From contig JBNJNM010000011.1 in NCBI GenBank assembly GCA_052426225.1, positions 4,712,001 to 4,776,000 of the forward strand: a DNA stretch of 64,000 nucleotides. The letters are read 5' to 3'. Position numbers and translations under genes: made by a program. This stretch comes from Zancudomyces culisetae HAW-14-8 (taxonomy: Eukaryota > Fungi > Kickxellomycota). This document shows positions 1 to 64,000 of this stretch, in pieces; position 1 is the stretch's first letter; every line of letters starts with the position of its first letter. The notes under the pieces were generated by a model that did not search any database, had not been told where the DNA came from, and saw only the letters and a list, made by a program, of their open reading frames with translations.

Positions 1-651
1 AAAGCCCGATATCGAAACAGTTACAAGTACCACTAAAGCACAAAGCTTTAAGGTCCATCCAAATCCCGTTTTACTTAATAACTCTTTTAAAATGAATGAA
101 TATGACATCCCACCCATCCCAGCTCCCGCATTTATGACTCCCATACCTAGTGCCTGATATTTTTCAAACCACTGGGGTATCATTGCAAAACAACTTAAAA
201 ATGGTAGCGATGCCCCCAGCCCAAACATAAGCCCATGTGTTAATATTGTTTGCCACACCCTATGACTAAATGATGCCAGGAGTAACCCCACTGCCGCAAT
301 CACACCACCTATCCATGATACTACTCTATAGCCCAATTTGGATATAAAGTAGTTTGAAAATATAGGGAAAAACAACATAACTCCTAAGGATATCGTTCCT
401 ATCCATCCAACTGTAGACGCAGGTAGTTCCGAATATCTGTCCAGGTAATACTTTTGAAAAATCCCAAAGGAATCGATTAGGCCGACAACTGCAATGTTGA
501 TGACAAAGCAAAAAAACAAAATCATAAATGCAAATTTCCCATCACGAGGTCTCAGCAAACTCGGCGCCGGCGCGTGTTGACCATCTGTGGCAGCATCTTG
601 GCCACCTTTAATTTGTTCTCCCTTCGATATAGTAATTACAGATTTTGCCAT
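1..651 (-). CDS. MFS transporter, monocarboxylate (MCT/MCH-like) family; 5' part only, runs off the window start
   Basis: Manual translation from ATG at 651 is open to position 1: MAKSVITISKG...RDGKFAFMILFFCFVINIAVVGLIDSFGIFQKYY...GWIGTISLG...VWQTILTHGLMFGLGASLPFLSC...PQWFEKY...GFGWTLK. Clear paralog of 5947..7308. Confidence 0.9.
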   Translation of the reverse strand, partial: MAKSVITISKGEQIKGGQDAATDGQHAPAPSLLRPRDGKFAFMILFFCFVINIAVVGLIDSFGIFQKYYLDRYSELPASTVGWIGTISLGVMLFFPIFSNYFISKLGYRVVSWIGGVIAAVGLLLASFSHRVWQTILTHGLMFGLGASLPFLSCFAMIPQWFEKYQALGMGVINAGAGMGGMSYSFILKELLSKTGFGWTLKLCALVVLVTVSISGF

Positions 652-2263
652 TTAATTACGTTAGCATTAAAATCAAATCTTAGATAATGTATACGATGAA
701 TGTTCACTACGCATTTACACCTTTTCCAACATAGAGTACTATGATAAAACACAGACAAACCTAAAGGATTAAGTATATAGTTAATTCAGGAACAGTACCA
801 CTAACAAACAATAAAAGTGTTGTTTTTAGCTTTATGAAACCATTTTTTTTCTTTGCCATGTTTTTTTTTTTCACCATCACATCCTTGTACTTCCTTTTAC
901 TATTTTTTTTTACCATCCTTTTTATTTTTTAACAATCCCTTTTACATAACCTGCAGTTTTTATATTTTTTCAATAATTAATTTCAATCAGATATGGAATG
1001 GCCATAGTTTTTGCCAATAAAGACGCAAAGTAATTTTATTCAGAGGATTTATTCGCTTAATCAAAATTAAATATAAATAATGCAAACCAAACCAAAAAAA
1101 TAATCATGTGATACTATTCTAGTCAGCTTTAAGCTACTTCAGTGCAACTTGCGCATTTCCCCATTATATTTAATGAGAAAAATTTTTTATCACAAAATTA
1201 GTTTTAAAAAACCAAATTTAAACAAAAGGTAAATAAGTAGGTTTAATGTAGTTTGCTGCGTTTTAGTTTTTATCAAATTCGCTTTACTTTTGGTCTGGGG
1301 TGGGTGTAGCCAATAGGCATGCCTAAAGCTTTGAGAACCGGTTAAAAGAGTAAGCCAAAATAAAAACATCTGCATACAACATTAGTTTTGTATTTTTGTT
1401 TATATAAATTTGTCTCAGAAAAGAGCACAAATATCCCTCACTTATTAATGGTGCCTCGGAGTATGATATTTGAGAACTAGCGTAACAAACACACCACAAC
1501 TATGGGCCTATTATATAAGGTTTTTTTTTTACTGTCAAATATTTTCACGAAAATCATGAAATGTACTTGCACGTTTATTTTTCCATTTTTCTCATAAGTA
1601 GAAGGATTCTTGGTTTGTGCTTCCATAAATTCAATGTACTGTGATCTTCATGAAACAAACAATAGCGTAAGTTTGCATCAGACAATTTTTTATAAGGTAT
1701 TGGCTGTACATATGTGCAAATACAGCATATACACATAGAAATTTTGGTGGTGGCGTGACATTATTGAAAAAGTATATCAAACCCAAATTTTGTTTTGTGA
1801 TACTCTTCAGAGTAGTTTTATTTCTCTTTCTCACAAAATTCATGGTTTAATTAGATAGTTTTATTTAATAAACTTATCAAACAAAAAAATATATAGAATA
1901 AAATAAAGTATTTTGCTTCAAATGCTGTTTGCTCATCGCAGACTGTGTTTGAGTGCAAAATAGTACATGAAAGCATATATAAAGTCATGCAATGCCCAGA
2001 CGGGTGTACAATGCTGTATAGAGTACACTTGTTAACGACCTTAATATAATTGTAGTTATTTCAAAAGAAAAACAGCACAATTAGACAAAATAGTCTAAAA
2101 ATAACGCTCGTGATAAAAATATCGGATACTTATACCAATAGTATAATTCTCATCACTGGTTTTTGAGATGCTCAAAGTAGGTACGTTTATGGTTAGGAAG
2201 CCGTGTATTCATGTTTTATTGTTACAGTGATAAGCAGATATAATTCAACTATGGTATAAGCAG

Positions 2264-2995
2264 TCACCGATAATAATACATACTGTGTTTGTTTTCTGTT
2301 AAAATCAACCTTTGTTCTACGGTCAGTTCCTGATGGGCATACTTTATGTTGAGCTTTTCACACTCTACAACAATTCTAATACACTCATTTATATTTCTTC
2401 GCGCAAGTGCCGCTAAAATCAAACCATATGGTGTATTTGGGTTGTGTGGAACAGATTTAAGCTCAAAAGGCGCCTCCTCTATTTTTCTATTCCGTTTTAT
2501 CAACTTGCTCAGTTTTATGTATTCATATATTGACCAGTCAATGACAATTCTACTCTTTTTGATGTGTTTACAAAGAAAATCTATCTCTAAATTGTTTATC
2601 CGCTTCGGTAGCTCGCTGGAAATAAAGTTTTTGTACTCAATTGATTCTGGACTACCAAATTTTTTCCTAGCATTTCTATTTACACGTGCTACCAAGTCAT
2701 TAAACTTGTTTTTCTCGGGGTTATTTAGCCGCCACTCTCTCATATAACTTTTTACTACATTGTTTCTAGTACTTAGTCTTTGTGGCAGTCCTTTATCGTT
2801 TTTTCGCTTTTTCTCAGAAATATCTGAAGCGCATTCGCTATCAGAATTCAACACCTTCTTAAGGTAGTTTCCTGTTTTTGAGTTTTCCTCGACTTGGGGA
2901 TTGGGTTCGCTGCTTAATATTGTATCACGCAATGTCCCGTCTTTTAAGTTTCCATTACAAATATAATACTCATAGGCGCGTATCCTAGTATTCAT
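2264..2995 (-). CDS. DUF3020-domain-like fungal protein
   Basis: MREWRLNNPEKNKFNDLVARVNRNARKKFGSPES...FISSELPKR matches the DUF3020-type motif (W..N...NK.NDL..RVN..A...FG...S) as recalled. The frame stays open about 100 nt upstream, so a 5' exon is possible. Confidence 0.65.
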   Translation of the reverse strand: MNTRIRAYEYYICNGNLKDGTLRDTILSSEPNPQVEENSKTGNYLKKVLNSDSECASDISEKKRKNDKGLPQRLSTRNNVVKSYMREWRLNNPEKNKFNDLVARVNRNARKKFGSPESIEYKNFISSELPKRINNLEIDFLCKHIKKSRIVIDWSIYEYIKLSKLIKRNRKIEEAPFELKSVPHNPNTPYGLILAALARRNINECIRIVVECEKLNIKYAHQELTVEQRLILTENKHSMYYYR

Positions 2996-5946
2996 CTCTA
3001 CAGTGGTATGTGTGGATTGATTAGCTATACCGTTTCTGGAGTTCTCACCGATCAGGTTTTTCTTTTGGAGGCAGTCTGTAATACAAGCTAAATGTTACAT
3101 TAAACTGATCTTTGCCTACCAAGCGACTCTTTCACCTGTCTGCTTTTCTCTTGCCCTTGGTATACAGACAAAAATAACTAATTGTGAAAATAGTAGAGAA
3201 TAGGTTAAGGATATTGTTGACATTAATGCTAACGACATTGATCCCATCAACTGGACCTGAACGGGTTTAAATACAACTATCGAATCTCATCGTCTGTTTG
3301 ATTTCAAGTGCAGATTTTTGAACTTTTTTTTTCTGCGTGATTTTCCAGCTTTTTTTTAATTAGTGAAGAGAGTTTTAATTGACTTTTTTTTTCGTTATTT
3401 AGAAAGGCAGCAAATGGTCTATCAATATTGGAGTATACAGATTATGTGGTTATACCTCATTTTGGATATATTTTTTCTTCTTTTTTTGTGAACCATAAAA
3501 TCCTGCAAGATATTGCTGAATGTAAACGGTCTACAAAAAAAAAAAGACTAACCAAAAAAAAGCAGATTTAAATGCAAAAGATGGTATTATATTGACTTTA
3601 GGGTACTGATTGGCGATTTCTACCAAGTTTTTACAAAACATTTTTCTCTGCCTTGTACTATTTACTAAAAAGGCCGATTAAGTGCATTCAGATTTTTTTT
3701 TAAAAAAATAAGCAATTGTGTATAAAACAAAAAAAGCAAAGTTGATGATACCTTTTGTTTCTAAACATTACATCACCAACTGATTTCATTACAGGTTCCC
3801 ATGAAAATGGCATTAATTACATCAATTTTAAGCATTTCATTTAAAAAAAATAGGTAAATCAATGAGCTTTTTACATTGTAAACAGTCATAATGATAATTA
3901 CATGGATTTTTGCGCATTCAAGCGCAGAGCCTTGTTTTTTTACTCGCCAATTTATTGTAGACACCTTAATGTTGAACTACAATCTTGTAATTGGATTGTC
4001 TACATGTCCATGTTGATAACCAAGAATTTTTTTTTACTTTTTAATACTCATTTGTTACGTAGGATTTTTCTTCGGAACGGATTTTGCCCCTTTTTTTTTT
4101 CACCGCTGCACTCTACCTTGGTATACTGTTTTTCACTTTCTAAACTGGTATAATAATTGTAGCGAGTATATGACTTTTTTCTTGCTTTTAATGGTTTGCT
4201 AACTACTCTCAATAGGCATATAAGCCAGCGTATGTCTTGTAGAATGGTAGTAGTGAGTGAATCGCAGAACAAATCGATGTAGTTTCCAACTCCTTCGCTG
4301 AGCAAACATGATCAAGTTTGTACAGGGAATTTTTATAGTGACCGAACCCGTGCGTTTACAAACAAGGAATATCGCGCACAATTTGAATAGTCAAGCAGAT
4401 AGGTAAATCAAAAAAGGGGACTCTATGAGGTGTGTAATTGTATCTGATTGATCATTTTGTAAATCATGTCTCCCAGATTGATTTCCTTTTGTCCAGTTTG
4501 GTTCACTTAAAAATAAGTACCACATCAGAGCCCAAAAATAATGCAATGTTTATTAATTTTTACTAGGCCACTCATGTAAAATGGGACGTATAGGCATGTA
4601 TAATCTGCTGTAGTTTATGTAAAAGGGATAAAATCTGCTTTGTTCCAAATTCAAAAATTTCTTGTTCCGATGTATAATGCGCTTATTTTTTGTTTTATTC
4701 ATTGTTACAATTATCCTTGTTGACATTATTTTGTGGATGGTTGTTAAAATCGCTAGATCAAAAAAGACAAGACAGGTGGCATTCGTCGGGTAAATACATC
4801 AGCGTGTTCTATATGAACACATTCTTTTATCCAGTCGGGTTGTTCACATTTTCACATATTTACTGGCACATCTTGTTAATCAGGTTGGTAATTACCAAAA
4901 TATAAAAGCCATAGTGCTATTTTAATACAATCAGGTGGACACTACTGCTGTCTAGTCTTAAAAGTGTATTCAAATAAAATGACGTTTTTGAGTAAAAAAT
5001 AGAAAAAACCACATCTGTGCACACGTAAGCATTTGCAAACACGTCTATTAAGTCTACTGAAGATGTATATATGGTTGTATACCAATTTGTTTATATGAGA
5101 ATTATAGCTGGTTATCTCGATGTGTCAGGGGAAAAAAAGCTGATCGTAGTTTCATTACATAACTAGGGCCTCGCTTTCTTGCAGCATTTTTGCAAGTGGA
5201 ATATTACTAGATATGTATGCCGCACCAGTGATATGGGCATTTTGTGTACCATGTGCGTGTATTTGATTTTAGCAGTGTATATGATTCACCAAGTATATGT
5301 GCGTATGTTTAGCAACTGCTTTCAATATACCAACAGCATCTCAGGATAAAAATCACACCATTAAAAAATATAAGCTAATTTAAACAATGACTAATACCTG
5401 CACTACAATTCCCAAAAACTACAGGAGGGTTTGAGCAATTATTGCAAACATAGACACGCATTTATATCACTTAACAGTGAAAATATCAGTTATAATGGTA
5501 CTACTGGAACTTTATGACTTGCTTTCACCGGCTTCACACCACAAGTCAGCGACTTTGATAATGCGTTTCTTCCCCCTTTCATTTTTCCCTCATAGACTGA
5601 TTCATATCCTGAGCATTTATTGCTACCCCATGAATCGATGTTGAATTCTGACTTTCTGATTGCTAGCCATGAATCGAGTCATTAATCCACCTTTGAATTC
5701 CAGTACTCATTGAAACACCAGGATATCTAAAGACACGCCCCATTGCACATCCCAATAAAAAAAGATGTTATAAACACCTCAAGTAATACTCAGTGAATAG
5801 TTGGAGCTTGTTATCGAGAAACACATATATTAATCTCCTACTCAGAATCAAAATTCATATTAAAGTAAAACACAATGATAGCTGAAGAAAAAAAGTGATA
5901 ATAGTGATATATAAAAGCAGAAAAAAAAAACACAATAAAAGGAACT

Positions 5947-7308
5947 CTACAAGTTGAAACCGAACTTCGTTTTGGATTTTACGCGTAGAAATATCTGTGC
6001 ACTAACCAATATAAGGGCTGAAATCGCATACCCAACAGTACACATGAAAGCCAATGGGGAATAGCTTCCATGACTGACAGACATATCATAAAATGTCCCT
6101 GCAATGGGGCCACCTATAATAATACCAACAGCAACATAAACAAATACGACACCAATCACACCATTTAGTCGATGTTCTTCGTAGTGTCGACCAAGAATGG
6201 CCGGGACAATTGCCAAGAATCCAGCTGAAAACATGCCGTATAAAAATGATAAGGCCAAAAGTGCTTCAACGCTAGTTGTGCTAAGCCAGATCGCAGGCAC
6301 TATTACTGCAACTACAATGTCAGCAAAAATGACAATGTTCATCTCACCGACCTTGTCGGCGAGATATCCAAACAATAGACTACCCACCACCCCGCCAACA
6401 TTGGAGAGAATTACAGTTAGGGTAGACTGTGCCGATGTCGCGTTTCTATCCTCAATGGCAGTTGGCAAATAGTACAAAGGACCGGTATAAGCTACATCCG
6501 CAAAGAGTGTTGAAATACCGACGAGAAATATAAAAGGGTCGATTACAGCGGCCTTGTCAAATATTTTGAGCTCGCTGCTTTGAGAAGATTCGACACTTTG
6601 TTCTACCATAGCTTCTGATGAGTCAGATGAGGTGTTTTTGACCTTTTCTGTATTCGCAGCGGTAGATTTTTTTTTATTAATCCTTGGTTTCACAAAAAAG
6701 CCGGAAATGGTCAAGATTACGAACACACATATACCAGCAATTCTTAAGGACCATCCGAAACTTAAATTATCCATGACAGCCTGTGCAATTGGTGGAATTA
6801 TCATTCCGCCTATCCCACCACCAGAGTTTATAGCACCCATTCCAAAGCCCCTATATTTTTCAAACCAAAGGGGGATAATTGATATTGAGCACAAAAAGGG
6901 AAGTGATGCACCGAGTCCAAATATAAGGCCATGTGTTAGTGCAGATTGCCATACCTGTTTGCTAAATGAGGCCAGTATCAAACCAACACCTGCAACAATG
7001 GCACCAATCCATATTGTTTTGCGGTATCCCACAAAATATATAATTATTCCTGCAAATATCGAACCAAATAGCATCATACCCAGCGAAACAGTACCTATCC
7101 AACCAATCTGTGCCGCTTGTGAATCAGAATACATTTGGAGATACTCATCTTGAAATATACCGAAAGAGTTGGCCATGCCCGTAATAGCCATATTTATAAG
7201 CACGCAAAAAAACAGCACCAAGAAAGCACGCTTCCCGTCCTGCTTTGGTACGTTTGCGCGCTGATCCTCGGAGGCTGTTTGTACTGTGTTTTTTTCGAGT
7301 TGAGTCAT
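5947..7308 (-). CDS. MFS transporter, monocarboxylate (MCT/MCH-like) family
   Basis: 453 aa, about 12 hydrophobic segments; PKQDG..AF, SFGIFQ..Y, GWIG, WFEKYRGFGMG, FGWSLR, FGYLADKVG motifs. Confidence 0.92.
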   Translation of the reverse strand: MTQLEKNTVQTASEDQRANVPKQDGKRAFLVLFFCVLINMAITGMANSFGIFQDEYLQMYSDSQAAQIGWIGTVSLGMMLFGSIFAGIIIYFVGYRKTIWIGAIVAGVGLILASFSKQVWQSALTHGLIFGLGASLPFLCSISIIPLWFEKYRGFGMGAINSGGGIGGMIIPPIAQAVMDNLSFGWSLRIAGICVFVILTISGFFVKPRINKKKSTAANTEKVKNTSSDSSEAMVEQSVESSQSSELKIFDKAAVIDPFIFLVGISTLFADVAYTGPLYYLPTAIEDRNATSAQSTLTVILSNVGGVVGSLLFGYLADKVGEMNIVIFADIVVAVIVPAIWLSTTSVEALLALSFLYGMFSAGFLAIVPAILGRHYEEHRLNGVIGVVFVYVAVGIIIGGPIAGTFYDMSVSHGSYSPLAFMCTVGYAISALILVSAQIFLRVKSKTKFGFNL

Positions 7309-7530
7309 TATTGATGACGTTACTAAGACTATGACTAATACCGTTACTCCTGTTACTGTCTTTGCCTTCTTTTGTTCGTCTCTTGCTCGCGGTTCGTGTA
7401 GCGAAAAATTAGTAAATAGCTATTCAACTTCAAAGCCGTTTGTTAACAGTCATATAAAGTACGAAATCGGTCTCTTAAGAAGGCTCAAGAAAAAATAATA
7501 AAAGGAGGTAGACAGCTACGAAGAGGGCGG

Positions 7531-7540
7531 TATTTATATA
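7531..7540 (-). promoter_or_regulatory. candidate TATA box of the MFS gene
   Basis: TATATAAATA on the minus strand about 225 bp upstream of the ATG at 7308; AT-rich background limits specificity. Confidence 0.3.
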
Positions 7541-8779
7541 ATCACAGAATGAACAGAGATTGGATGCTTAAAATTTTTTTTAATGTTGTATTGAAATTGC
7601 GTGAACGCAGTTTTTTGTTATTGGTACTATGAAAATATAATTTCAAAAAGACGGATCAAGTTGTGTGTAAATGTAAAACGCAGTGGAAAAGGTAGATTTT
7701 ATTTTAACTGTAAAATATTGAGAACCTTTTGTATCGTTAGTGAGCTACTAAGGCAAAGGCAAAATGATACAAAGCGAGTTAAGTTTGCATGTGGCCAAGG
7801 TGCTCAACAAAACATATGTGAATCCAAGAGTATTTTTATAGTGGTTGTATTATGATGCACTTTTTTTGAATAATAACACTGTTATTGAATACTGATAATG
7901 ACAGATTAAGAAATAGTATATTTATCCTGATGCAATTTCAAGTGGAATGGAATGGGAGGCGTGGAAAGATCGTGAAAGTTCTAGGATTGATTAAGAGTTT
8001 TGTATGAGTATAGGTGGTAGTAAACCTTTTTTTCTGTTTTTTTGGGTTTGTTGACTAAATAAACCAGGTGAAAATACCATCTTTATTTGAGTTGATTGGG
8101 CTTTTGGCAGCCTTTCTGGTAACAAAAAAAAAAGATTGATGATAAACAACACTGCTAATAAGGCTAATTATTATTCGAAAAGAAAAAAAAAGTAAAAAAT
8201 ATCGGAATGTGATTTATTGTGAATAAAATTATCAGCCAATAATACAGAAGGTAACTACTATCAAAACAGTGGTGTAAGTGTGGGTTTTTGCATTTTCAGT
8301 GGGTTTACTGAACTTTACCACATTGGTATTCCAAAAAAAAATAATTACTAGTATGGCTACTATAACCAGCGCAAAAAAAAAAGCTTTGACTAGTCATTAA
8401 TAAAACACGAATGAAAACCAAGATAGGAAAGCAATCGAAATATAGTGGGACGCGGAAAAAACGATCGGCTATTCTGTATGTTCAGCCTTTGTTAATGTTA
8501 TTTTTTTGCTAAATAACACACACCCAAAAGATTCTAGTGACTTTACTAATAGCTGGTAAGCAGCAATGACGAAAGAAAAATGCGTATTATTTACCTGAAA
8601 AAAGCTAAACACAAGCATAGTATAGGATAAAAGTAGATGCGATAAAGATACACTTTATCAAGAAATATGGCAACTTAACAATAACAATAATAATAATAAT
8701 ACTAACACTGATTAAAACTGAAAAACGAGAAAAAATTAAATAAATAAACCAAAAAGGGAGGCATCTAAGTAAATGTAGG

Positions 8780-10528
8780 CTAAAAGTTTTCGCTAGTCAG
8801 AGAGTCGATCGTAGATAAAACTTGTTCGGCCAGAGCAGCTATTTGTAGATTGGGCTCGTCATGCGAGGACTGAGACAGATGTAGTTGGTTTGAAGTGATA
8901 TCTGTGTTATCTGCAGATGCAGATGCAGAGGCAGAGGCTATGGATTTTACAAGATCAAGGATGCGTGGGTGATTGATGACATGGCTGATAAGAATGGGGT
9001 TATTACTTTCAACGAGTTGCAGAAGGGTCCAGACACCAATTTGCAGGAAGGTAGGCATGTTGGATTGGCTAAGGAAAAGAACCAAATATTCAGAAATACC
9101 TCCAGCAGGTTCAGACCAAGTTTTAACAAAAGGTGAGTAGTCAGAAAGGTGTGCGGAAAGATTCCCTATGGCAGCGGCGCTGTTTCCAATGATGTCAATG
9201 GAGTCAGAGTGAATGAGAGGAAGCAGGACGTTGAGAAAGTCCGCGTTAAGAACCAAAGGTTTGATCTGATCGCATAAAGCCAAAACAGCTAGAGCAGCTG
9301 TCATTTCAGATTTTGTGGCGAGATTGACAAGGGGGTTAGACAAGTTGGCATAAATGTGTGGCAAAATGTTAAGCTCCACCAGCTTGATTTTAGTGACATC
9401 GCTACTGGCAGAAAGGTTGCGGAGAGTCGAGATAGCATGACAGGCAATCTCAGAGTTGAGGGGATCAGGGCTATCAAGCAATTCAATTAGCGGTGCCAAA
9501 AAGTCGCCATGAAGTAGCAGCTGCTCATTTTCAGGATGTATAGAAAGGTTCCGCAAGCAGGCCACAGCAGCTAAAACCATAGGAGGTTGTCTACTAGTAA
9601 CCATGCGTTGCAACGGTTCCAGTCCACCAGCTCGCACAATTTTGAGCTGAAACTCATCATCACTTGCCAAGTTTCGAAGAGCCAATGCTGCCTGGCATCG
9701 AATTTTTGGCACCTGCTCATCCATCAGTCGCACCAGTTTAGGAAGCAGCGCTGGTTCGCTAATGTGTAGCTGTGCTCTAGATGCTGCATCAACTGCTATA
9801 TTACTCACTGCAGTTGTGCAGTAGTATCTCACGTCAACATCTGTAGCGTCCAACAGCTCCACAAGTACATGTACTACCCCTGCGTTTACCAATTGTTGCC
9901 GGTTCTCTGCAGAATGAGTCATGTTCAGCAGGGCTCCTGTTGCATTACGCTGTACTCGCACATCCTTCGACTTGGCCAACCGGCTTAAAGGTAGCAACGC
10001 ACCACTCTTAGCTATCTTTGCCTTGTTTTCTTCTGCTGTTGCCAGGTTTGTTATGCACCCTACTGCATTACATTGTGCTTCTTTATTTGGTGATAGCATT
10101 TGTCTAATAAGGGGCTCTAATCCCCCTATCTTTACTATCAGAATCTTGTTTTTTGAATTCACCGCCAGATTCCCCAGCGCCGCAGACGCCCCTCGCTGAA
10201 CCTCAATGTCGGGAGACTGAAGCAAGTACAAGATTGGCTCCAGCGCCTCTCTGCTCACCGCTCTTACATCTATTTCGCTAACTTCACTGAACGCTATAGC
10301 TGCAGACTTTTGTAATTCGATGTGTCCACTGTATGCCAGCGTCGACAGGGCTCGTAGTGGTTCTCCTTCGTAAAAATTTACATCTGCCCGATTTTCAAAG
10401 TACTGGATTAATTGATTCACCGCTTGCCGCTCCATGTCTGCCATGAGTGGCTCTGTATCTCCTCCATTATCCTCCTTGCTCTTTATACAAAATAGCTTAC
10501 TACACATTGCCTTGCATATCTCAAACAT
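8780..10528 (-). CDS. VAC8: Vacuolar protein 8 (armadillo-repeat protein)
   Basis: ARM repeats with Vac8-diagnostic segments: [12 protein letters not shown]...[60 protein letters not shown]. Confidence 0.95.
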
Positions 10529-11709
10529 CTTTTATCATTTATTGACGCTTTCTTTTGTTGCGCTTATTTATTTATTTTTGGATTTATTCTCTGTATAATG
10601 TATAACATCCAGATTTATATCTATATAATTACAGAAACTTTTCTAGAATTCGATATATTTAATTCAAAATCCACTGTATTTCCCTCCAAAATAAACTCTA
10701 AAATATAAAAAAACACTTACCAATTCTGTAAGTCAGCTTTTCCTGAAAATGCCAACCCTTTCCCGTCCTTTTTTGTTGACAAAAATCTCTATTGGTACTA
10801 ATTCTTGTTATCTGTATGGAGAGTACATTTAACAAACCCTTCCTTCAATATCTATATCCTCTAACTTCTTAAAAAACGCCAAAGAGTATATATTTTCTAC
10901 AATTGTAAGATTTGGCAATAGAAATAACGATTCTTGGTTTTACTTTCCTTTTCATATAATGTTGGATATACTAACAACTATTCCATTCAACTATTTGTTT
11001 CAATGTTTTTTTTTTTGGCTGATAAATAGCTTCGCTTTTAAACCCAACTGAGTAATGTGGGTTTATTACGAATTACGAATGTCCAATTAAAAACTAGTTT
11101 AAATCTGTTTTAAAGCTGGTTGGTTTTACACAAAGTTGTAAAGCTCATAATTTGTACCAGGAAACTCAACTGGGAATTGCAAAGGCTTTCTAATACTTTT
11201 GGGGAAGGGAAGCTGCCAAGTTTAATGAAAAACGCTTTTTTACCAAAGCGTTTACCACAATACCTAACAAAAACAATTTACGAGAAATAACAGAAGTGTA
11301 AACACGAAATCCAACAATTTTTTGCTTAAATGCACCAGTTATGTTACTATGTTGTTAACATTTTAGTATTTTTTTTTTGCAAGGTGTTATTGTGAACTTT
11401 AATTGTGTAAAAGATATACAATATAAAGGAAATAACCAACCCATTATATAGAATACTGAGTAGTACGCTGACTCTTGCAGTGTAGTTTCGTATTTTGTGT
11501 GTGCGCTTTATCTCACTCATCCCAGATTAGTTACAGCAACATCACGTTGATGTATATATCCACGTAACACATCTCTAATGCATTGCCTATTATTTTCTTT
11601 TGGTGGATAATTTGCCTAATTAGCCCTGAAACGATAATTGTTTAGCATTATAAATAGAATCTCGATAATTTCGAAAATAGTAAATTTCCGGGTATTAAAC
11701 TCCAAGTTT

Positions 11710-11845
11710 CAGAGAATGGCGAATAGCTGTAACTCCTCTTCGCTAAAACATTCACCCCATTCGCCAATACTTCACCCTCTAATCACGAACTGCGTTTCAC
11801 AATCCTCAATAAATCTGTCCAATCTTAGCCGCTGAATTATTTATG
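11710..11845 (-). pseudogene. possible decayed LTR-retrotransposon gag fragment
   Basis: The minus strand reads K*FSG*D / (frameshift) LDRFIEDCETQFVIRG*SIGEWGECF, similar to the FxG...F...CE..F......W pattern of Ty3/Gypsy Gag N-termini. It has stops and a frameshift and is short, so support is weak. Confidence 0.25.
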
Positions 11846-12631
11846 GTCACCATATTGGTTTGCGGCTATTCGAATTATTCTAACTGTGAATACGTGATGG
11901 GATGGATTTGGTTAAAAACATGTGATTGAGGTACAGAGACCATTTTGTAAGCATCCGCAGTTCAGTGGCGCTGATAACCAGAAACGAAGTGCCTTTTTGA
12001 GCCTCAAACCTCACGCACACTTTGCGAGTGCTGATTGTACCTTACCACCTCTCTTCCCCTCCCCTCCACTTCCAACATCGCACTTTATATGTAGATAGAC
12101 GAAGGTACATTCATTTAAAGTGGTATATTAATAACTGAACTTGCATTTAATAAAATGAAGAGGTATGATTTCCATTACTTGAATACGCAGAGTATTGTGT
12201 TAGACCAAACCTGGAGGTGGGGATATACAAAGCGTAGCTTTTGGCTACCAAAGCCGGGGTTCGGTTGACAGCACAACCTTAGCTCGCTTTAGAAAACCCA
12301 TGCTGAATTGCACAAAAGTTCAGTACTACATATAGAATTAGTTTCACACCAACCTCGCTACAGAAGTTGTCAGCAAACATCAATCTACACCTGGAACCAG
12401 TTATTCAAGTATCAGTGACCATTTACTTGGTTTTATGTGATGTTTATTTAAGAAATTCATCTAAGCAAAAAAAAAATGTGACCATTTCTCAAATAAACAA
12501 AAACAGAAACAAAATAAAAGATGACATATGTTGAAGTAAAATATGGGATGTTGGAATATGAGTCAGAAAGAATGCGAGTTGACTCACTCCTTTAAAAAAA
12601 ATCATTTTCCTATTTTGAGTATGAGTTCAAA

Positions 12632-15600
12632 CTAATGAACGTTAAGCGATTGTTGTTTGACTAAGCTGGTATATGTTCCTCCCAATCCTATCAACGATTC
12701 GTGGTTTCCTTGTTCAATTACCTTGCCGTTCTTAAATACGTATATCCAATCCGCGTCCTGAATTGTCGATAATCTGTGTGCCACTGTAACGGTTGTTCTA
12801 CCAACACTAGCCTTATCCAATGCATGTTGAACCACCTTCTCTGATTCCGTATCGAGGGCTGATGTAGCTTCATCCAACAGCAGTATTTTAGGATTTCTAA
12901 TCAATGCTCTTGCTATCGCTATTCTCTGCTTCTGTCCTCCACTCAGCATTGATCCTTTACCTCCAACTCTAGTATTATATCCATCTGGTAAATCCATCAA
13001 CAGGTTATGTATATTTGCAGCCTTGGAAGCTTGCTGAACCTCAAAATCTGTTGCATCGGGTTTACCATACTTGATGTTTTCAGATGCTGAACAATCAAAC
13101 AAAATGGGTTCTTGTGATACCAGTGACGGATGATCACGTAGTTTATCCAAAGGCCAATCTCGTACATCTACTGAATCAACACTAACCGACCCATCCGATA
13201 CATCGTACAGCCGAAGTATTAGATTGATGATGGTTGATTTCCCAGACCCTGAAGAGCCGACCAGAGCAATTGTTTGACCTGGAGCAGCATTCACGTTGAC
13301 ATGCTTGAGAGCTTGAATATCAGGACGAGTGGGATAGGAGAAAGAGACTTCATCAACTTTGATATCACCCTTGAGCTCTGAAGGGAGTATGAACTTGTGC
13401 TCCTCAGGTTCTTTGGCGAATGCAGCAATTTTTGGTTCGGTGCCAAATAAGTCTCTAATGGTTGATGAGCTATTTAAGCCCTTTGGAAAAAATCCCATGA
13501 CGGTGGAAGATTGCCCCAATGCGATAGAGGCAAATGCAATGGCATACATAGCGTTAAACATCTGCTCTGTGGTGATGTGACCCCCGATCACAAATCTTGA
13601 ACCAGCATAAAATATAAGCGAAAAAACCAAATATTGTGCACAGGTTGAAAATGCATAGAATATACCGTTGATATAATGACTTTTGATTGTTGTTTTATAG
13701 GGTAAAGTAGTTTGTTGTACAAAGCTTTCAATAAACGTGTTTTCGCGAGACAGAGAGGTTACTGTCCGGATATTTGTAATTGATTCTGATGCCTCTTGCG
13801 CAATTAACTCCTCAGTTGACTTTGCTTTTTTTACACCACCCATAACACCTTTAGATTGCCGCGCCTGAGCTATGGCCAAAAATGGAACAACAGCAAGAAT
13901 AACAAGGGTGAGCATCCATGACCTCACAAAGGCTATGACTACACCGGCAACTAGTGAACCAAATGCATTTAGTATTACAGGAAACGCATCAGCATTAACC
14001 TTGTATACATCATCGGGCTCAGTTGCCAGTCTTGAAGTAAGCGCACCCGATCCGTTAATCTTTTGGTCAAAGAATTCACTATCCTGATATATAATCTTTG
14101 AAAACATGTCCCGCTTGAGTCTTACACTCATTTTTACCGCACCTTTTCCAAACAAATATGTTCTTAACCCAATTGTAACAAAACTTGCAATTGCGAAAAG
14201 AAAGAAAAGCAGCGCATATAAATTTGTCTGTTTTTTTTGCTCTTCGAGATTCGGATTGCCAAATGCAGACAACATCTTGGAAAATACTATGGAAAATGAA
14301 GGAAACAAGCAGCCACCGATAAACGCTGCTATTGCGGCAGGAATAAATATTAATGTTTGTGATGAATATTTTTTTAGTAACCAAAAAAAATCTCCGAACC
14401 CTCCTCTCTTTTTGGAAAAAACTTTAGCCGATAGCTCCTCAGTATACTCGGTGTCCTCGCTCACCTTATCATCAATTGTGTAAGCCGGTTTTTTACGCTT
14501 TTTCTCAGAAACTTCCTTTACGAAAGTTGCATCGGATGTTTCCCTTAGTGCCTGTGCCTTCACTAATGATGTGTATGCTCCTTCCATTGTTACTAACTCG
14601 GCGTGTGTTCCACTCTCTATGACTTGTCCCTTACCAAACACATATATCATATCTGAATCCTTTATTGTTGACAATCTATGCGCAATTGTAATTGTTGTTC
14701 GATTTAATGTAGATTTATCAAGTGCATCCTGAACTAATTTTTCAGATTCCGTATCTAGTGCTGATGTAGCTTCATCCAACAATAATATTTTAGGATTTCT
14801 TATCAATGCTCTTGCAATTGCTATTCTCTGTTTTTGACCTCCTGATAACAATGCACCTCGTTCTCCGACCAATGTTTCATACTTTTCAGGAAGCGTCATA
14901 ATGAAATCATGTATATTTGCCCCCTTACATGCTTCTTCAACATCTTCTTGTGTTGGTGGATTGTTTTCATAATCTTTTGCTCCCCATTTGATGTTTTGTG
15001 CTATACTTACCCCAAATAGCACTGGTTCTTGGCTCACCAATCCCATGTTTTGGCGTAGACTTCGTACATTATATTTTTTAATATCTTTTCCATCAATCAG
15101 TACATTTCCCTCCAAACAGTCATACAATCTCTGAACCAATGCTATAGTTGTTGATTTTCCACACCCTGACTCCCCTACAAATGCTACTTTCTGGCCTGGC
15201 TTTACTTTAAGACTAACATTATCAAGCACTTTTACTTCATCTCTGGTGGGATAGTTGAACGATACATTTTTGAACTCAATTTCGCCCTGTATATCCTCGG
15301 CAGAATCACCAGATTCAAGATCCGTGGCATCGATTTTGGACTTCTTATCAATAACCTTAAAGACTTCAGGAGCAGCACCTCTTGCTGTTGATATTGCTGA
15401 AATGCTTGGAGCAGCACCACCTAAACTAAAGCTTCCTATCAACAGTGCAAAAAATGCATTGAGTACTTTTGTTGGTGTAGAAACACCATCTCTTATTAGT
15501 TTGGCACCATACCAGAACCCAAGTGCATATGTTGAATAAATAAGAAAAAACAATACACCTATTCCCAGCCCAAACATCATTGCTCTTTTTACGCCTGCTT

Positions 15601-16534
15601 TAAACCCTGTACCAAGTTTGCTCGAATATCGATCAATTTCTCTTTCCTGTGCGTTGAATGCCATGACAGTACGCATACTCGAAAATACTTCAGTTGCTAC
15701 CGCACCAGCCTCCGCAAATGCTTCTTGAACTTTATCCGTCCATTTGCTTACTGATACTCCCATAAACCCCGCAGATGCTACAAGTAAGGGGGATATCGAA
15801 AGCACTACAAGCGCAAGCCTCCAATCTCTGATAAGTGCCAATGCAAACCCACCTAAAAAGGTTGTTATATACTGCAGCACATACCCAGCATTTTCATTTA
15901 TTCCATCTTGAATTAGAGATATATCTGAAGACATTCTTGTCGTTAGACTACCAGACTCAACAGCATCAAACCACTCTATTTCTTGGCTTAGTATTGATTT
16001 GTAATATGCTTCGCGCATTCGTTTTATCTGTTTTGCTGCGGTATTATTCCAACAAAGATAAGATATATATGCTACTATGTAGATGCCGGCGGCTATATAC
16101 ACAAATTGTAGGGATGTTTGATTAACTTTACTACTCAGCGTTTTGTCTGCTGCGCTCTTCCCTTCGACAGATATTAAATAGCTATACGAAATAAATGTGC
16201 CGATAACATTTGAAAATAGTATAGTCATTAAAGGTATCGCAACGCCTATTAGTATAGATCCAATTATACCAATAAGTATTAGAAACCTATCCCACTTTGT
16301 TGCAAACCTATATAGCCTGGTGTATGATACTTGAGTTTTCTTCCCGCTCTTTTTTTTTCTTAGCCTCAAAAATAGTGACTTTTTTGGTGTAGTCTCAAGC
16401 TCATTTGTACCAGTCACGTCAGTTACAGCATTGTCATATATCTTGTTGGCCTCATTTACTGGTACTTCTACACTTTTTTCACTAGTATCATTTTCAGACG
16501 GCAATACACTATTTCTATCTATATTTTCGCTCAT
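12632..16534 (-). CDS. full-length ABCB (MDR1/P-glycoprotein-type) ABC transporter, TMD-NBD-TMD-NBD
   Basis: 1300 aa; Walker A GESGCGKST and GSSGSGKST; two LSGGQKQRIAIARAL...ILLLDEATSALD signatures; AHRLSTI H-loops. Confidence 0.96.
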   Translation of the reverse strand: MSENIDRNSVLPSENDTSEKSVEVPVNEANKIYDNAVTDVTGTNELETTPKKSLFLRLRKKKSGKKTQVSYTRLYRFATKWDRFLILIGIIGSILIGVAIPLMTILFSNVIGTFISYSYLISVEGKSAADKTLSSKVNQTSLQFVYIAAGIYIVAYISYLCWNNTAAKQIKRMREAYYKSILSQEIEWFDAVESGSLTTRMSSDISLIQDGINENAGYVLQYITTFLGGFALALIRDWRLALVVLSISPLLVASAGFMGVSVSKWTDKVQEAFAEAGAVATEVFSSMRTVMAFNAQEREIDRYSSKLGTGFKAGVKRAMMFGLGIGVLFFLIYSTYALGFWYGAKLIRDGVSTPTKVLNAFFALLIGSFSLGGAAPSISAISTARGAAPEVFKVIDKKSKIDATDLESGDSAEDIQGEIEFKNVSFNYPTRDEVKVLDNVSLKVKPGQKVAFVGESGCGKSTTIALVQRLYDCLEGNVLIDGKDIKKYNVRSLRQNMGLVSQEPVLFGVSIAQNIKWGAKDYENNPPTQEDVEEACKGANIHDFIMTLPEKYETLVGERGALLSGGQKQRIAIARALIRNPKILLLDEATSALDTESEKLVQDALDKSTLNRTTITIAHRLSTIKDSDMIYVFGKGQVIESGTHAELVTMEGAYTSLVKAQALRETSDATFVKEVSEKKRKKPAYTIDDKVSEDTEYTEELSAKVFSKKRGGFGDFFWLLKKYSSQTLIFIPAAIAAFIGGCLFPSFSIVFSKMLSAFGNPNLEEQKKQTNLYALLFFLFAIASFVTIGLRTYLFGKGAVKMSVRLKRDMFSKIIYQDSEFFDQKINGSGALTSRLATEPDDVYKVNADAFPVILNAFGSLVAGVVIAFVRSWMLTLVILAVVPFLAIAQARQSKGVMGGVKKAKSTEELIAQEASESITNIRTVTSLSRENTFIESFVQQTTLPYKTTIKSHYINGIFYAFSTCAQYLVFSLIFYAGSRFVIGGHITTEQMFNAMYAIAFASIALGQSSTVMGFFPKGLNSSSTIRDLFGTEPKIAAFAKEPEEHKFILPSELKGDIKVDEVSFSYPTRPDIQALKHVNVNAAPGQTIALVGSSGSGKSTIINLILRLYDVSDGSVSVDSVDVRDWPLDKLRDHPSLVSQEPILFDCSASENIKYGKPDATDFEVQQASKAANIHNLLMDLPDGYNTRVGGKGSMLSGGQKQRIAIARALIRNPKILLLDEATSALDTESEKVVQHALDKASVGRTTVTVAHRLSTIQDADWIYVFKNGKVIEQGNHESLIGLGGTYTSLVKQQSLNVH

Positions 16535-18920
16535 CCTATATCCGTCTGAATATCTTTATTATACTTTTTTGTTACAACCGCAGAATTGAGTGGTTTACTT
16601 TTAAAGAATAAATATCCAGTTATTTTATTGTTCTGTGCCAATGAACCAACTCTTAAATAGCTTCTATATAGTCTTGGCATTATACCAATACTAACTTCTA
16701 CCTCTCTCACCTCTCTCACTTCTCTCTCTCCGCTATACACCGTTTTCATTCCTGTAGTTTATTTTACCATGTGCTCCACATTTACTTACCAATGCGTGTT
16801 TATTAAAGTTAATTTTACTTCACCAAAAACCACTAGCTATTTGCTACACCCCCCTCTCGTGGAATAGTGGATGGTTAAAAAACACACTTTCGAAAATTAT
16901 GACTACCAACATATTTTAAGTGCTCCAGATTAAAACTCTTGTACATCACTGTTGATTTCCCAAATATTATTCAAGTGTAAATGCGCCAAGTTCATTGGTA
17001 AATGAAAGTTTTTTACCATCTTGCTTACAGGTTTGTTTATATTAACTTTATTGTGGTATATTAACACGAGATAAGCCAGATTAGTATTGTTTTTCGGTAA
17101 CATAAAAAATGTATGTTATCCAACCTATATAATTTTTAAGATCAACCGAACAAATCTCCCGAAACGTCGTAGCTTGTATTTTTACTCTCCCTAACACTTG
17201 TTTATTTGTGCATGCTAAATCCAGAATTTTCACTAATATGAGAATCCGTCAATTAACGTCATAAAGAAAAAGCTAAGACGACAACCAGCTGTGTGTAATT
17301 TTATATCTCATTGCTGATTTCTTTTCTTTGGCTAAAATAACATACAGCGATTAGCATCGTTATATTTATTTGTACACACTAGTTATTCTGAATACGATAA
17401 TGCACCTTGTGAAATATTACCTCTTCGCTACTAGTGGATACGTCGTTCTTGTTTATTTTTTCATCATTTCCTTATTTAAACCACACTATTCACTACAGAA
17501 CAAACTAGTTGTTGACATTATGCGTATTTTTTCATTCATCTGCAATCTCCTGAACCTGCATTCGAGACTCTGTTTTTTCCATTATTTGATGGATGTGTCA
17601 TTTGATAATTGTGCGTTTTCCTTCTTCAAATATAGAGAATGCAAGGTAGGTGATTTATGTAGCTAAGCAAAATGACAAATGTGTATCACAAATAAAAGAT
17701 TATCATTAAGAGAATCTATCTATTTGTGTGAAGGGGGGGGGTTGCCTTTATCCTAACAAAGTAAAATTTTTGCTTCTAGTTTAGCTGAGCTGTAGTTTTG
17801 TCTAATATCACATGAATTTGGATGGTAACCCCTGGTCTGCTCAAAGAGAAGCCGCACCTTGGCTTTTACTAGATATATCATTGGTGGTGTTGGTTCCTGT
17901 GTGAATTTTTTCACATAACTTTTTTTTTCATCTTTAACTCGTCCAATACTCATTTATTTTAGATAGCTTGGGTATCAAAGTAGGGTCATTAGTGAAATTT
18001 TTTTGTCAAATACTAGTGCAAAATGTTAAATTACGACCACAATTTCAAAGTCTTAAAGTGTTGCACACATTATAAACCCCAAAAAGAATTCGGCCCAATA
18101 GTACCATAATAAAAAAACAGTTTAAAAGCGTATTTATCCGTAAGCGACAAGGGTAGAGAAAATGGGATGTGTATATTTCACTGATATCTGTATGTACTAC
18201 CACAAATATTGGTGACAGTGTTGTTCAATTGGATGGCTTATCAATATAACCATAAGTAGGAAAATTTATTGTCGAGTGTGTATTTCAGAAATGTCAATTT
18301 AGCAAATTAAGATGGCTAAAAAATGTAAAACTAACGCCCACCACCCATGATTAAACATCTCAAAAGCAATAAAACAAAGGAAAATAGTGCTAATGAATAT
18401 TAAATAGGACACATTGTCATACCACAAAGGTGCTGTGTTTAAAAATGAGTGCATGACCATATATAGTTATGTGAACTTCTGAGGTGTTTTAGAATTAACG
18501 AAATCTTTGGGCAACGTCGTGAAAATATTTGAACTTTTTATTGTAGCGTGTTTTTCTTTTTTGAAGATTGGCTTAACCAATGCAGGCACTGCGATATATT
18601 TACAAAAAATAAGCACTACATTTGAATAATGAAAGTTTTTAATTTTGGCTTTAAAGCCAGGAAAGAATAAGGTGCAAACATGTAAGAATATGTATGTGGA
18701 AGGAGTACATCAAAAATAATCAAAGCATACTAAGTAGATATCAGATTATCCTGTAGCCAGCCACAAATCAAAAATCACATATCTGTGGTCAGAGTACGTT
18801 TTGGACTAAGTGGATAAAATTGAAGATATTATTTGATTTGTCACTAATTGCCGGAAACGACAGATGCTTCTCATAAATTATCCGATAACATCTATTAACT
18901 ACTTTTAATTTAGCGTAAAT

Positions 18921-18960
18921 CAAAACCAATGTTGCTAATTCAAAACCAATGTTGCTAATT
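18921..18960. repeat. 20-bp perfect tandem duplication
   Basis: CAAAACCAATGTTGCTAATT occurs twice in tandem. Confidence 0.85.
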
Positions 18961-19535
18961 TTCTCTATCATTTAAATAAAAGATCTGTAATATAATATAA
19001 AAACATGAGTTTTCATATTCGGATGAATTTCCAGTACTTAGTCTTTGTTTTTCGTGTATTTCAAGCTATCTACTATCTTCTCTTATTAATCATCTGGTTA
19101 TTTTCGTGTAGAATATCTACGCACCCTTTGTGCTGAGAAAACAGCTGGAGCAAATAATTCGAAGGATTATGCAATTTCGAATTCAATATGGTACTTTCAC
19201 AAAAACAAAAAAAAATCACTGTAAATGGTAAATCCACTTTATTAGTGGTATATAACCATCCCGTGCAGTATTTTTTCGATATATGATATAGATTTAGCAC
19301 CAATTTCAAAATTTTGGAGTCAATAATTTTTCTCCTAATGGCACTAATGATGTGTATAGAGATGTAAAGCAAAAAGTAGACAGTATACTCGGTTATACAA
19401 TAACTTTATTCAACTATTTAAGCTCAAAGAAAGTATCTAGATAAAAAGTATCCACATCATAAATTATAAAAAAACAATCAGAAACTAATTTATTAACAGA
19501 GTGATTTGGAATATACTTAAAAAGCAATATTAGAG

Positions 19536-22500
19536 ATGAAGTTCCGTATATCACCCGTATTGGCATATATGCTATACTCGGTGCTGTCTACACCAATGTT
19601 TGTTGCTCAAGATACAAACCCAATATGTCAAACATCAATTGACTCCATTACTATCCCGGAAGTGGCGGAAAGTAGTGGAGCTGTGACGTATGATTGGGGT
19701 AATTCTATTGAAGTTAGATGTCAAGGCCAAGAATATACAGTAATATTTGAGGTCGAAGCATTCGCCGATGTGAATTTTGTTATTAGCACAACCCAGTCAA
19801 TATTTAATGATGGGGAGGTGGTTGAAGGATTGTTTGGATTAAGCTCAGGTGTTTGGTCTATTGGTTCAGCTTCATATGTTTCCGAAGATAGTTTTATTCA
19901 AGTAATATCAGCCACAACGCAACTAATATTGCGCGTGGATAGCAATACAATTGGAATAGGGTATAACGATGGCAATCCATTGAAAGGTGTAATAAACACT
20001 GATGAGTATCTTACTAGCGATTTTCTAGATGCTCAGCGCTTTTACTTTGCGTTCGGGACAGCAAACCAAGAAGTAAAGATAACAAGCGTACAGTACACGT
20101 GTAATGACCCAGAGATGTGTGAAGCCAGTACTACATCAACAGAAGAATCAACCACTGAGGAGACCACTACTGAGGAGACCACAACTGAAGAAACAACCAC
20201 AGAAGAAACAACAACTGAGGAGACCACTACTGAGGAGACCACTACTGAAGAAACCACTACTGAAGAAACAACTACTGAAGAAACAACCACAGAAGAGACC
20301 ACAACAGAAGAGACCACAACTGAGGAGACAACCACAGAAGAGGTAACTACTGAGGAGACAACTACTGAAGTAACAACTACTGAAGAAACAACCACAGAAG
20401 AGACCACAACAGAAGAGACCACAACTGAGGAGACCACAACAGAAGAAACCACTACTGAGGAGACCACTACTGAGGAGACAACTACTGAAGAAACAACCAC
20501 AGAAGTAACAACTACTGAAGAAACAACCACAGAAGAAACAACTACTGAGGAGACCACAACTGAGGAGACAACCACAGAAGAAACCACTACTGAGGAGACC
20601 ACAACTGAAGAAACCACTACTGAAGAGACCACAACAGAAGAAACCACAACTGAGGAGACCACAACAGAAGAAACCACTACTGAAGAGACCACAACAGAAG
20701 AAACCACAACTGAGGAGACCACAACTGAGGAGACAACTACTGAGGAGACCACAACTGAAGAAACCACTACTGAAGAAACAACTACTGAAGAAACAACTAC
20801 TGAGGAGACCACAACTGAGGAGACAACCACAGAAGAAACAACTACTGAGGAGACCACAACTGAAGAAACAACCACAGAAGAAACAACCACAGAAGTAACA
20901 ACTACTGAGGAGACCACAACAGAAGAAACCACAACTGAGGAGACCACAACTGAGGAGACCACAACTGAAGAAACCACTACTGAAGAAACAACTACTGAAG
21001 AAACAACCACAGAAGAGACCACAACAGAAGAGACCACAACTGAGGAGACAACCACAGAAGAGGTAACTACTGAGGAGACAACTACTGAGGAGACAACTAC
21101 TGAAGAAACAACCACAGAAGTAACAACTACTGAAGAAACAACCACAGAAGAAACAACTACTGAGGAGACCACAACTGAGGAGACAACCACAGAAGAAACC
21201 ACTACTGAGGAGACCACAACTGAAGAAACCACTACTGAAGAGACCACTACTGAAGAAACAACCACAGAAGAAACAACCACAGAAGTAACAACTACTGAGG
21301 AGACCACAACAGAAGAAACCACAACTGAGGAGACCACAACTGAGGAGACAACTACTGAGGAGACCACAACTGAAGAAACCACTACTGAAGAAACAACTAC
21401 TGAAGAAACAACCACAGAAGAGACCACAACAGAAGAGACCACAACTGAGGAGACAACCACAGAAGAGGTAACTACTGAGGAGACAACTACTGAGGAGACA
21501 ACTACTGAAGAAACAACCACAGAAGTAACAACTACTGAAGAAACAACCACAGAAGAAACAACTACTGAGGAGACCACAACTGAGGAGACAACCACAGAAG
21601 AAACCACTACTGAGGAGACCACAACTGAAGAAACCACTACTGAAGAAACAACCACAGAAGAAACAACCACAGAAGTAACAACTACTGAGGAGACCACAAC
21701 AGAAGAAACCACAACTGAGGAGACCACAACTGAGGAGACAACTACTGAGGAGACCACAACTGAAGAAACCACTACTGAAGAAACAACTACTGAAGAAACA
21801 ACTACTGAAGAAACAACTACTGAGGAGACCACAACTGAGGAGACAACTACTGAGGAGACCACAACTGAAGAAACAACCACAGAAGTAACAACTACTGAAG
21901 AAACAACCACAGAAGAAACCACTACTGAAGAGACCACTACTGAAGAAACAACCACAGAAGAAACAACCACAGAAGTAACAACTACTGAAGAGACCACAAC
22001 TGAGGAGACCACAACAGAAGAAACCACTACTGAGGAGACAACTACTGAAGAGACCACAACAGAAGAAACCACAACTGAGGAGACCACTACTGAAGAAACA
22101 ACCACAGAAGAAACCACTACTGAAGAAACAACCACAGAAGAAACCACTACTGAAGAAACAACCACAGAAGAGACAACTACTGAAGAAACAACTACTGAGG
22201 AGACCACTACTGAGGAGACCACAACTGAAGAAACAACTACTGAGGAGACCACAACTGAAGAAACAACCACAGAAGAAACCACTACTGAGGAGACCACAAC
22301 TGAAGAAACAACCACAGAAGAAACCACTACTGAAGAAACAACCACAGAAGAGACCACAACTGAGGAGACAACCACAGAAGAAACAACCACAGAAGAGACC
22401 ACAACTGAGGAGACCACAACAGAAGAAACCACAACTGAGGAGACCACTACTGAAGAAACAACCACAGAAGAAACCACTACTGAAGAAACAACCACAGAAG

Positions 22501-25500
22501 AAACCACTACTGAAGAAACAACCACAGAAGAGACAACTACTGAAGAAACAACTACTGAGGAGACCACTACTGAGGAGACCACAACTGAAGAAACAACTAC
22601 TGAGGAGACCACAACTGAAGAAACAACCACAGAAGAAACCACTACTGAGGAGACCACAACTGAAGAAACAACCACAGAAGAAACCACTACTGAAGAGACC
22701 ACAACAGAAGAAACCACAACTGAGGAGACAACCACAGAAGAGACAACCACTGAGGAGACAACCACAGAAGAGACAACCACTGAGGAGACCACTACTGAGG
22801 AGACCACAACTGAAGAAACCACTACTGAGGAGACCACAACTGAAGAAACAACCACAGAAGAAACCACAACTGAGGAGACCACTACTGAAGAAACAACCAC
22901 AGAAGAAACCACTACTGAGGAGACAACCACAGAAGTAACAACTACTGAAGAAACAACCACAGAAGAAACCACTACTGAAGAGACCACTACAGAAGAAACA
23001 ACCACAGAAGAAACAACCACAGAAGAAACAACCACAGAAGAGACCACAACAGAAGAAACCACAACTGAGGAGACAACCACAGAAGAGACCACAACTGAGG
23101 AGACCACAACTGAAGAAACAACTACTGAGGAGACCACAACTGAAGAAACAACCACAGAAGAGACCACAACTGAAGAAACAACCACAGAAGAGACCACAAC
23201 TGAGGAGACAACCACAGAAGTAACAACTACTGAAGAAACAACTACTGAGGAGACCACTACTGAAGAGGTAACTACTGAGGAGACCACTACTGAGGAAACC
23301 ACTACTGAAGAGACCACTACTGAGGAGACCACAACTGAAGAAACAACCACAGAAGAGACCACAACTGAAGAAACAACCACAGAAGAAACCACTACTGAAG
23401 AAACAACCACAGAAGAGACCACAACAGAAGAAACCACAACTGAGGAGACAACCACAGAAGAGACAACCACTGAGGAGACCACTACTGAGGAGACCACAAC
23501 TGAAGAAACAACTACTGAGGAGACCACAACTGAAGAAACAACCACAGAAGAAACCACTACTGAGGAGACCACAACTGAAGAAACAACCACAGAAGAAACC
23601 ACTACTGAGGAGACAACCACAGAAGTAACAACTACTGAAGAAACAACCACAGAAGAAACCACTACTGAAGAGACCACTACAGAAGAAACAACCACAGAAG
23701 AAACAACCACAGAAGAAACAACCACAGAAGAGACCACAACAGAAGAAACCACAACTGAGGAGACAACCACAGAAGAGACCACAACTGAGGAGACCACAAC
23801 TGAAGAAACAACTACTGAGGAGACCACAACTGAAGAAACAACCACAGAAGAGACCACAACTGAAGAAACAACCACAGAAGAGACCACAACTGAGGAGACA
23901 ACCACAGAAGTAACAACTACTGAAGAAACAACTACTGAGGAGACCACTACTGAAGAGGTAACTACTGAGGAGACCACTACTGAGGAAACCACTACTGAAG
24001 AGACCACTACTGAGGAGACCACAACTGAAGAAACAACCACAGAAGAGACCACAACTGAAGAAACAACCACAGAAGAAACCACTACTGAAGAAACAACCAC
24101 AGAAGAAACCACAACAGAAGAAACCACAACTGAGGAGACAACCACAGAAGAGACAACCACTGAGGAGACCACTACTGAGGAGACCACAACTGAAGAAACA
24201 ACTACTGAGGAGACCACAACTGAAGAAACAACCACAGAAGAAACCACTACTGAGGAGACCACAACAGAAGAAACCACAACTGAGGAGACCACAACAGAAG
24301 AAACCACAACTGAGGAGACCACAACAGAAGAAACCACAACTGAGGAGACCACAACTGAGGAGACAACTACTGAGGAGACCACAACTGAAGAAACCACAAC
24401 TGAGGAGACCACAACTGAAGAAACAACCACAGAAGAGACCACTACTGAGGAGACAACCACAGAAGAAACAACTACTGAGGAGACCACAACTGAAGAAACA
24501 ACTACTGAGGAAACCACTACTGAAGAAACCACTACTGAAGTAACAACCACAGAAGAAACAACCACAGAAGAAACAACCACAGAAGAAACAACCACAGAAG
24601 AGACCACAACTGAGGAGACAACCACAGAAGAGACCACAACAGAAGAAACCACAACTGAAGAAACAACCACAGAAGAGACCACAACTGAAGAAACCACTAC
24701 TGAGGAGACAACCACAGAAGTAACAACTACTGAGGAGACCACTACTGAGGAGACAACCACAGAAGAAACAACTACTGAGGAGACCACAACTGAAGAAACC
24801 ACAACTGAAGTAACAACCACAGAAGAGACAACCACTGAAGAAACAACTACTGAGGAGACCACTACTGAGGAGACAACCACAGAAGAAACCACAACTGAAG
24901 AGACAACCACAGAAGAGACCACAACAGAAGAAACCACAACTGAAGAAACAACCACAGAAGAGACCACAACTGAAGAAACCACTACTGAGGAGACAACTAC
25001 TGAAGAGGTAACTACTGAAGAAACAACCACAGAAGAGACAACTACTGAAGTAACAACTACTGAAGAAACAACAACATCTACTAGCTCTACATGTGACTCC
25101 GTTTTTACTTATCCTGCTATTTCTGCAGATTCCTCAGCCAAAAATAAAAATTACGACTTTAGCAAAGAAATACTAGTTCCATGCGATACCCAAGACTTTG
25201 AATTAACCGCTACTGTGTCAAGTACTTCAGATTTGTTTATAGCATATATGGATAATCTCGGCTATTACTCACCAAATGGTGTTGTTGAAGCTCAATTTGG
25301 GTTATATTCCGGAATCTACTCCGTCAAGAAAACTAAGTATATTTTTGTGAAACGATCCCACCTTATCACCAGAGATACCCCCCAGTCAGTGAAAGTCACC
25401 TACCATAATTCAGTAATGCAAACGTATGTTGATGGCAATCTAAGATCAAGGTTTACTGTTTTGAAGTTCAATATTTCAAAGATGGCAGTAGCTTCGTTTA

Positions 25501-25556
25501 CTGGAACCGCTCTAGTTTCGGATATAACGTTTTACTGCCAGCCTGTTAATTGCTGA
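19536..25556 (+). CDS. secreted mucin-like Glu/Thr-repeat protein with two homologous terminal 4-Cys domains
   Basis: 2006-aa ORF: signal-peptide-like N-terminus, about 170-aa globular domain, about 1640 aa of EETTT/EVTTT/EEVTT repeats, about 155-aa C-terminal domain; no C-terminal hydrophobic GPI/TM tail. Confidence 0.9.
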   Translation: MKFRISPVLAYMLYSVLSTPMFVAQDTNPICQTSIDSITIPEVAESSGAVTYDWGNSIEVRCQGQEYTVIFEVEAFADVNFVISTTQSIFNDGEVVEGLFGLSSGVWSIGSASYVSEDSFIQVISATTQLILRVDSNTIGIGYNDGNPLKGVINTDEYLTSDFLDAQRFYFAFGTANQEVKITSVQYTCNDPEMCEASTTSTEESTTEETTTEETTTEETTTEETTTEETTTEETTTEETTTEETTTEETTTEETTTEETTTEETTTEEVTTEETTTEVTTTEETTTEETTTEETTTEETTTEETTTEETTTEETTTEETTTEVTTTEETTTEETTTEETTTEETTTEETTTEETTTEETTTEETTTEETTTEETTTEETTTEETTTEETTTEETTTEETTTEETTTEETTTEETTTEETTTEETTTEETTTEETTTEETTTEETTTEETTTEVTTTEETTTEETTTEETTTEETTTEETTTEETTTEETTTEETTTEETTTEETTTEEVTTEETTTEETTTEETTTEVTTTEETTTEETTTEETTTEETTTEETTTEETTTEETTTEETTTEETTTEETTTEVTTTEETTTEETTTEETTTEETTTEETTTEETTTEETTTEETTTEETTTEETTTEETTTEEVTTEETTTEETTTEETTTEVTTTEETTTEETTTEETTTEETTTEETTTEETTTEETTTEETTTEETTTEVTTTEETTTEETTTEETTTEETTTEETTTEETTTEETTTEETTTEETTTEETTTEETTTEETTTEETTTEVTTTEETTTEETTTEETTTEETTTEETTTEVTTTEETTTEETTTEETTTEETTTEETTTEETTTEETTTEETTTEETTTEETTTEETTTEETTTEETTTEETTTEETTTEETTTEETTTEETTTEETTTEETTTEETTTEETTTEETTTEETTTEETTTEETTTEETTTEETTTEETTTEETTTEETTTEETTTEETTTEETTTEETTTEETTTEETTTEETTTEETTTEETTTEETTTEETTTEETTTEETTTEETTTEETTTEETTTEETTTEETTTEETTTEETTTEETTTEETTTEETTTEETTTEETTTEETTTEETTTEETTTEETTTEETTTEETTTEETTTEVTTTEETTTEETTTEETTTEETTTEETTTEETTTEETTTEETTTEETTTEETTTEETTTEETTTEETTTEETTTEETTTEETTTEETTTEETTTEVTTTEETTTEETTTEEVTTEETTTEETTTEETTTEETTTEETTTEETTTEETTTEETTTEETTTEETTTEETTTEETTTEETTTEETTTEETTTEETTTEETTTEETTTEETTTEETTTEETTTEETTTEETTTEVTTTEETTTEETTTEETTTEETTTEETTTEETTTEETTTEETTTEETTTEETTTEETTTEETTTEETTTEETTTEETTTEETTTEETTTEETTTEVTTTEETTTEETTTEEVTTEETTTEETTTEETTTEETTTEETTTEETTTEETTTEETTTEETTTEETTTEETTTEETTTEETTTEETTTEETTTEETTTEETTTEETTTEETTTEETTTEETTTEETTTEETTTEETTTEETTTEETTTEETTTEETTTEETTTEETTTEETTTEETTTEETTTEETTTEETTTEETTTEETTTEETTTEVTTTEETTTEETTTEETTTEETTTEETTTEETTTEETTTEETTTEETTTEETTTEETTTEVTTTEETTTEETTTEETTTEETTTEETTTEVTTTEETTTEETTTEETTTEETTTEETTTEETTTEETTTEETTTEETTTEETTTEETTTEETTTEEVTTEETTTEETTTEVTTTEETTTSTSSTCDSVFTYPAISADSSAKNKNYDFSKEILVPCDTQDFELTATVSSTSDLFIAYMDNLGYYSPNGVVEAQFGLYSGIYSVKKTKYIFVKRSHLITRDTPQSVKVTYHNSVMQTYVDGNLRSRFTVLKFNISKMAVASFTGTALVSDITFYCQPVNC
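20142..25075 (+). repeat. coding 15-bp minisatellite (GAR GAR ACH ACH ACW), about 329 units, with higher-order duplications
   Basis: Continuous 15-nt periodicity; identical blocks at 360-bp spacing (22081 vs 22441) and 690-bp spacing (22921 vs 23611). Confidence 0.97.
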
Positions 25557-25841
25557 TACTAAAGCAGCTATTGTTAGTCTGCCACTGAGTAGATTGAAAC
25601 AGGAAAGTAAACGGTAATTTGGACAACTGTTTTACAGGATGAGGAACAGCTAACTTTTTTTCATGTCAGGTGTATGAAACCTTTTGCACAAATACGGAGA
25701 TATACCTCAATGCTTAAATCATGCTGATAGAATTTGTTAAATACATATCGTGATTGATTTTTGTAGTTTTTTGTGATATTTATTTAATAAAATTCTCTTC
25801 TCAAGAAAGAAACTCTATATAAACCAATATCATTTTCTGTA

Positions 25842-27269
25842 TTAACTACTCTTCATGTTGCGAACTAGTATTGCGCTGGTAAACTCGGCCTCAATCTGAA
25901 TGAAGGACTTACCTTTGGTCTCAGGACAAAATGCCCACACGAAAATAATAGAAAAAAACATGCAACCTCCGTATATTAAGTACAACCCCCAACCAAGTCG
26001 ATTGAGAACAAAGGGGGTGATAAACCCTACCAGGGATGTCATAAGCCAGTTAGTAGCCGTAGTAATTGACGTTGCCTTTGCTCGCATGTTTGTTGAAAAG
26101 ATTTCAGGTGGATAGATCCAGCCAATTGGACCCCATGAGACAGAGTAGAAAAACAAAAAAATGTACATAAAAACAAGACCAGTCCAGGCGCATGTAGGGT
26201 TGTAGTATCCATATTTATCATTTATATTCCACGCACCGCCATACAAACAAGTGACGACTATTCCTAAATGACAGATAGTAGAACCAAACGAACCAAACAG
26301 CAAAATATTCCGTCTTCCAAATTTATCGATGTACATAACAGCTGGGATTGTAGAAATAAACCCGACGACACCCACCATGGAGGCGGCGACAAACACCCCA
26401 GTTTTAGGTGTAATGTTTGCTTCTTTAACTATATAAACAATATAATACAAGATAGTACTAACTCCCGTGAGTTGTTTAAAAACCTGGAGAAGCACACCAA
26501 GAGTTAATCTCCTATATTGTTGGGTAATAAGCGAAAAATACGATGTTTTTTTATAGTTTTCTGTTCTAACTTCAGCTTCAATATCCCTAGCCTCATTTAT
26601 AATATCTTCATCTTGATAATGTGCACCCCTAAGCTTAGTTAGTGATTTTATAACCTGGTCACTTTTCCCTTTGGCTGCTAGCCATTTTGGTGATTCTGGC
26701 ATAATCGCTACACTCCCTGTAAATAAGATACATATTATCAGTTGGGTCATAAACACCCCTCTCCATTGAAAGCTGCTGCTTTCTACATTGTTAAACCCTG
26801 TATTAATCCAATAAGCAGCCATGATACCAAATGTCATGGAAAGTTGCAGAAGCGAAATCATTCGACCTCTAATGGTTTTGTGAGATATCTCTGTCATATA
26901 CATAGGAACCGTTGCAGAAAGCACACCTATCCCGAATCCACTAATAATACGTGCACATAAAAACATAAACAGATTTACTGCTCCCAATTCGAGCCCCACA
27001 CCAACCATCGTGGTCACTCCTGCAAAAGCCAGTGTTTGTTTTCTTGACATTTTGCTTGCCAATGGACCGACTGCTACTGAACCTAGGAAACATCCCAGTG
27101 TTAAAAAAGATACAATAAGTCCCTTTTTCAAACACATTTGAACGGAAAAGTATTCTGCAAAGTTATCCATAACCAACATTGATGAAATATCAACAATTTT
27201 TAGACCAGCGAGGAGACCTCCTAACGACACTGAAGCCGCCATTTTATAGTTTATCTTGTTTATACCCAT
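25842..27269 (-). CDS. MFS sugar porter family transporter
   Basis: 475 aa; RIISGFGIG, PMYMTEIS, RGRMISL.Q, PESPKWL, QLTG, DKFGRR, WGPIGWIYPPEIF, PETKG motifs. Confidence 0.94.
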   Translation of the reverse strand: MGINKINYKMAASVSLGGLLAGLKIVDISSMLVMDNFAEYFSVQMCLKKGLIVSFLTLGCFLGSVAVGPLASKMSRKQTLAFAGVTTMVGVGLELGAVNLFMFLCARIISGFGIGVLSATVPMYMTEISHKTIRGRMISLLQLSMTFGIMAAYWINTGFNNVESSSFQWRGVFMTQLIICILFTGSVAIMPESPKWLAAKGKSDQVIKSLTKLRGAHYQDEDIINEARDIEAEVRTENYKKTSYFSLITQQYRRLTLGVLLQVFKQLTGVSTILYYIVYIVKEANITPKTGVFVAASMVGVVGFISTIPAVMYIDKFGRRNILLFGSFGSTICHLGIVVTCLYGGAWNINDKYGYYNPTCAWTGLVFMYIFLFFYSVSWGPIGWIYPPEIFSTNMRAKATSITTATNWLMTSLVGFITPFVLNRLGWGLYLIYGGCMFFSIIFVWAFCPETKGKSFIQIEAEFTSAILVRNMKSS

Positions 27270-27397
27270 ATATACGTAACCACTTTACTATTTTGTTTAA
27301 TAATTTTTTATTTTTACCTCAGGGGGAGCAGGGAGGGGTTGATCAGATGAATCGAGAACAAACATGCTATCTAACTAGATAGAAAATTGTTTTCTGG

Positions 27398-27405
27398 TTT
27401 ATATA
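27398..27405 (-). promoter_or_regulatory. candidate TATA box of the sugar porter gene
   Basis: TATATAAA on the minus strand about 130 bp upstream of the ATG at 27269. Confidence 0.3.
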
Positions 27406-30045
27406 AATACTGTATTTTTTTGTTTGAAGTGAATTGAAAAACTTAAAACACCAAGACTCTAGAGTAGAAGGGTATGTTCACAGACTTAAAGATGAAAATG
27501 CGCACTTTACATGCTATAGTACTTGATGCTTAAAATTATTGAATTTAAAGAAAAAAACCTCATACTGCATGTGCGTGCCTAAAAACCCATTATAAAATTT
27601 AAATTAAAAAAAAACAGGTTGATTGCGTTATGCGAGTTATACATTCGCATTTTTCCTTTACATGTTCCATACACGGAAGAGTCCGGTTTTCGACTTTTTT
27701 TTCCATACCCAAAAACTCAAAAACGACAAAACAGAATTCCTAATTTGATGTTGATTGAGCAAAGCTATATGTGTTTATAGAGAAATGTGATGTAGTAGTG
27801 GTTTTTAGAAATGTAGTTTTGTTTTGTTTTTTCAAGTTTATTTCAGATAAAAGGATATTGACTGCGGGTAAATTGCAAAGGTATTAGGAGTATGTAAAAG
27901 TAAGAGCTTTCAATGGCGGTTCGTTGGTGTACGTGTATACTCCAGGACTAATTTTACTACACGCATCACTTTTGTATGTATACAATCTGAATAAAAAAGT
28001 AGAAATATAACCAAACTCTAAATAAAAGATACCCTTGCTATTTTCTGTAATGTTTTTCGAAGGAATAGATAACCTCGTAGTATTAGACTTTTATGTTTCT
28101 AAAACAGTGCCTTATATGGCGGCATCGCAGCTAGGCAATGCTGAAAAAGGCATCTTAAAGCTAGTGGTTTTTTTTTACACTCGGCTCAAGTTAGACTTTA
28201 AAGTTTTTTTTGTAACTTAAGTGATGTATTTTTGCTCATGTATTTTTTTTGGTGCATTACCAAAAATAGCACATTTTTTCGAGATCGTATACGTAAATTT
28301 CATTCAGTGTATTCTTTGTTCCAATATAAATGATTAATTATACATATGGATTCTAACAAGCAGAATGCCAAAGTTTCACAAGCGCATTCCCTTTTATGTG
28401 CTACCTTCTGAGTTGCAATTAGAAGTTTTTAACAAGGTGTAGAAAAAGTCCAAATACCACACCACAACAGCAAAATCTTGATACCATCCATAAAAAAACA
28501 ACGAATTTTGGCAATTCGCAAACCCCTAGCCATAATGATCAGATATGTATTGTCTATTCTACGGTTGCCCCACCTATGGTTGGTAATTGGACCACCTTTC
28601 ACTTATTGGTGAGGCTCATAGGTGAGAGTAAAACGTACCCAAAACTGGAAATGCGGGAAAACTCCATAGTTAGTTTTTCTAGTGTTTCCTATGTGGTTCA
28701 ATCCAGAGATACGTAACTTCTAACAGGCTTTCCAACGTTTCCAGTATTGCTCAAGATAAAAAAAAAATAGATGCAAAGAGGGCAAAGATCTATAAACAGA
28801 AAAGCATGACTGTAGCCTAATGATATCACCACCCTGAAATAGTTTTTTTGGGGGGGTGGGGATGGGGAGGAGTCTCTCTGCTACTTTATCCTACTTTGTT
28901 GACTTGTAAAAATAGAAATACTCCAATCCTCACCCTGGCATACATACACGCTTTGGAAGAGATAACTATATTCGAGCCAACATTCAATAAAAATAGATAA
29001 AATCGTTTACAAATAGGGTCGGTTTCTGAGTTTAAAACCGCTTCACCAAGAATCTATACTACAAAAAAACCTGATAACAGGAGAATATGGATTAAGACTT
29101 ACTTGACAGCAAAATATATGTTGGCTCTGCATTTTCAGGATTATGATGACAGACGATTCATGGCGTATACTTGAATTTATGTCAGCCATTTAATCGACAT
29201 AGATGTAAAGGCTTGAGTGGTTACAATCTTAAATATCCCCAAGCACTAAGCATAAATGGGAAAATCCGAACTGGATAGTGAATGAGAAAAAAAATACGAA
29301 CGATGTATAACAAACTGTCGAATTCAACTCTTTTAGATCTCAAAAAGTATACGGGGAGGGGTCGAATAATTCCTAAAGAGATCAGATCTTGTATTCAAAA
29401 AGGAAATGTAAGCGCAGAGAAAGATTGGAGACACTAAACACTTCCCGGACCACCATGGTAAAAATAGATTGTGTGGAAGATCCAAGGGGGATGTAAGTGT
29501 TGATGTAATTGATGACCAGGTGGATTACAAATATACATAACTTCCGGGCAAATTAAAACCTCTGCTAGCTGAAAGGGTTGAGGGGATCAGAAAAAGTATT
29601 TATAGGTCTGAACGTTGTTGTGTATTGGGATTAGCATTGAAATACCAAGCAAAGAAATAAGAGCAAGTTCAAGTGCATAGTCCAGGAAAAATAAGGTGAA
29701 AGTGTTGCAAGGCTAACTGGATATTGTGCAGGACGTTTTTTTTGTAATGATTTGCGGTATTTTCTTAAATACTAAATACATTGCGTGAAAGAAAAAAGGA
29801 AGGGTTGCAAAAAAAAAATAGTCCTGAAACTGACAATTAATTAGAGATCTAAAAAAAAATTTTTTTTTGTCACAGATTCCGAATTTTTTTTTTACATTAC
29901 AATAAAGCACAAACAAAATAACTAATTTGAATTTTCAACATTTTCGGTTTGTTGGTATAAGACAAAATTCAAATCGTCGGATTTGAATGTTTCCTACTTA
30001 TTAATTGTACATAAAACGAAAATACAAAAAAAAAATAGCAGGAGC

Positions 30046-33000
30046 ATGGAAAAGGTACCAGTTGAAAAAAAGACGGGCAAGCGTGATGCGCTTGTCGAAA
30101 TGGAGAGAGCAAAGCAGGCCAGTTGGGAAGCATCGAAGCTCGATGAACGCGAGATTCCGATAGATGTTACCAAGTTGTCCGACAGCGAGACTGAGGCTGA
30201 ATGGATGGATCTGAATCGCAAACACCCCAAGTACATGGTGACATTCCCATACCCATACATGAACGGACGTCTACATCTGGGTCACTCATTTAGCATCAGC
30301 AAAGCTGAATTTTGTATCCGCTGGGAGCGGCTCAAGGGTAAGAATGCACTTTTTCCACTAGGTTTTCATGTAACTGGAATGCCAATCAAGGCATCTGCAG
30401 ACAAGATTGCACGGGAACTCGAGTTGTTTGGGCCAGAATTTGACGGGAAAGGTGGGCAGATTGAACAGCAAGTTGCAGATATTTCAGATGAAGCAGAACG
30501 CATTGCAGCTTTTGATGCAATCAAGAAAGAAAAGCGCGGATTGGCGGGAACATACCAGCATGAGATTATGCAATCTTTGGGAATACCAAATAGTGAAATT
30601 AAGAAGTTCTCCGATCCGGCACACTGGCTCGAATACTTTCCTCCAAGAGCGATCCAGGATGTCAAGCAGTTTGGATGTGGGGTAGACTGGCGGCGCTCGT
30701 TTATTACAACGGACGCAAATAAGTACTACGACCAGTTTGCGCGATGGCAGTTCACACGGCTTCGACAGAAGAACAAGATCAAGTTTGGCAAGCGGTACAC
30801 AATCTGGAGTGCTAAGGATGGACAGCCATGTATGGACCACGATCGGATGGCTGGTGAGGGAGTGGGCCCACAGGAGTACACAGCGATCAAGTTTGAGGTT
30901 GAGAAGTGGAGCGACAGACTCAAAGACAGCGAGTTTGTGCAAAAGTTGAAGGAACGAGAGAAAGAAGGCAAGGTGTTTATGGTTGCAGCAACATTGAGAC
31001 CCGAGACAGCATATGGAATAACAAATGTGTTTGTAGGCGAAAAGATTGAATATGGCGCATTTGAAGCACCAAATGGAGAGATATACTTGTCAACAGCACG
31101 AGCAGCCAAGAATATGGCATTCCAGGGCCACAGCCGAGTCAAGGACGCAGTGAATCAGATTGCAACAGTGGTTGGACACGATCTGATTGGTACGCAGTTG
31201 CAGGCACCATTCAGCGAGCACAAGAAGGTGTATGTACTACCAATGGACAATGTATCAAGCACCAAAGGTACAGGAATTGTAATGAGTGTACCAAGCGACT
31301 CACCTGATGACTATGTTTCAGTAATGATGCTGAAGAAGAAGCCTGCATTTTATGGGATCGAGGTTGAGTGGGTACAAGATCCAATCGCGGTAGTAGATAC
31401 TCCAACGTATGGTACACGTGCAGCGGAGATGGTAGTGACGCAAATGAAGATTCAGTCTGCCAAGGACGTTGTACAGCTTAGCGCAGCAAAAGAGCTGGTA
31501 TACAAAGAGGGCTTTTACAATGGTACAATGGTAATAGGCAAGTATAAAGGTATGGCGGTGCAAGAGGCCAAACCATTGGTGCGAGCAGATATGCTTGCAG
31601 AAGGCACAGCCTTTGCATACGCTGAGCCAGAGGGATTTGTGTTGAGTAGAAGTGGTGACGAGTGCATTGTGGCACTGTGCGACCAGTGGTACATGGATTA
31701 TGGTGAAGATGAATGGCGCAAGGAAACACAAGCACATCTGAACACAATGGAAACAGGAAGCATCGAGACACGGCATCAATTCAATGCAACGATGGAGTGG
31801 CTCAACCAGTGGGCGTGTGCGAGATCGTTTGGATTGGGAAGCAAAGTACCATGGGATGATTCGATCTTAATCGAGTCGTTGTCAGATTCAACAATCTATA
31901 TGGCATACTACACAATTTCACATTTGTTGCATCCAACAAGTCTGGACCATTCATCAGTCGGACCACTAGGCATTACACCCGAGGATATGGACGATGCAGC
32001 ATGGGACTATGTGTTTTTGGGTCTTCCACTACCTGAAACACACGCCAAGCAGCGCGAACTCAAGTTTTTGCGTCGGTCGTTCTTGTATTGGTATCCGTTG
32101 GATCTGAGAACATCCGGTAAGGATCTGATTCAAAACCACTTGACCTTCTTTTTGTACAACCACACAGCAATTTTTGGTGATCAAGGTTTGTTGCCACGTG
32201 GTGTGCGCTGCAATGGTCACTTGTTGCTAAATGGTGCCAAGATGTCCAAATCTACCGGAAACTTTATGACTCTTCACGAGGCAGTTGAGAAATACGGCGC
32301 TGATGCAACTCGTGTAGCTCTAGCTGATGCAGGTGATGGTTTAGAGGACGCAAACTTTGAGGAGTCGACTGCAAACGCAGCTATTTTGCGACTATTCTCA
32401 GTCATTGAGTGGGCGCTGGGTCTGCGACTAAACCCAACTGCCAGCTCCGACACAATTTCATCTATTGCTAAACCAGATTATGTTGAGTTGCGCTCAGCCG
32501 ATTCGCCACTCAGTTTGGTTGATAAGATATTTGTAGCCTATATGGATCTGCACTGCAAAGCCGCAGCCGATGCGTTTGAATCTATGTCGTACCGCCAGGC
32601 CCTCAAATCTGCATTCTATGAGATGTTGGCAGCCCGTGACTGGTACCGCGATGCATGCGGTCATTGTGCAACTTCCGAGACTCACCACATGCATGCTGGC
32701 GCTATTTCATCCTTTATTGAGCGCTTGTGTGTGTTGATGGCTCCAGTTGCACCACACTGGGCGGATTACCTATGGGTGACCGTGCTGGGTAAGGCACAAA
32801 GCTTGTTCACATCTGCAAACGAAACTAAAGCACTTTTGGAAAGATTCAGTAAGCCTCTCGACATTGAGCACGTCTATCGATCCATCGAAATTGGTGACTA
32901 CATAAAACAGCTCGTCAAGTCTATCAGAGATGCCGAATTCAACTTGGCAAAACAAAACAACAAGAAGAGTGCCAAGAACCAAGTTGTTCCATCCAAATAT

Positions 33001-33471
33001 GATGCTTCCTCGCCACTCAAAACTCTTGCTGTCCTTTACTATCCTACTAACGAGTTCCCATTCGACTGGCAACAACGTATTGTTCAGACCATACGCGAAA
33101 ACTATCCTGCCACTCCTGATGCTGAAACTGAAGCCAAGGTTCGTTCCCACGTCACTGCTCTCTTGCCTTCACTCCTCAAAGCCGCCGGTCCAGCTCAAAA
33201 GGACATTAAGAGAAAGGCTCTACCATTTGCTTCCGAGCTTCTCAAGAATGCCGCAACAATAGGTACTGTTGCCTTTGACCGCCCATTGCTATTTTCTGAA
33301 TGCGATGTACTGCAACAGCTGGTCACTTGCAAATACCTGCACAACGTGCTTGGATTCAGTGATGTATCTATTGCCGAAGTTGACCCCTCTGCATATCCAA
33401 ACTGTGCACCAGGTGCTCCATCATTTGTTGTTAAATCACCACAGGCATCTTCAACTGTTCCCGACTCTTAA
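30046..33471 (+). CDS. CDC60: cytosolic leucyl-tRNA synthetase
   Basis: TFPYPYMNGRLHLGH (HIGH motif), KMSKSTGNF, CP1 editing motifs ATLRPET and GTGIVMSVPSDSPDD. First ATG (MEKVPV) is at 30046; the ORF-track start at 29983 is TTG. Confidence 0.96.
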   Translation: MEKVPVEKKTGKRDALVEMERAKQASWEASKLDEREIPIDVTKLSDSETEAEWMDLNRKHPKYMVTFPYPYMNGRLHLGHSFSISKAEFCIRWERLKGKNALFPLGFHVTGMPIKASADKIARELELFGPEFDGKGGQIEQQVADISDEAERIAAFDAIKKEKRGLAGTYQHEIMQSLGIPNSEIKKFSDPAHWLEYFPPRAIQDVKQFGCGVDWRRSFITTDANKYYDQFARWQFTRLRQKNKIKFGKRYTIWSAKDGQPCMDHDRMAGEGVGPQEYTAIKFEVEKWSDRLKDSEFVQKLKEREKEGKVFMVAATLRPETAYGITNVFVGEKIEYGAFEAPNGEIYLSTARAAKNMAFQGHSRVKDAVNQIATVVGHDLIGTQLQAPFSEHKKVYVLPMDNVSSTKGTGIVMSVPSDSPDDYVSVMMLKKKPAFYGIEVEWVQDPIAVVDTPTYGTRAAEMVVTQMKIQSAKDVVQLSAAKELVYKEGFYNGTMVIGKYKGMAVQEAKPLVRADMLAEGTAFAYAEPEGFVLSRSGDECIVALCDQWYMDYGEDEWRKETQAHLNTMETGSIETRHQFNATMEWLNQWACARSFGLGSKVPWDDSILIESLSDSTIYMAYYTISHLLHPTSLDHSSVGPLGITPEDMDDAAWDYVFLGLPLPETHAKQRELKFLRRSFLYWYPLDLRTSGKDLIQNHLTFFLYNHTAIFGDQGLLPRGVRCNGHLLLNGAKMSKSTGNFMTLHEAVEKYGADATRVALADAGDGLEDANFEESTANAAILRLFSVIEWALGLRLNPTASSDTISSIAKPDYVELRSADSPLSLVDKIFVAYMDLHCKAAADAFESMSYRQALKSAFYEMLAARDWYRDACGHCATSETHHMHAGAISSFIERLCVLMAPVAPHWADYLWVTVLGKAQSLFTSANETKALLERFSKPLDIEHVYRSIEIGDYIKQLVKSIRDAEFNLAKQNNKKSAKNQVVPSKYDASSPLKTLAVLYYPTNEFPFDWQQRIVQTIRENYPATPDAETEAKVRSHVTALLPSLLKAAGPAQKDIKRKALPFASELLKNAATIGTVAFDRPLLFSECDVLQQLVTCKYLHNVLGFSDVSIAEVDPSAYPNCAPGAPSFVVKSPQASSTVPDS

Positions 33472-33590
33472 ATTTTTCCTGCTTTATTTTATTTTATTTT
33501 ATGGTTTTCAACAAAATCGTTTTAATTATTAATCAAAACTAATATTTACAAAGTTAAAGTGAACAGAAAGAAATCAGTTTAAAAACTAAA

Positions 33591-36500
33591 TCATTCGGGT
33601 CCTCGACTTCCTCCTCCTCCTCCTCCTCCTCCTCTTTCCCGATCTCTCTCCATTTTGGATACAAATCCTACTAAGTCCATTGCTCGTTTTACAAACTCGA
33701 TACCCAACCGCTTGATCTCGGCATGCTCAGCAACTGCGAGCAGATCAATCACCAGCATGTTTAGTCCTTTTGCCTCTACTCCTTGTTGGGGTTGAACTAG
33801 CGCCCGTAAAACCATGTTGTTCTTGTGGCCCTTGATGCTATGAATGTCATGCAAGTCAGCTGGGATCAGAAGCACAAGGTTTTTTAGTACTCTGATGAGC
33901 AGACGTGTCAGGTAGTACTTGCGCCCTGTATCACTTTCCCCGCTTCCCTCGCTTCCCTCGCTATTACTTTCAATCTCATACAACTGCTGCTCTCGTTGTT
34001 GTTCTTGGAGGATGTGGATGTATTCGAGAATAACTGCGTTAAGCGCATGCACCAATTCATCCAATAGTACACGTGCCATAGCGGTCTCCTCGCTGCCACA
34101 TTCTTGTTTATCGTTGTCTTTGTTTTGCTCAAGATTGATACTTGTTATTAGCTTAATGCTACCAAAGAGCATTTCCAGGTATACAGACATTGCCGAATTT
34201 TCGAGCCTTTTGATCTCCATTTCCGCGCTCAACCTCCCATCTACGCTCGCCTTGACCTCACTGTTGTTGATTGTGCCACTATTCTTATCTAACTGATCAA
34301 AGGGTTTTGTTGATTGGGAATACGATAGAATCTCTTTTAAAATGAGGTTTGACCACACGGTCATCATCCTAACCTTTCCCATCCTCATCTCCATCTTCAT
34401 TTCCATCTCCATCTTCGTTTTCATCTCCATTTCTATTCCAACACCACTATCACCATCACTGTTTGCTGTCGGTTCTTCAGTATTTGTATTGGGGGTTAGA
34501 AACAACTTTCGTGTGAATTGGAGTATTTCCATCATAACTTCACAGTTTGTCATCACCAACACCATATAATTACAATTCACACTGTTCTTGCCATTTTTAC
34601 TGTTGGCATTGCTACCGTGGGCGAACACCAGCGTTTCCAGCAACTGTGTAATGAACCTCTGTGCCACATTAAAGGTTTCATCTACAACTATAAGTTCATC
34701 ACTGCCAGTGCCAGACTCGGACCGCTTCACATCCATTTCCAACGGTTTCATGTTTTCTTTTACTGGACTGCAGGTTAAAATGCGCGCCAAAAGATCCAAA
34801 CTGCTTCCAACAATTACAACAACTTTCTCGTAGTATCCACAATCATCCACATGCCCAAGTTCAAGACCGCGCACGGATGATAGATAACTTATATGCTTGA
34901 TACTGTTATGAATGTGAGTATACAAGTTTTCTACCAACTCGACTTGTGCGTTGGTGTTGTGTATTTGCTGCACGTACAATGAGTTCCATTTCTCTGTAAT
35001 CAGGGTGTATATCTCTATATCACCAAATTTCTTGACTACTTGGGTATCCAAAATTCCATACACAACTCTGCAAATATGCACAAGTAGTTCTGGTGTACTG
35101 GTGTTTTGTGCCATTAGCTCGGCTAGTCGGTTGACCCACATACAAATTGTAATTTCCTGGAGTATTCGGCGTTTTCTGTGGTACCCATTGTTACTTACTG
35201 GCAATGCAAACTCAAGATTAATGGTTTTATGCGAGGAAAACATGCTATTTGTGAAGGTACAAAGATCAAGAGGCGGTACTGTGTCCTTCGAGATTGATAC
35301 AATCTGCTCCAGGACATCTAACACATCCATCTTATCCCCGTTGTTCTCACCACCTCCACTATCACAGTTTTCACCATTAGTATTAGTATTAGTATTAGTA
35401 TTAGTATTAGTATTAGTATTAGTATTAGTATTAGTATTAGTATTAGTATTAGTATCATTTCTGGTACTAATGCTACGCAGATTCAAATTATTGATTATCA
35501 CCCCCCACAACCTCAGGATTTGTGCGGTGTTTGGTTCGCCACATTCACTCCTTTCGCTTTTAAGATTTACATCACTCTTTCTATTACCTGAGGTAGTATT
35601 TATATGTCGATCGTTCTTGTTACGGACATGAGTAGTGCCAGAGTTTTTCCCTTTTGAGATGTGTAGTTCATTCATCTTCAAGAAGCTTATCCCACTGCCG
35701 GTACTAGACTGGTTAAAACTCGACTTAATGTTTGTCCGGAATTCGACTGAGTTACCACTATCGCAACCATGGTCTTTAGCGGCATAATCAAAGTGCTGGA
35801 ACAACTCGTGTACGTCGTATGACTCATTGCTACCAAAATCATATACCAAAACACCAGTAAGCTCTGTCAACAACTCGTTTATTGCTCGTTGGTTTTTGCT
35901 TCTACGCATTTTGTCGTTGTACTCTGTAGTGATAAGCAAAGTCACAATTTCAACCATCATTTTAATGTTTCTGGAAAGCATAGTTTCCAAAGTTGTATTA
36001 ACTACAATTGTTGTGCTCTTTTCATTGACGTTGTCTTGGCTTTCGTTTCGGGCTCCACCAGTGTACTGAACATCTGGTTTATTACCTCTATTATTGTTGT
36101 ACCTGCTATTGTGCAATCCTGACTTTACAGATGTGAGAATCTCGACTACCAATACTTTATATTCCATTTTGTCGTTTATCAACCGAATCACTCGTTCTTC
36201 TGCTTCTGCTTTTATGCTCTTTGTAGGAATAACATTTTCTGTATCAGGATGCACGTGTTCATCCTCTTTTATATTAAAAATCTCTGCTCTGTCTTTATTC
36301 TTATACTTATACGCCAAAACTATGGATCCCACCCTACTAATGTTTCTGAGAATTGACTTAAGCATTCCCAGTATTGCTTTGACAACTTTTTGACCGCTAT
36401 CAATATCATACATATTGCTCTCGCATTCATACTCGTCAGCACTAGCGCCAGTATCAGCACCAGTACCAGTGCACTCAGATTTTTGCTGTGACGCTCGTGC

Positions 36501-39500
36501 TATTACAGATAGCATTTCGTATATAAAGTTCAGCAAGGCATACTGTACGTGAACATTACTTGCATTTTGTGCGATTTGAACTACTGGATCTAGCAAGCTG
36601 GCCATCACTATATTTATTCGTGCCTGTTCATCGTGCAAGTGACCACTAGCAACTTCAAGATCCACGTTTATTGATTTTTTGTACTTATTCACAATCGAGA
36701 TATACAGTCTGACCAGCGTTTCAGTTGCAATAAGTCTTATTGAACTGCATCCACACATACACACGCCCTTTGCTAGTCTGATTTCCTTACATAACTGGTT
36801 GATATAATACTGATGTGAACTGTAGTTTCCGCTGCTTGTTTTTAGCTTCAGTGACTGCATAAGATTGGGATCTATATTGCAGGTGGCTGCATCGTTGCAT
36901 TTAATCAGACTTGCCAGTGCACGCGCTAGTATTTTGTATTTTTGTATTGATTCAAAGAACGAATCGGGACATAAAACATCTAGGTCAATATTCGGGTCCA
37001 TGTCACCACTTTTATCTACATTTGCATTTGAATTTACATTTAAATCAGTATCCGCAATTGTGTTTATATTGCTAGGCTGTAAAATCTGCGTTGTTTTTCC
37101 AAATGTGATCTCATCATTATATACTTTTACCAAATTGTTTGCAAATCTCAGCAATATATAAGTACACATTGTTTTGTTTTGAGAAATGTTTAGGTTTAGC
37201 CACTGGTCGCTTCTACTTGATTCGGTTGAATTTTGAGTAGCTTGTCCAAAACCACACAAATTTTCATTAAACACTTCAATGTCGTCAGCACTATAGCTTT
37301 TTGAGTCTGCTGCTATGCTGCCGCTGGTAGTACTGCTGATATTTTCATTGCTATTTGAGCTAAAACTACTATCACTCGTGCTGTTGCCGTTTTGAAGTTC
37401 TACATAATCAAAAAATACATCAGGCAGAAATTGCGTGACCACAACTGGATAGCTATTCATCCGGGCTTCGGAAGATCCAGGCTTATTTCTGTCCTGAGTC
37501 TCTTGGTTATTCATGATTCCAGGGTTTTGTTCATCTAAATCACACCCTCCTGATCCTGATATACAGTCCAGGTGTTTTAGTTCCATCACAGTAACTTGGC
37601 TCGTCCCAATAAGAAATTTGAGGATTGAAGACGTCTTATTCGTATCCAATATTTCTTTCATTGCACAGTTTATCTTGTATAGTAATTGTGAACTTTTTTG
37701 TCTTGCCTTCCACTTGCTTCCGCTTTTGCTACGATTGACGTGTACATTTAAAACCTCGTTTTTAGCTTTTCCGGATCCAAGCCTAGAATCTGGCTTTAAC
37801 CCAATCACCTTTCCTTTGCCTCTTATTTTGTTTTTCTTCTCCTTTCCACTAAGAGTTCGCGTAAACAGTGCAGGGTCATACTTTTTTCTACAAATACCTG
37901 TGTCGCTTTTGCTCATTTCATACTCGCTCTCGCTATCACTAACATTATTTAAGCTTCCTGCAGGCGCATTTTTATTACTAACATGTTCATAGCTCAATGC
38001 TTTAAATTGGCGATGTTGAAGCCGTCTATTTTTAGCTTGTGTGTGGTTAAGGTCATTTGCTATTTTGGTTGTTTCGCGGTGTACTATAAGAGAAAACGTT
38101 TCCATAATCTGGTAGAAGTGTTCAACCTGCAAATATTCGAGGTTTTCGTAAAATACCTCGATTAGCGCCTCTGTTGCCTGCTGGTTTTTCCATTGTTCTT
38201 CAGAGACCTTTCTGGTAAGTCCTATCATTTGTACAAGTGTGGTTAAAAACGCATTAACCTCAAACCCACTACCGTTGTTTCCAAGACCATCTACTTGACT
38301 TCCAATCTGCCTAAACCCCAAGTATATACACTTTTTCATTATTAGCAGGATGTTTATCAATAAAATTCTTGTATTTTTATCTAGTGTATTCCTAACACCC
38401 CCAGATCTTTGCAATTCCTGGATATCATTTATTTGCCGCTGTTGTGTTAGCTGAGTAAATTTCATTGCAAAATCAAACCCGTTTTTAGTCGTGGTGGATG
38501 TATCTATACCTTCAAAGGCTTGTGAAGCCATAGCTATGAGTGACGTCCAAACATTCTCCAAACACAACATATATGGTATTTTTTGCCGAAAATTTGACAT
38601 ACCAATGAGAGTTTCGCAGATATCTGATCCTTTATTTCTTACCAAGTGCTCTAAAGTCAGATACTTCTTTTTATTTCCTTCCTGTGTATCCTTTTCGACT
38701 ATTTTCCTTATTTTTGAATGAATAATTTCTGATAACCTTGAATGTGAGTGCCCCACATTCCCATCTCTCCCAAAAATATACTCGTGGAATTCATTTAAAT
38801 TTATATTTCCGCTTTCCATAATCTGATAAAACACATCATCATCAACATCTTCAAGCTGTTGTATATCAACTCGATAAAAGTATAACACGGTTGCAATGTA
38901 GCCAAAATTATAGAAGTGATGCATTCCCATATACACGGTAGCTAAACATTCCTCCGTCTCATCACCACTTGTTTGCCGCTTTGTGGCATATTTCAGTGAG
39001 ATAGCAAACAAAGTTGACTCTACATCTGCATAGCTCTGGTAACTTTTTGAGCGCAACAACTCAAACAACTCTTCAATAAAGCTATCAAGTAAAATTATAC
39101 CCTCATTGTTCAATAACTCCTTTCCATTATCGTACTCTTTAACTTCAAAACTATCGTTTCTTCTGAGGCTATTCTTTGGTTCAGATTTGCTGCCTGTTGC
39201 TACAATCTTCGGTTGTATGTGCATACATATCGGTGTTATTTTTTCGGCTTGTTGTTGTGTATCTTGCAAAAATTTTGCCTCGAGATCTGCAAAATCGTCA
39301 ACAAAGATAGTAAAACATGTTAGAAGACCTTCAAGCGCTAATAGTGCCACCTTTCGCTGATACTTTATGTAGTTTATATAGCTTTTACCACCAGAAAACG
39401 ACTTTCCCTTTCGTATTTCCGAGCTTATCGCTTTAGTAGCATTCAAAATGTTTTTTACAAGCGCAGTTGATGTGATTTGTTTTTCGTAGCCTTTCAGGAT

Positions 39501-41534
39501 ACTATTACCAGTACTGTTATTTTCTTGAGCTCTAATATTTTCTTCAATATCTTTTAGCAATATTTCGCTACAATCAGGTGAAAACAGTGTTATTCCCTCT
39601 TTTACTTTGCTGCAAAGCGTTTCCACTATCCGATTATAACATCGGGATTTTTCCATTTCAAACCTCGACAAAGATTTCTGGCTATACCCACTCATTCGAT
39701 TGTCATTATGATCATCTGAATAATCTTGTTGTGTCTTTCTCACTGTGTATTTATCTTCTATTGAAATCGAAGCAGAAACACAAACAGAGATTTCATCCAT
39801 ATCACCCACTTGTATGGAATTTTTATCATAATCAAGTAGAAACAGAAACGAGTTTTTTATTCCTAGAATCATGATTAGAGCCTTTAATGCCATTGTTTGA
39901 CAAGTCTTTGTGTTTTGATAGTACCTTTCTTCTTGACCGGCATCTTCGTTTTGCTGTCTATCCATAGAATTTATATATTTAAATGTCGATTGCTCCACAA
40001 CCTTTTTCGAAGCCAGTGGAAGATATACCATCAGAATTATGTTCCGAATCTCTGTCACTGAAAAAAGCGTACACTCTACTAAAATGACATTGATAAATAT
40101 GTGGTTGACTCTTTCAAGAATTGATGGCGATCTAATCATACCAAATGTTACCAATATGTTTGGAACAAATCTTAAAAGATATCTACTGACTATGTCACTT
40201 TGTATAAAATCATTCTTTGGAACTTTAATTGCGCACGTTAATAGCTCTAGAAGCAGGATGAGCTTGCTTTCTACTCCCTTACTTGACACTGTAATTGTTG
40301 AGGATGTAGTATACATTTCTATAGCTTTACTGTCAAACTCAGACATACAAAGTTTTGAATTTCCATGTACAATCTGTGCCAACATAGTTTGCTTGTCCCA
40401 CAGCCGAAGCTCCTTTGTACTACCAAAAAGTTTGTCAGAGTAATAATAGCACCAACTGATTAATTGAACAAATAACATCTGACTAATTTTTGATTTGTAT
40501 GACGTACCATTGCTCTTGTGGTTGCATTTAGACTCCTCAACAGCATCCGTATCCGGGTGTATAAACGCAACCGTGCAGTAGTGCTGAAATATATGTTTTA
40601 ACAGACGTCTACTAATCTCCCTTGATGACTGGTATTCCGAACGCACTGCATTATTTGCCAATGTTTGGCAAATACAAGCAAATGTTTCCTGGGAAAACGG
40701 AACCTCAGTTTGGTTTGATGTTGTTTCTAAAACCATGTTGATAAACTCCAATGCTTGGGTTTCAAGCTTTTCATATCTATTGTTAAGACTCTTACTGTAC
40801 TGTCCGTATATCAATTTACAGGTCATATGTATAATCATGTCTATCCATTTCTGACCAGTACTTTGTTCAGAGTCATTTATTGTTTCCTCTTCATTTTTCT
40901 TTGTAATGGGTTGGAAGGATTCACCAACCAGTTCATATATTTTCTCCAAGGCCACCTCGGCTTGGACGCAATTCCATAACCCGAAACCGTTCTCAATATC
41001 CAACTCTGGAAACCCATTACCATTGTAAATTTGCTCATTATTGGTATCCGCAATAGCCTCTCTCCTTTTTTCCTTTTGATCGTGCCTTTCTCTTCCAAAC
41101 ATCCAGAAGAATCCATCCTTTCCCTTCTCGCGTTTATTTTTTATTCTACTTATCTCCTCCTGCTCACTTATCTGGTCTTTGGTCTTCCATTTTTCATACC
41201 AAATTGTTGTTCTTCCCGGCTGAGAGCGTGTGTCCAAAATACTTTTTGAAATATCATTATCTGACTCCATTATTTTGATAAGTATTATTAAGATGATAGT
41301 GCTCAAGCTATGTGAATCATTTTTTTTGAGGCAATTACATGTGAGATATGTAAGGTCCTCGACCATATCTTCGACAGTACCATTTGGTAACTCGCTACTC
41401 GTGTTTAACTTGTACCATTTCTTCAGCGTTAACTCACAAAGTTGAGATATGTCGACTTGGTTTTGGTAGTCCGCCTCCTTCTTCAATAACTTTATACCCT
41501 CCTCAATAACTTTCCAACTGCCTTGGGTGTACAT
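33591..41534 (-). CDS. highly diverged BIG/Sec7-family large Arf-GEF-like protein (DCB-HUS-degenerate Sec7-HDS)
   Basis: 2647 aa. By-eye matches to BIG/Sec7 as recalled: DCB (LETQALEFINMVL...TFACICQTL.N..V.S), HUS (SKLILLLELL...FLLDYDKNS...YNRIVETL), ALLALEGLL, HDS1 (MLCLENVWTSLIAM.SQ; NAFLTTL...KNQQATEALI). No FRLPGE motif. Confidence 0.65.
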   Translation of the reverse strand: MYTQGSWKVIEEGIKLLKKEADYQNQVDISQLCELTLKKWYKLNTSSELPNGTVEDMVEDLTYLTCNCLKKNDSHSLSTIILIILIKIMESDNDISKSILDTRSQPGRTTIWYEKWKTKDQISEQEEISRIKNKREKGKDGFFWMFGRERHDQKEKRREAIADTNNEQIYNGNGFPELDIENGFGLWNCVQAEVALEKIYELVGESFQPITKKNEEETINDSEQSTGQKWIDMIIHMTCKLIYGQYSKSLNNRYEKLETQALEFINMVLETTSNQTEVPFSQETFACICQTLANNAVRSEYQSSREISRRLLKHIFQHYCTVAFIHPDTDAVEESKCNHKSNGTSYKSKISQMLFVQLISWCYYYSDKLFGSTKELRLWDKQTMLAQIVHGNSKLCMSEFDSKAIEMYTTSSTITVSSKGVESKLILLLELLTCAIKVPKNDFIQSDIVSRYLLRFVPNILVTFGMIRSPSILERVNHIFINVILVECTLFSVTEIRNIILMVYLPLASKKVVEQSTFKYINSMDRQQNEDAGQEERYYQNTKTCQTMALKALIMILGIKNSFLFLLDYDKNSIQVGDMDEISVCVSASISIEDKYTVRKTQQDYSDDHNDNRMSGYSQKSLSRFEMEKSRCYNRIVETLCSKVKEGITLFSPDCSEILLKDIEENIRAQENNSTGNSILKGYEKQITSTALVKNILNATKAISSEIRKGKSFSGGKSYINYIKYQRKVALLALEGLLTCFTIFVDDFADLEAKFLQDTQQQAEKITPICMHIQPKIVATGSKSEPKNSLRRNDSFEVKEYDNGKELLNNEGIILLDSFIEELFELLRSKSYQSYADVESTLFAISLKYATKRQTSGDETEECLATVYMGMHHFYNFGYIATVLYFYRVDIQQLEDVDDDVFYQIMESGNINLNEFHEYIFGRDGNVGHSHSRLSEIIHSKIRKIVEKDTQEGNKKKYLTLEHLVRNKGSDICETLIGMSNFRQKIPYMLCLENVWTSLIAMASQAFEGIDTSTTTKNGFDFAMKFTQLTQQRQINDIQELQRSGGVRNTLDKNTRILLINILLIMKKCIYLGFRQIGSQVDGLGNNGSGFEVNAFLTTLVQMIGLTRKVSEEQWKNQQATEALIEVFYENLEYLQVEHFYQIMETFSLIVHRETTKIANDLNHTQAKNRRLQHRQFKALSYEHVSNKNAPAGSLNNVSDSESEYEMSKSDTGICRKKYDPALFTRTLSGKEKKNKIRGKGKVIGLKPDSRLGSGKAKNEVLNVHVNRSKSGSKWKARQKSSQLLYKINCAMKEILDTNKTSSILKFLIGTSQVTVMELKHLDCISGSGGCDLDEQNPGIMNNQETQDRNKPGSSEARMNSYPVVVTQFLPDVFFDYVELQNGNSTSDSSFSSNSNENISSTTSGSIAADSKSYSADDIEVFNENLCGFGQATQNSTESSRSDQWLNLNISQNKTMCTYILLRFANNLVKVYNDEITFGKTTQILQPSNINTIADTDLNVNSNANVDKSGDMDPNIDLDVLCPDSFFESIQKYKILARALASLIKCNDAATCNIDPNLMQSLKLKTSSGNYSSHQYYINQLCKEIRLAKGVCMCGCSSIRLIATETLVRLYISIVNKYKKSINVDLEVASGHLHDEQARINIVMASLLDPVVQIAQNASNVHVQYALLNFIYEMLSVIARASQQKSECTGTGADTGASADEYECESNMYDIDSGQKVVKAILGMLKSILRNISRVGSIVLAYKYKNKDRAEIFNIKEDEHVHPDTENVIPTKSIKAEAEERVIRLINDKMEYKVLVVEILTSVKSGLHNSRYNNNRGNKPDVQYTGGARNESQDNVNEKSTTIVVNTTLETMLSRNIKMMVEIVTLLITTEYNDKMRRSKNQRAINELLTELTGVLVYDFGSNESYDVHELFQHFDYAAKDHGCDSGNSVEFRTNIKSSFNQSSTGSGISFLKMNELHISKGKNSGTTHVRNKNDRHINTTSGNRKSDVNLKSERSECGEPNTAQILRLWGVIINNLNLRSISTRNDTNTNTNTNTNTNTNTNTNTNTNTNTNGENCDSGGGENNGDKMDVLDVLEQIVSISKDTVPPLDLCTFTNSMFSSHKTINLEFALPVSNNGYHRKRRILQEITICMWVNRLAELMAQNTSTPELLVHICRVVYGILDTQVVKKFGDIEIYTLITEKWNSLYVQQIHNTNAQVELVENLYTHIHNSIKHISYLSSVRGLELGHVDDCGYYEKVVVIVGSSLDLLARILTCSPVKENMKPLEMDVKRSESGTGSDELIVVDETFNVAQRFITQLLETLVFAHGSNANSKNGKNSVNCNYMVLVMTNCEVMMEILQFTRKLFLTPNTNTEEPTANSDGDSGVGIEMEMKTKMEMEMKMEMRMGKVRMMTVWSNLILKEILSYSQSTKPFDQLDKNSGTINNSEVKASVDGRLSAEMEIKRLENSAMSVYLEMLFGSIKLITSINLEQNKDNDKQECGSEETAMARVLLDELVHALNAVILEYIHILQEQQREQQLYEIESNSEGSEGSGESDTGRKYYLTRLLIRVLKNLVLLIPADLHDIHSIKGHKNNMVLRALVQPQQGVEAKGLNMLVIDLLAVAEHAEIKRLGIEFVKRAMDLVGFVSKMERDRERGGGGGGGGSRGPE
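35376..35453. repeat. (ATTAGT)13 coding microsatellite encoding (TN)13
   Basis: Perfect hexamer run inside the Sec7-like ORF. Confidence 0.95.
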
Positions 41535-44500
41535 TTTTTTTTCTTTTTCCTCTGATGTAACAATTTTCGTGTAACCAATATTCTTTAAATCAGAACTCTA
41601 GTTATGTCAATAGTAGCCGTTGTATTTAGCTATGGTGAATATATCCAATTTGTGGTATCCTAATGGCAATATTAACAAGAAAACTTTGGCTATCAACAGT
41701 TGGATGTTTAAGTTTTATTAATACTCTGCGCCAGTGTTTCTATGAAGCGCAAGTATATACTCTCAAATTGAAAATATAAAGTATGTTTAAATATATATTG
41801 ATCGAAATACTTTAGTAGCTAGCAACCTTAGAATAAAAATATTATTTTCTTTAGTACTACCCAATAATTAAAAATTAAGGAGGAAAAAAAATGGTAAAAG
41901 ATCTAGCAAAAGGGTTCTGACAATGCTTACTACAAATACAGCTGTCTCGCGTATAATTTTGTTAGTATTCATGTATCAGTACATATATTCGATGGTATTA
42001 TTGGCTGGTAGAACACTACGTTTTCCACAATCTTAAAAATACTAGCATGCAAAAGATTAAAGTTATGAATAAATGTGAATAAAAATAAGTACATCCCAAG
42101 ATTAATAAAGTATAATGTGCAACAATTTTGATATATGGTTTTGCGAGCTATTCTTTATTTCTGTTTTAGCCGCACCAATAATCTCAACCCTTTCACTCCA
42201 ACAAAAACTCATTTATCGTGCTTGATATTTTTATTCCGTTTAATGTATTGTGTTCTTTGCTTTAGCTTTTTGATCATGTAAAACATTTGTACAAATCTGC
42301 AAAGTGCAGCTAAAAATATTTCACTTGTTTAGGTGCTGATGCTAGTCCAGTGCTAGTATCATCCATAATACAGATTTGCAAAAAAGAGTGGTAGTTATAC
42401 CTATAGAGTTATAGGTCGCCTCTACTTTATACAGCAAAGTAAATTTTAACAAGCGAATTGGCAACATTGAGCTTAGAATGGAACATAGATGTTAAATTGG
42501 AGTATCTATTTCCTTTGCATTTTATCATTTGTATTTCCCCACAATTAGAAAATAGCAAACTTGTTTCGCAGTTTTTATTCTCATTTTTATATCGATTTTA
42601 TCTTTTGTAGCCTATTACTTTGCTTATTTATTTAAATTCTCTGTTATCCCAGAAAAAAGTGTAGCTGTGTTGTGTTGTAACAAAAATTGCTATATTATCG
42701 ATTTTTGTATTCTCCAACGATGTAAAGAATCCACTAATTTCAAAAATAAAGTCAGAAAATATTATTGACTAAACGTATAAAACGCTGTACAGATATCCAA
42801 ACCAACTCACCCTTTCTCCTTCTCCACGCCCTGATATTTCAATCTTTAGCCATTATTGTACTTCTACAATGCAATAAATTTTAGTTATATGTGTTTACAT
42901 TGAGCATAACAAACGAAACTTGCAAATGTGCCTTAAAATAGGAGCTTTATCATATACATAAGAGAAAACTCAAAGAAATGGAGACAAGGTTAAGTCAAAG
43001 TTAACTTTTGACCCGGACCTGGGTGACAGATATGACATATCATATATGATTATATTTTTATATTTTAAGGAAAAAGGGGGTCTGCAAGCATAGATTGATT
43101 TGAAAGCTAATAGTTGCAGTGTCACGAGGATGGAATACATCAAAAATGCAAACTTGAACAACTTGGTTTTTTTTTGTCTGGTAAATGGCTGCTATTCTGT
43201 ATAAAGATATTGAAAGGTTGTTTCTAGTTGTATTAAAAAGTACAAGAGAACAAAGAAAGAATTATAGCAATCCTATCCTCTTATTACTACCATTGTTACA
43301 TCGAATCATACAAAATAAATGGTGTACACTTCAGTATGCTTTTAAAATTGCGCCTTTTGTGGTTGGTATGACTACAAGTGTAGAATTTTCTCACTTTTTT
43401 TCTTAGTATAGGTGGCTGGTGTAATTTGTACTAGGCTGCATGTATAACTAGCTGTCTGGTAATACGAGAAGTGATAACGCCTTTAAAACCCTAGTCTTTG
43501 AGATCACTATTTTGTACTATCATTCGACACCACTTTTACTAATCTGTAAACTTCCGAGTCCAGATACTCATAATGGACAAGGCTATAAAAAATTTTTTTG
43601 AGTGCCAATTTTTGGTGAACAAAAAAATGGGACCGATAAGACTCATTGTGATACAACTAGTTGTCGCGTTTACATTCTTTTATTGGATAGTGTGATTGTT
43701 TTTCTGACGAAAGTAAGACTTTTGAGGTCTCAACAAACGAAAAGAGAAAGATAAAGACAAATAACAAATGGGTGTATGTATTGCTTTTATCTATACATGT
43801 TTATGTTTACATTGCAAACACCATAAATTAAATATAATGCTTTGAAACAAAAAAATGAACGGTTTATGATATGTTGCAGAAATTGAGTGATTGGTGTGTT
43901 TGTATTGCATTCTACTTTACCAAGTACAAAGTTCGGTTAAATTATGCCTCCTTGAGAAACTCAACTCAGTCAAGGAGATGGGAAGGGAAAGCAAGCGAGC
44001 AAATGTGTAAGAAAAAAGTATCATTATAGGCCATTTTGCCATTTCCTTCTGGAAAGGGAAAATGTGTGTAATTGGGTCATGCGTGCTTTTCCGCAGTAAG
44101 AAAAAACAAACTGTTTCCCTCTTCCCTCTTCCCTCTTCCCTTCTGCTTCCTCTCACCCTCTCAAGTAAGTTGAATTTTATTTTTAGATACAGCATTTGTT
44201 AATTTCACATGTACTGTGAAATGAGCAAAATTCTTATGTTACCAGGTTAATAAGAGTAAAAACTATTACGTAATATCCGGCAATTTACATTATACAATTT
44301 GCTTATAGATTAAAACGGATATTTTGGAAACCAAAAAAAAGTATAATAAAAAGTTGGTAGCTAGGTAAACCCACCTCCGGACGCATGTAAAGCCCGTATT
44401 GGTGTTGCGGAGGAAAATCTACAAGATTGTTTTCTGCGAAGCTGGATATCTTCTAAAATAAACAAAAAAACCATATTGGCCACCAACTTTAGATGTGCTA

Positions 44501-45952
44501 TACTGTTTACAGATGGTTATTTTTATCTTTTGGAAACAGCAAAATCCAAACAAATGATTTTCATGGCTCGCTTTTTATTTTTGTGCACTGAAGAACAGGG
44601 ATAAATGAAAAAGTGTATGAACTAGAGTAGTGAATGTATGGTAAATGAAGTTATTTAAGGCTGTGGTGGTATGGATTGGCTAATAAAGTGAATCCATGAA
44701 TAGTAATGGCTGGGTGCTTTAAAAAATATAAACAATATTAAAAAATCTACGTAGAATTGGAAATAGACCATCCTTTCCCGAAAGTATTTTTTTGGTGAAT
44801 GGTAATCCAATAGCACTGAAAAATAAATACTTCATTGTAATCCTCAAGGTGTATTCAACGCGAACGAAAATGATGGATAATTTCAATTTTCACAAAGTGT
44901 TGAGCGAAATGTAGGAAGATCTTTTTGTATGTAGAGATGACATCAAACATACATTGACGCATAGGGTTCGACAAGCCAAAACAATGTGACCCTAAAAGTC
45001 AAAAATATCAGCTATTACATATGTATTGAGGTGCAGGTCAGGTCGTGATAGGTAAGGTCTTTATTTTTTTGTGGGTTTAGATTGGAACAAAAAAAGATAG
45101 CATCCAAAGCGACATCAGTGGGGGGGAATGCAGGGAATGCTAGCAAATGACAGCCAGTATCGGAAGCTGGGAACGGTACTATGTTTAGAACTGGGACTTG
45201 GTGAATGCTTACTAATTACAAAAAATGGAACGGATTAGTTGTAGCATTGCTCTTAGGATGTGCGCAATTGGCTCTTTGCAAATATAATTTACCTATCAAA
45301 TACTATTGCATTACAAACATTGCAGGGGTTTAAGTAAAAAAATTTAACTCGATTTCTTGATGTAAAGCTACTTAATTGATCAACTTTTAAGATAAATAAA
45401 CTAAAGTAAAACTAAATTAAAACTAAAACAAAATTAAAACAAAAGGCTATTGGAAATAAAATGGCAGATTGCAAAGAAATAAACTAATAAGCCGTCCATT
45501 AAATTACTGGCGTATACTGTTGTGTTATAATGTTATTTGTAAAATAATTTAGTAATTAAAAAGCACAATTAGCTTTTGAGGTTTCCAAAATACCAGTAAA
45601 TGTAATTTGGTGGGAAAAAAAAAGTATTTTGGGGAGGCCAAGGAGAGAAGGATATGAGGGATTGGTGCGAGTACATTCGAGGAAAAGCCATCATACTGTT
45701 CGTTAACAAACAGTGCTGTTAGCCAAGAATAGCAAAAGAAATAAAAGAAAAGAAATAAAGAAATAAATAGAAAATTAAAGTATGGCGATGATGCTTGTTC
45801 GAGTTAAAAATTTTTTATTGTTGTATTGTGATAGCTAACAATGGCCAACATATATTGTTAAAACCGAATAAAGTATATCAACACCAGTAAAAAAAAAAAG
45901 AAAGAAACAACAGGTCGAAAAAAATTGGGTGTTTTGAATATACCTTTTTGAC

Positions 45953-45974
45953 TATCTATCTATCTATCTATCTA
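45953..45974. repeat. (TATC)n microsatellite
   Basis: About 5 copies upstream of the first P4-ATPase gene. Confidence 0.8.
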
Positions 45975-46602
45975 CCTTATATATCTTAATATATTCGCGG
46001 ATTTAGAATCTCCCTGTTGCTGGATTAACATTAATACCAACTGTTTATGTTGGGATTTGCGTATACAATTCTAAGCAGCAACAATATACCCGCTAGGTGG
46101 AATTAGCCATTCGTTTGCGTATATGCATTGTTAGGCTTAGGAAAGAAGAACTGAGCGGTACAACTAACTTTCACAATTGTAATAAATACAATCACAAACG
46201 CGATCACAACTACAAGTTGTGACTACGAATACAAGTATACATACAACTTAGATCAGGAGCGCTTATAAACCCTAAATTTTGTATTTTCGGTAACATTAAC
46301 GAATTTTTAAATCCAAAACTAAAACACACAAAGCAATAAACTCTGGTTTGTGTCAAGGGTTTCCTGCAATTATAAAAGTTATACTGGATAGAAATAATAA
46401 CTTGATAAAAGCTGTGAAATTTAAACTAGAAAGCACAAGGAGATATAAATAACATAATAGTATTCACAGTATTTTATAATACATTAAACAGTAAGCCAGG
46501 AAGAAAAGGCGGGAACAAAGGTGTTTCGTACCAGAAAAGGCTTAGTTCAAACATCTATAGAGATACAACAACTTTAAAGCACAAGCAGTTAAATAAAAGA
46601 AA

Positions 46603-49600
46603 ATGGTCAAGATAAAGGGAATGAAAGGGCGGCTGAAGAGGTTTTTTGATAAAGACAATGGAGATCGAGTAAGAACAAAGATGGCGTCACTGCCATCGAG
46701 AAAAGTGTATCTAAACTTGATAGTGCCTGATGGAGAACGAGAGTTGCATAAAGATCGATACTGTACAAATGAGGTGTTTACAGCGCAATATACACTATTT
46801 TCCTTTCTTCCGAAAAATCTTTATCAGCAATTTAAAAGAGCGGCAAATCTGTACTTTTTAGTACTTACTACTATACAACTAGTTCCAAAATTTGCGATAG
46901 GGCCACCAGCCTTGGCGGTACTGCCACTTGCAAGTGTACTGATACTGACGGCATTTAAGGATGCGCTGGAGGATTGGCGGCGACATGTAAGTGACCGGAA
47001 AACAAACAGTGCAAAGGCACGGATAGTGAGGAACTGGAAGAATGAGAATATATTTGAAGACGAGGCAGATCGTCGTCGAAACGGACTGATGTCAAGGGTA
47101 TTTATGCGGAAAAAGATGTCCATGCCAAGGTTTTGGATGGATAATAAGTACAACGAGATTAAAGGACGAGAGCCAGAGGTGGTGGAATCCACATGGAAAG
47201 ATATAAGAGTGGGTGATATAGTTGTGCTAAAAAATGGAGATCAAGTGGCAGCGGATATGTTGATACTTTCAACAGCACATGAAGATGACAGTTGCTATGC
47301 GGACAGTAAGGATTTGGACGGCGAAACTAATCTAAAAGCGCGATATTCGCTGAAAGAGTTTCGTAAATATAAAGGCGCAGATGGAGCAGCGCGATTAAGG
47401 GCAGTGGTTGAAACTGATCCACCAACAGAAAACATGTACTCAGCTAATTGTGCAATAACAGTATTTCCAGAGCATGGGGGAGAGCCAAAGGTGGTGTCAG
47501 CAGGGTTGACGAACTTACTGCTGCGAGGGATGGTGCTGCGCAACACAGAGTGGGTGGTGGGGTTAGTTTTGTATACAGGGAGGCAGACAAAAGTAATTTT
47601 AAATTCAGGCTCGCCACCATTTAAGCGTAGCAAGCTGGAGCGGATGATGAACAAAATGGTGATAGTGAATTTTATTACATTGATGGTTTTACTGATTACA
47701 GGGTCAACAATATCAGTGGTACTATTTAATACGTGGTTAACAGGAGATATAAGAGATTTGATCGTTGGGAACACAGAATCAGCCATGTCATACTTTTTTT
47801 CAACAGTGCTAGCAACGTTAGTTTTGCTTCAAAACATTATTCCGATATCACTTTATATAAGTATAGAAGTAATTAGAATAGTACACGCATATTTCATCTA
47901 TAATGACGTAAATATGTACAATGCCGAGCGAGATGAACGATGCGTGCCTAGAAATTGGAGTATTTCCGATGATATGGGCCAAATTGAATATATATTCAGC
48001 GACAAAACAGGTACCCTTACACGAAACCAGATGGATTTTCGAATGTGCTCAATCAATGGAGTTATGTATGGAAAACAGTTGCCAGGCGATGAATTGGATG
48101 TGGTAAAGGGTATGAAGGCACAAGAGTTACTTGAAGAGTTGAATGCGCTAGAAACGGAGGGGGATTTGGAGTATGGAGGTGATGATATTGGAGGTATTGG
48201 GGGTATTGGAGGTATTGGAGGAGGAAACAGTAGCGGTGGCGGTATTGGTGGTGGAGGTGGAGGTAGTAGGTTTAATAGAACAATGGGTAAAGATGAGGAC
48301 AATAGCGAACATATAGGAATGCAGTCAATGGATGGTAAACAATCCAAAGCTGATGATAAAGATATAGAGTACGAACGAAAACTGCAGATTGAAAAATATG
48401 TAAATGAAATGAAAAAAGTATTTGACCCAAGATACGTCAATTTGGACGATGATAATAGTGGAAACTATTCGTTTGTGGATGAAAGAATATTTCGAGACAT
48501 GCTAGCAGCAAACCTAATAGAAGATAGTAAATACAATCAATGGGCAAGCAAGAACGAGCAAGCAAAACAAATCGATATGTTTTTGATGTGTATGTCACTA
48601 TGTCATACAGTTCAAGTAGAAGCAGATATAAACAAATTAACAGCAGATGATAATGATGAAAGTGAACATGTGGTAATAGATGAAGAAAAACAGGAGGGTA
48701 AATTAGGATCATCGATCGGAAAAAGATGGCCATTTAATAGTAGAACACACAGCAGAAACACAAGCCAGAACCCTAGTTTAATATCAATGGGAAAGAAAAC
48801 ACACAATAGAAACAAAACTGTCAGTAGTGGAGTTTTGAATTTGCTTTCAGGACAGGGTGATTCGATTACACAGCCTACATCGGTTCGTAGTTCATCAATA
48901 GCTAGTGAAAGAAGTTCTAATGATATTAAGTACTCAGCTGAATCACCAGATGAAGCAGCGCTAGTGATTGCAGCACGCAACTTGGGACATACATTTGTTA
49001 GTCGGATTCGAGACAAAGTGATGTTAGATATGCGTGGATCAAGCCATGAGTTTACAGTATTAGCAACATTGGAGTTTAATTCAACACGCAAACGGATGTC
49101 AACAGTGATACGACGACCAGCACCATGGAACGATATAGTGATATTTACAAAGGGGGCGGATTCAATAGTGTTGGATTTGCTTAGACCAGTTGATGAGCAT
49201 GAATCAAATGAAAGAATGCGAAGAAATCAAACAAGTAAACAAATAGATGCATTTGCAAATGCTGGACTAAGAACATTAGTATTGGCATATAGAAAAGTTG
49301 ATGAACAAGAGTTTGAAAAATGGATAAAGAAATATGAAGCAGCAAAAGCGAGTATGGGAGAAGATCGAGAACAACAAATAGAAGAGACACAAGCAATGAT
49401 TGAGCATAGCTTGGAGTTGATAGGAGCAACAGCAATTGAAGACAAGCTACAGGAACAAGTACCTGAATGTATTGCAGCATTAAGATCAGCGTCTATCAAG
49501 ATATGGGTGTTGACAGGAGACAAGATGGAGACAGCAATTAATATAGGATTTGCGGCAAATCTGTTGGCACGAGATATGGAGTTGTGGAAGTTGGATGGGC

Positions 49601-51270
49601 GGGGTAAGACACGGGAGTCGATACTGGCAAAGTTTTGGTTGATTAGTAAGATGGTTAGGGAGTCGAACAGAGGAAATGTGCAGTTTACGCTACCAGAGGA
49701 GGTTACCGGCATGACGCGACACTCACTGAGTATTATGATAGATGGAGAAGAAGGGGATACGGAGATCCATGGACAGCGGAGAGTGCCGCTGGATCTTAAG
49801 GAGGCAGATATCCTAACAAAGATATCGCACCGGGTAGGTAAGGCAGTAAACAACTTCAAGCTGGAGCGAACCGGTCCAGCAGCTAGGCCAAGTTTACTTG
49901 ATTTAGGTGATTCCCTATCGGTTCTCAACGAACCAATCCAATCAGCCGACGTCGACACTAACAAAATTATCCGCAAAAATATCAAGAATGCCAAAAAGGC
50001 CAGAAAGAAGAATCTACGACTAAATTCCGAATCTTTTATGGAATCACCAACAGCCCCTTCTTTCTTCCGGTCGCCATCCGTTCCTCTAGCTGCTATTTCT
50101 GATTCTCATCACAAACCCACCCGCTATTCCCGCTCTCTCTTTGCTGAAAATACATCAATTAAGGATCCTCCCTCTCAGTTTCCCAATGCTCTTGCTCTCG
50201 ACGGCTCGGCTCTCGATGTTATTTTGAAAGACCAATATGCCGCTGAAGAGCTTGTACAGTTGGCTCCGATCTTTCGTTCCGTTATTTGCTGCCGTGCCTC
50301 TCCACTGCAAAAGTCCCAGGTCGTCAGCCTGATCCGCAAAGGTCTCAGCACCCTAACTCTGGCCATTGGTGATGGTGCAAATGATGTCAGTATGATTCAG
50401 GCTGCAAATGTGGGTGTTGGTATAAGTGGCGTTGAGGGAATGCAAGCTGCCAACTCTTCAGACTATAAAATTGCTCGCTTCCATTACCTTCAAAACCTGT
50501 TGTTAGTTCATGGTCTCTTCAACTACCTACGTTTTAGCGAAGCAGTTATGTACTTCTTTTATAAAAATATCATTTGGGCTCTTGCTCCCTTCTGGTATGG
50601 CTCTAGTTGTCTCTTCTCTGGCAACCTTCTCTTTTCCTTCATCTACATCCAAACCTACAACCTCGTTTTCACCCTTTTTCCCGTCTTCTTTCTTGGAACC
50701 ATCGACAAACCATTCAACTACAAAACCGCTATGCTTTACACTGGAACATACCGTCTCGGAATCCGCAACGCCTATTTCTCTTACCGTCGCTTTGCCATGT
50801 ATGCCCTCGACGGTTTCTACCAAGCCGCCGCCATCTTCCTCGTATTTTTCCTCTTTACCCTTTCCTATCCCGTACTTTCTTCTGGCAAAATGTGGTCTAT
50901 CGCCAACTTTTCCACTGGAATTGTTGTCACTATTATCATCTGCACCCTTATCACCGCCTTTATTGACTCGTATCAGTCAAACTATTTCATGATCTTTGTG
51001 GCCATCTTCTCAGTTGCCAGCTATTTTGCTATTGGTCCACTTGGTGCTGCTCTGAACCTTGACCCTACTCTTGAACAGCCTTTTAGTTTCTACCAAGAAG
51101 TTTATGCCTCACCTGTGTTTTGGCTCTCTGTTTTCATGGCCACTCTTCTTGCTGTTCTTCCTCGCTTCTTGTTTACCTATTACTCTCGTGCCTTAAGGCC
51201 CAAGGATATTGATGTTGTTCGTGAAATCAAAATTCTTAAGCGACCATGGTATGGCCAGGTCAGCACTTAA
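46603..51270 (+). CDS. P4-ATPase phospholipid flippase, Dnf1/Dnf2-like (copy 1)
   Basis: 1555 aa; DLDGETNLK, QNIIPISLY, Dnf1/2-type CVPRNWSISDDMGQIEYIFSDKTGTLT, ESPDEAAL, EFNSTRKRMS, WVLTGDKMETA, GDGANDVSMIQ. Confidence 0.95.
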   Translation: MVKIKGMKGRLKRFFDKDNGDRVRTKMASLPSRKVYLNLIVPDGERELHKDRYCTNEVFTAQYTLFSFLPKNLYQQFKRAANLYFLVLTTIQLVPKFAIGPPALAVLPLASVLILTAFKDALEDWRRHVSDRKTNSAKARIVRNWKNENIFEDEADRRRNGLMSRVFMRKKMSMPRFWMDNKYNEIKGREPEVVESTWKDIRVGDIVVLKNGDQVAADMLILSTAHEDDSCYADSKDLDGETNLKARYSLKEFRKYKGADGAARLRAVVETDPPTENMYSANCAITVFPEHGGEPKVVSAGLTNLLLRGMVLRNTEWVVGLVLYTGRQTKVILNSGSPPFKRSKLERMMNKMVIVNFITLMVLLITGSTISVVLFNTWLTGDIRDLIVGNTESAMSYFFSTVLATLVLLQNIIPISLYISIEVIRIVHAYFIYNDVNMYNAERDERCVPRNWSISDDMGQIEYIFSDKTGTLTRNQMDFRMCSINGVMYGKQLPGDELDVVKGMKAQELLEELNALETEGDLEYGGDDIGGIGGIGGIGGGNSSGGGIGGGGGGSRFNRTMGKDEDNSEHIGMQSMDGKQSKADDKDIEYERKLQIEKYVNEMKKVFDPRYVNLDDDNSGNYSFVDERIFRDMLAANLIEDSKYNQWASKNEQAKQIDMFLMCMSLCHTVQVEADINKLTADDNDESEHVVIDEEKQEGKLGSSIGKRWPFNSRTHSRNTSQNPSLISMGKKTHNRNKTVSSGVLNLLSGQGDSITQPTSVRSSSIASERSSNDIKYSAESPDEAALVIAARNLGHTFVSRIRDKVMLDMRGSSHEFTVLATLEFNSTRKRMSTVIRRPAPWNDIVIFTKGADSIVLDLLRPVDEHESNERMRRNQTSKQIDAFANAGLRTLVLAYRKVDEQEFEKWIKKYEAAKASMGEDREQQIEETQAMIEHSLELIGATAIEDKLQEQVPECIAALRSASIKIWVLTGDKMETAINIGFAANLLARDMELWKLDGRGKTRESILAKFWLISKMVRESNRGNVQFTLPEEVTGMTRHSLSIMIDGEEGDTEIHGQRRVPLDLKEADILTKISHRVGKAVNNFKLERTGPAARPSLLDLGDSLSVLNEPIQSADVDTNKIIRKNIKNAKKARKKNLRLNSESFMESPTAPSFFRSPSVPLAAISDSHHKPTRYSRSLFAENTSIKDPPSQFPNALALDGSALDVILKDQYAAEELVQLAPIFRSVICCRASPLQKSQVVSLIRKGLSTLTLAIGDGANDVSMIQAANVGVGISGVEGMQAANSSDYKIARFHYLQNLLLVHGLFNYLRFSEAVMYFFYKNIIWALAPFWYGSSCLFSGNLLFSFIYIQTYNLVFTLFPVFFLGTIDKPFNYKTAMLYTGTYRLGIRNAYFSYRRFAMYALDGFYQAAAIFLVFFLFTLSYPVLSSGKMWSIANFSTGIVVTIIICTLITAFIDSYQSNYFMIFVAIFSVASYFAIGPLGAALNLDPTLEQPFSFYQEVYASPVFWLSVFMATLLAVLPRFLFTYYSRALRPKDIDVVREIKILKRPWYGQVST
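47896..49679 (+). repeat. left arm of a 1,784-bp inverted repeat (partner 60763..62546)
   Basis: Line-by-line reverse-complement comparison: identical except 48637/61805 (L/V), 49095/61347 (synonymous) and 49560/60882 (synonymous); paired coordinates sum to 110442. Confidence 0.97.
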
Positions 51271-51367
51271 CTTATTTATGTTCACCCTCTTTTTTTGTCA
51301 GTTAATTTATTTATTCACTCATCTATTAAAATTCTAGACTAAGTTTAATAAAATTACATTTTTCCTT

Positions 51368-53101
51368 TCACTTGATATAACCAAGGCGCCATTTCCATAC
51401 AGAAAAGTATACCGAAACCGCGACCGTCAGCGCCGCCAAAGTAGTTTTGGAGGCAAGATTGAAAAGCAATCTTCCACCGTTATATCCGCCAAAAGTCACT
51501 AACTGTCGCAACCGTACTGGCCATCCACGCAAGATGCGGTCGGAAATTCCACAAGCAGCCAAGCGCTGGGTGGCAAGGAGTGAAGGTAAGTCGGTATTGG
51601 ACACAAACTGGGCCTCAATGTATAGGAGTTTATGATCCGAGAATGCAAGGTCGGTGTTGTACATGGCAGAATGGGTGATATCGAGGTGTCGTACAAATGT
51701 CCAGTCGACTTTTGCACGCATTAGAGTGCCGTGGCTACTGATTGTGTGGTCTGATGATGGGTTGAACGGTTCAAACCAGTCCAACGTAATACTCTCATCT
51801 ACCTCAAGACTAGTATTGGTATTGGTATTGGTATTGGTATTGGTATTGGTATTGGTATTGGTATTAGCATTAGCATTAGCATTAGCATTAGCATTAGCAT
51901 TAGCATTAGCATTGGTGTTGGTGTTGGTGTTGGTAATACTTGGTGGTTTTGTAACTGTTGAAGTTTCCATGTATGTGTTTGTAATTGTGGGTATATTTTG
52001 CTTTTGAAATTGGCTTTGTTTTGGCTGCTCAAACAACCAGGCATATGCTCTACGTACGCGTGCCACCCACCCACCGCCAACTCCACCACCAACTCCACTT
52101 CCACTTCCACTTCCACTTCCACTTCCACCAACGTCAACACCATTCACACCAACGCCATTCCGTACAACACTCAAGCCTAACTTCTCTTTACCATAAGACC
52201 GTGGATACTCCTCCAGATACCTCTCCAAGATGGAACGTACCCGCCACGAAGGGCCAAATGCATGTCTTAATACATATACATACCACCATTCAGCTTCCGC
52301 AAAACATACAGACCGGTACCGGAACGCATCGGTGCAATGAACTGGTGATACACGCGCAAGTGCATGTCCAAATGTATTGAAGTACCCGCAAATCAGCTGG
52401 CGAGAGTACCCACGGGCAACCCACTGTGTACTGGCTGTAACTACATCGTGTAGTTGACCGAGACGACCAAGAAGCCCTGCAAAACACTCAAAATGTACGT
52501 TAAAAACGACAAGGTTTCCACTATCACCACCATTGTCGCTGTTGTTTGATTGGCATGATATATAGGTAGGGATACGGAGTGCGGCAGCTAGTATGTACCG
52601 CGTACCAACACGCGGTTCATGAAGATGAATACCATCCGAATCCCAGTTATATGGTTGGTGTACATGAGCCGTACACTCCACATTTACAAAATCAAACTTG
52701 GTCAAAATGGCGTTTCCGTGGACACCACCACCTTGTTGTATTTGTGATCGTAGTGGCGAGGAAAGTTCCTGAAACTCGGTCACAAACGCCCCATTCATTT
52801 GCAACGCTGCTGTCAGTGCTGCAAATTGGTCAATACCACCTGACCTCGCATTATGGATGTCCAGTTCTTGGAGACATAAGATGTCGGCGTCCAGTTTGAG
52901 TAGTTGGTCCACGATTGCAGAGAAGTGGTACCCGCGTTCAATATTAAACGATACGCATTTGAGCGGTCTTGATCCTACTTTTTTTTTTTTTTCTTTTTTA
53001 AAAGAGTCTTTTTCTAGTTGCGTTTTTTCACGACAATCAAGAAATACCACAGTTCCTGGTATATACTTGTTGTAGGTTGTGTTTGTTATTTCTACGTCCA
53101 T
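51368..53101 (-). CDS. endonuclease/exonuclease/phosphatase (EEP) family protein with C-terminal hydrophobic anchor; one catalytic Asp appears as Tyr
   Basis: SFNIERG, DADILCLQELD, HGNAILTK, NVHFE, G[Y]FNT, KVDWTF, SDH motifs. First ATG at 53101 (MDVEIT); tail TTLAALTVAVSVYFSVWKWR. Confidence 0.85.
   Translation of the reverse strand: MDVEITNTTYNKYIPGTVVFLDCREKTQLEKDSFKKEKKKKVGSRPLKCVSFNIERGYHFSAIVDQLLKLDADILCLQELDIHNARSGGIDQFAALTAALQMNGAFVTEFQELSSPLRSQIQQGGGVHGNAILTKFDFVNVECTAHVHQPYNWDSDGIHLHEPRVGTRYILAAALRIPTYISCQSNNSDNGGDSGNLVVFNVHFECFAGLLGRLGQLHDVVTASTQWVARGYSRQLICGYFNTFGHALARVSPVHCTDAFRYRSVCFAEAEWWYVYVLRHAFGPSWRVRSILERYLEEYPRSYGKEKLGLSVVRNGVGVNGVDVGGSGSGSGSGSGVGGGVGGGWVARVRRAYAWLFEQPKQSQFQKQNIPTITNTYMETSTVTKPPSITNTNTNTNANANANANANANANANTNTNTNTNTNTNTNTNTSLEVDESITLDWFEPFNPSSDHTISSHGTLMRAKVDWTFVRHLDITHSAMYNTDLAFSDHKLLYIEAQFVSNTDLPSLLATQRLAACGISDRILRGWPVRLRQLVTFGGYNGGRLLFNLASKTTLAALTVAVSVYFSVWKWRLGYIK
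51812..51934. repeat. compound coding hexamer microsatellite (ATTGGT)n(ATTAGC)n(GTTGGT)n encoding NT/NA repeats
   Basis: Directly visible inside the EEP ORF; a (CCACTT)n Gly-Ser run also lies at about 52094-52128. Confidence 0.9.
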
Positions 53102-53489
53102 TATCCTCTTATATATTTTCAAACCCTTTTGTTTCTATGGACTCTGGTTAAAGTGAGCCTAAAAAATTCGACTAGAAAAAAGAAGAAAAAAATATAAAAA
53201 AAAGGAGATAACACGAATTGGTTGGGTGCTACCAAGTAAAAAAAGTATACCTGTTGAATGATATGATCTATGAGCTTTCCCTCCCTCTCTCCGTGTTTTT
53301 TGGGTCGTTTTAGAATCGTCAAAATATACCTTTATCTGAAAGTGATTTTCAGCCTGAATTGCCTCTTCGTGTTGTGTTTTGTGTCTTGTCTTGTTTCGCG
53401 GTATTATTTTTTTTGTTCTTATTTTTAGTATTTTTTTACTTTACAATTCCAAACTATCAATTTTTGTTTTATCGTTTCTCCCCAGCACT

Positions 53490-53540
53490 CTCTTGCTCTT
53501 ACTCTTGCTCTTACTCTTGCTCTTACTCTTTCTCTTACAC
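53490..53540. repeat. imperfect (TCTTGC/TCTTAC)n pyrimidine-rich repeat
   Basis: tcttgctcttactcttgctcttactcttgctcttactct in the intergenic region upstream of the EEP gene. Confidence 0.75.
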
Positions 53541-54445
53541 TTTCTCTTTCTCGCTTTCACTTATGGCCTGTCACTGTTATAGTATTAGTTATTTATCTGT
53601 TTACTTGTTATTTTTTACTAAGGTTTACTGTTACATCATGCTTTTCATGTGGTTTAGAATCTAAACTTTACTCATTATCTCTCTCCCCCCCTCCTCCACT
53701 TAAAAAACAAGAAAAAATGCATAAAAAATTACACCCACGTGAATATTTATCCAATAAAGAATTTTCTTTGCTTCATCATCCCTTCTCATGTTTTTCCTAG
53801 TCCAATCCAAACATTGTACCCATGTATTTGCACATATACATTTTATTTTTTTTGGTTTTTTTTCTCCATAATGATGGAAATTGGATAGGTGGATTTAACT
53901 GAACCCGAGTTTTAAATGATTCTGGTTGGCTTTTGCAAGAAAATGCTTTTAGCCTAGATCACATTGCCTTTTGTACTATTTACTCAGGTAGCTTGCCTCC
54001 ACCACTTCCCCTCTCTCATATCTCCATTTTTCCTTTTTGTTCATATCATTATGTTCCTCAAACACATACGTATAATGAAACTGGTAAACAAAGTGGATCT
54101 GCTATGCTTTTTATCGTTCTAAAATCAGTATTCAAATTTGCAGTGCACAAATATCTGATGAATGAATCAGTCATATAATATCAACTATCTAATTTAATTT
54201 ATCGATCAGCAGTTGTTTTTTTTTTTGCCTTTTTCGAATCAATATCAATATAGTATCAATAAAATAAAAATGGAAAATAAAAACTGCCAAATAGGAAAAA
54301 CGCTCAGCATTTACCATTTATTTTTACTTCTGGTATATCACTTTCCTGTCAATATAAAAGATCGATTTACAGTTTGTATATCTCGGTACTTCGAATTTAC
54401 TGAATCCAGACAGATTTTACTCGATCGTTTTGTTACCTACCAAAA

Positions 54446-55192
54446 ATGAATTATTCAAAAAATATGTCCAAGATCTTGGCATTCAATTCTGCCAAATTAC
54501 TTTTGATGTCAAAGGCCGCTTATTCAAGTAAGTCTTTTTTCTGCTTACATATTACTTTTCATTATAAAGAACTCTTACTCTCTTCTGTTTAAACTGGAGA
54601 AGCAAGAGAAATGTTCACCGGTTGTTACAAGTAAATTTGCAATTCATACTATTGCATACACATTCTCTAAATATTTTTTTTAAGAAAAGTAAAATGCTAA
54701 ATAAATAAATGAATATATATAGACTCCGCACAATCCACAACCAAATGCTTATTCGAAGCGCTGCGTTCCGATCTGCTTACATCTATGCGCGCCAAGGATA
54801 CCGAAAAATCCACCGTAATACGCGCTCTACTCTCTGACATCACTTACCACGAAAAGGATAAATCCACCAAGAACTTTGCCAAAACAAACGACAGTTGTGT
54901 CATTCCGATACTTCAGCGGGCCCAGCAGAAACGATTCGAAGCAGCTGAAATCTTTGAGCGCGGAAACCGCGCAGAGTTGGCTGCTGCTGAGCGTGCACAG
55001 GCCGCCATCATTGCTGCGTACCTGCCAACCCCGCTCTCAGATCCTGAGATAGAGACCCGCATTGACGCTGCTGTTGCAAAATGCGGTGGTTCTGTGAAGA
55101 ACCTTGGGGATATCATTAAGAACATTGATATCGACTTTGTAGCTACCCCTAAAAACAAGGTGTTGGAGCTGGCCAGAAAAAGGCTTTCATAA
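54446..55192 (+). CDS. AIM41: YqeY/Aim41-family protein, probably mitochondrial; exons 54446-54527 and 54723-55192
   Basis: LFEALRSDLLTSMRAKD...VIRALLS.I...KR.EAAEIF.RG.RAELAAAER...IAAYLP is a YqeY pattern. A GTAAGT...TAG intron (54528-54722) joins in frame to an acid-free, Lys/Ser-rich presequence-like exon (MNYSKNMSKILAFNSAKLLLMSKAAYS). Confidence 0.8.
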
Positions 55193-55890
55193 ATTATATA
55201 CTTAACCTTTCATATACATTTATATATGGTGTTGTCACTAATGGTATTGGTAGAGTTTTTATTTTTTTTTTAACTTGTGATTTATCTGTCAAATATATGT
55301 TTGTATACATTCCTAGTATTAGGAACTATAGACGGTGAGAAAAAGTAATATTTCTTTGTCTTTTACTATGAGCTTTTTATCTGCCGAGAAAACCTCTCTC
55401 ATTAGTGTGGTGGTGGTGGTGGTGGTGATAGTTTTAGGTATAGTTTAATGACTGAGAAGAAGAAAAGTAACAAAGCCTACATTACAATTAACTAATTCAT
55501 CGATTATATAATTTTATAACCAAATTGATAAGCTAGCATTTAGTGTATTTCGAACATTGTCAATAGAAATATTATGCATATTTTGTTAAACAGAGCATGG
55601 AATTCATATCTAGAATAATCCGTGTTGTAACCACAATCTACTACAACGAATTATTGTGTTTTTGGAATACTCTATCGACAAACTCTATTAATGCTATGCG
55701 TTGAACAAAATCATATTTACATTCTAAAGCTATTATACAATCTATTTTTCCTTCCACCTTTTAATGCTAGTGCTAAGACAATAATTATAATATTTCTATA
55801 CTTTATGTCTAAAAAAATCATCTTGAAAACATTTTAAACCGTATTCCCTACTTTACAGAAAGAACAGCAATATATTACTGACTGTAGACC

Positions 55891-56326
55891 ATGAACTCAA
55901 AATATTACCCAGAGAAGACAGTACAAGTACTCACAAGTTTTGTGGCATACCTTAGCCTGTAAGTACACCGACAGACTAAATCGCCTTACTTTGATATGTA
56001 TATGTATATTATACACTTGTATCCAGTAGAAAAGTTCGCTCTATATTCAAACTAAACTCAATTATAGTAAACATCGTCCAGATGCAGAAGTGCTAATATA
56101 TGATGCAGCAAATACAAAGTTGATACACTTCAAAGTTATGAAAAACTGTACAATCCACGAACTATTTTTCGAATGTTACCCTCACGCACCAAAAGAAATT
56201 ATATTTAGAAATATAGTTACTGGACAGGTAATAAACCCGACCCATGCCCTGCTTACACAGTTGGTGTTGAAAGAAAATGAGTCAGAGCCTGAGAGGCTTA
56301 TATTACAGGCGACTTTACCTAGTTAG
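55891..56326 (+). CDS. small two-exon orphan (108 aa), possible ubiquitin/SUMO-like fold; exons 55891-55958 and 56068-56326
   Basis: A GTAAGT...CTAAAC...TAG intron joins phase 2 in frame: MNSKYYPEKTVQVLTSFVAYLSLKHRPDAEVLIYDAANTKLIHFKVMKNCTIHELF...IIFRNIVTGQVINPTHALLTQLVLKENESEPERLILQATLPS. Confidence 0.55.
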
Positions 56327-56638
56327 ACATTTTATAGTTTTATATCCTGCTTGTCTTTGTTTAGTCATCTTTTATCTCACGCTATACAAGCGGACTTTGT
56401 ACGCCTAAAAATGCAAAATCGCCGCCAATTGAAAATCAGACGATTTACACTTCCCTAGCCACATGAATAAATTTCAACTGGATTGGAATTATTTCCGTCT
56501 TTTTCGTTTCCTATTTACTTTTGCATATAACTAATGCTAAATTGTTTCAGTTATTCCCTGTTTTTTTTTAACTTTGCGGTTAAAAAAAGAGAAGATAAGA
56601 AAAGAAATAGGATTACCCAAGATATATAGTGCAACACG

Positions 56639-57135
56639 ATGGTTTCGACTCTAACAGCTGTACAACGAACAAATATACTAGCTCCTTTACTACAAAAGGG
56701 CTGGAAAATGGTTGAAAACCGAGATGCGATATCCAAAATCTTTATTTTTAGTGGCTTTAATGAGGCATTTGGATTCATGTCTAGAGTAGCACTCAAGGCA
56801 GAAAAAATGGATCACCATCCAGAGTGGTTTAATGTAAGTTTTATCTGATTATAACATCTACTCTCGTGCATTATATCCAACACAATTATATTTTATTTTT
56901 TTCTCCATCAAACATTGAGCATTTAGACATCGTGCGCAAAGTGAGATTCTAATTACCTCAAAAAGTAGTGTTCATTTCTTTATAACTCATAAACTAACTC
57001 CATAACGCACATCACTTTAACCCGTAGGTTTACAATAGAGTTGAAATCACCCTTTCAACACACGACTGTCAAGGATTGTCCCAACGCGACGTGGACCTCG
57101 CATCTTTTATTGAAGAAATCAATTTAGCCGAATAA
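56639..57135 (+). CDS. pterin-4-alpha-carbinolamine dehydratase (100 aa); exons 56639-56833 and 57028-57135
   Basis: [38 protein letters not shown]|[29 protein letters not shown]; canonical GTAAGT...CTAAC...TAG intron. Confidence 0.94.
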
Positions 57136-57479
57136 CATGGTATTTTGTATCTCTACCTTCTACTTTAATGGCAGAAGATGTGGTTTTACTCACATGATTA
57201 GTCTGTATTGCGAAGGTTTTTTTTTTTACTTTTTGAACTAGTGTGCAATATATGAAATAAATGCTTTCAAATTGTATCATAGTTTACCCTTGAATTTTAT
57301 GCAAGAATATACATATATATAAAAGTATTCAAAACGACCAGAAAATAAACCAAATTATAGTATTAATTCCCATTGAGCTATATGTCCTGTCCATACTTAG
57401 CTTTAAAAGCTTTGTACTTATACGACTTCGAGGTGACACGAACACGACTTAAACTACAAAGTATCCACAAGGGAGGGTT

Positions 57480-58329
57480 TTATCTTAAAGAGCGTTGGAA
57501 TCTATCCCTAGCCTGTTTGTAGGCCTCAAAAAGCGATTGTTCATTGAGTGAAGATAAATTCATGTCTATGTTATCGCCTCCTCTCCTTGAAACACGTGAG
57601 ACTATGATTGAAGGAACAGTTTCCAGTACGATTCTATTGTATGGATTTCATTTATTACGTCCTCTGTTCAACAGGCCTTCCTCAATTATGAATGAATAGA
57701 AAATTTTAGAAACAAAGAATAGATAAATATCATACCCGTCATCGATCGTCTCATCTAGTGCTAGCAATGTCAAGTCCAATCCGTCTAATATGGATCTTTT
57801 ATCCACATTTTGTCTATTATGGTTACATTTTTTTCTATTTTATATCTGCTCGTTCAATATGGATGAATACATTATAAAACGAAAATTACCTTAGCAATAT
57901 TTGAAGGGCTTCCACAAATGCATTCAATGCTGTTGAAAGTAGTAATTCGTTCTCATCAGCTCTACCGACCAGACAAAATGTTATGTCTGAAACTGCTTTA
58001 AACAGGATGATGTTTCCCTCAAAAAACATGATTTCATCAGCTTGGTAAGACAAAAAAAATTATAAAAGCATTATTTAGATTAGTCATTACATTCTTCCAA
58101 AAAAAAAGAGCATACACATGTATTCTTGTACAGAAAGGATATTTAAAATGTTACCACTGCTTTTTCCTATTTTTTCCCCTAGCCTACCCTCAAATGCCTT
58201 TTGATCCTTAACATTCTGATACTTATTACCATCGGCCGGATTTCTGTTATAATATTTAGCGATGATTCTTTTTCCATCGCTATCGAAAATTATCATTGAG
58301 ACTACCGAGTATAGAGTTAAATTCGACAT
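57480..58329 (-). CDS. RET3: coatomer subunit zeta (185 aa); exons 58329-58155, 58040-57890, 57813-57736, 57633-57480
   Basis: Spliced: MSNLTLYSVVSMIIFDSDGKRIIAKYY...KDQKAFE..L..K...DENELLL...RQNVDKRSILDGLDLTLLALDETIDDGIVLET...RVS...QARDRFQRSLR*; three GT-AG introns keep the frame. Confidence 0.93.
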
Positions 58330-58845
58330 TTTTACAAACTGTTACGAGTTTTTAGCTTTGAAAAAAAATAAAACGTAAATAAAGCAAAAGCGACACTAAA
58401 TAATCACAGCCCTTAAATCTCTTGGTATCCCATTGGCCCATGTCCCTATTAAACATTGGGCTTTGAATTTTTGTTGTTTCTCAACATTGTGTTGGCTTTT
58501 AATTGAGCAAACTTGGGCAAAAAATAAATTAAATTAAAAAATTACAAGTTTTTAATAAACACATAATACACTTAAACATATAAATGTTTACCCATCGTAA
58601 TGTTATATTGGAAGATCCCTTCTTTGTCTATTTCCCATTACGAGGTGGTAGTGGAGATGCTCTTAGAGATTCTTCTGAAGATAATTTATCAAATTATCTG
58701 TGCAAAAAAAAGCATTAGGCACAAAAAAAAAGCTGAGCCAGTTGTTTCACAGCACGCAAAACAGCTATGGATTTAGACCACCTTATATGTCTTCAATAAG
58801 CTTAGTTTTTAGTCTTAGCACCCAGATGAACATTGAAAAAGTCAA

Positions 58846-58884
58846 AAGCCATAATAGCCATAATAGCCATAATAGCCATAATAA
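58846..58884. repeat. (AGCCATAAT)4 tandem repeat
   Basis: Visible 9-bp repeat downstream of flippase copy 2. Confidence 0.85.
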
Positions 58885-59030
58885 TATTTATTAACAACTG
58901 TAGGTGTAGTATATTATGATATATTTCTAAAACAAACAAACCCTCAACAACTCAAGCTTACATTGATTATATATTCTTTTATCAACAACAATAAATTAAA
59001 AAGTAAGAAAAAAGGTGCTAATTTTTCCTG

Positions 59031-62000
59031 TCAAGGGTCATCAACATAAACCTGACCATACCAAGGTTTCCTCATAACCTTAATTTCACGAACAATATCC
59101 ACGTCCTTTGGTTTGATGTGTTTTTGGTAGTATTTCAGTAGGAAGTGTGGTGTGACTGCGAGCAAAACAGCAAGTACACACGAAAGCCATGTCACCGGAG
59201 TAAGAAAAACTTCAAAGAAGGTACTATCACCGAGGTGGGTGGAAAACAATCCGTTTACATACGTAAGCGTAAAAAATGCAGAGAATGAGATGAACAACAT
59301 TGCATATAGCACCCAGTTCCACTGATAGGCGTCTATACACGCAGTAAAGTTTACACACAGTATGATCGAGAACACGATACCTGTGGAAAAACTGTCGTGA
59401 TCCCACACCTTGCCGTTTTGATTGACAACAGGAGCTGAAAGCTGTGTTGTCAGGTAAAAAACAAAGAAAATGGCTGCAGATTGATAAATGCCACTAAGGA
59501 CATATGTAAATAGTTTTTTATCGCTGAAGTACTTGTTTTTGATTCCCAAACGATATAACCCAGTGTACGTCATAACTGTCTTATAGTTCAGTGGTTTATC
59601 TATTGCTCCTAAGAAGAAAACCAACAACACCGCTAGGATCATATTGTATGTTTGCAGATATATGTAGTTGTACAAAACATTCCCGCTGAACTGAGAAAAT
59701 ATCGCATACCAGAGAGGACAAATCGCCCATATGATGTTTTTGTAAAAAAAATACAGAATTGCCTCGCTGAATCGGATGTAGTTGAAAAGCCCGTGTACCA
59801 ACAACAAATTTTGCAAATAGTGGAATCTTGTAATCAGGTAATCTGACGCATTTGCTGCCTGCATTCCCTCAACACCTCGTATACCCACACCTATATTTGC
59901 TGCCTGAATCATACTGACGTCATTTGCTCCGTCCCCAATAGCAAGTGTTATTGTATCCATACCCTTTTTGATCAGAGTTACAACTTGTGCTTTTTGAAGT
60001 GGTGATACTCTACAACAAAGCACAGAGCGTAGGCTTGGTGCCAATCTTACCAACTCGGCCGATGCTTCCTCATCTTTGAGAATAACATCCAGTGACAACC
60101 CATCAAGCACTAGGGCGTTTGGTGAGTTAATATGATCAAAAACCTGTGGAGTTTTTTGACTCCATTTATTTTCAAACGGAATTATCCTAGTTATGTTCTT
60201 CAACCAGTTCGACTCGCTAAACCCTACATTGGAAAATAACGTCCTCTTTGGCGCAAAAATATACTTGTTGTATTTTGATCTCAGCCTATCAATCAATTGA
60301 TTTGCCCTGCTTTTTTTCTTTGAAATATCCAAAAAACTTCTGAGGTATGATCTTTCGCTAACTTTATGTTGTTTGGGGTCTGCTAGGAAGGTATAATTCT
60401 CAGTTGGATCAAAGACTGTATTTGAAATGCTAACACTTCGTCCATCTTCATATTCACCCGCAAAGCTTAAGGTTCTTTCCAATCTACTTAGGCGATAAGA
60501 AATATCAGGTAGTACCCTGGCCTCAATGTCATTAATACTAATTATGTTTGCTACACAAAGCTCAGAACTGTTTTGAGTGTTAAGTGGCCTCTCAAAAATA
60601 AGATTTCGATGCAGTCTGCCAGTCACGGGTGCAAAGGGCTGATCTGTAGTTAAAGGAGGTATGCTATACTGGGAGTACGTTTTTTTTGAATCCTTAGAGC
60701 ATCCACTATTTTGACGATTGTCATTTTCTTGTAAATTTATTGAGTCGTGGATATCGAAAAATACATTTCCTCTGTTCGACTCCCTAACCATCTTACTAAT
60801 CAACCAAAACTTTGCCAGTATCGACTCCCGTGTCTTACCCCGCCCATCCAACTTCCACAACTCCATATCTCGTGCCAACAGGTTTGCCGCAAATCCTATA
60901 TTAATTGCTGTCTCCATCTTGTCTCCTGTCAACACCCATATCTTGATAGACGCTGATCTTAATGCTGCAATACATTCAGGTACTTGTTCCTGTAGCTTGT
61001 CTTCAATTGCTGTTGCTCCTATCAACTCCAAGCTATGCTCAATCATTGCTTGTGTCTCTTCTATTTGTTGTTCTCGATCTTCTCCCATACTCGCTTTTGC
61101 TGCTTCATATTTCTTTATCCATTTTTCAAACTCTTGTTCATCAACTTTTCTATATGCCAATACTAATGTTCTTAGTCCAGCATTTGCAAATGCATCTATT
61201 TGTTTACTTGTTTGATTTCTTCGCATTCTTTCATTTGATTCATGCTCATCAACTGGTCTAAGCAAATCCAACACTATTGAATCCGCCCCCTTTGTAAATA
61301 TCACTATATCGTTCCATGGTGCTGGTCGTCGTATCACTGTTGACATTCGTTTGCGTGTTGAATTAAACTCCAATGTTGCTAATACTGTAAACTCATGGCT
61401 TGATCCACGCATATCTAACATCACTTTGTCTCGAATCCGACTAACAAATGTATGTCCCAAGTTGCGTGCTGCAATCACTAGCGCTGCTTCATCTGGTGAT
61501 TCAGCTGAGTACTTAATATCATTAGAACTTCTTTCACTAGCTATTGATGAACTACGAACCGATGTAGGCTGTGTAATCGAATCACCCTGTCCTGAAAGCA
61601 AATTCAAAACTCCACTACTGACAGTTTTGTTTCTATTGTGTGTTTTCTTTCCCATTGATATTAAACTAGGGTTCTGGCTTGTGTTTCTGCTGTGTGTTCT
61701 ACTATTAAATGGCCATCTTTTTCCGATCGATGATCCTAATTTACCCTCCTGTTTTTCTTCATCTATTACCACATGTTCACTTTCATCATTATCATCTGCT
61801 GTTACTTTGTTTATATCTGCTTCTACTTGAACTGTATGACATAGTGACATACACATCAAAAACATATCGATTTGTTTTGCTTGCTCGTTCTTGCTTGCCC
61901 ATTGATTGTATTTACTATCTTCTATTAGGTTTGCTGCTAGCATGTCTCGAAATATTCTTTCATCCACAAACGAATAGTTTCCACTATTATCATCGTCCAA

Positions 62001-63854
62001 ATTGACGTATCTTGGGTCAAATACTTTTTTCATTTCATTTACATATTTTTCAATCTGCAGTTTTCGTTCGTACTCTATATCTTTATCATCAGCTTTGGAT
62101 TGTTTACCATCCATTGACTGCATTCCTATATGTTCGCTATTGTCCTCATCTTTACCCATTGTTCTATTAAACCTACTACCTCCACCTCCACCACCAATAC
62201 CGCCACCGCTACTGTTTCCTCCTCCAATACCTCCAATACCCCCAATACCTCCAATATCATCACCTCCATACTCCAAATCCCCCTCCGTTTCTAGCGCATT
62301 CAACTCTTCAAGTAACTCTTGTGCCTTCATACCCTTTACCACATCCAATTCATCGCCTGGCAACTGTTTTCCATACATAACTCCATTGATTGAGCACATT
62401 CGAAAATCCATCTGGTTTCGTGTAAGGGTACCTGTTTTGTCGCTGAATATATATTCAATTTGGCCCATATCATCGGAAATACTCCAATTTCTAGGCACGC
62501 ATCGTTCATCTCGCTCGGCATTGTACATATTTACGTCATTATAGATAAAAAATGCGTGTAAAATCTTGATAAATTCTATGCTCATGTACAGCGATATTGG
62601 TATTATATTTTGAAAAAGCACGAGTGAGGATAAAAAGGAAGAAAGAAAGTATGTGCTTCCTTCCATTAAACCACTCAGATAAAACGCATTTTCACCTCCA
62701 GAAGCGCTCCAGCTAAAGATTACTTGTGAAGATATGGCGTTTAAAAGACAGAGCGATATCAAGAAAAAAAAGTTTACGATCACATGTTTATTCATGCTCT
62801 TCTCTAGTCTGCTGCGCTTAAATACAGGAGGACCCGTGTTTAGGACCACCTTTGTCTGTCTTCCAGTGTAAATTACCAATCCTATCGTCCACTCTGTATT
62901 TCTTAGAACCATTCCTCTCAATAGCATGTTGTTCATGTTATAACCAACAGTTTTTGTTCTACCTTTCTCGAGAATTTTGATCTTACCATTTGCATCTTGT
63001 AGATCTGCTGTTGGGCTATCAGCTTCCGCTACCAATCGAAGTTGAACTACACCTTCAATTCCTTTGTATTCCTTAAATATATCTAGAGAGCTGCGAGATT
63101 TTAGGTTTGTTTCTCCATCCAAATCCTTTGTGTCAACAAAACAAGCGCCGTTATCATGTGCTGATGACAATATCAAGATATCTGCTGGTATCTGGTTATT
63201 TTCGGTAATGTAAATTAAATCACCCACTCGGACGTCTTTCCATTTGAAATTTCTTACTATTGGACTCCCCCCAGTAGTTTGGTTATGTATATCACTGAGC
63301 CATGTTTTTGATATGGAATTATTGTTGCTGTCAGCGTATGAGTCAAATATCGAGCCGAATATTGAACTTTGTTTTGTACATGTATTTAAAGGATCGTCTA
63401 TTATATTTTTATTGACAACGTTTTTTATCACCTTTGTTTTTATATTGTTTAGCCTATTGTCGCTGATATGTCTTCTCCAATCTTCCACTGCATCCTTGAA
63501 CGCAGTTAGTGCCAACACTGAGAGTAAGGGTAACACTGCTGCCCAAGCCGGTCCAATCTTAAAATATGGAATTAGCTGTACTATTGCCATCATTAGAAAG
63601 TATACATTTGCAAACCGCTTAAACTGCCTAAATATATTTTTAGGCAGAAAAGTAAGTAGTGTATACTGAGATGTTATTACTTCATTCGAGACATAATGGC
63701 TCATATGCGATTCTCTCTCTTCTTTTGGAACATCTACATTTAAGTACACCTTCCTTGGAGGCAACTGACTCATCTTATCCCGCGTTCTATCTCCATTGTT
63801 TTTTTTGAAAAACTTTATATACCGTGACTTTGTGTATTGTATTACTTCCTCCAT
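59031..63854 (-). CDS. P4-ATPase phospholipid flippase, Dnf1/Dnf2-like (copy 2)
   Basis: Same motif set as copy 1 (DLDGETNLK, FQNIIPISLY, DKTGTLT, GDGANDVSMIQ). First ATG (MEEVIQ) is at 63854; the ORF-track start at 63878 is TTG. Confidence 0.95.
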   Translation of the reverse strand: MEEVIQYTKSRYIKFFKKNNGDRTRDKMSQLPPRKVYLNVDVPKEERESHMSHYVSNEVITSQYTLLTFLPKNIFRQFKRFANVYFLMMAIVQLIPYFKIGPAWAAVLPLLSVLALTAFKDAVEDWRRHISDNRLNNIKTKVIKNVVNKNIIDDPLNTCTKQSSIFGSIFDSYADSNNNSISKTWLSDIHNQTTGGSPIVRNFKWKDVRVGDLIYITENNQIPADILILSSAHDNGACFVDTKDLDGETNLKSRSSLDIFKEYKGIEGVVQLRLVAEADSPTADLQDANGKIKILEKGRTKTVGYNMNNMLLRGMVLRNTEWTIGLVIYTGRQTKVVLNTGPPVFKRSRLEKSMNKHVIVNFFFLISLCLLNAISSQVIFSWSASGGENAFYLSGLMEGSTYFLSSFLSSLVLFQNIIPISLYMSIEFIKILHAFFIYNDVNMYNAERDERCVPRNWSISDDMGQIEYIFSDKTGTLTRNQMDFRMCSINGVMYGKQLPGDELDVVKGMKAQELLEELNALETEGDLEYGGDDIGGIGGIGGIGGGNSSGGGIGGGGGGSRFNRTMGKDEDNSEHIGMQSMDGKQSKADDKDIEYERKLQIEKYVNEMKKVFDPRYVNLDDDNSGNYSFVDERIFRDMLAANLIEDSKYNQWASKNEQAKQIDMFLMCMSLCHTVQVEADINKVTADDNDESEHVVIDEEKQEGKLGSSIGKRWPFNSRTHSRNTSQNPSLISMGKKTHNRNKTVSSGVLNLLSGQGDSITQPTSVRSSSIASERSSNDIKYSAESPDEAALVIAARNLGHTFVSRIRDKVMLDMRGSSHEFTVLATLEFNSTRKRMSTVIRRPAPWNDIVIFTKGADSIVLDLLRPVDEHESNERMRRNQTSKQIDAFANAGLRTLVLAYRKVDEQEFEKWIKKYEAAKASMGEDREQQIEETQAMIEHSLELIGATAIEDKLQEQVPECIAALRSASIKIWVLTGDKMETAINIGFAANLLARDMELWKLDGRGKTRESILAKFWLISKMVRESNRGNVFFDIHDSINLQENDNRQNSGCSKDSKKTYSQYSIPPLTTDQPFAPVTGRLHRNLIFERPLNTQNSSELCVANIISINDIEARVLPDISYRLSRLERTLSFAGEYEDGRSVSISNTVFDPTENYTFLADPKQHKVSERSYLRSFLDISKKKSRANQLIDRLRSKYNKYIFAPKRTLFSNVGFSESNWLKNITRIIPFENKWSQKTPQVFDHINSPNALVLDGLSLDVILKDEEASAELVRLAPSLRSVLCCRVSPLQKAQVVTLIKKGMDTITLAIGDGANDVSMIQAANIGVGIRGVEGMQAANASDYLITRFHYLQNLLLVHGLFNYIRFSEAILYFFYKNIIWAICPLWYAIFSQFSGNVLYNYIYLQTYNMILAVLLVFFLGAIDKPLNYKTVMTYTGLYRLGIKNKYFSDKKLFTYVLSGIYQSAAIFFVFYLTTQLSAPVVNQNGKVWDHDSFSTGIVFSIILCVNFTACIDAYQWNWVLYAMLFISFSAFFTLTYVNGLFSTHLGDSTFFEVFLTPVTWLSCVLAVLLAVTPHFLLKYYQKHIKPKDVDIVREIKVMRKPWYGQVYVDDP
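60763..62546 (-). repeat. right arm of the 1,784-bp inverted repeat (partner 47896..49679)
   Basis: Reverse complement of 47896..49679 with 3 mismatches; mirrored spurious ORFs in the track (47898..48440 vs 62002..62544 etc.) confirm the register. Confidence 0.97.
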
Positions 63855-64000
63855 TATTAAAATCCTTCGATCCTTCAACCCTTCAATTCTTTAATTATCA
63901 CTAAATTTACACTTTTTATCTTTGTGTTTGTCTTTTGACTTAATCCGCTACTATATATTTAATCTGGTAAGATACATAGTTTTATTTGACTGACAAAATA

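What the first reader, a model, noticed from the sequence alone, without database searches (positions are those of the whole stretch)
46603..63854. Candidate flip-flop inversion system that would swap the C-terminal halves of two P4-ATPase flippases
Seen: two convergent Dnf1/2-like flippase genes are heavily diverged in their N- and C-terminal parts. They share an in-frame 1,784-bp inverted repeat (47896-49679 / 60763-62546; 3 mismatches) with abrupt edges. It starts just after TM4 (IYNDV...) and covers the DKTGT phosphorylation site and the N-domain, ending at ...RESNRGNV before TM5. The arms enclose 11,083 bp (49680-60762) holding both 3' gene halves plus five intact small genes. Established: crossover between inverted repeats inverts the enclosed DNA, as in flip/flop mating-type switching of methylotrophic yeasts via kb-scale IRs. 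In P4-ATPases the lipid pathway is built mainly from TM1-4 plus TM6, while the C-terminal helices and tail contact Cdc50/Lem3 and carry regulation. Inference: a single crossover would convert N1-core-C1 + N2-core-C2 into N1-core-C2 + N2-core-C1 with both frames intact and no gene loss. That gives four flippases from two loci, and each promoter plus TM1-4 would get a different TM5-10 half. No recombinase gene is visible, so homologous recombination would be the presumed mechanism.
Basis: partly seen in the sequence, partly recalled or inferred. Interest (0 to 1): 0.9.

Follow-up and report, generated by a model that had tools for sequence, protein, structure and literature searches.

The report
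Paired flippase genes sharing recombined cores
Two old, facing copies of a lipid-flippase gene in a mosquito-gut fungus keep their catalytic middles almost identical by ongoing DNA exchange, a known kind of gene conversion seen at two more pump-gene pairs in this genome; a switch that swaps their halves is possible but not shown.

Summary
The 1,784-bp in-frame inverted repeat is real (3 mismatches). The genome is Zancudomyces culisetae HAW-14-8 (HiFi assembly). Flippases A and B are lineage-specific sister paralogs: synonymous sites are saturated outside the repeat (pS about 0.8) and 0.008 inside. An independent Illumina assembly of strain COL-18-3 has the same repeat and edge. There, one site is changed in both arms and another is swapped between arms, so exchange is ongoing, not a one-off event or an artefact. 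Two other linked, inverted P-type ATPase pairs (Dnf3-like; Na/K-like) show the same homogenised N/P-domain tract, while an unlinked third Dnf copy does not; the scan had noted both pairs before. Best reading: recurrent gene conversion between linked inverted paralogs, stopped by variable inserts and probably by selection on membrane helices. A crossover would give in-frame chimeras, as at human CTRB1/CTRB2, but no flipped allele is shown. One COL-18-3 contig joins the Dnf3-like pair in flipped form, but 500-bp inserts cannot phase it. No silenced site, shared cis element or tyrosine recombinase was found.

The parts
46603..51270 (+). Flippase A, intronless Dnf1/2-like P4-ATPase, 1,555 aa
   Evidence: ORF and Pfam PhoLip_ATPase_N/C; best hits in Harpellales
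59031..63854 (-). Flippase B, 1,607 aa, sister paralog of A; TM6 lacks the FTxxP motif kept in all other homologs aligned
47896..49679 (+). Repeat arm 1: homogenised tract from the end of TM4 through DKTGT, the N domain with its low-complexity inserts, and TGDK
   Evidence: pS 0.008, pN 0.001
60763..62546 (-). Repeat arm 2 in gene B
49680..60762 (.). Spacer of 11,083 bp that a crossover would invert; collinear in strain COL-18-3
51368..53101 (-). EEP (exo/endonuclease/phosphatase) family gene, 577 aa
   Evidence: PF03372; called in COL-18-3 too
54785..55192 (+). Aim41/YqeY-like gene (possibly with an upstream exon)
   Evidence: PF09424; 99% match to a Z. culisetae protein
56030..56326 (+). Orphan small gene (main exon, approximate limits), with a homolog next to YqeY in Furculomyces
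   Evidence: tblastn E 8e-10
56639..57120 (+). Pterin-4a-carbinolamine dehydratase, spliced (approximate end)
   Evidence: PF01329; tblastn
57651..58329 (-). Zeta-COP-like adaptor small chain, spliced (approximate end); ancestral 3' neighbour of this flippase

Best explanation
A and B arose by an old local inverted duplication in the Zancudomyces lineage. Because they lie 11 kb apart and face each other, the arms can pair and serve as repair templates, so recurrent non-allelic gene conversion keeps the cytoplasmic catalytic core identical while the rest has diverged beyond the reach of recombination. The tract stops where a length-variable insert breaks homology (3' edge) and at the substrate-selecting TM4 (5' edge), where selection probably opposes conversion. 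Shown: near-identity including silent sites, age of the flanks, exchange between arms across two strains, recurrence at two more linked pairs, absence in an unlinked paralog. Inferred: the repair mechanism, the cause of the edges, and that crossovers are rare or removed by selection. There is no regulated switch.
For: pS 0.008 inside against 0.79 and 0.83 outside. The tract includes inserts only 24-39% identical to other homologs, so protein constraint cannot explain it. A and B are sisters in N, core and C trees (99-100 support). In COL-18-3, 902 bp of each arm differ at 3 sites, less than strain divergence in adjacent coding DNA (15/3,323); site 49263 is C in both COL arms and T in both HAW arms (chance about 0.006), and 49560 is swapped. 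The Dnf3-like pair on C8 shares 990 bp at 99% ending at the same structural point. The Na/K-like pair on C21 has two homogenised tracts split by diverged TM3-4. Unlinked paralog C is saturated throughout (pS 0.77-0.83), as are unlinked paralog pairs in Smittium (about 50% identity in the core).
Against: Conversion and crossover come from the same intermediate, so these data cannot exclude flips. The swap at 49560 and the flipped Dnf3-like contig L013 are what a flip would also give. The COL-18-3 arms come from a short-read assembly in which collapsed consensus could imitate the shared change at 49263. Selection at the TM4 edge was not tested.
Confidence: 0.7

Rival explanations
1. The same recombination sometimes resolves as a crossover, so both orientations segregate among strains or haplotypes and give hybrid flippases (unprogrammed, as at human CTRB1/CTRB2 or K. 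phaffii centromeric repeats). This adds to the best explanation rather than replacing it.
For: Recombinants stay in frame. About 2-kb repeats in K. phaffii show orientation polymorphism in natural isolates (10.1101/056382). COL-18-3 has two contigs that share N(E)+core and continue into C(D) or C(E), differing at a few allele-like sites. Site 49560 is reciprocally swapped. In D/E the rate asymmetry is in the N half only.
Against: The COL-18-3 library had 500-bp inserts (PMC5026252) and the D/E core has 621 bp without a distinguishing site, so an assembler branch explains both contigs. No second copy of the A/B locus appears in the HiFi assembly. D keeps the ancestral formin-Dnf3-formin order. 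B has an altered TM6, and a Dnf1/Drs2 TM5 exchange gave an inactive protein (as cited in PMC5732287), so hybrids may be selected against.
Confidence: 0.21
2. A regulated flip/flop system that yields four flippases from two loci in response to life stage or gut conditions.
For: Repeat size and spacing resemble yeast flip/flop loci (2-kb repeats, 8-44 kb spacers; PMC6692504). Three P-type ATPase pairs share the layout.
Against: No silenced or expressed position is evident; the locus is about 460 kb from the contig end. No DNA word of 16 bp or more is shared among the three tracts. No tyrosine recombinase in the genome (PF00589). The arms keep private differences in both strains, whereas the inducible K. 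phaffii repeat is described as identical. The split tracts of the Na/K-like pair fit conversion opposed by selection, not a designed crossover zone. Unchecked scan notes list conversion tracts in tandem thiolases and ankyrin genes too.
Confidence: 0.04
3. A single recent conversion event copied 1.8 kb from one gene into the other.
For: Very low divergence and an abrupt 3' edge.
Against: A change shared by both arms in one strain and a swapped site need exchange after the strains' alleles split. A one-off event between silent-site-saturated genes is unlikely (established: mismatch repair blocks recombination between diverged sequences), and it would have to have happened at three loci.
Confidence: 0.03
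4. Assembly or polishing homogenised two diverged cores.
For: Raw reads could not be checked.
Against: HiFi assembly from a >20-kb library (PMC12611240); arm-specific differences are retained; an independent strain, platform and assembler give the same repeat and 3' edge.
Confidence: 0.02

Closest known systems
Leptodactylus ATP1A1 R/S paralogs (10.1101/2020.08.04.234435)
   Same: Linked P-type ATPase duplicates homogenised by ongoing gene conversion while function-bearing differences are kept.
   Different: Tandem, and homogenised nearly throughout with 12 maintained substitutions; here the copies are inverted, about half the gene has escaped, and selection is not demonstrated.
Human CTRB1/CTRB2 inversion HsInv0030 (PMC6145291, PMC4576756)
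   Same: Oppositely oriented paralogs with an identical internal block; a 16.6-kb inversion makes hybrid genes and transcripts with no dedicated recombinase.
   Different: Genes 97% identical, only promoter and exon 1 exchanged, polymorphism proven; here the exchangeable halves are 50-61% identical and no flipped allele is proven.
Komagataella phaffii centromeric inverted repeats (10.1101/056382)
   Same: About 2-kb fungal repeats whose uninduced recombination leaves orientation polymorphic among isolates.
   Different: Non-coding and centromeric; no chimeric protein results.
Flip/flop mating-type switching, FF1/FF2 (PMC6692504, PMC5720833)
   Same: Kilobase repeats flanking a multi-gene segment; in Ogataea the repeat is part of a gene (SLA2).
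   Different: [quoted passage not shown]

Membership tests
Concerted evolution by non-allelic gene conversion | Tract far more alike than its flanks, silent sites included | tested here: met
   pS 0.008 against 0.79/0.83
Concerted evolution by non-allelic gene conversion | Variants shared between paralogs within a strain but differing between strains | tested here: met
   Sites 49263 and 49560; three sites in D/E; short-read caveat
Concerted evolution by non-allelic gene conversion | Dependence on linkage | tested here: met
   Three linked pairs homogenised; unlinked C and Smittium pairs not; small sample
Concerted evolution by non-allelic gene conversion | Selection maintaining the diverged parts | not tested
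   Only suggested by edge positions and the split tracts of the Na/K-like pair
Flip/flop switching (FF1/FF2) | Kilobase near-identical inverted repeat around a segment | tested here: met
Flip/flop switching (FF1/FF2) | Both orientations occur in clones or strains | tested here: inconclusive
Flip/flop switching (FF1/FF2) | Inversion is inducible by a signal | not testable with these tools
   Needs cultures
Flip/flop switching (FF1/FF2) | One position silenced by centromere or telomere | tested here: inconclusive
   Gene-dense surroundings on both sides, about 460 kb from the contig end; expression not measured
Flip/flop switching (FF1/FF2) | Segment carries MAT genes | tested here: not met
   Five spacer genes identified, none MAT-like
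Site-specific invertase systems (shufflon type) | Linked recombinase and short shared crossover sites | tested here: not met
   No PF00589 match in the genome; no shared 16-mer among tracts; serine recombinases not searched
P4-ATPase, Dnf1/2-like | PhoLip_ATPase_N/C domains, PISL in TM4, DKTGT, DGET, GDGAND | tested here: met

The most novel reading that the evidence does not exclude
Z. culisetae populations carry both orientations at one or more of its three inverted P-type ATPase pairs, so TM1-4 and TM5-10 halves that are only 50-60% identical are recombined into working hybrid pumps. Regulation of the flip is a smaller sub-case (about 0.04).
Probability: 0.22. Interest if true: 0.72.

Novelty: new member of a known kind. 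Interest (0 to 1): 0.38.

Why it matters
It is a clean fungal example of domain-limited concerted evolution, repeated three times in one pump superfamily: the ATP-handling core stays shared while the membrane helices diverge. That gives a natural map of which parts of a flippase are interchangeable. If flipped alleles exist, they would be natural half-and-half chimeras of eukaryotic transporters, and the published long reads of this strain can settle that cheaply. It also explains broken and chimeric gene models (OMH79818) in the older assembly.

Tried and rejected
Exact look-ups of window proteins found nothing. Synteny cannot orient A/B: the assembled state keeps the ancestral order of zeta-COP and PCD relative to the large Sec7-like gene, the flipped state would keep that of YqeY and the orphan. 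A PAK kinase beside B is not the ortholog of the one beside the Smittium gene. N versus C trees show no detectable past swap, since A and B are sisters in both. GC3 gives no direction of conversion and no GC bias. The bacterial promoter scan is irrelevant. Two literature searches found no report of this locus type in fungi.

Full report
Observation. Self-comparison confirms arms at 47896-49679 and 60763-62546, 1,784 bp with three mismatches, around 11,083 bp. They lie in frame in two convergent intronless P4-ATPase genes, A (46603-51270, +) and B (59031-63854, -). The tract runs from just after TM4 through DKTGT, the N domain and TGDK, and stops where a length-variable insert begins, about 280 residues before TM5. 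The 3' edge is abrupt; the 5' edge grades through TM4. A crossover would give open frames of 1,602 and 1,560 aa. The genome holds only these two copies.

Organism. Best hits are Harpellales. The window's contig is 5,239,357 bp, exactly the largest contig of the PacBio HiFi assembly of Zancudomyces culisetae HAW-14-8 (PMC12611240), and a spacer protein matches Z. culisetae at 99%. The species is reported as probably diploid (PMC5954228).

Age and cause of the identity. Outside the tract, synonymous sites are saturated (pS 0.79 and 0.83); inside, pS is 0.008. The tract includes low-complexity inserts that are 24-39% identical to other homologs, so recombination, not protein constraint, keeps it. 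A and B are sisters in trees of the N part, the core and the C part, so the duplication is old but lineage-specific. A third Dnf1/2-like gene on another contig is saturated against A throughout, and the two paralogs of Smittium species lie in different neighbourhoods and are about 50% identical in the core.

Second strain. A contig of COL-18-3 (Illumina, Ray, 500-bp inserts; PMC5026252) covers the spacer and 902 bp of each arm. The repeat and its 3' edge are the same, which rules out a HiFi artefact. Among four arms, five sites vary: 49263 is C in both COL arms and T in both HAW arms; 49560, 120 bp from unique sequence, is swapped between arms; three are private to one arm. The arms differ by 0.17-0.33%, less than the strains differ in adjacent coding DNA (0.45%). 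I infer exchange on the time scale of allelic variation: fast against mutation, slow against cell generations. Caveat: collapsed short-read consensus could imitate the shared site. The contig ends inside both arms, so it says nothing on orientation.

Recurrence. Two more linked inverted P-type ATPase pairs show the pattern. A divergent Dnf3-like pair (D/E, C8:635754-659222) shares 990 bp at 99%, ending at the same structural point. A divergent Na/K-ATPase-like pair (C21:3182494-3218986) has two homogenised tracts (pS 0.10 and 0.04) split by diverged TM3-4 (0.51) and followed by diverged TM5-10 (0.83). I found D/E myself; the scan had noted both pairs (s1-666759, s1-676110), and its note led me to the third. 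The three tracts share no 16-bp word and the genome has no PF00589 recombinase.

Is there a flip? The only direct hint is at D/E: COL-18-3 has two contigs that share 11,152 bp including N(E) and the core, then continue into C(D) or C(E). They differ at a few allele-like sites, so a heterozygous inversion is possible, but 621 bp of the core have no distinguishing site and 500-bp inserts cannot bridge that; an assembler branch explains it equally. D keeps the ancestral formin-Dnf3-formin order. Synteny is neutral for A/B. B has lost the conserved FTxxP of TM6 in both strains, a sign that the C halves are not equivalent; a Dnf1/Drs2 TM5 exchange was inactive (cited in PMC5732287).

Mechanism. Shown: homogenised core, old flanks, exchange between arms, dependence on linkage in a small sample. 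Inferred: intrachromosomal repair using the facing arm as template; edges set by indel heterology and by selection on substrate-selecting helices; crossovers rare or purged. Confidence 0.70; unprogrammed orientation polymorphism 0.21; regulated switch 0.04; one-off conversion 0.03; artefact 0.02.

Comparison. It works like conversion between Leptodactylus ATP1A1 duplicates and has the layout of human CTRB1/CTRB2, where an inversion between opposed paralogs makes hybrid genes. Uninduced flipping at 2-kb repeats is known at K. phaffii centromeres. It is not a member of yeast flip/flop switching, which moves MAT genes between expressed and repressed sites: the segment has no MAT genes, and induction and silencing are not shown.

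Verdict. Real feature, new member of a known kind, interest 0.38. The threefold recurrence in one pump superfamily and the ready long-read test keep it above routine. If hybrid pumps segregate (probability about 0.22) it would merit about 0.72.

Noticed in passing
G000:C8:635754-659222 (L001-L003): Divergent Dnf3-like flippase pair D/E with a 990-bp 99% tract; D's N half evolves about twice as fast as E's, the C halves equally.
   Followed up: yes
G000:C21:3182494-3218986 (L020-L023): Divergent Na/K-ATPase-like pair with two homogenised tracts; TM4 and TM6 ion-site motifs differ (PEGLL/PEGLP; LELIAIDL/LQIIAIDL).
   Followed up: yes
L013, L014 (COL-18-3 contigs LSSK01001401, LSSK01001254): Public protein OMH79818 is an N(E)-core-C(D) chimera: either an assembler branch or a real flipped haplotype.
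   Followed up: partly
window, gene B TM6 (about 59550-59600, minus strand): Conserved FTxxP motif replaced in B only, in both strains.
   Followed up: partly
window 51368-53101: EEP-family protein reads GYFN where the family usually has GDFN, and carries long TN/AN and GS repeats.
   Followed up: no
window 19536-25556: 2,006-aa ORF with a 4.9-kb array of 15-bp-multiple tandem repeats.
   Followed up: no
G000 C6 and C12: Several genes appear as identical-scoring copies on both contigs (1,407-aa and 1,507-aa ATPases, PAK kinases), suggesting retained haplotigs or a large duplication.
   Followed up: no
window 56030-56326: Orphan gene with a homolog beside YqeY in Furculomyces; no Pfam match.
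   Followed up: partly
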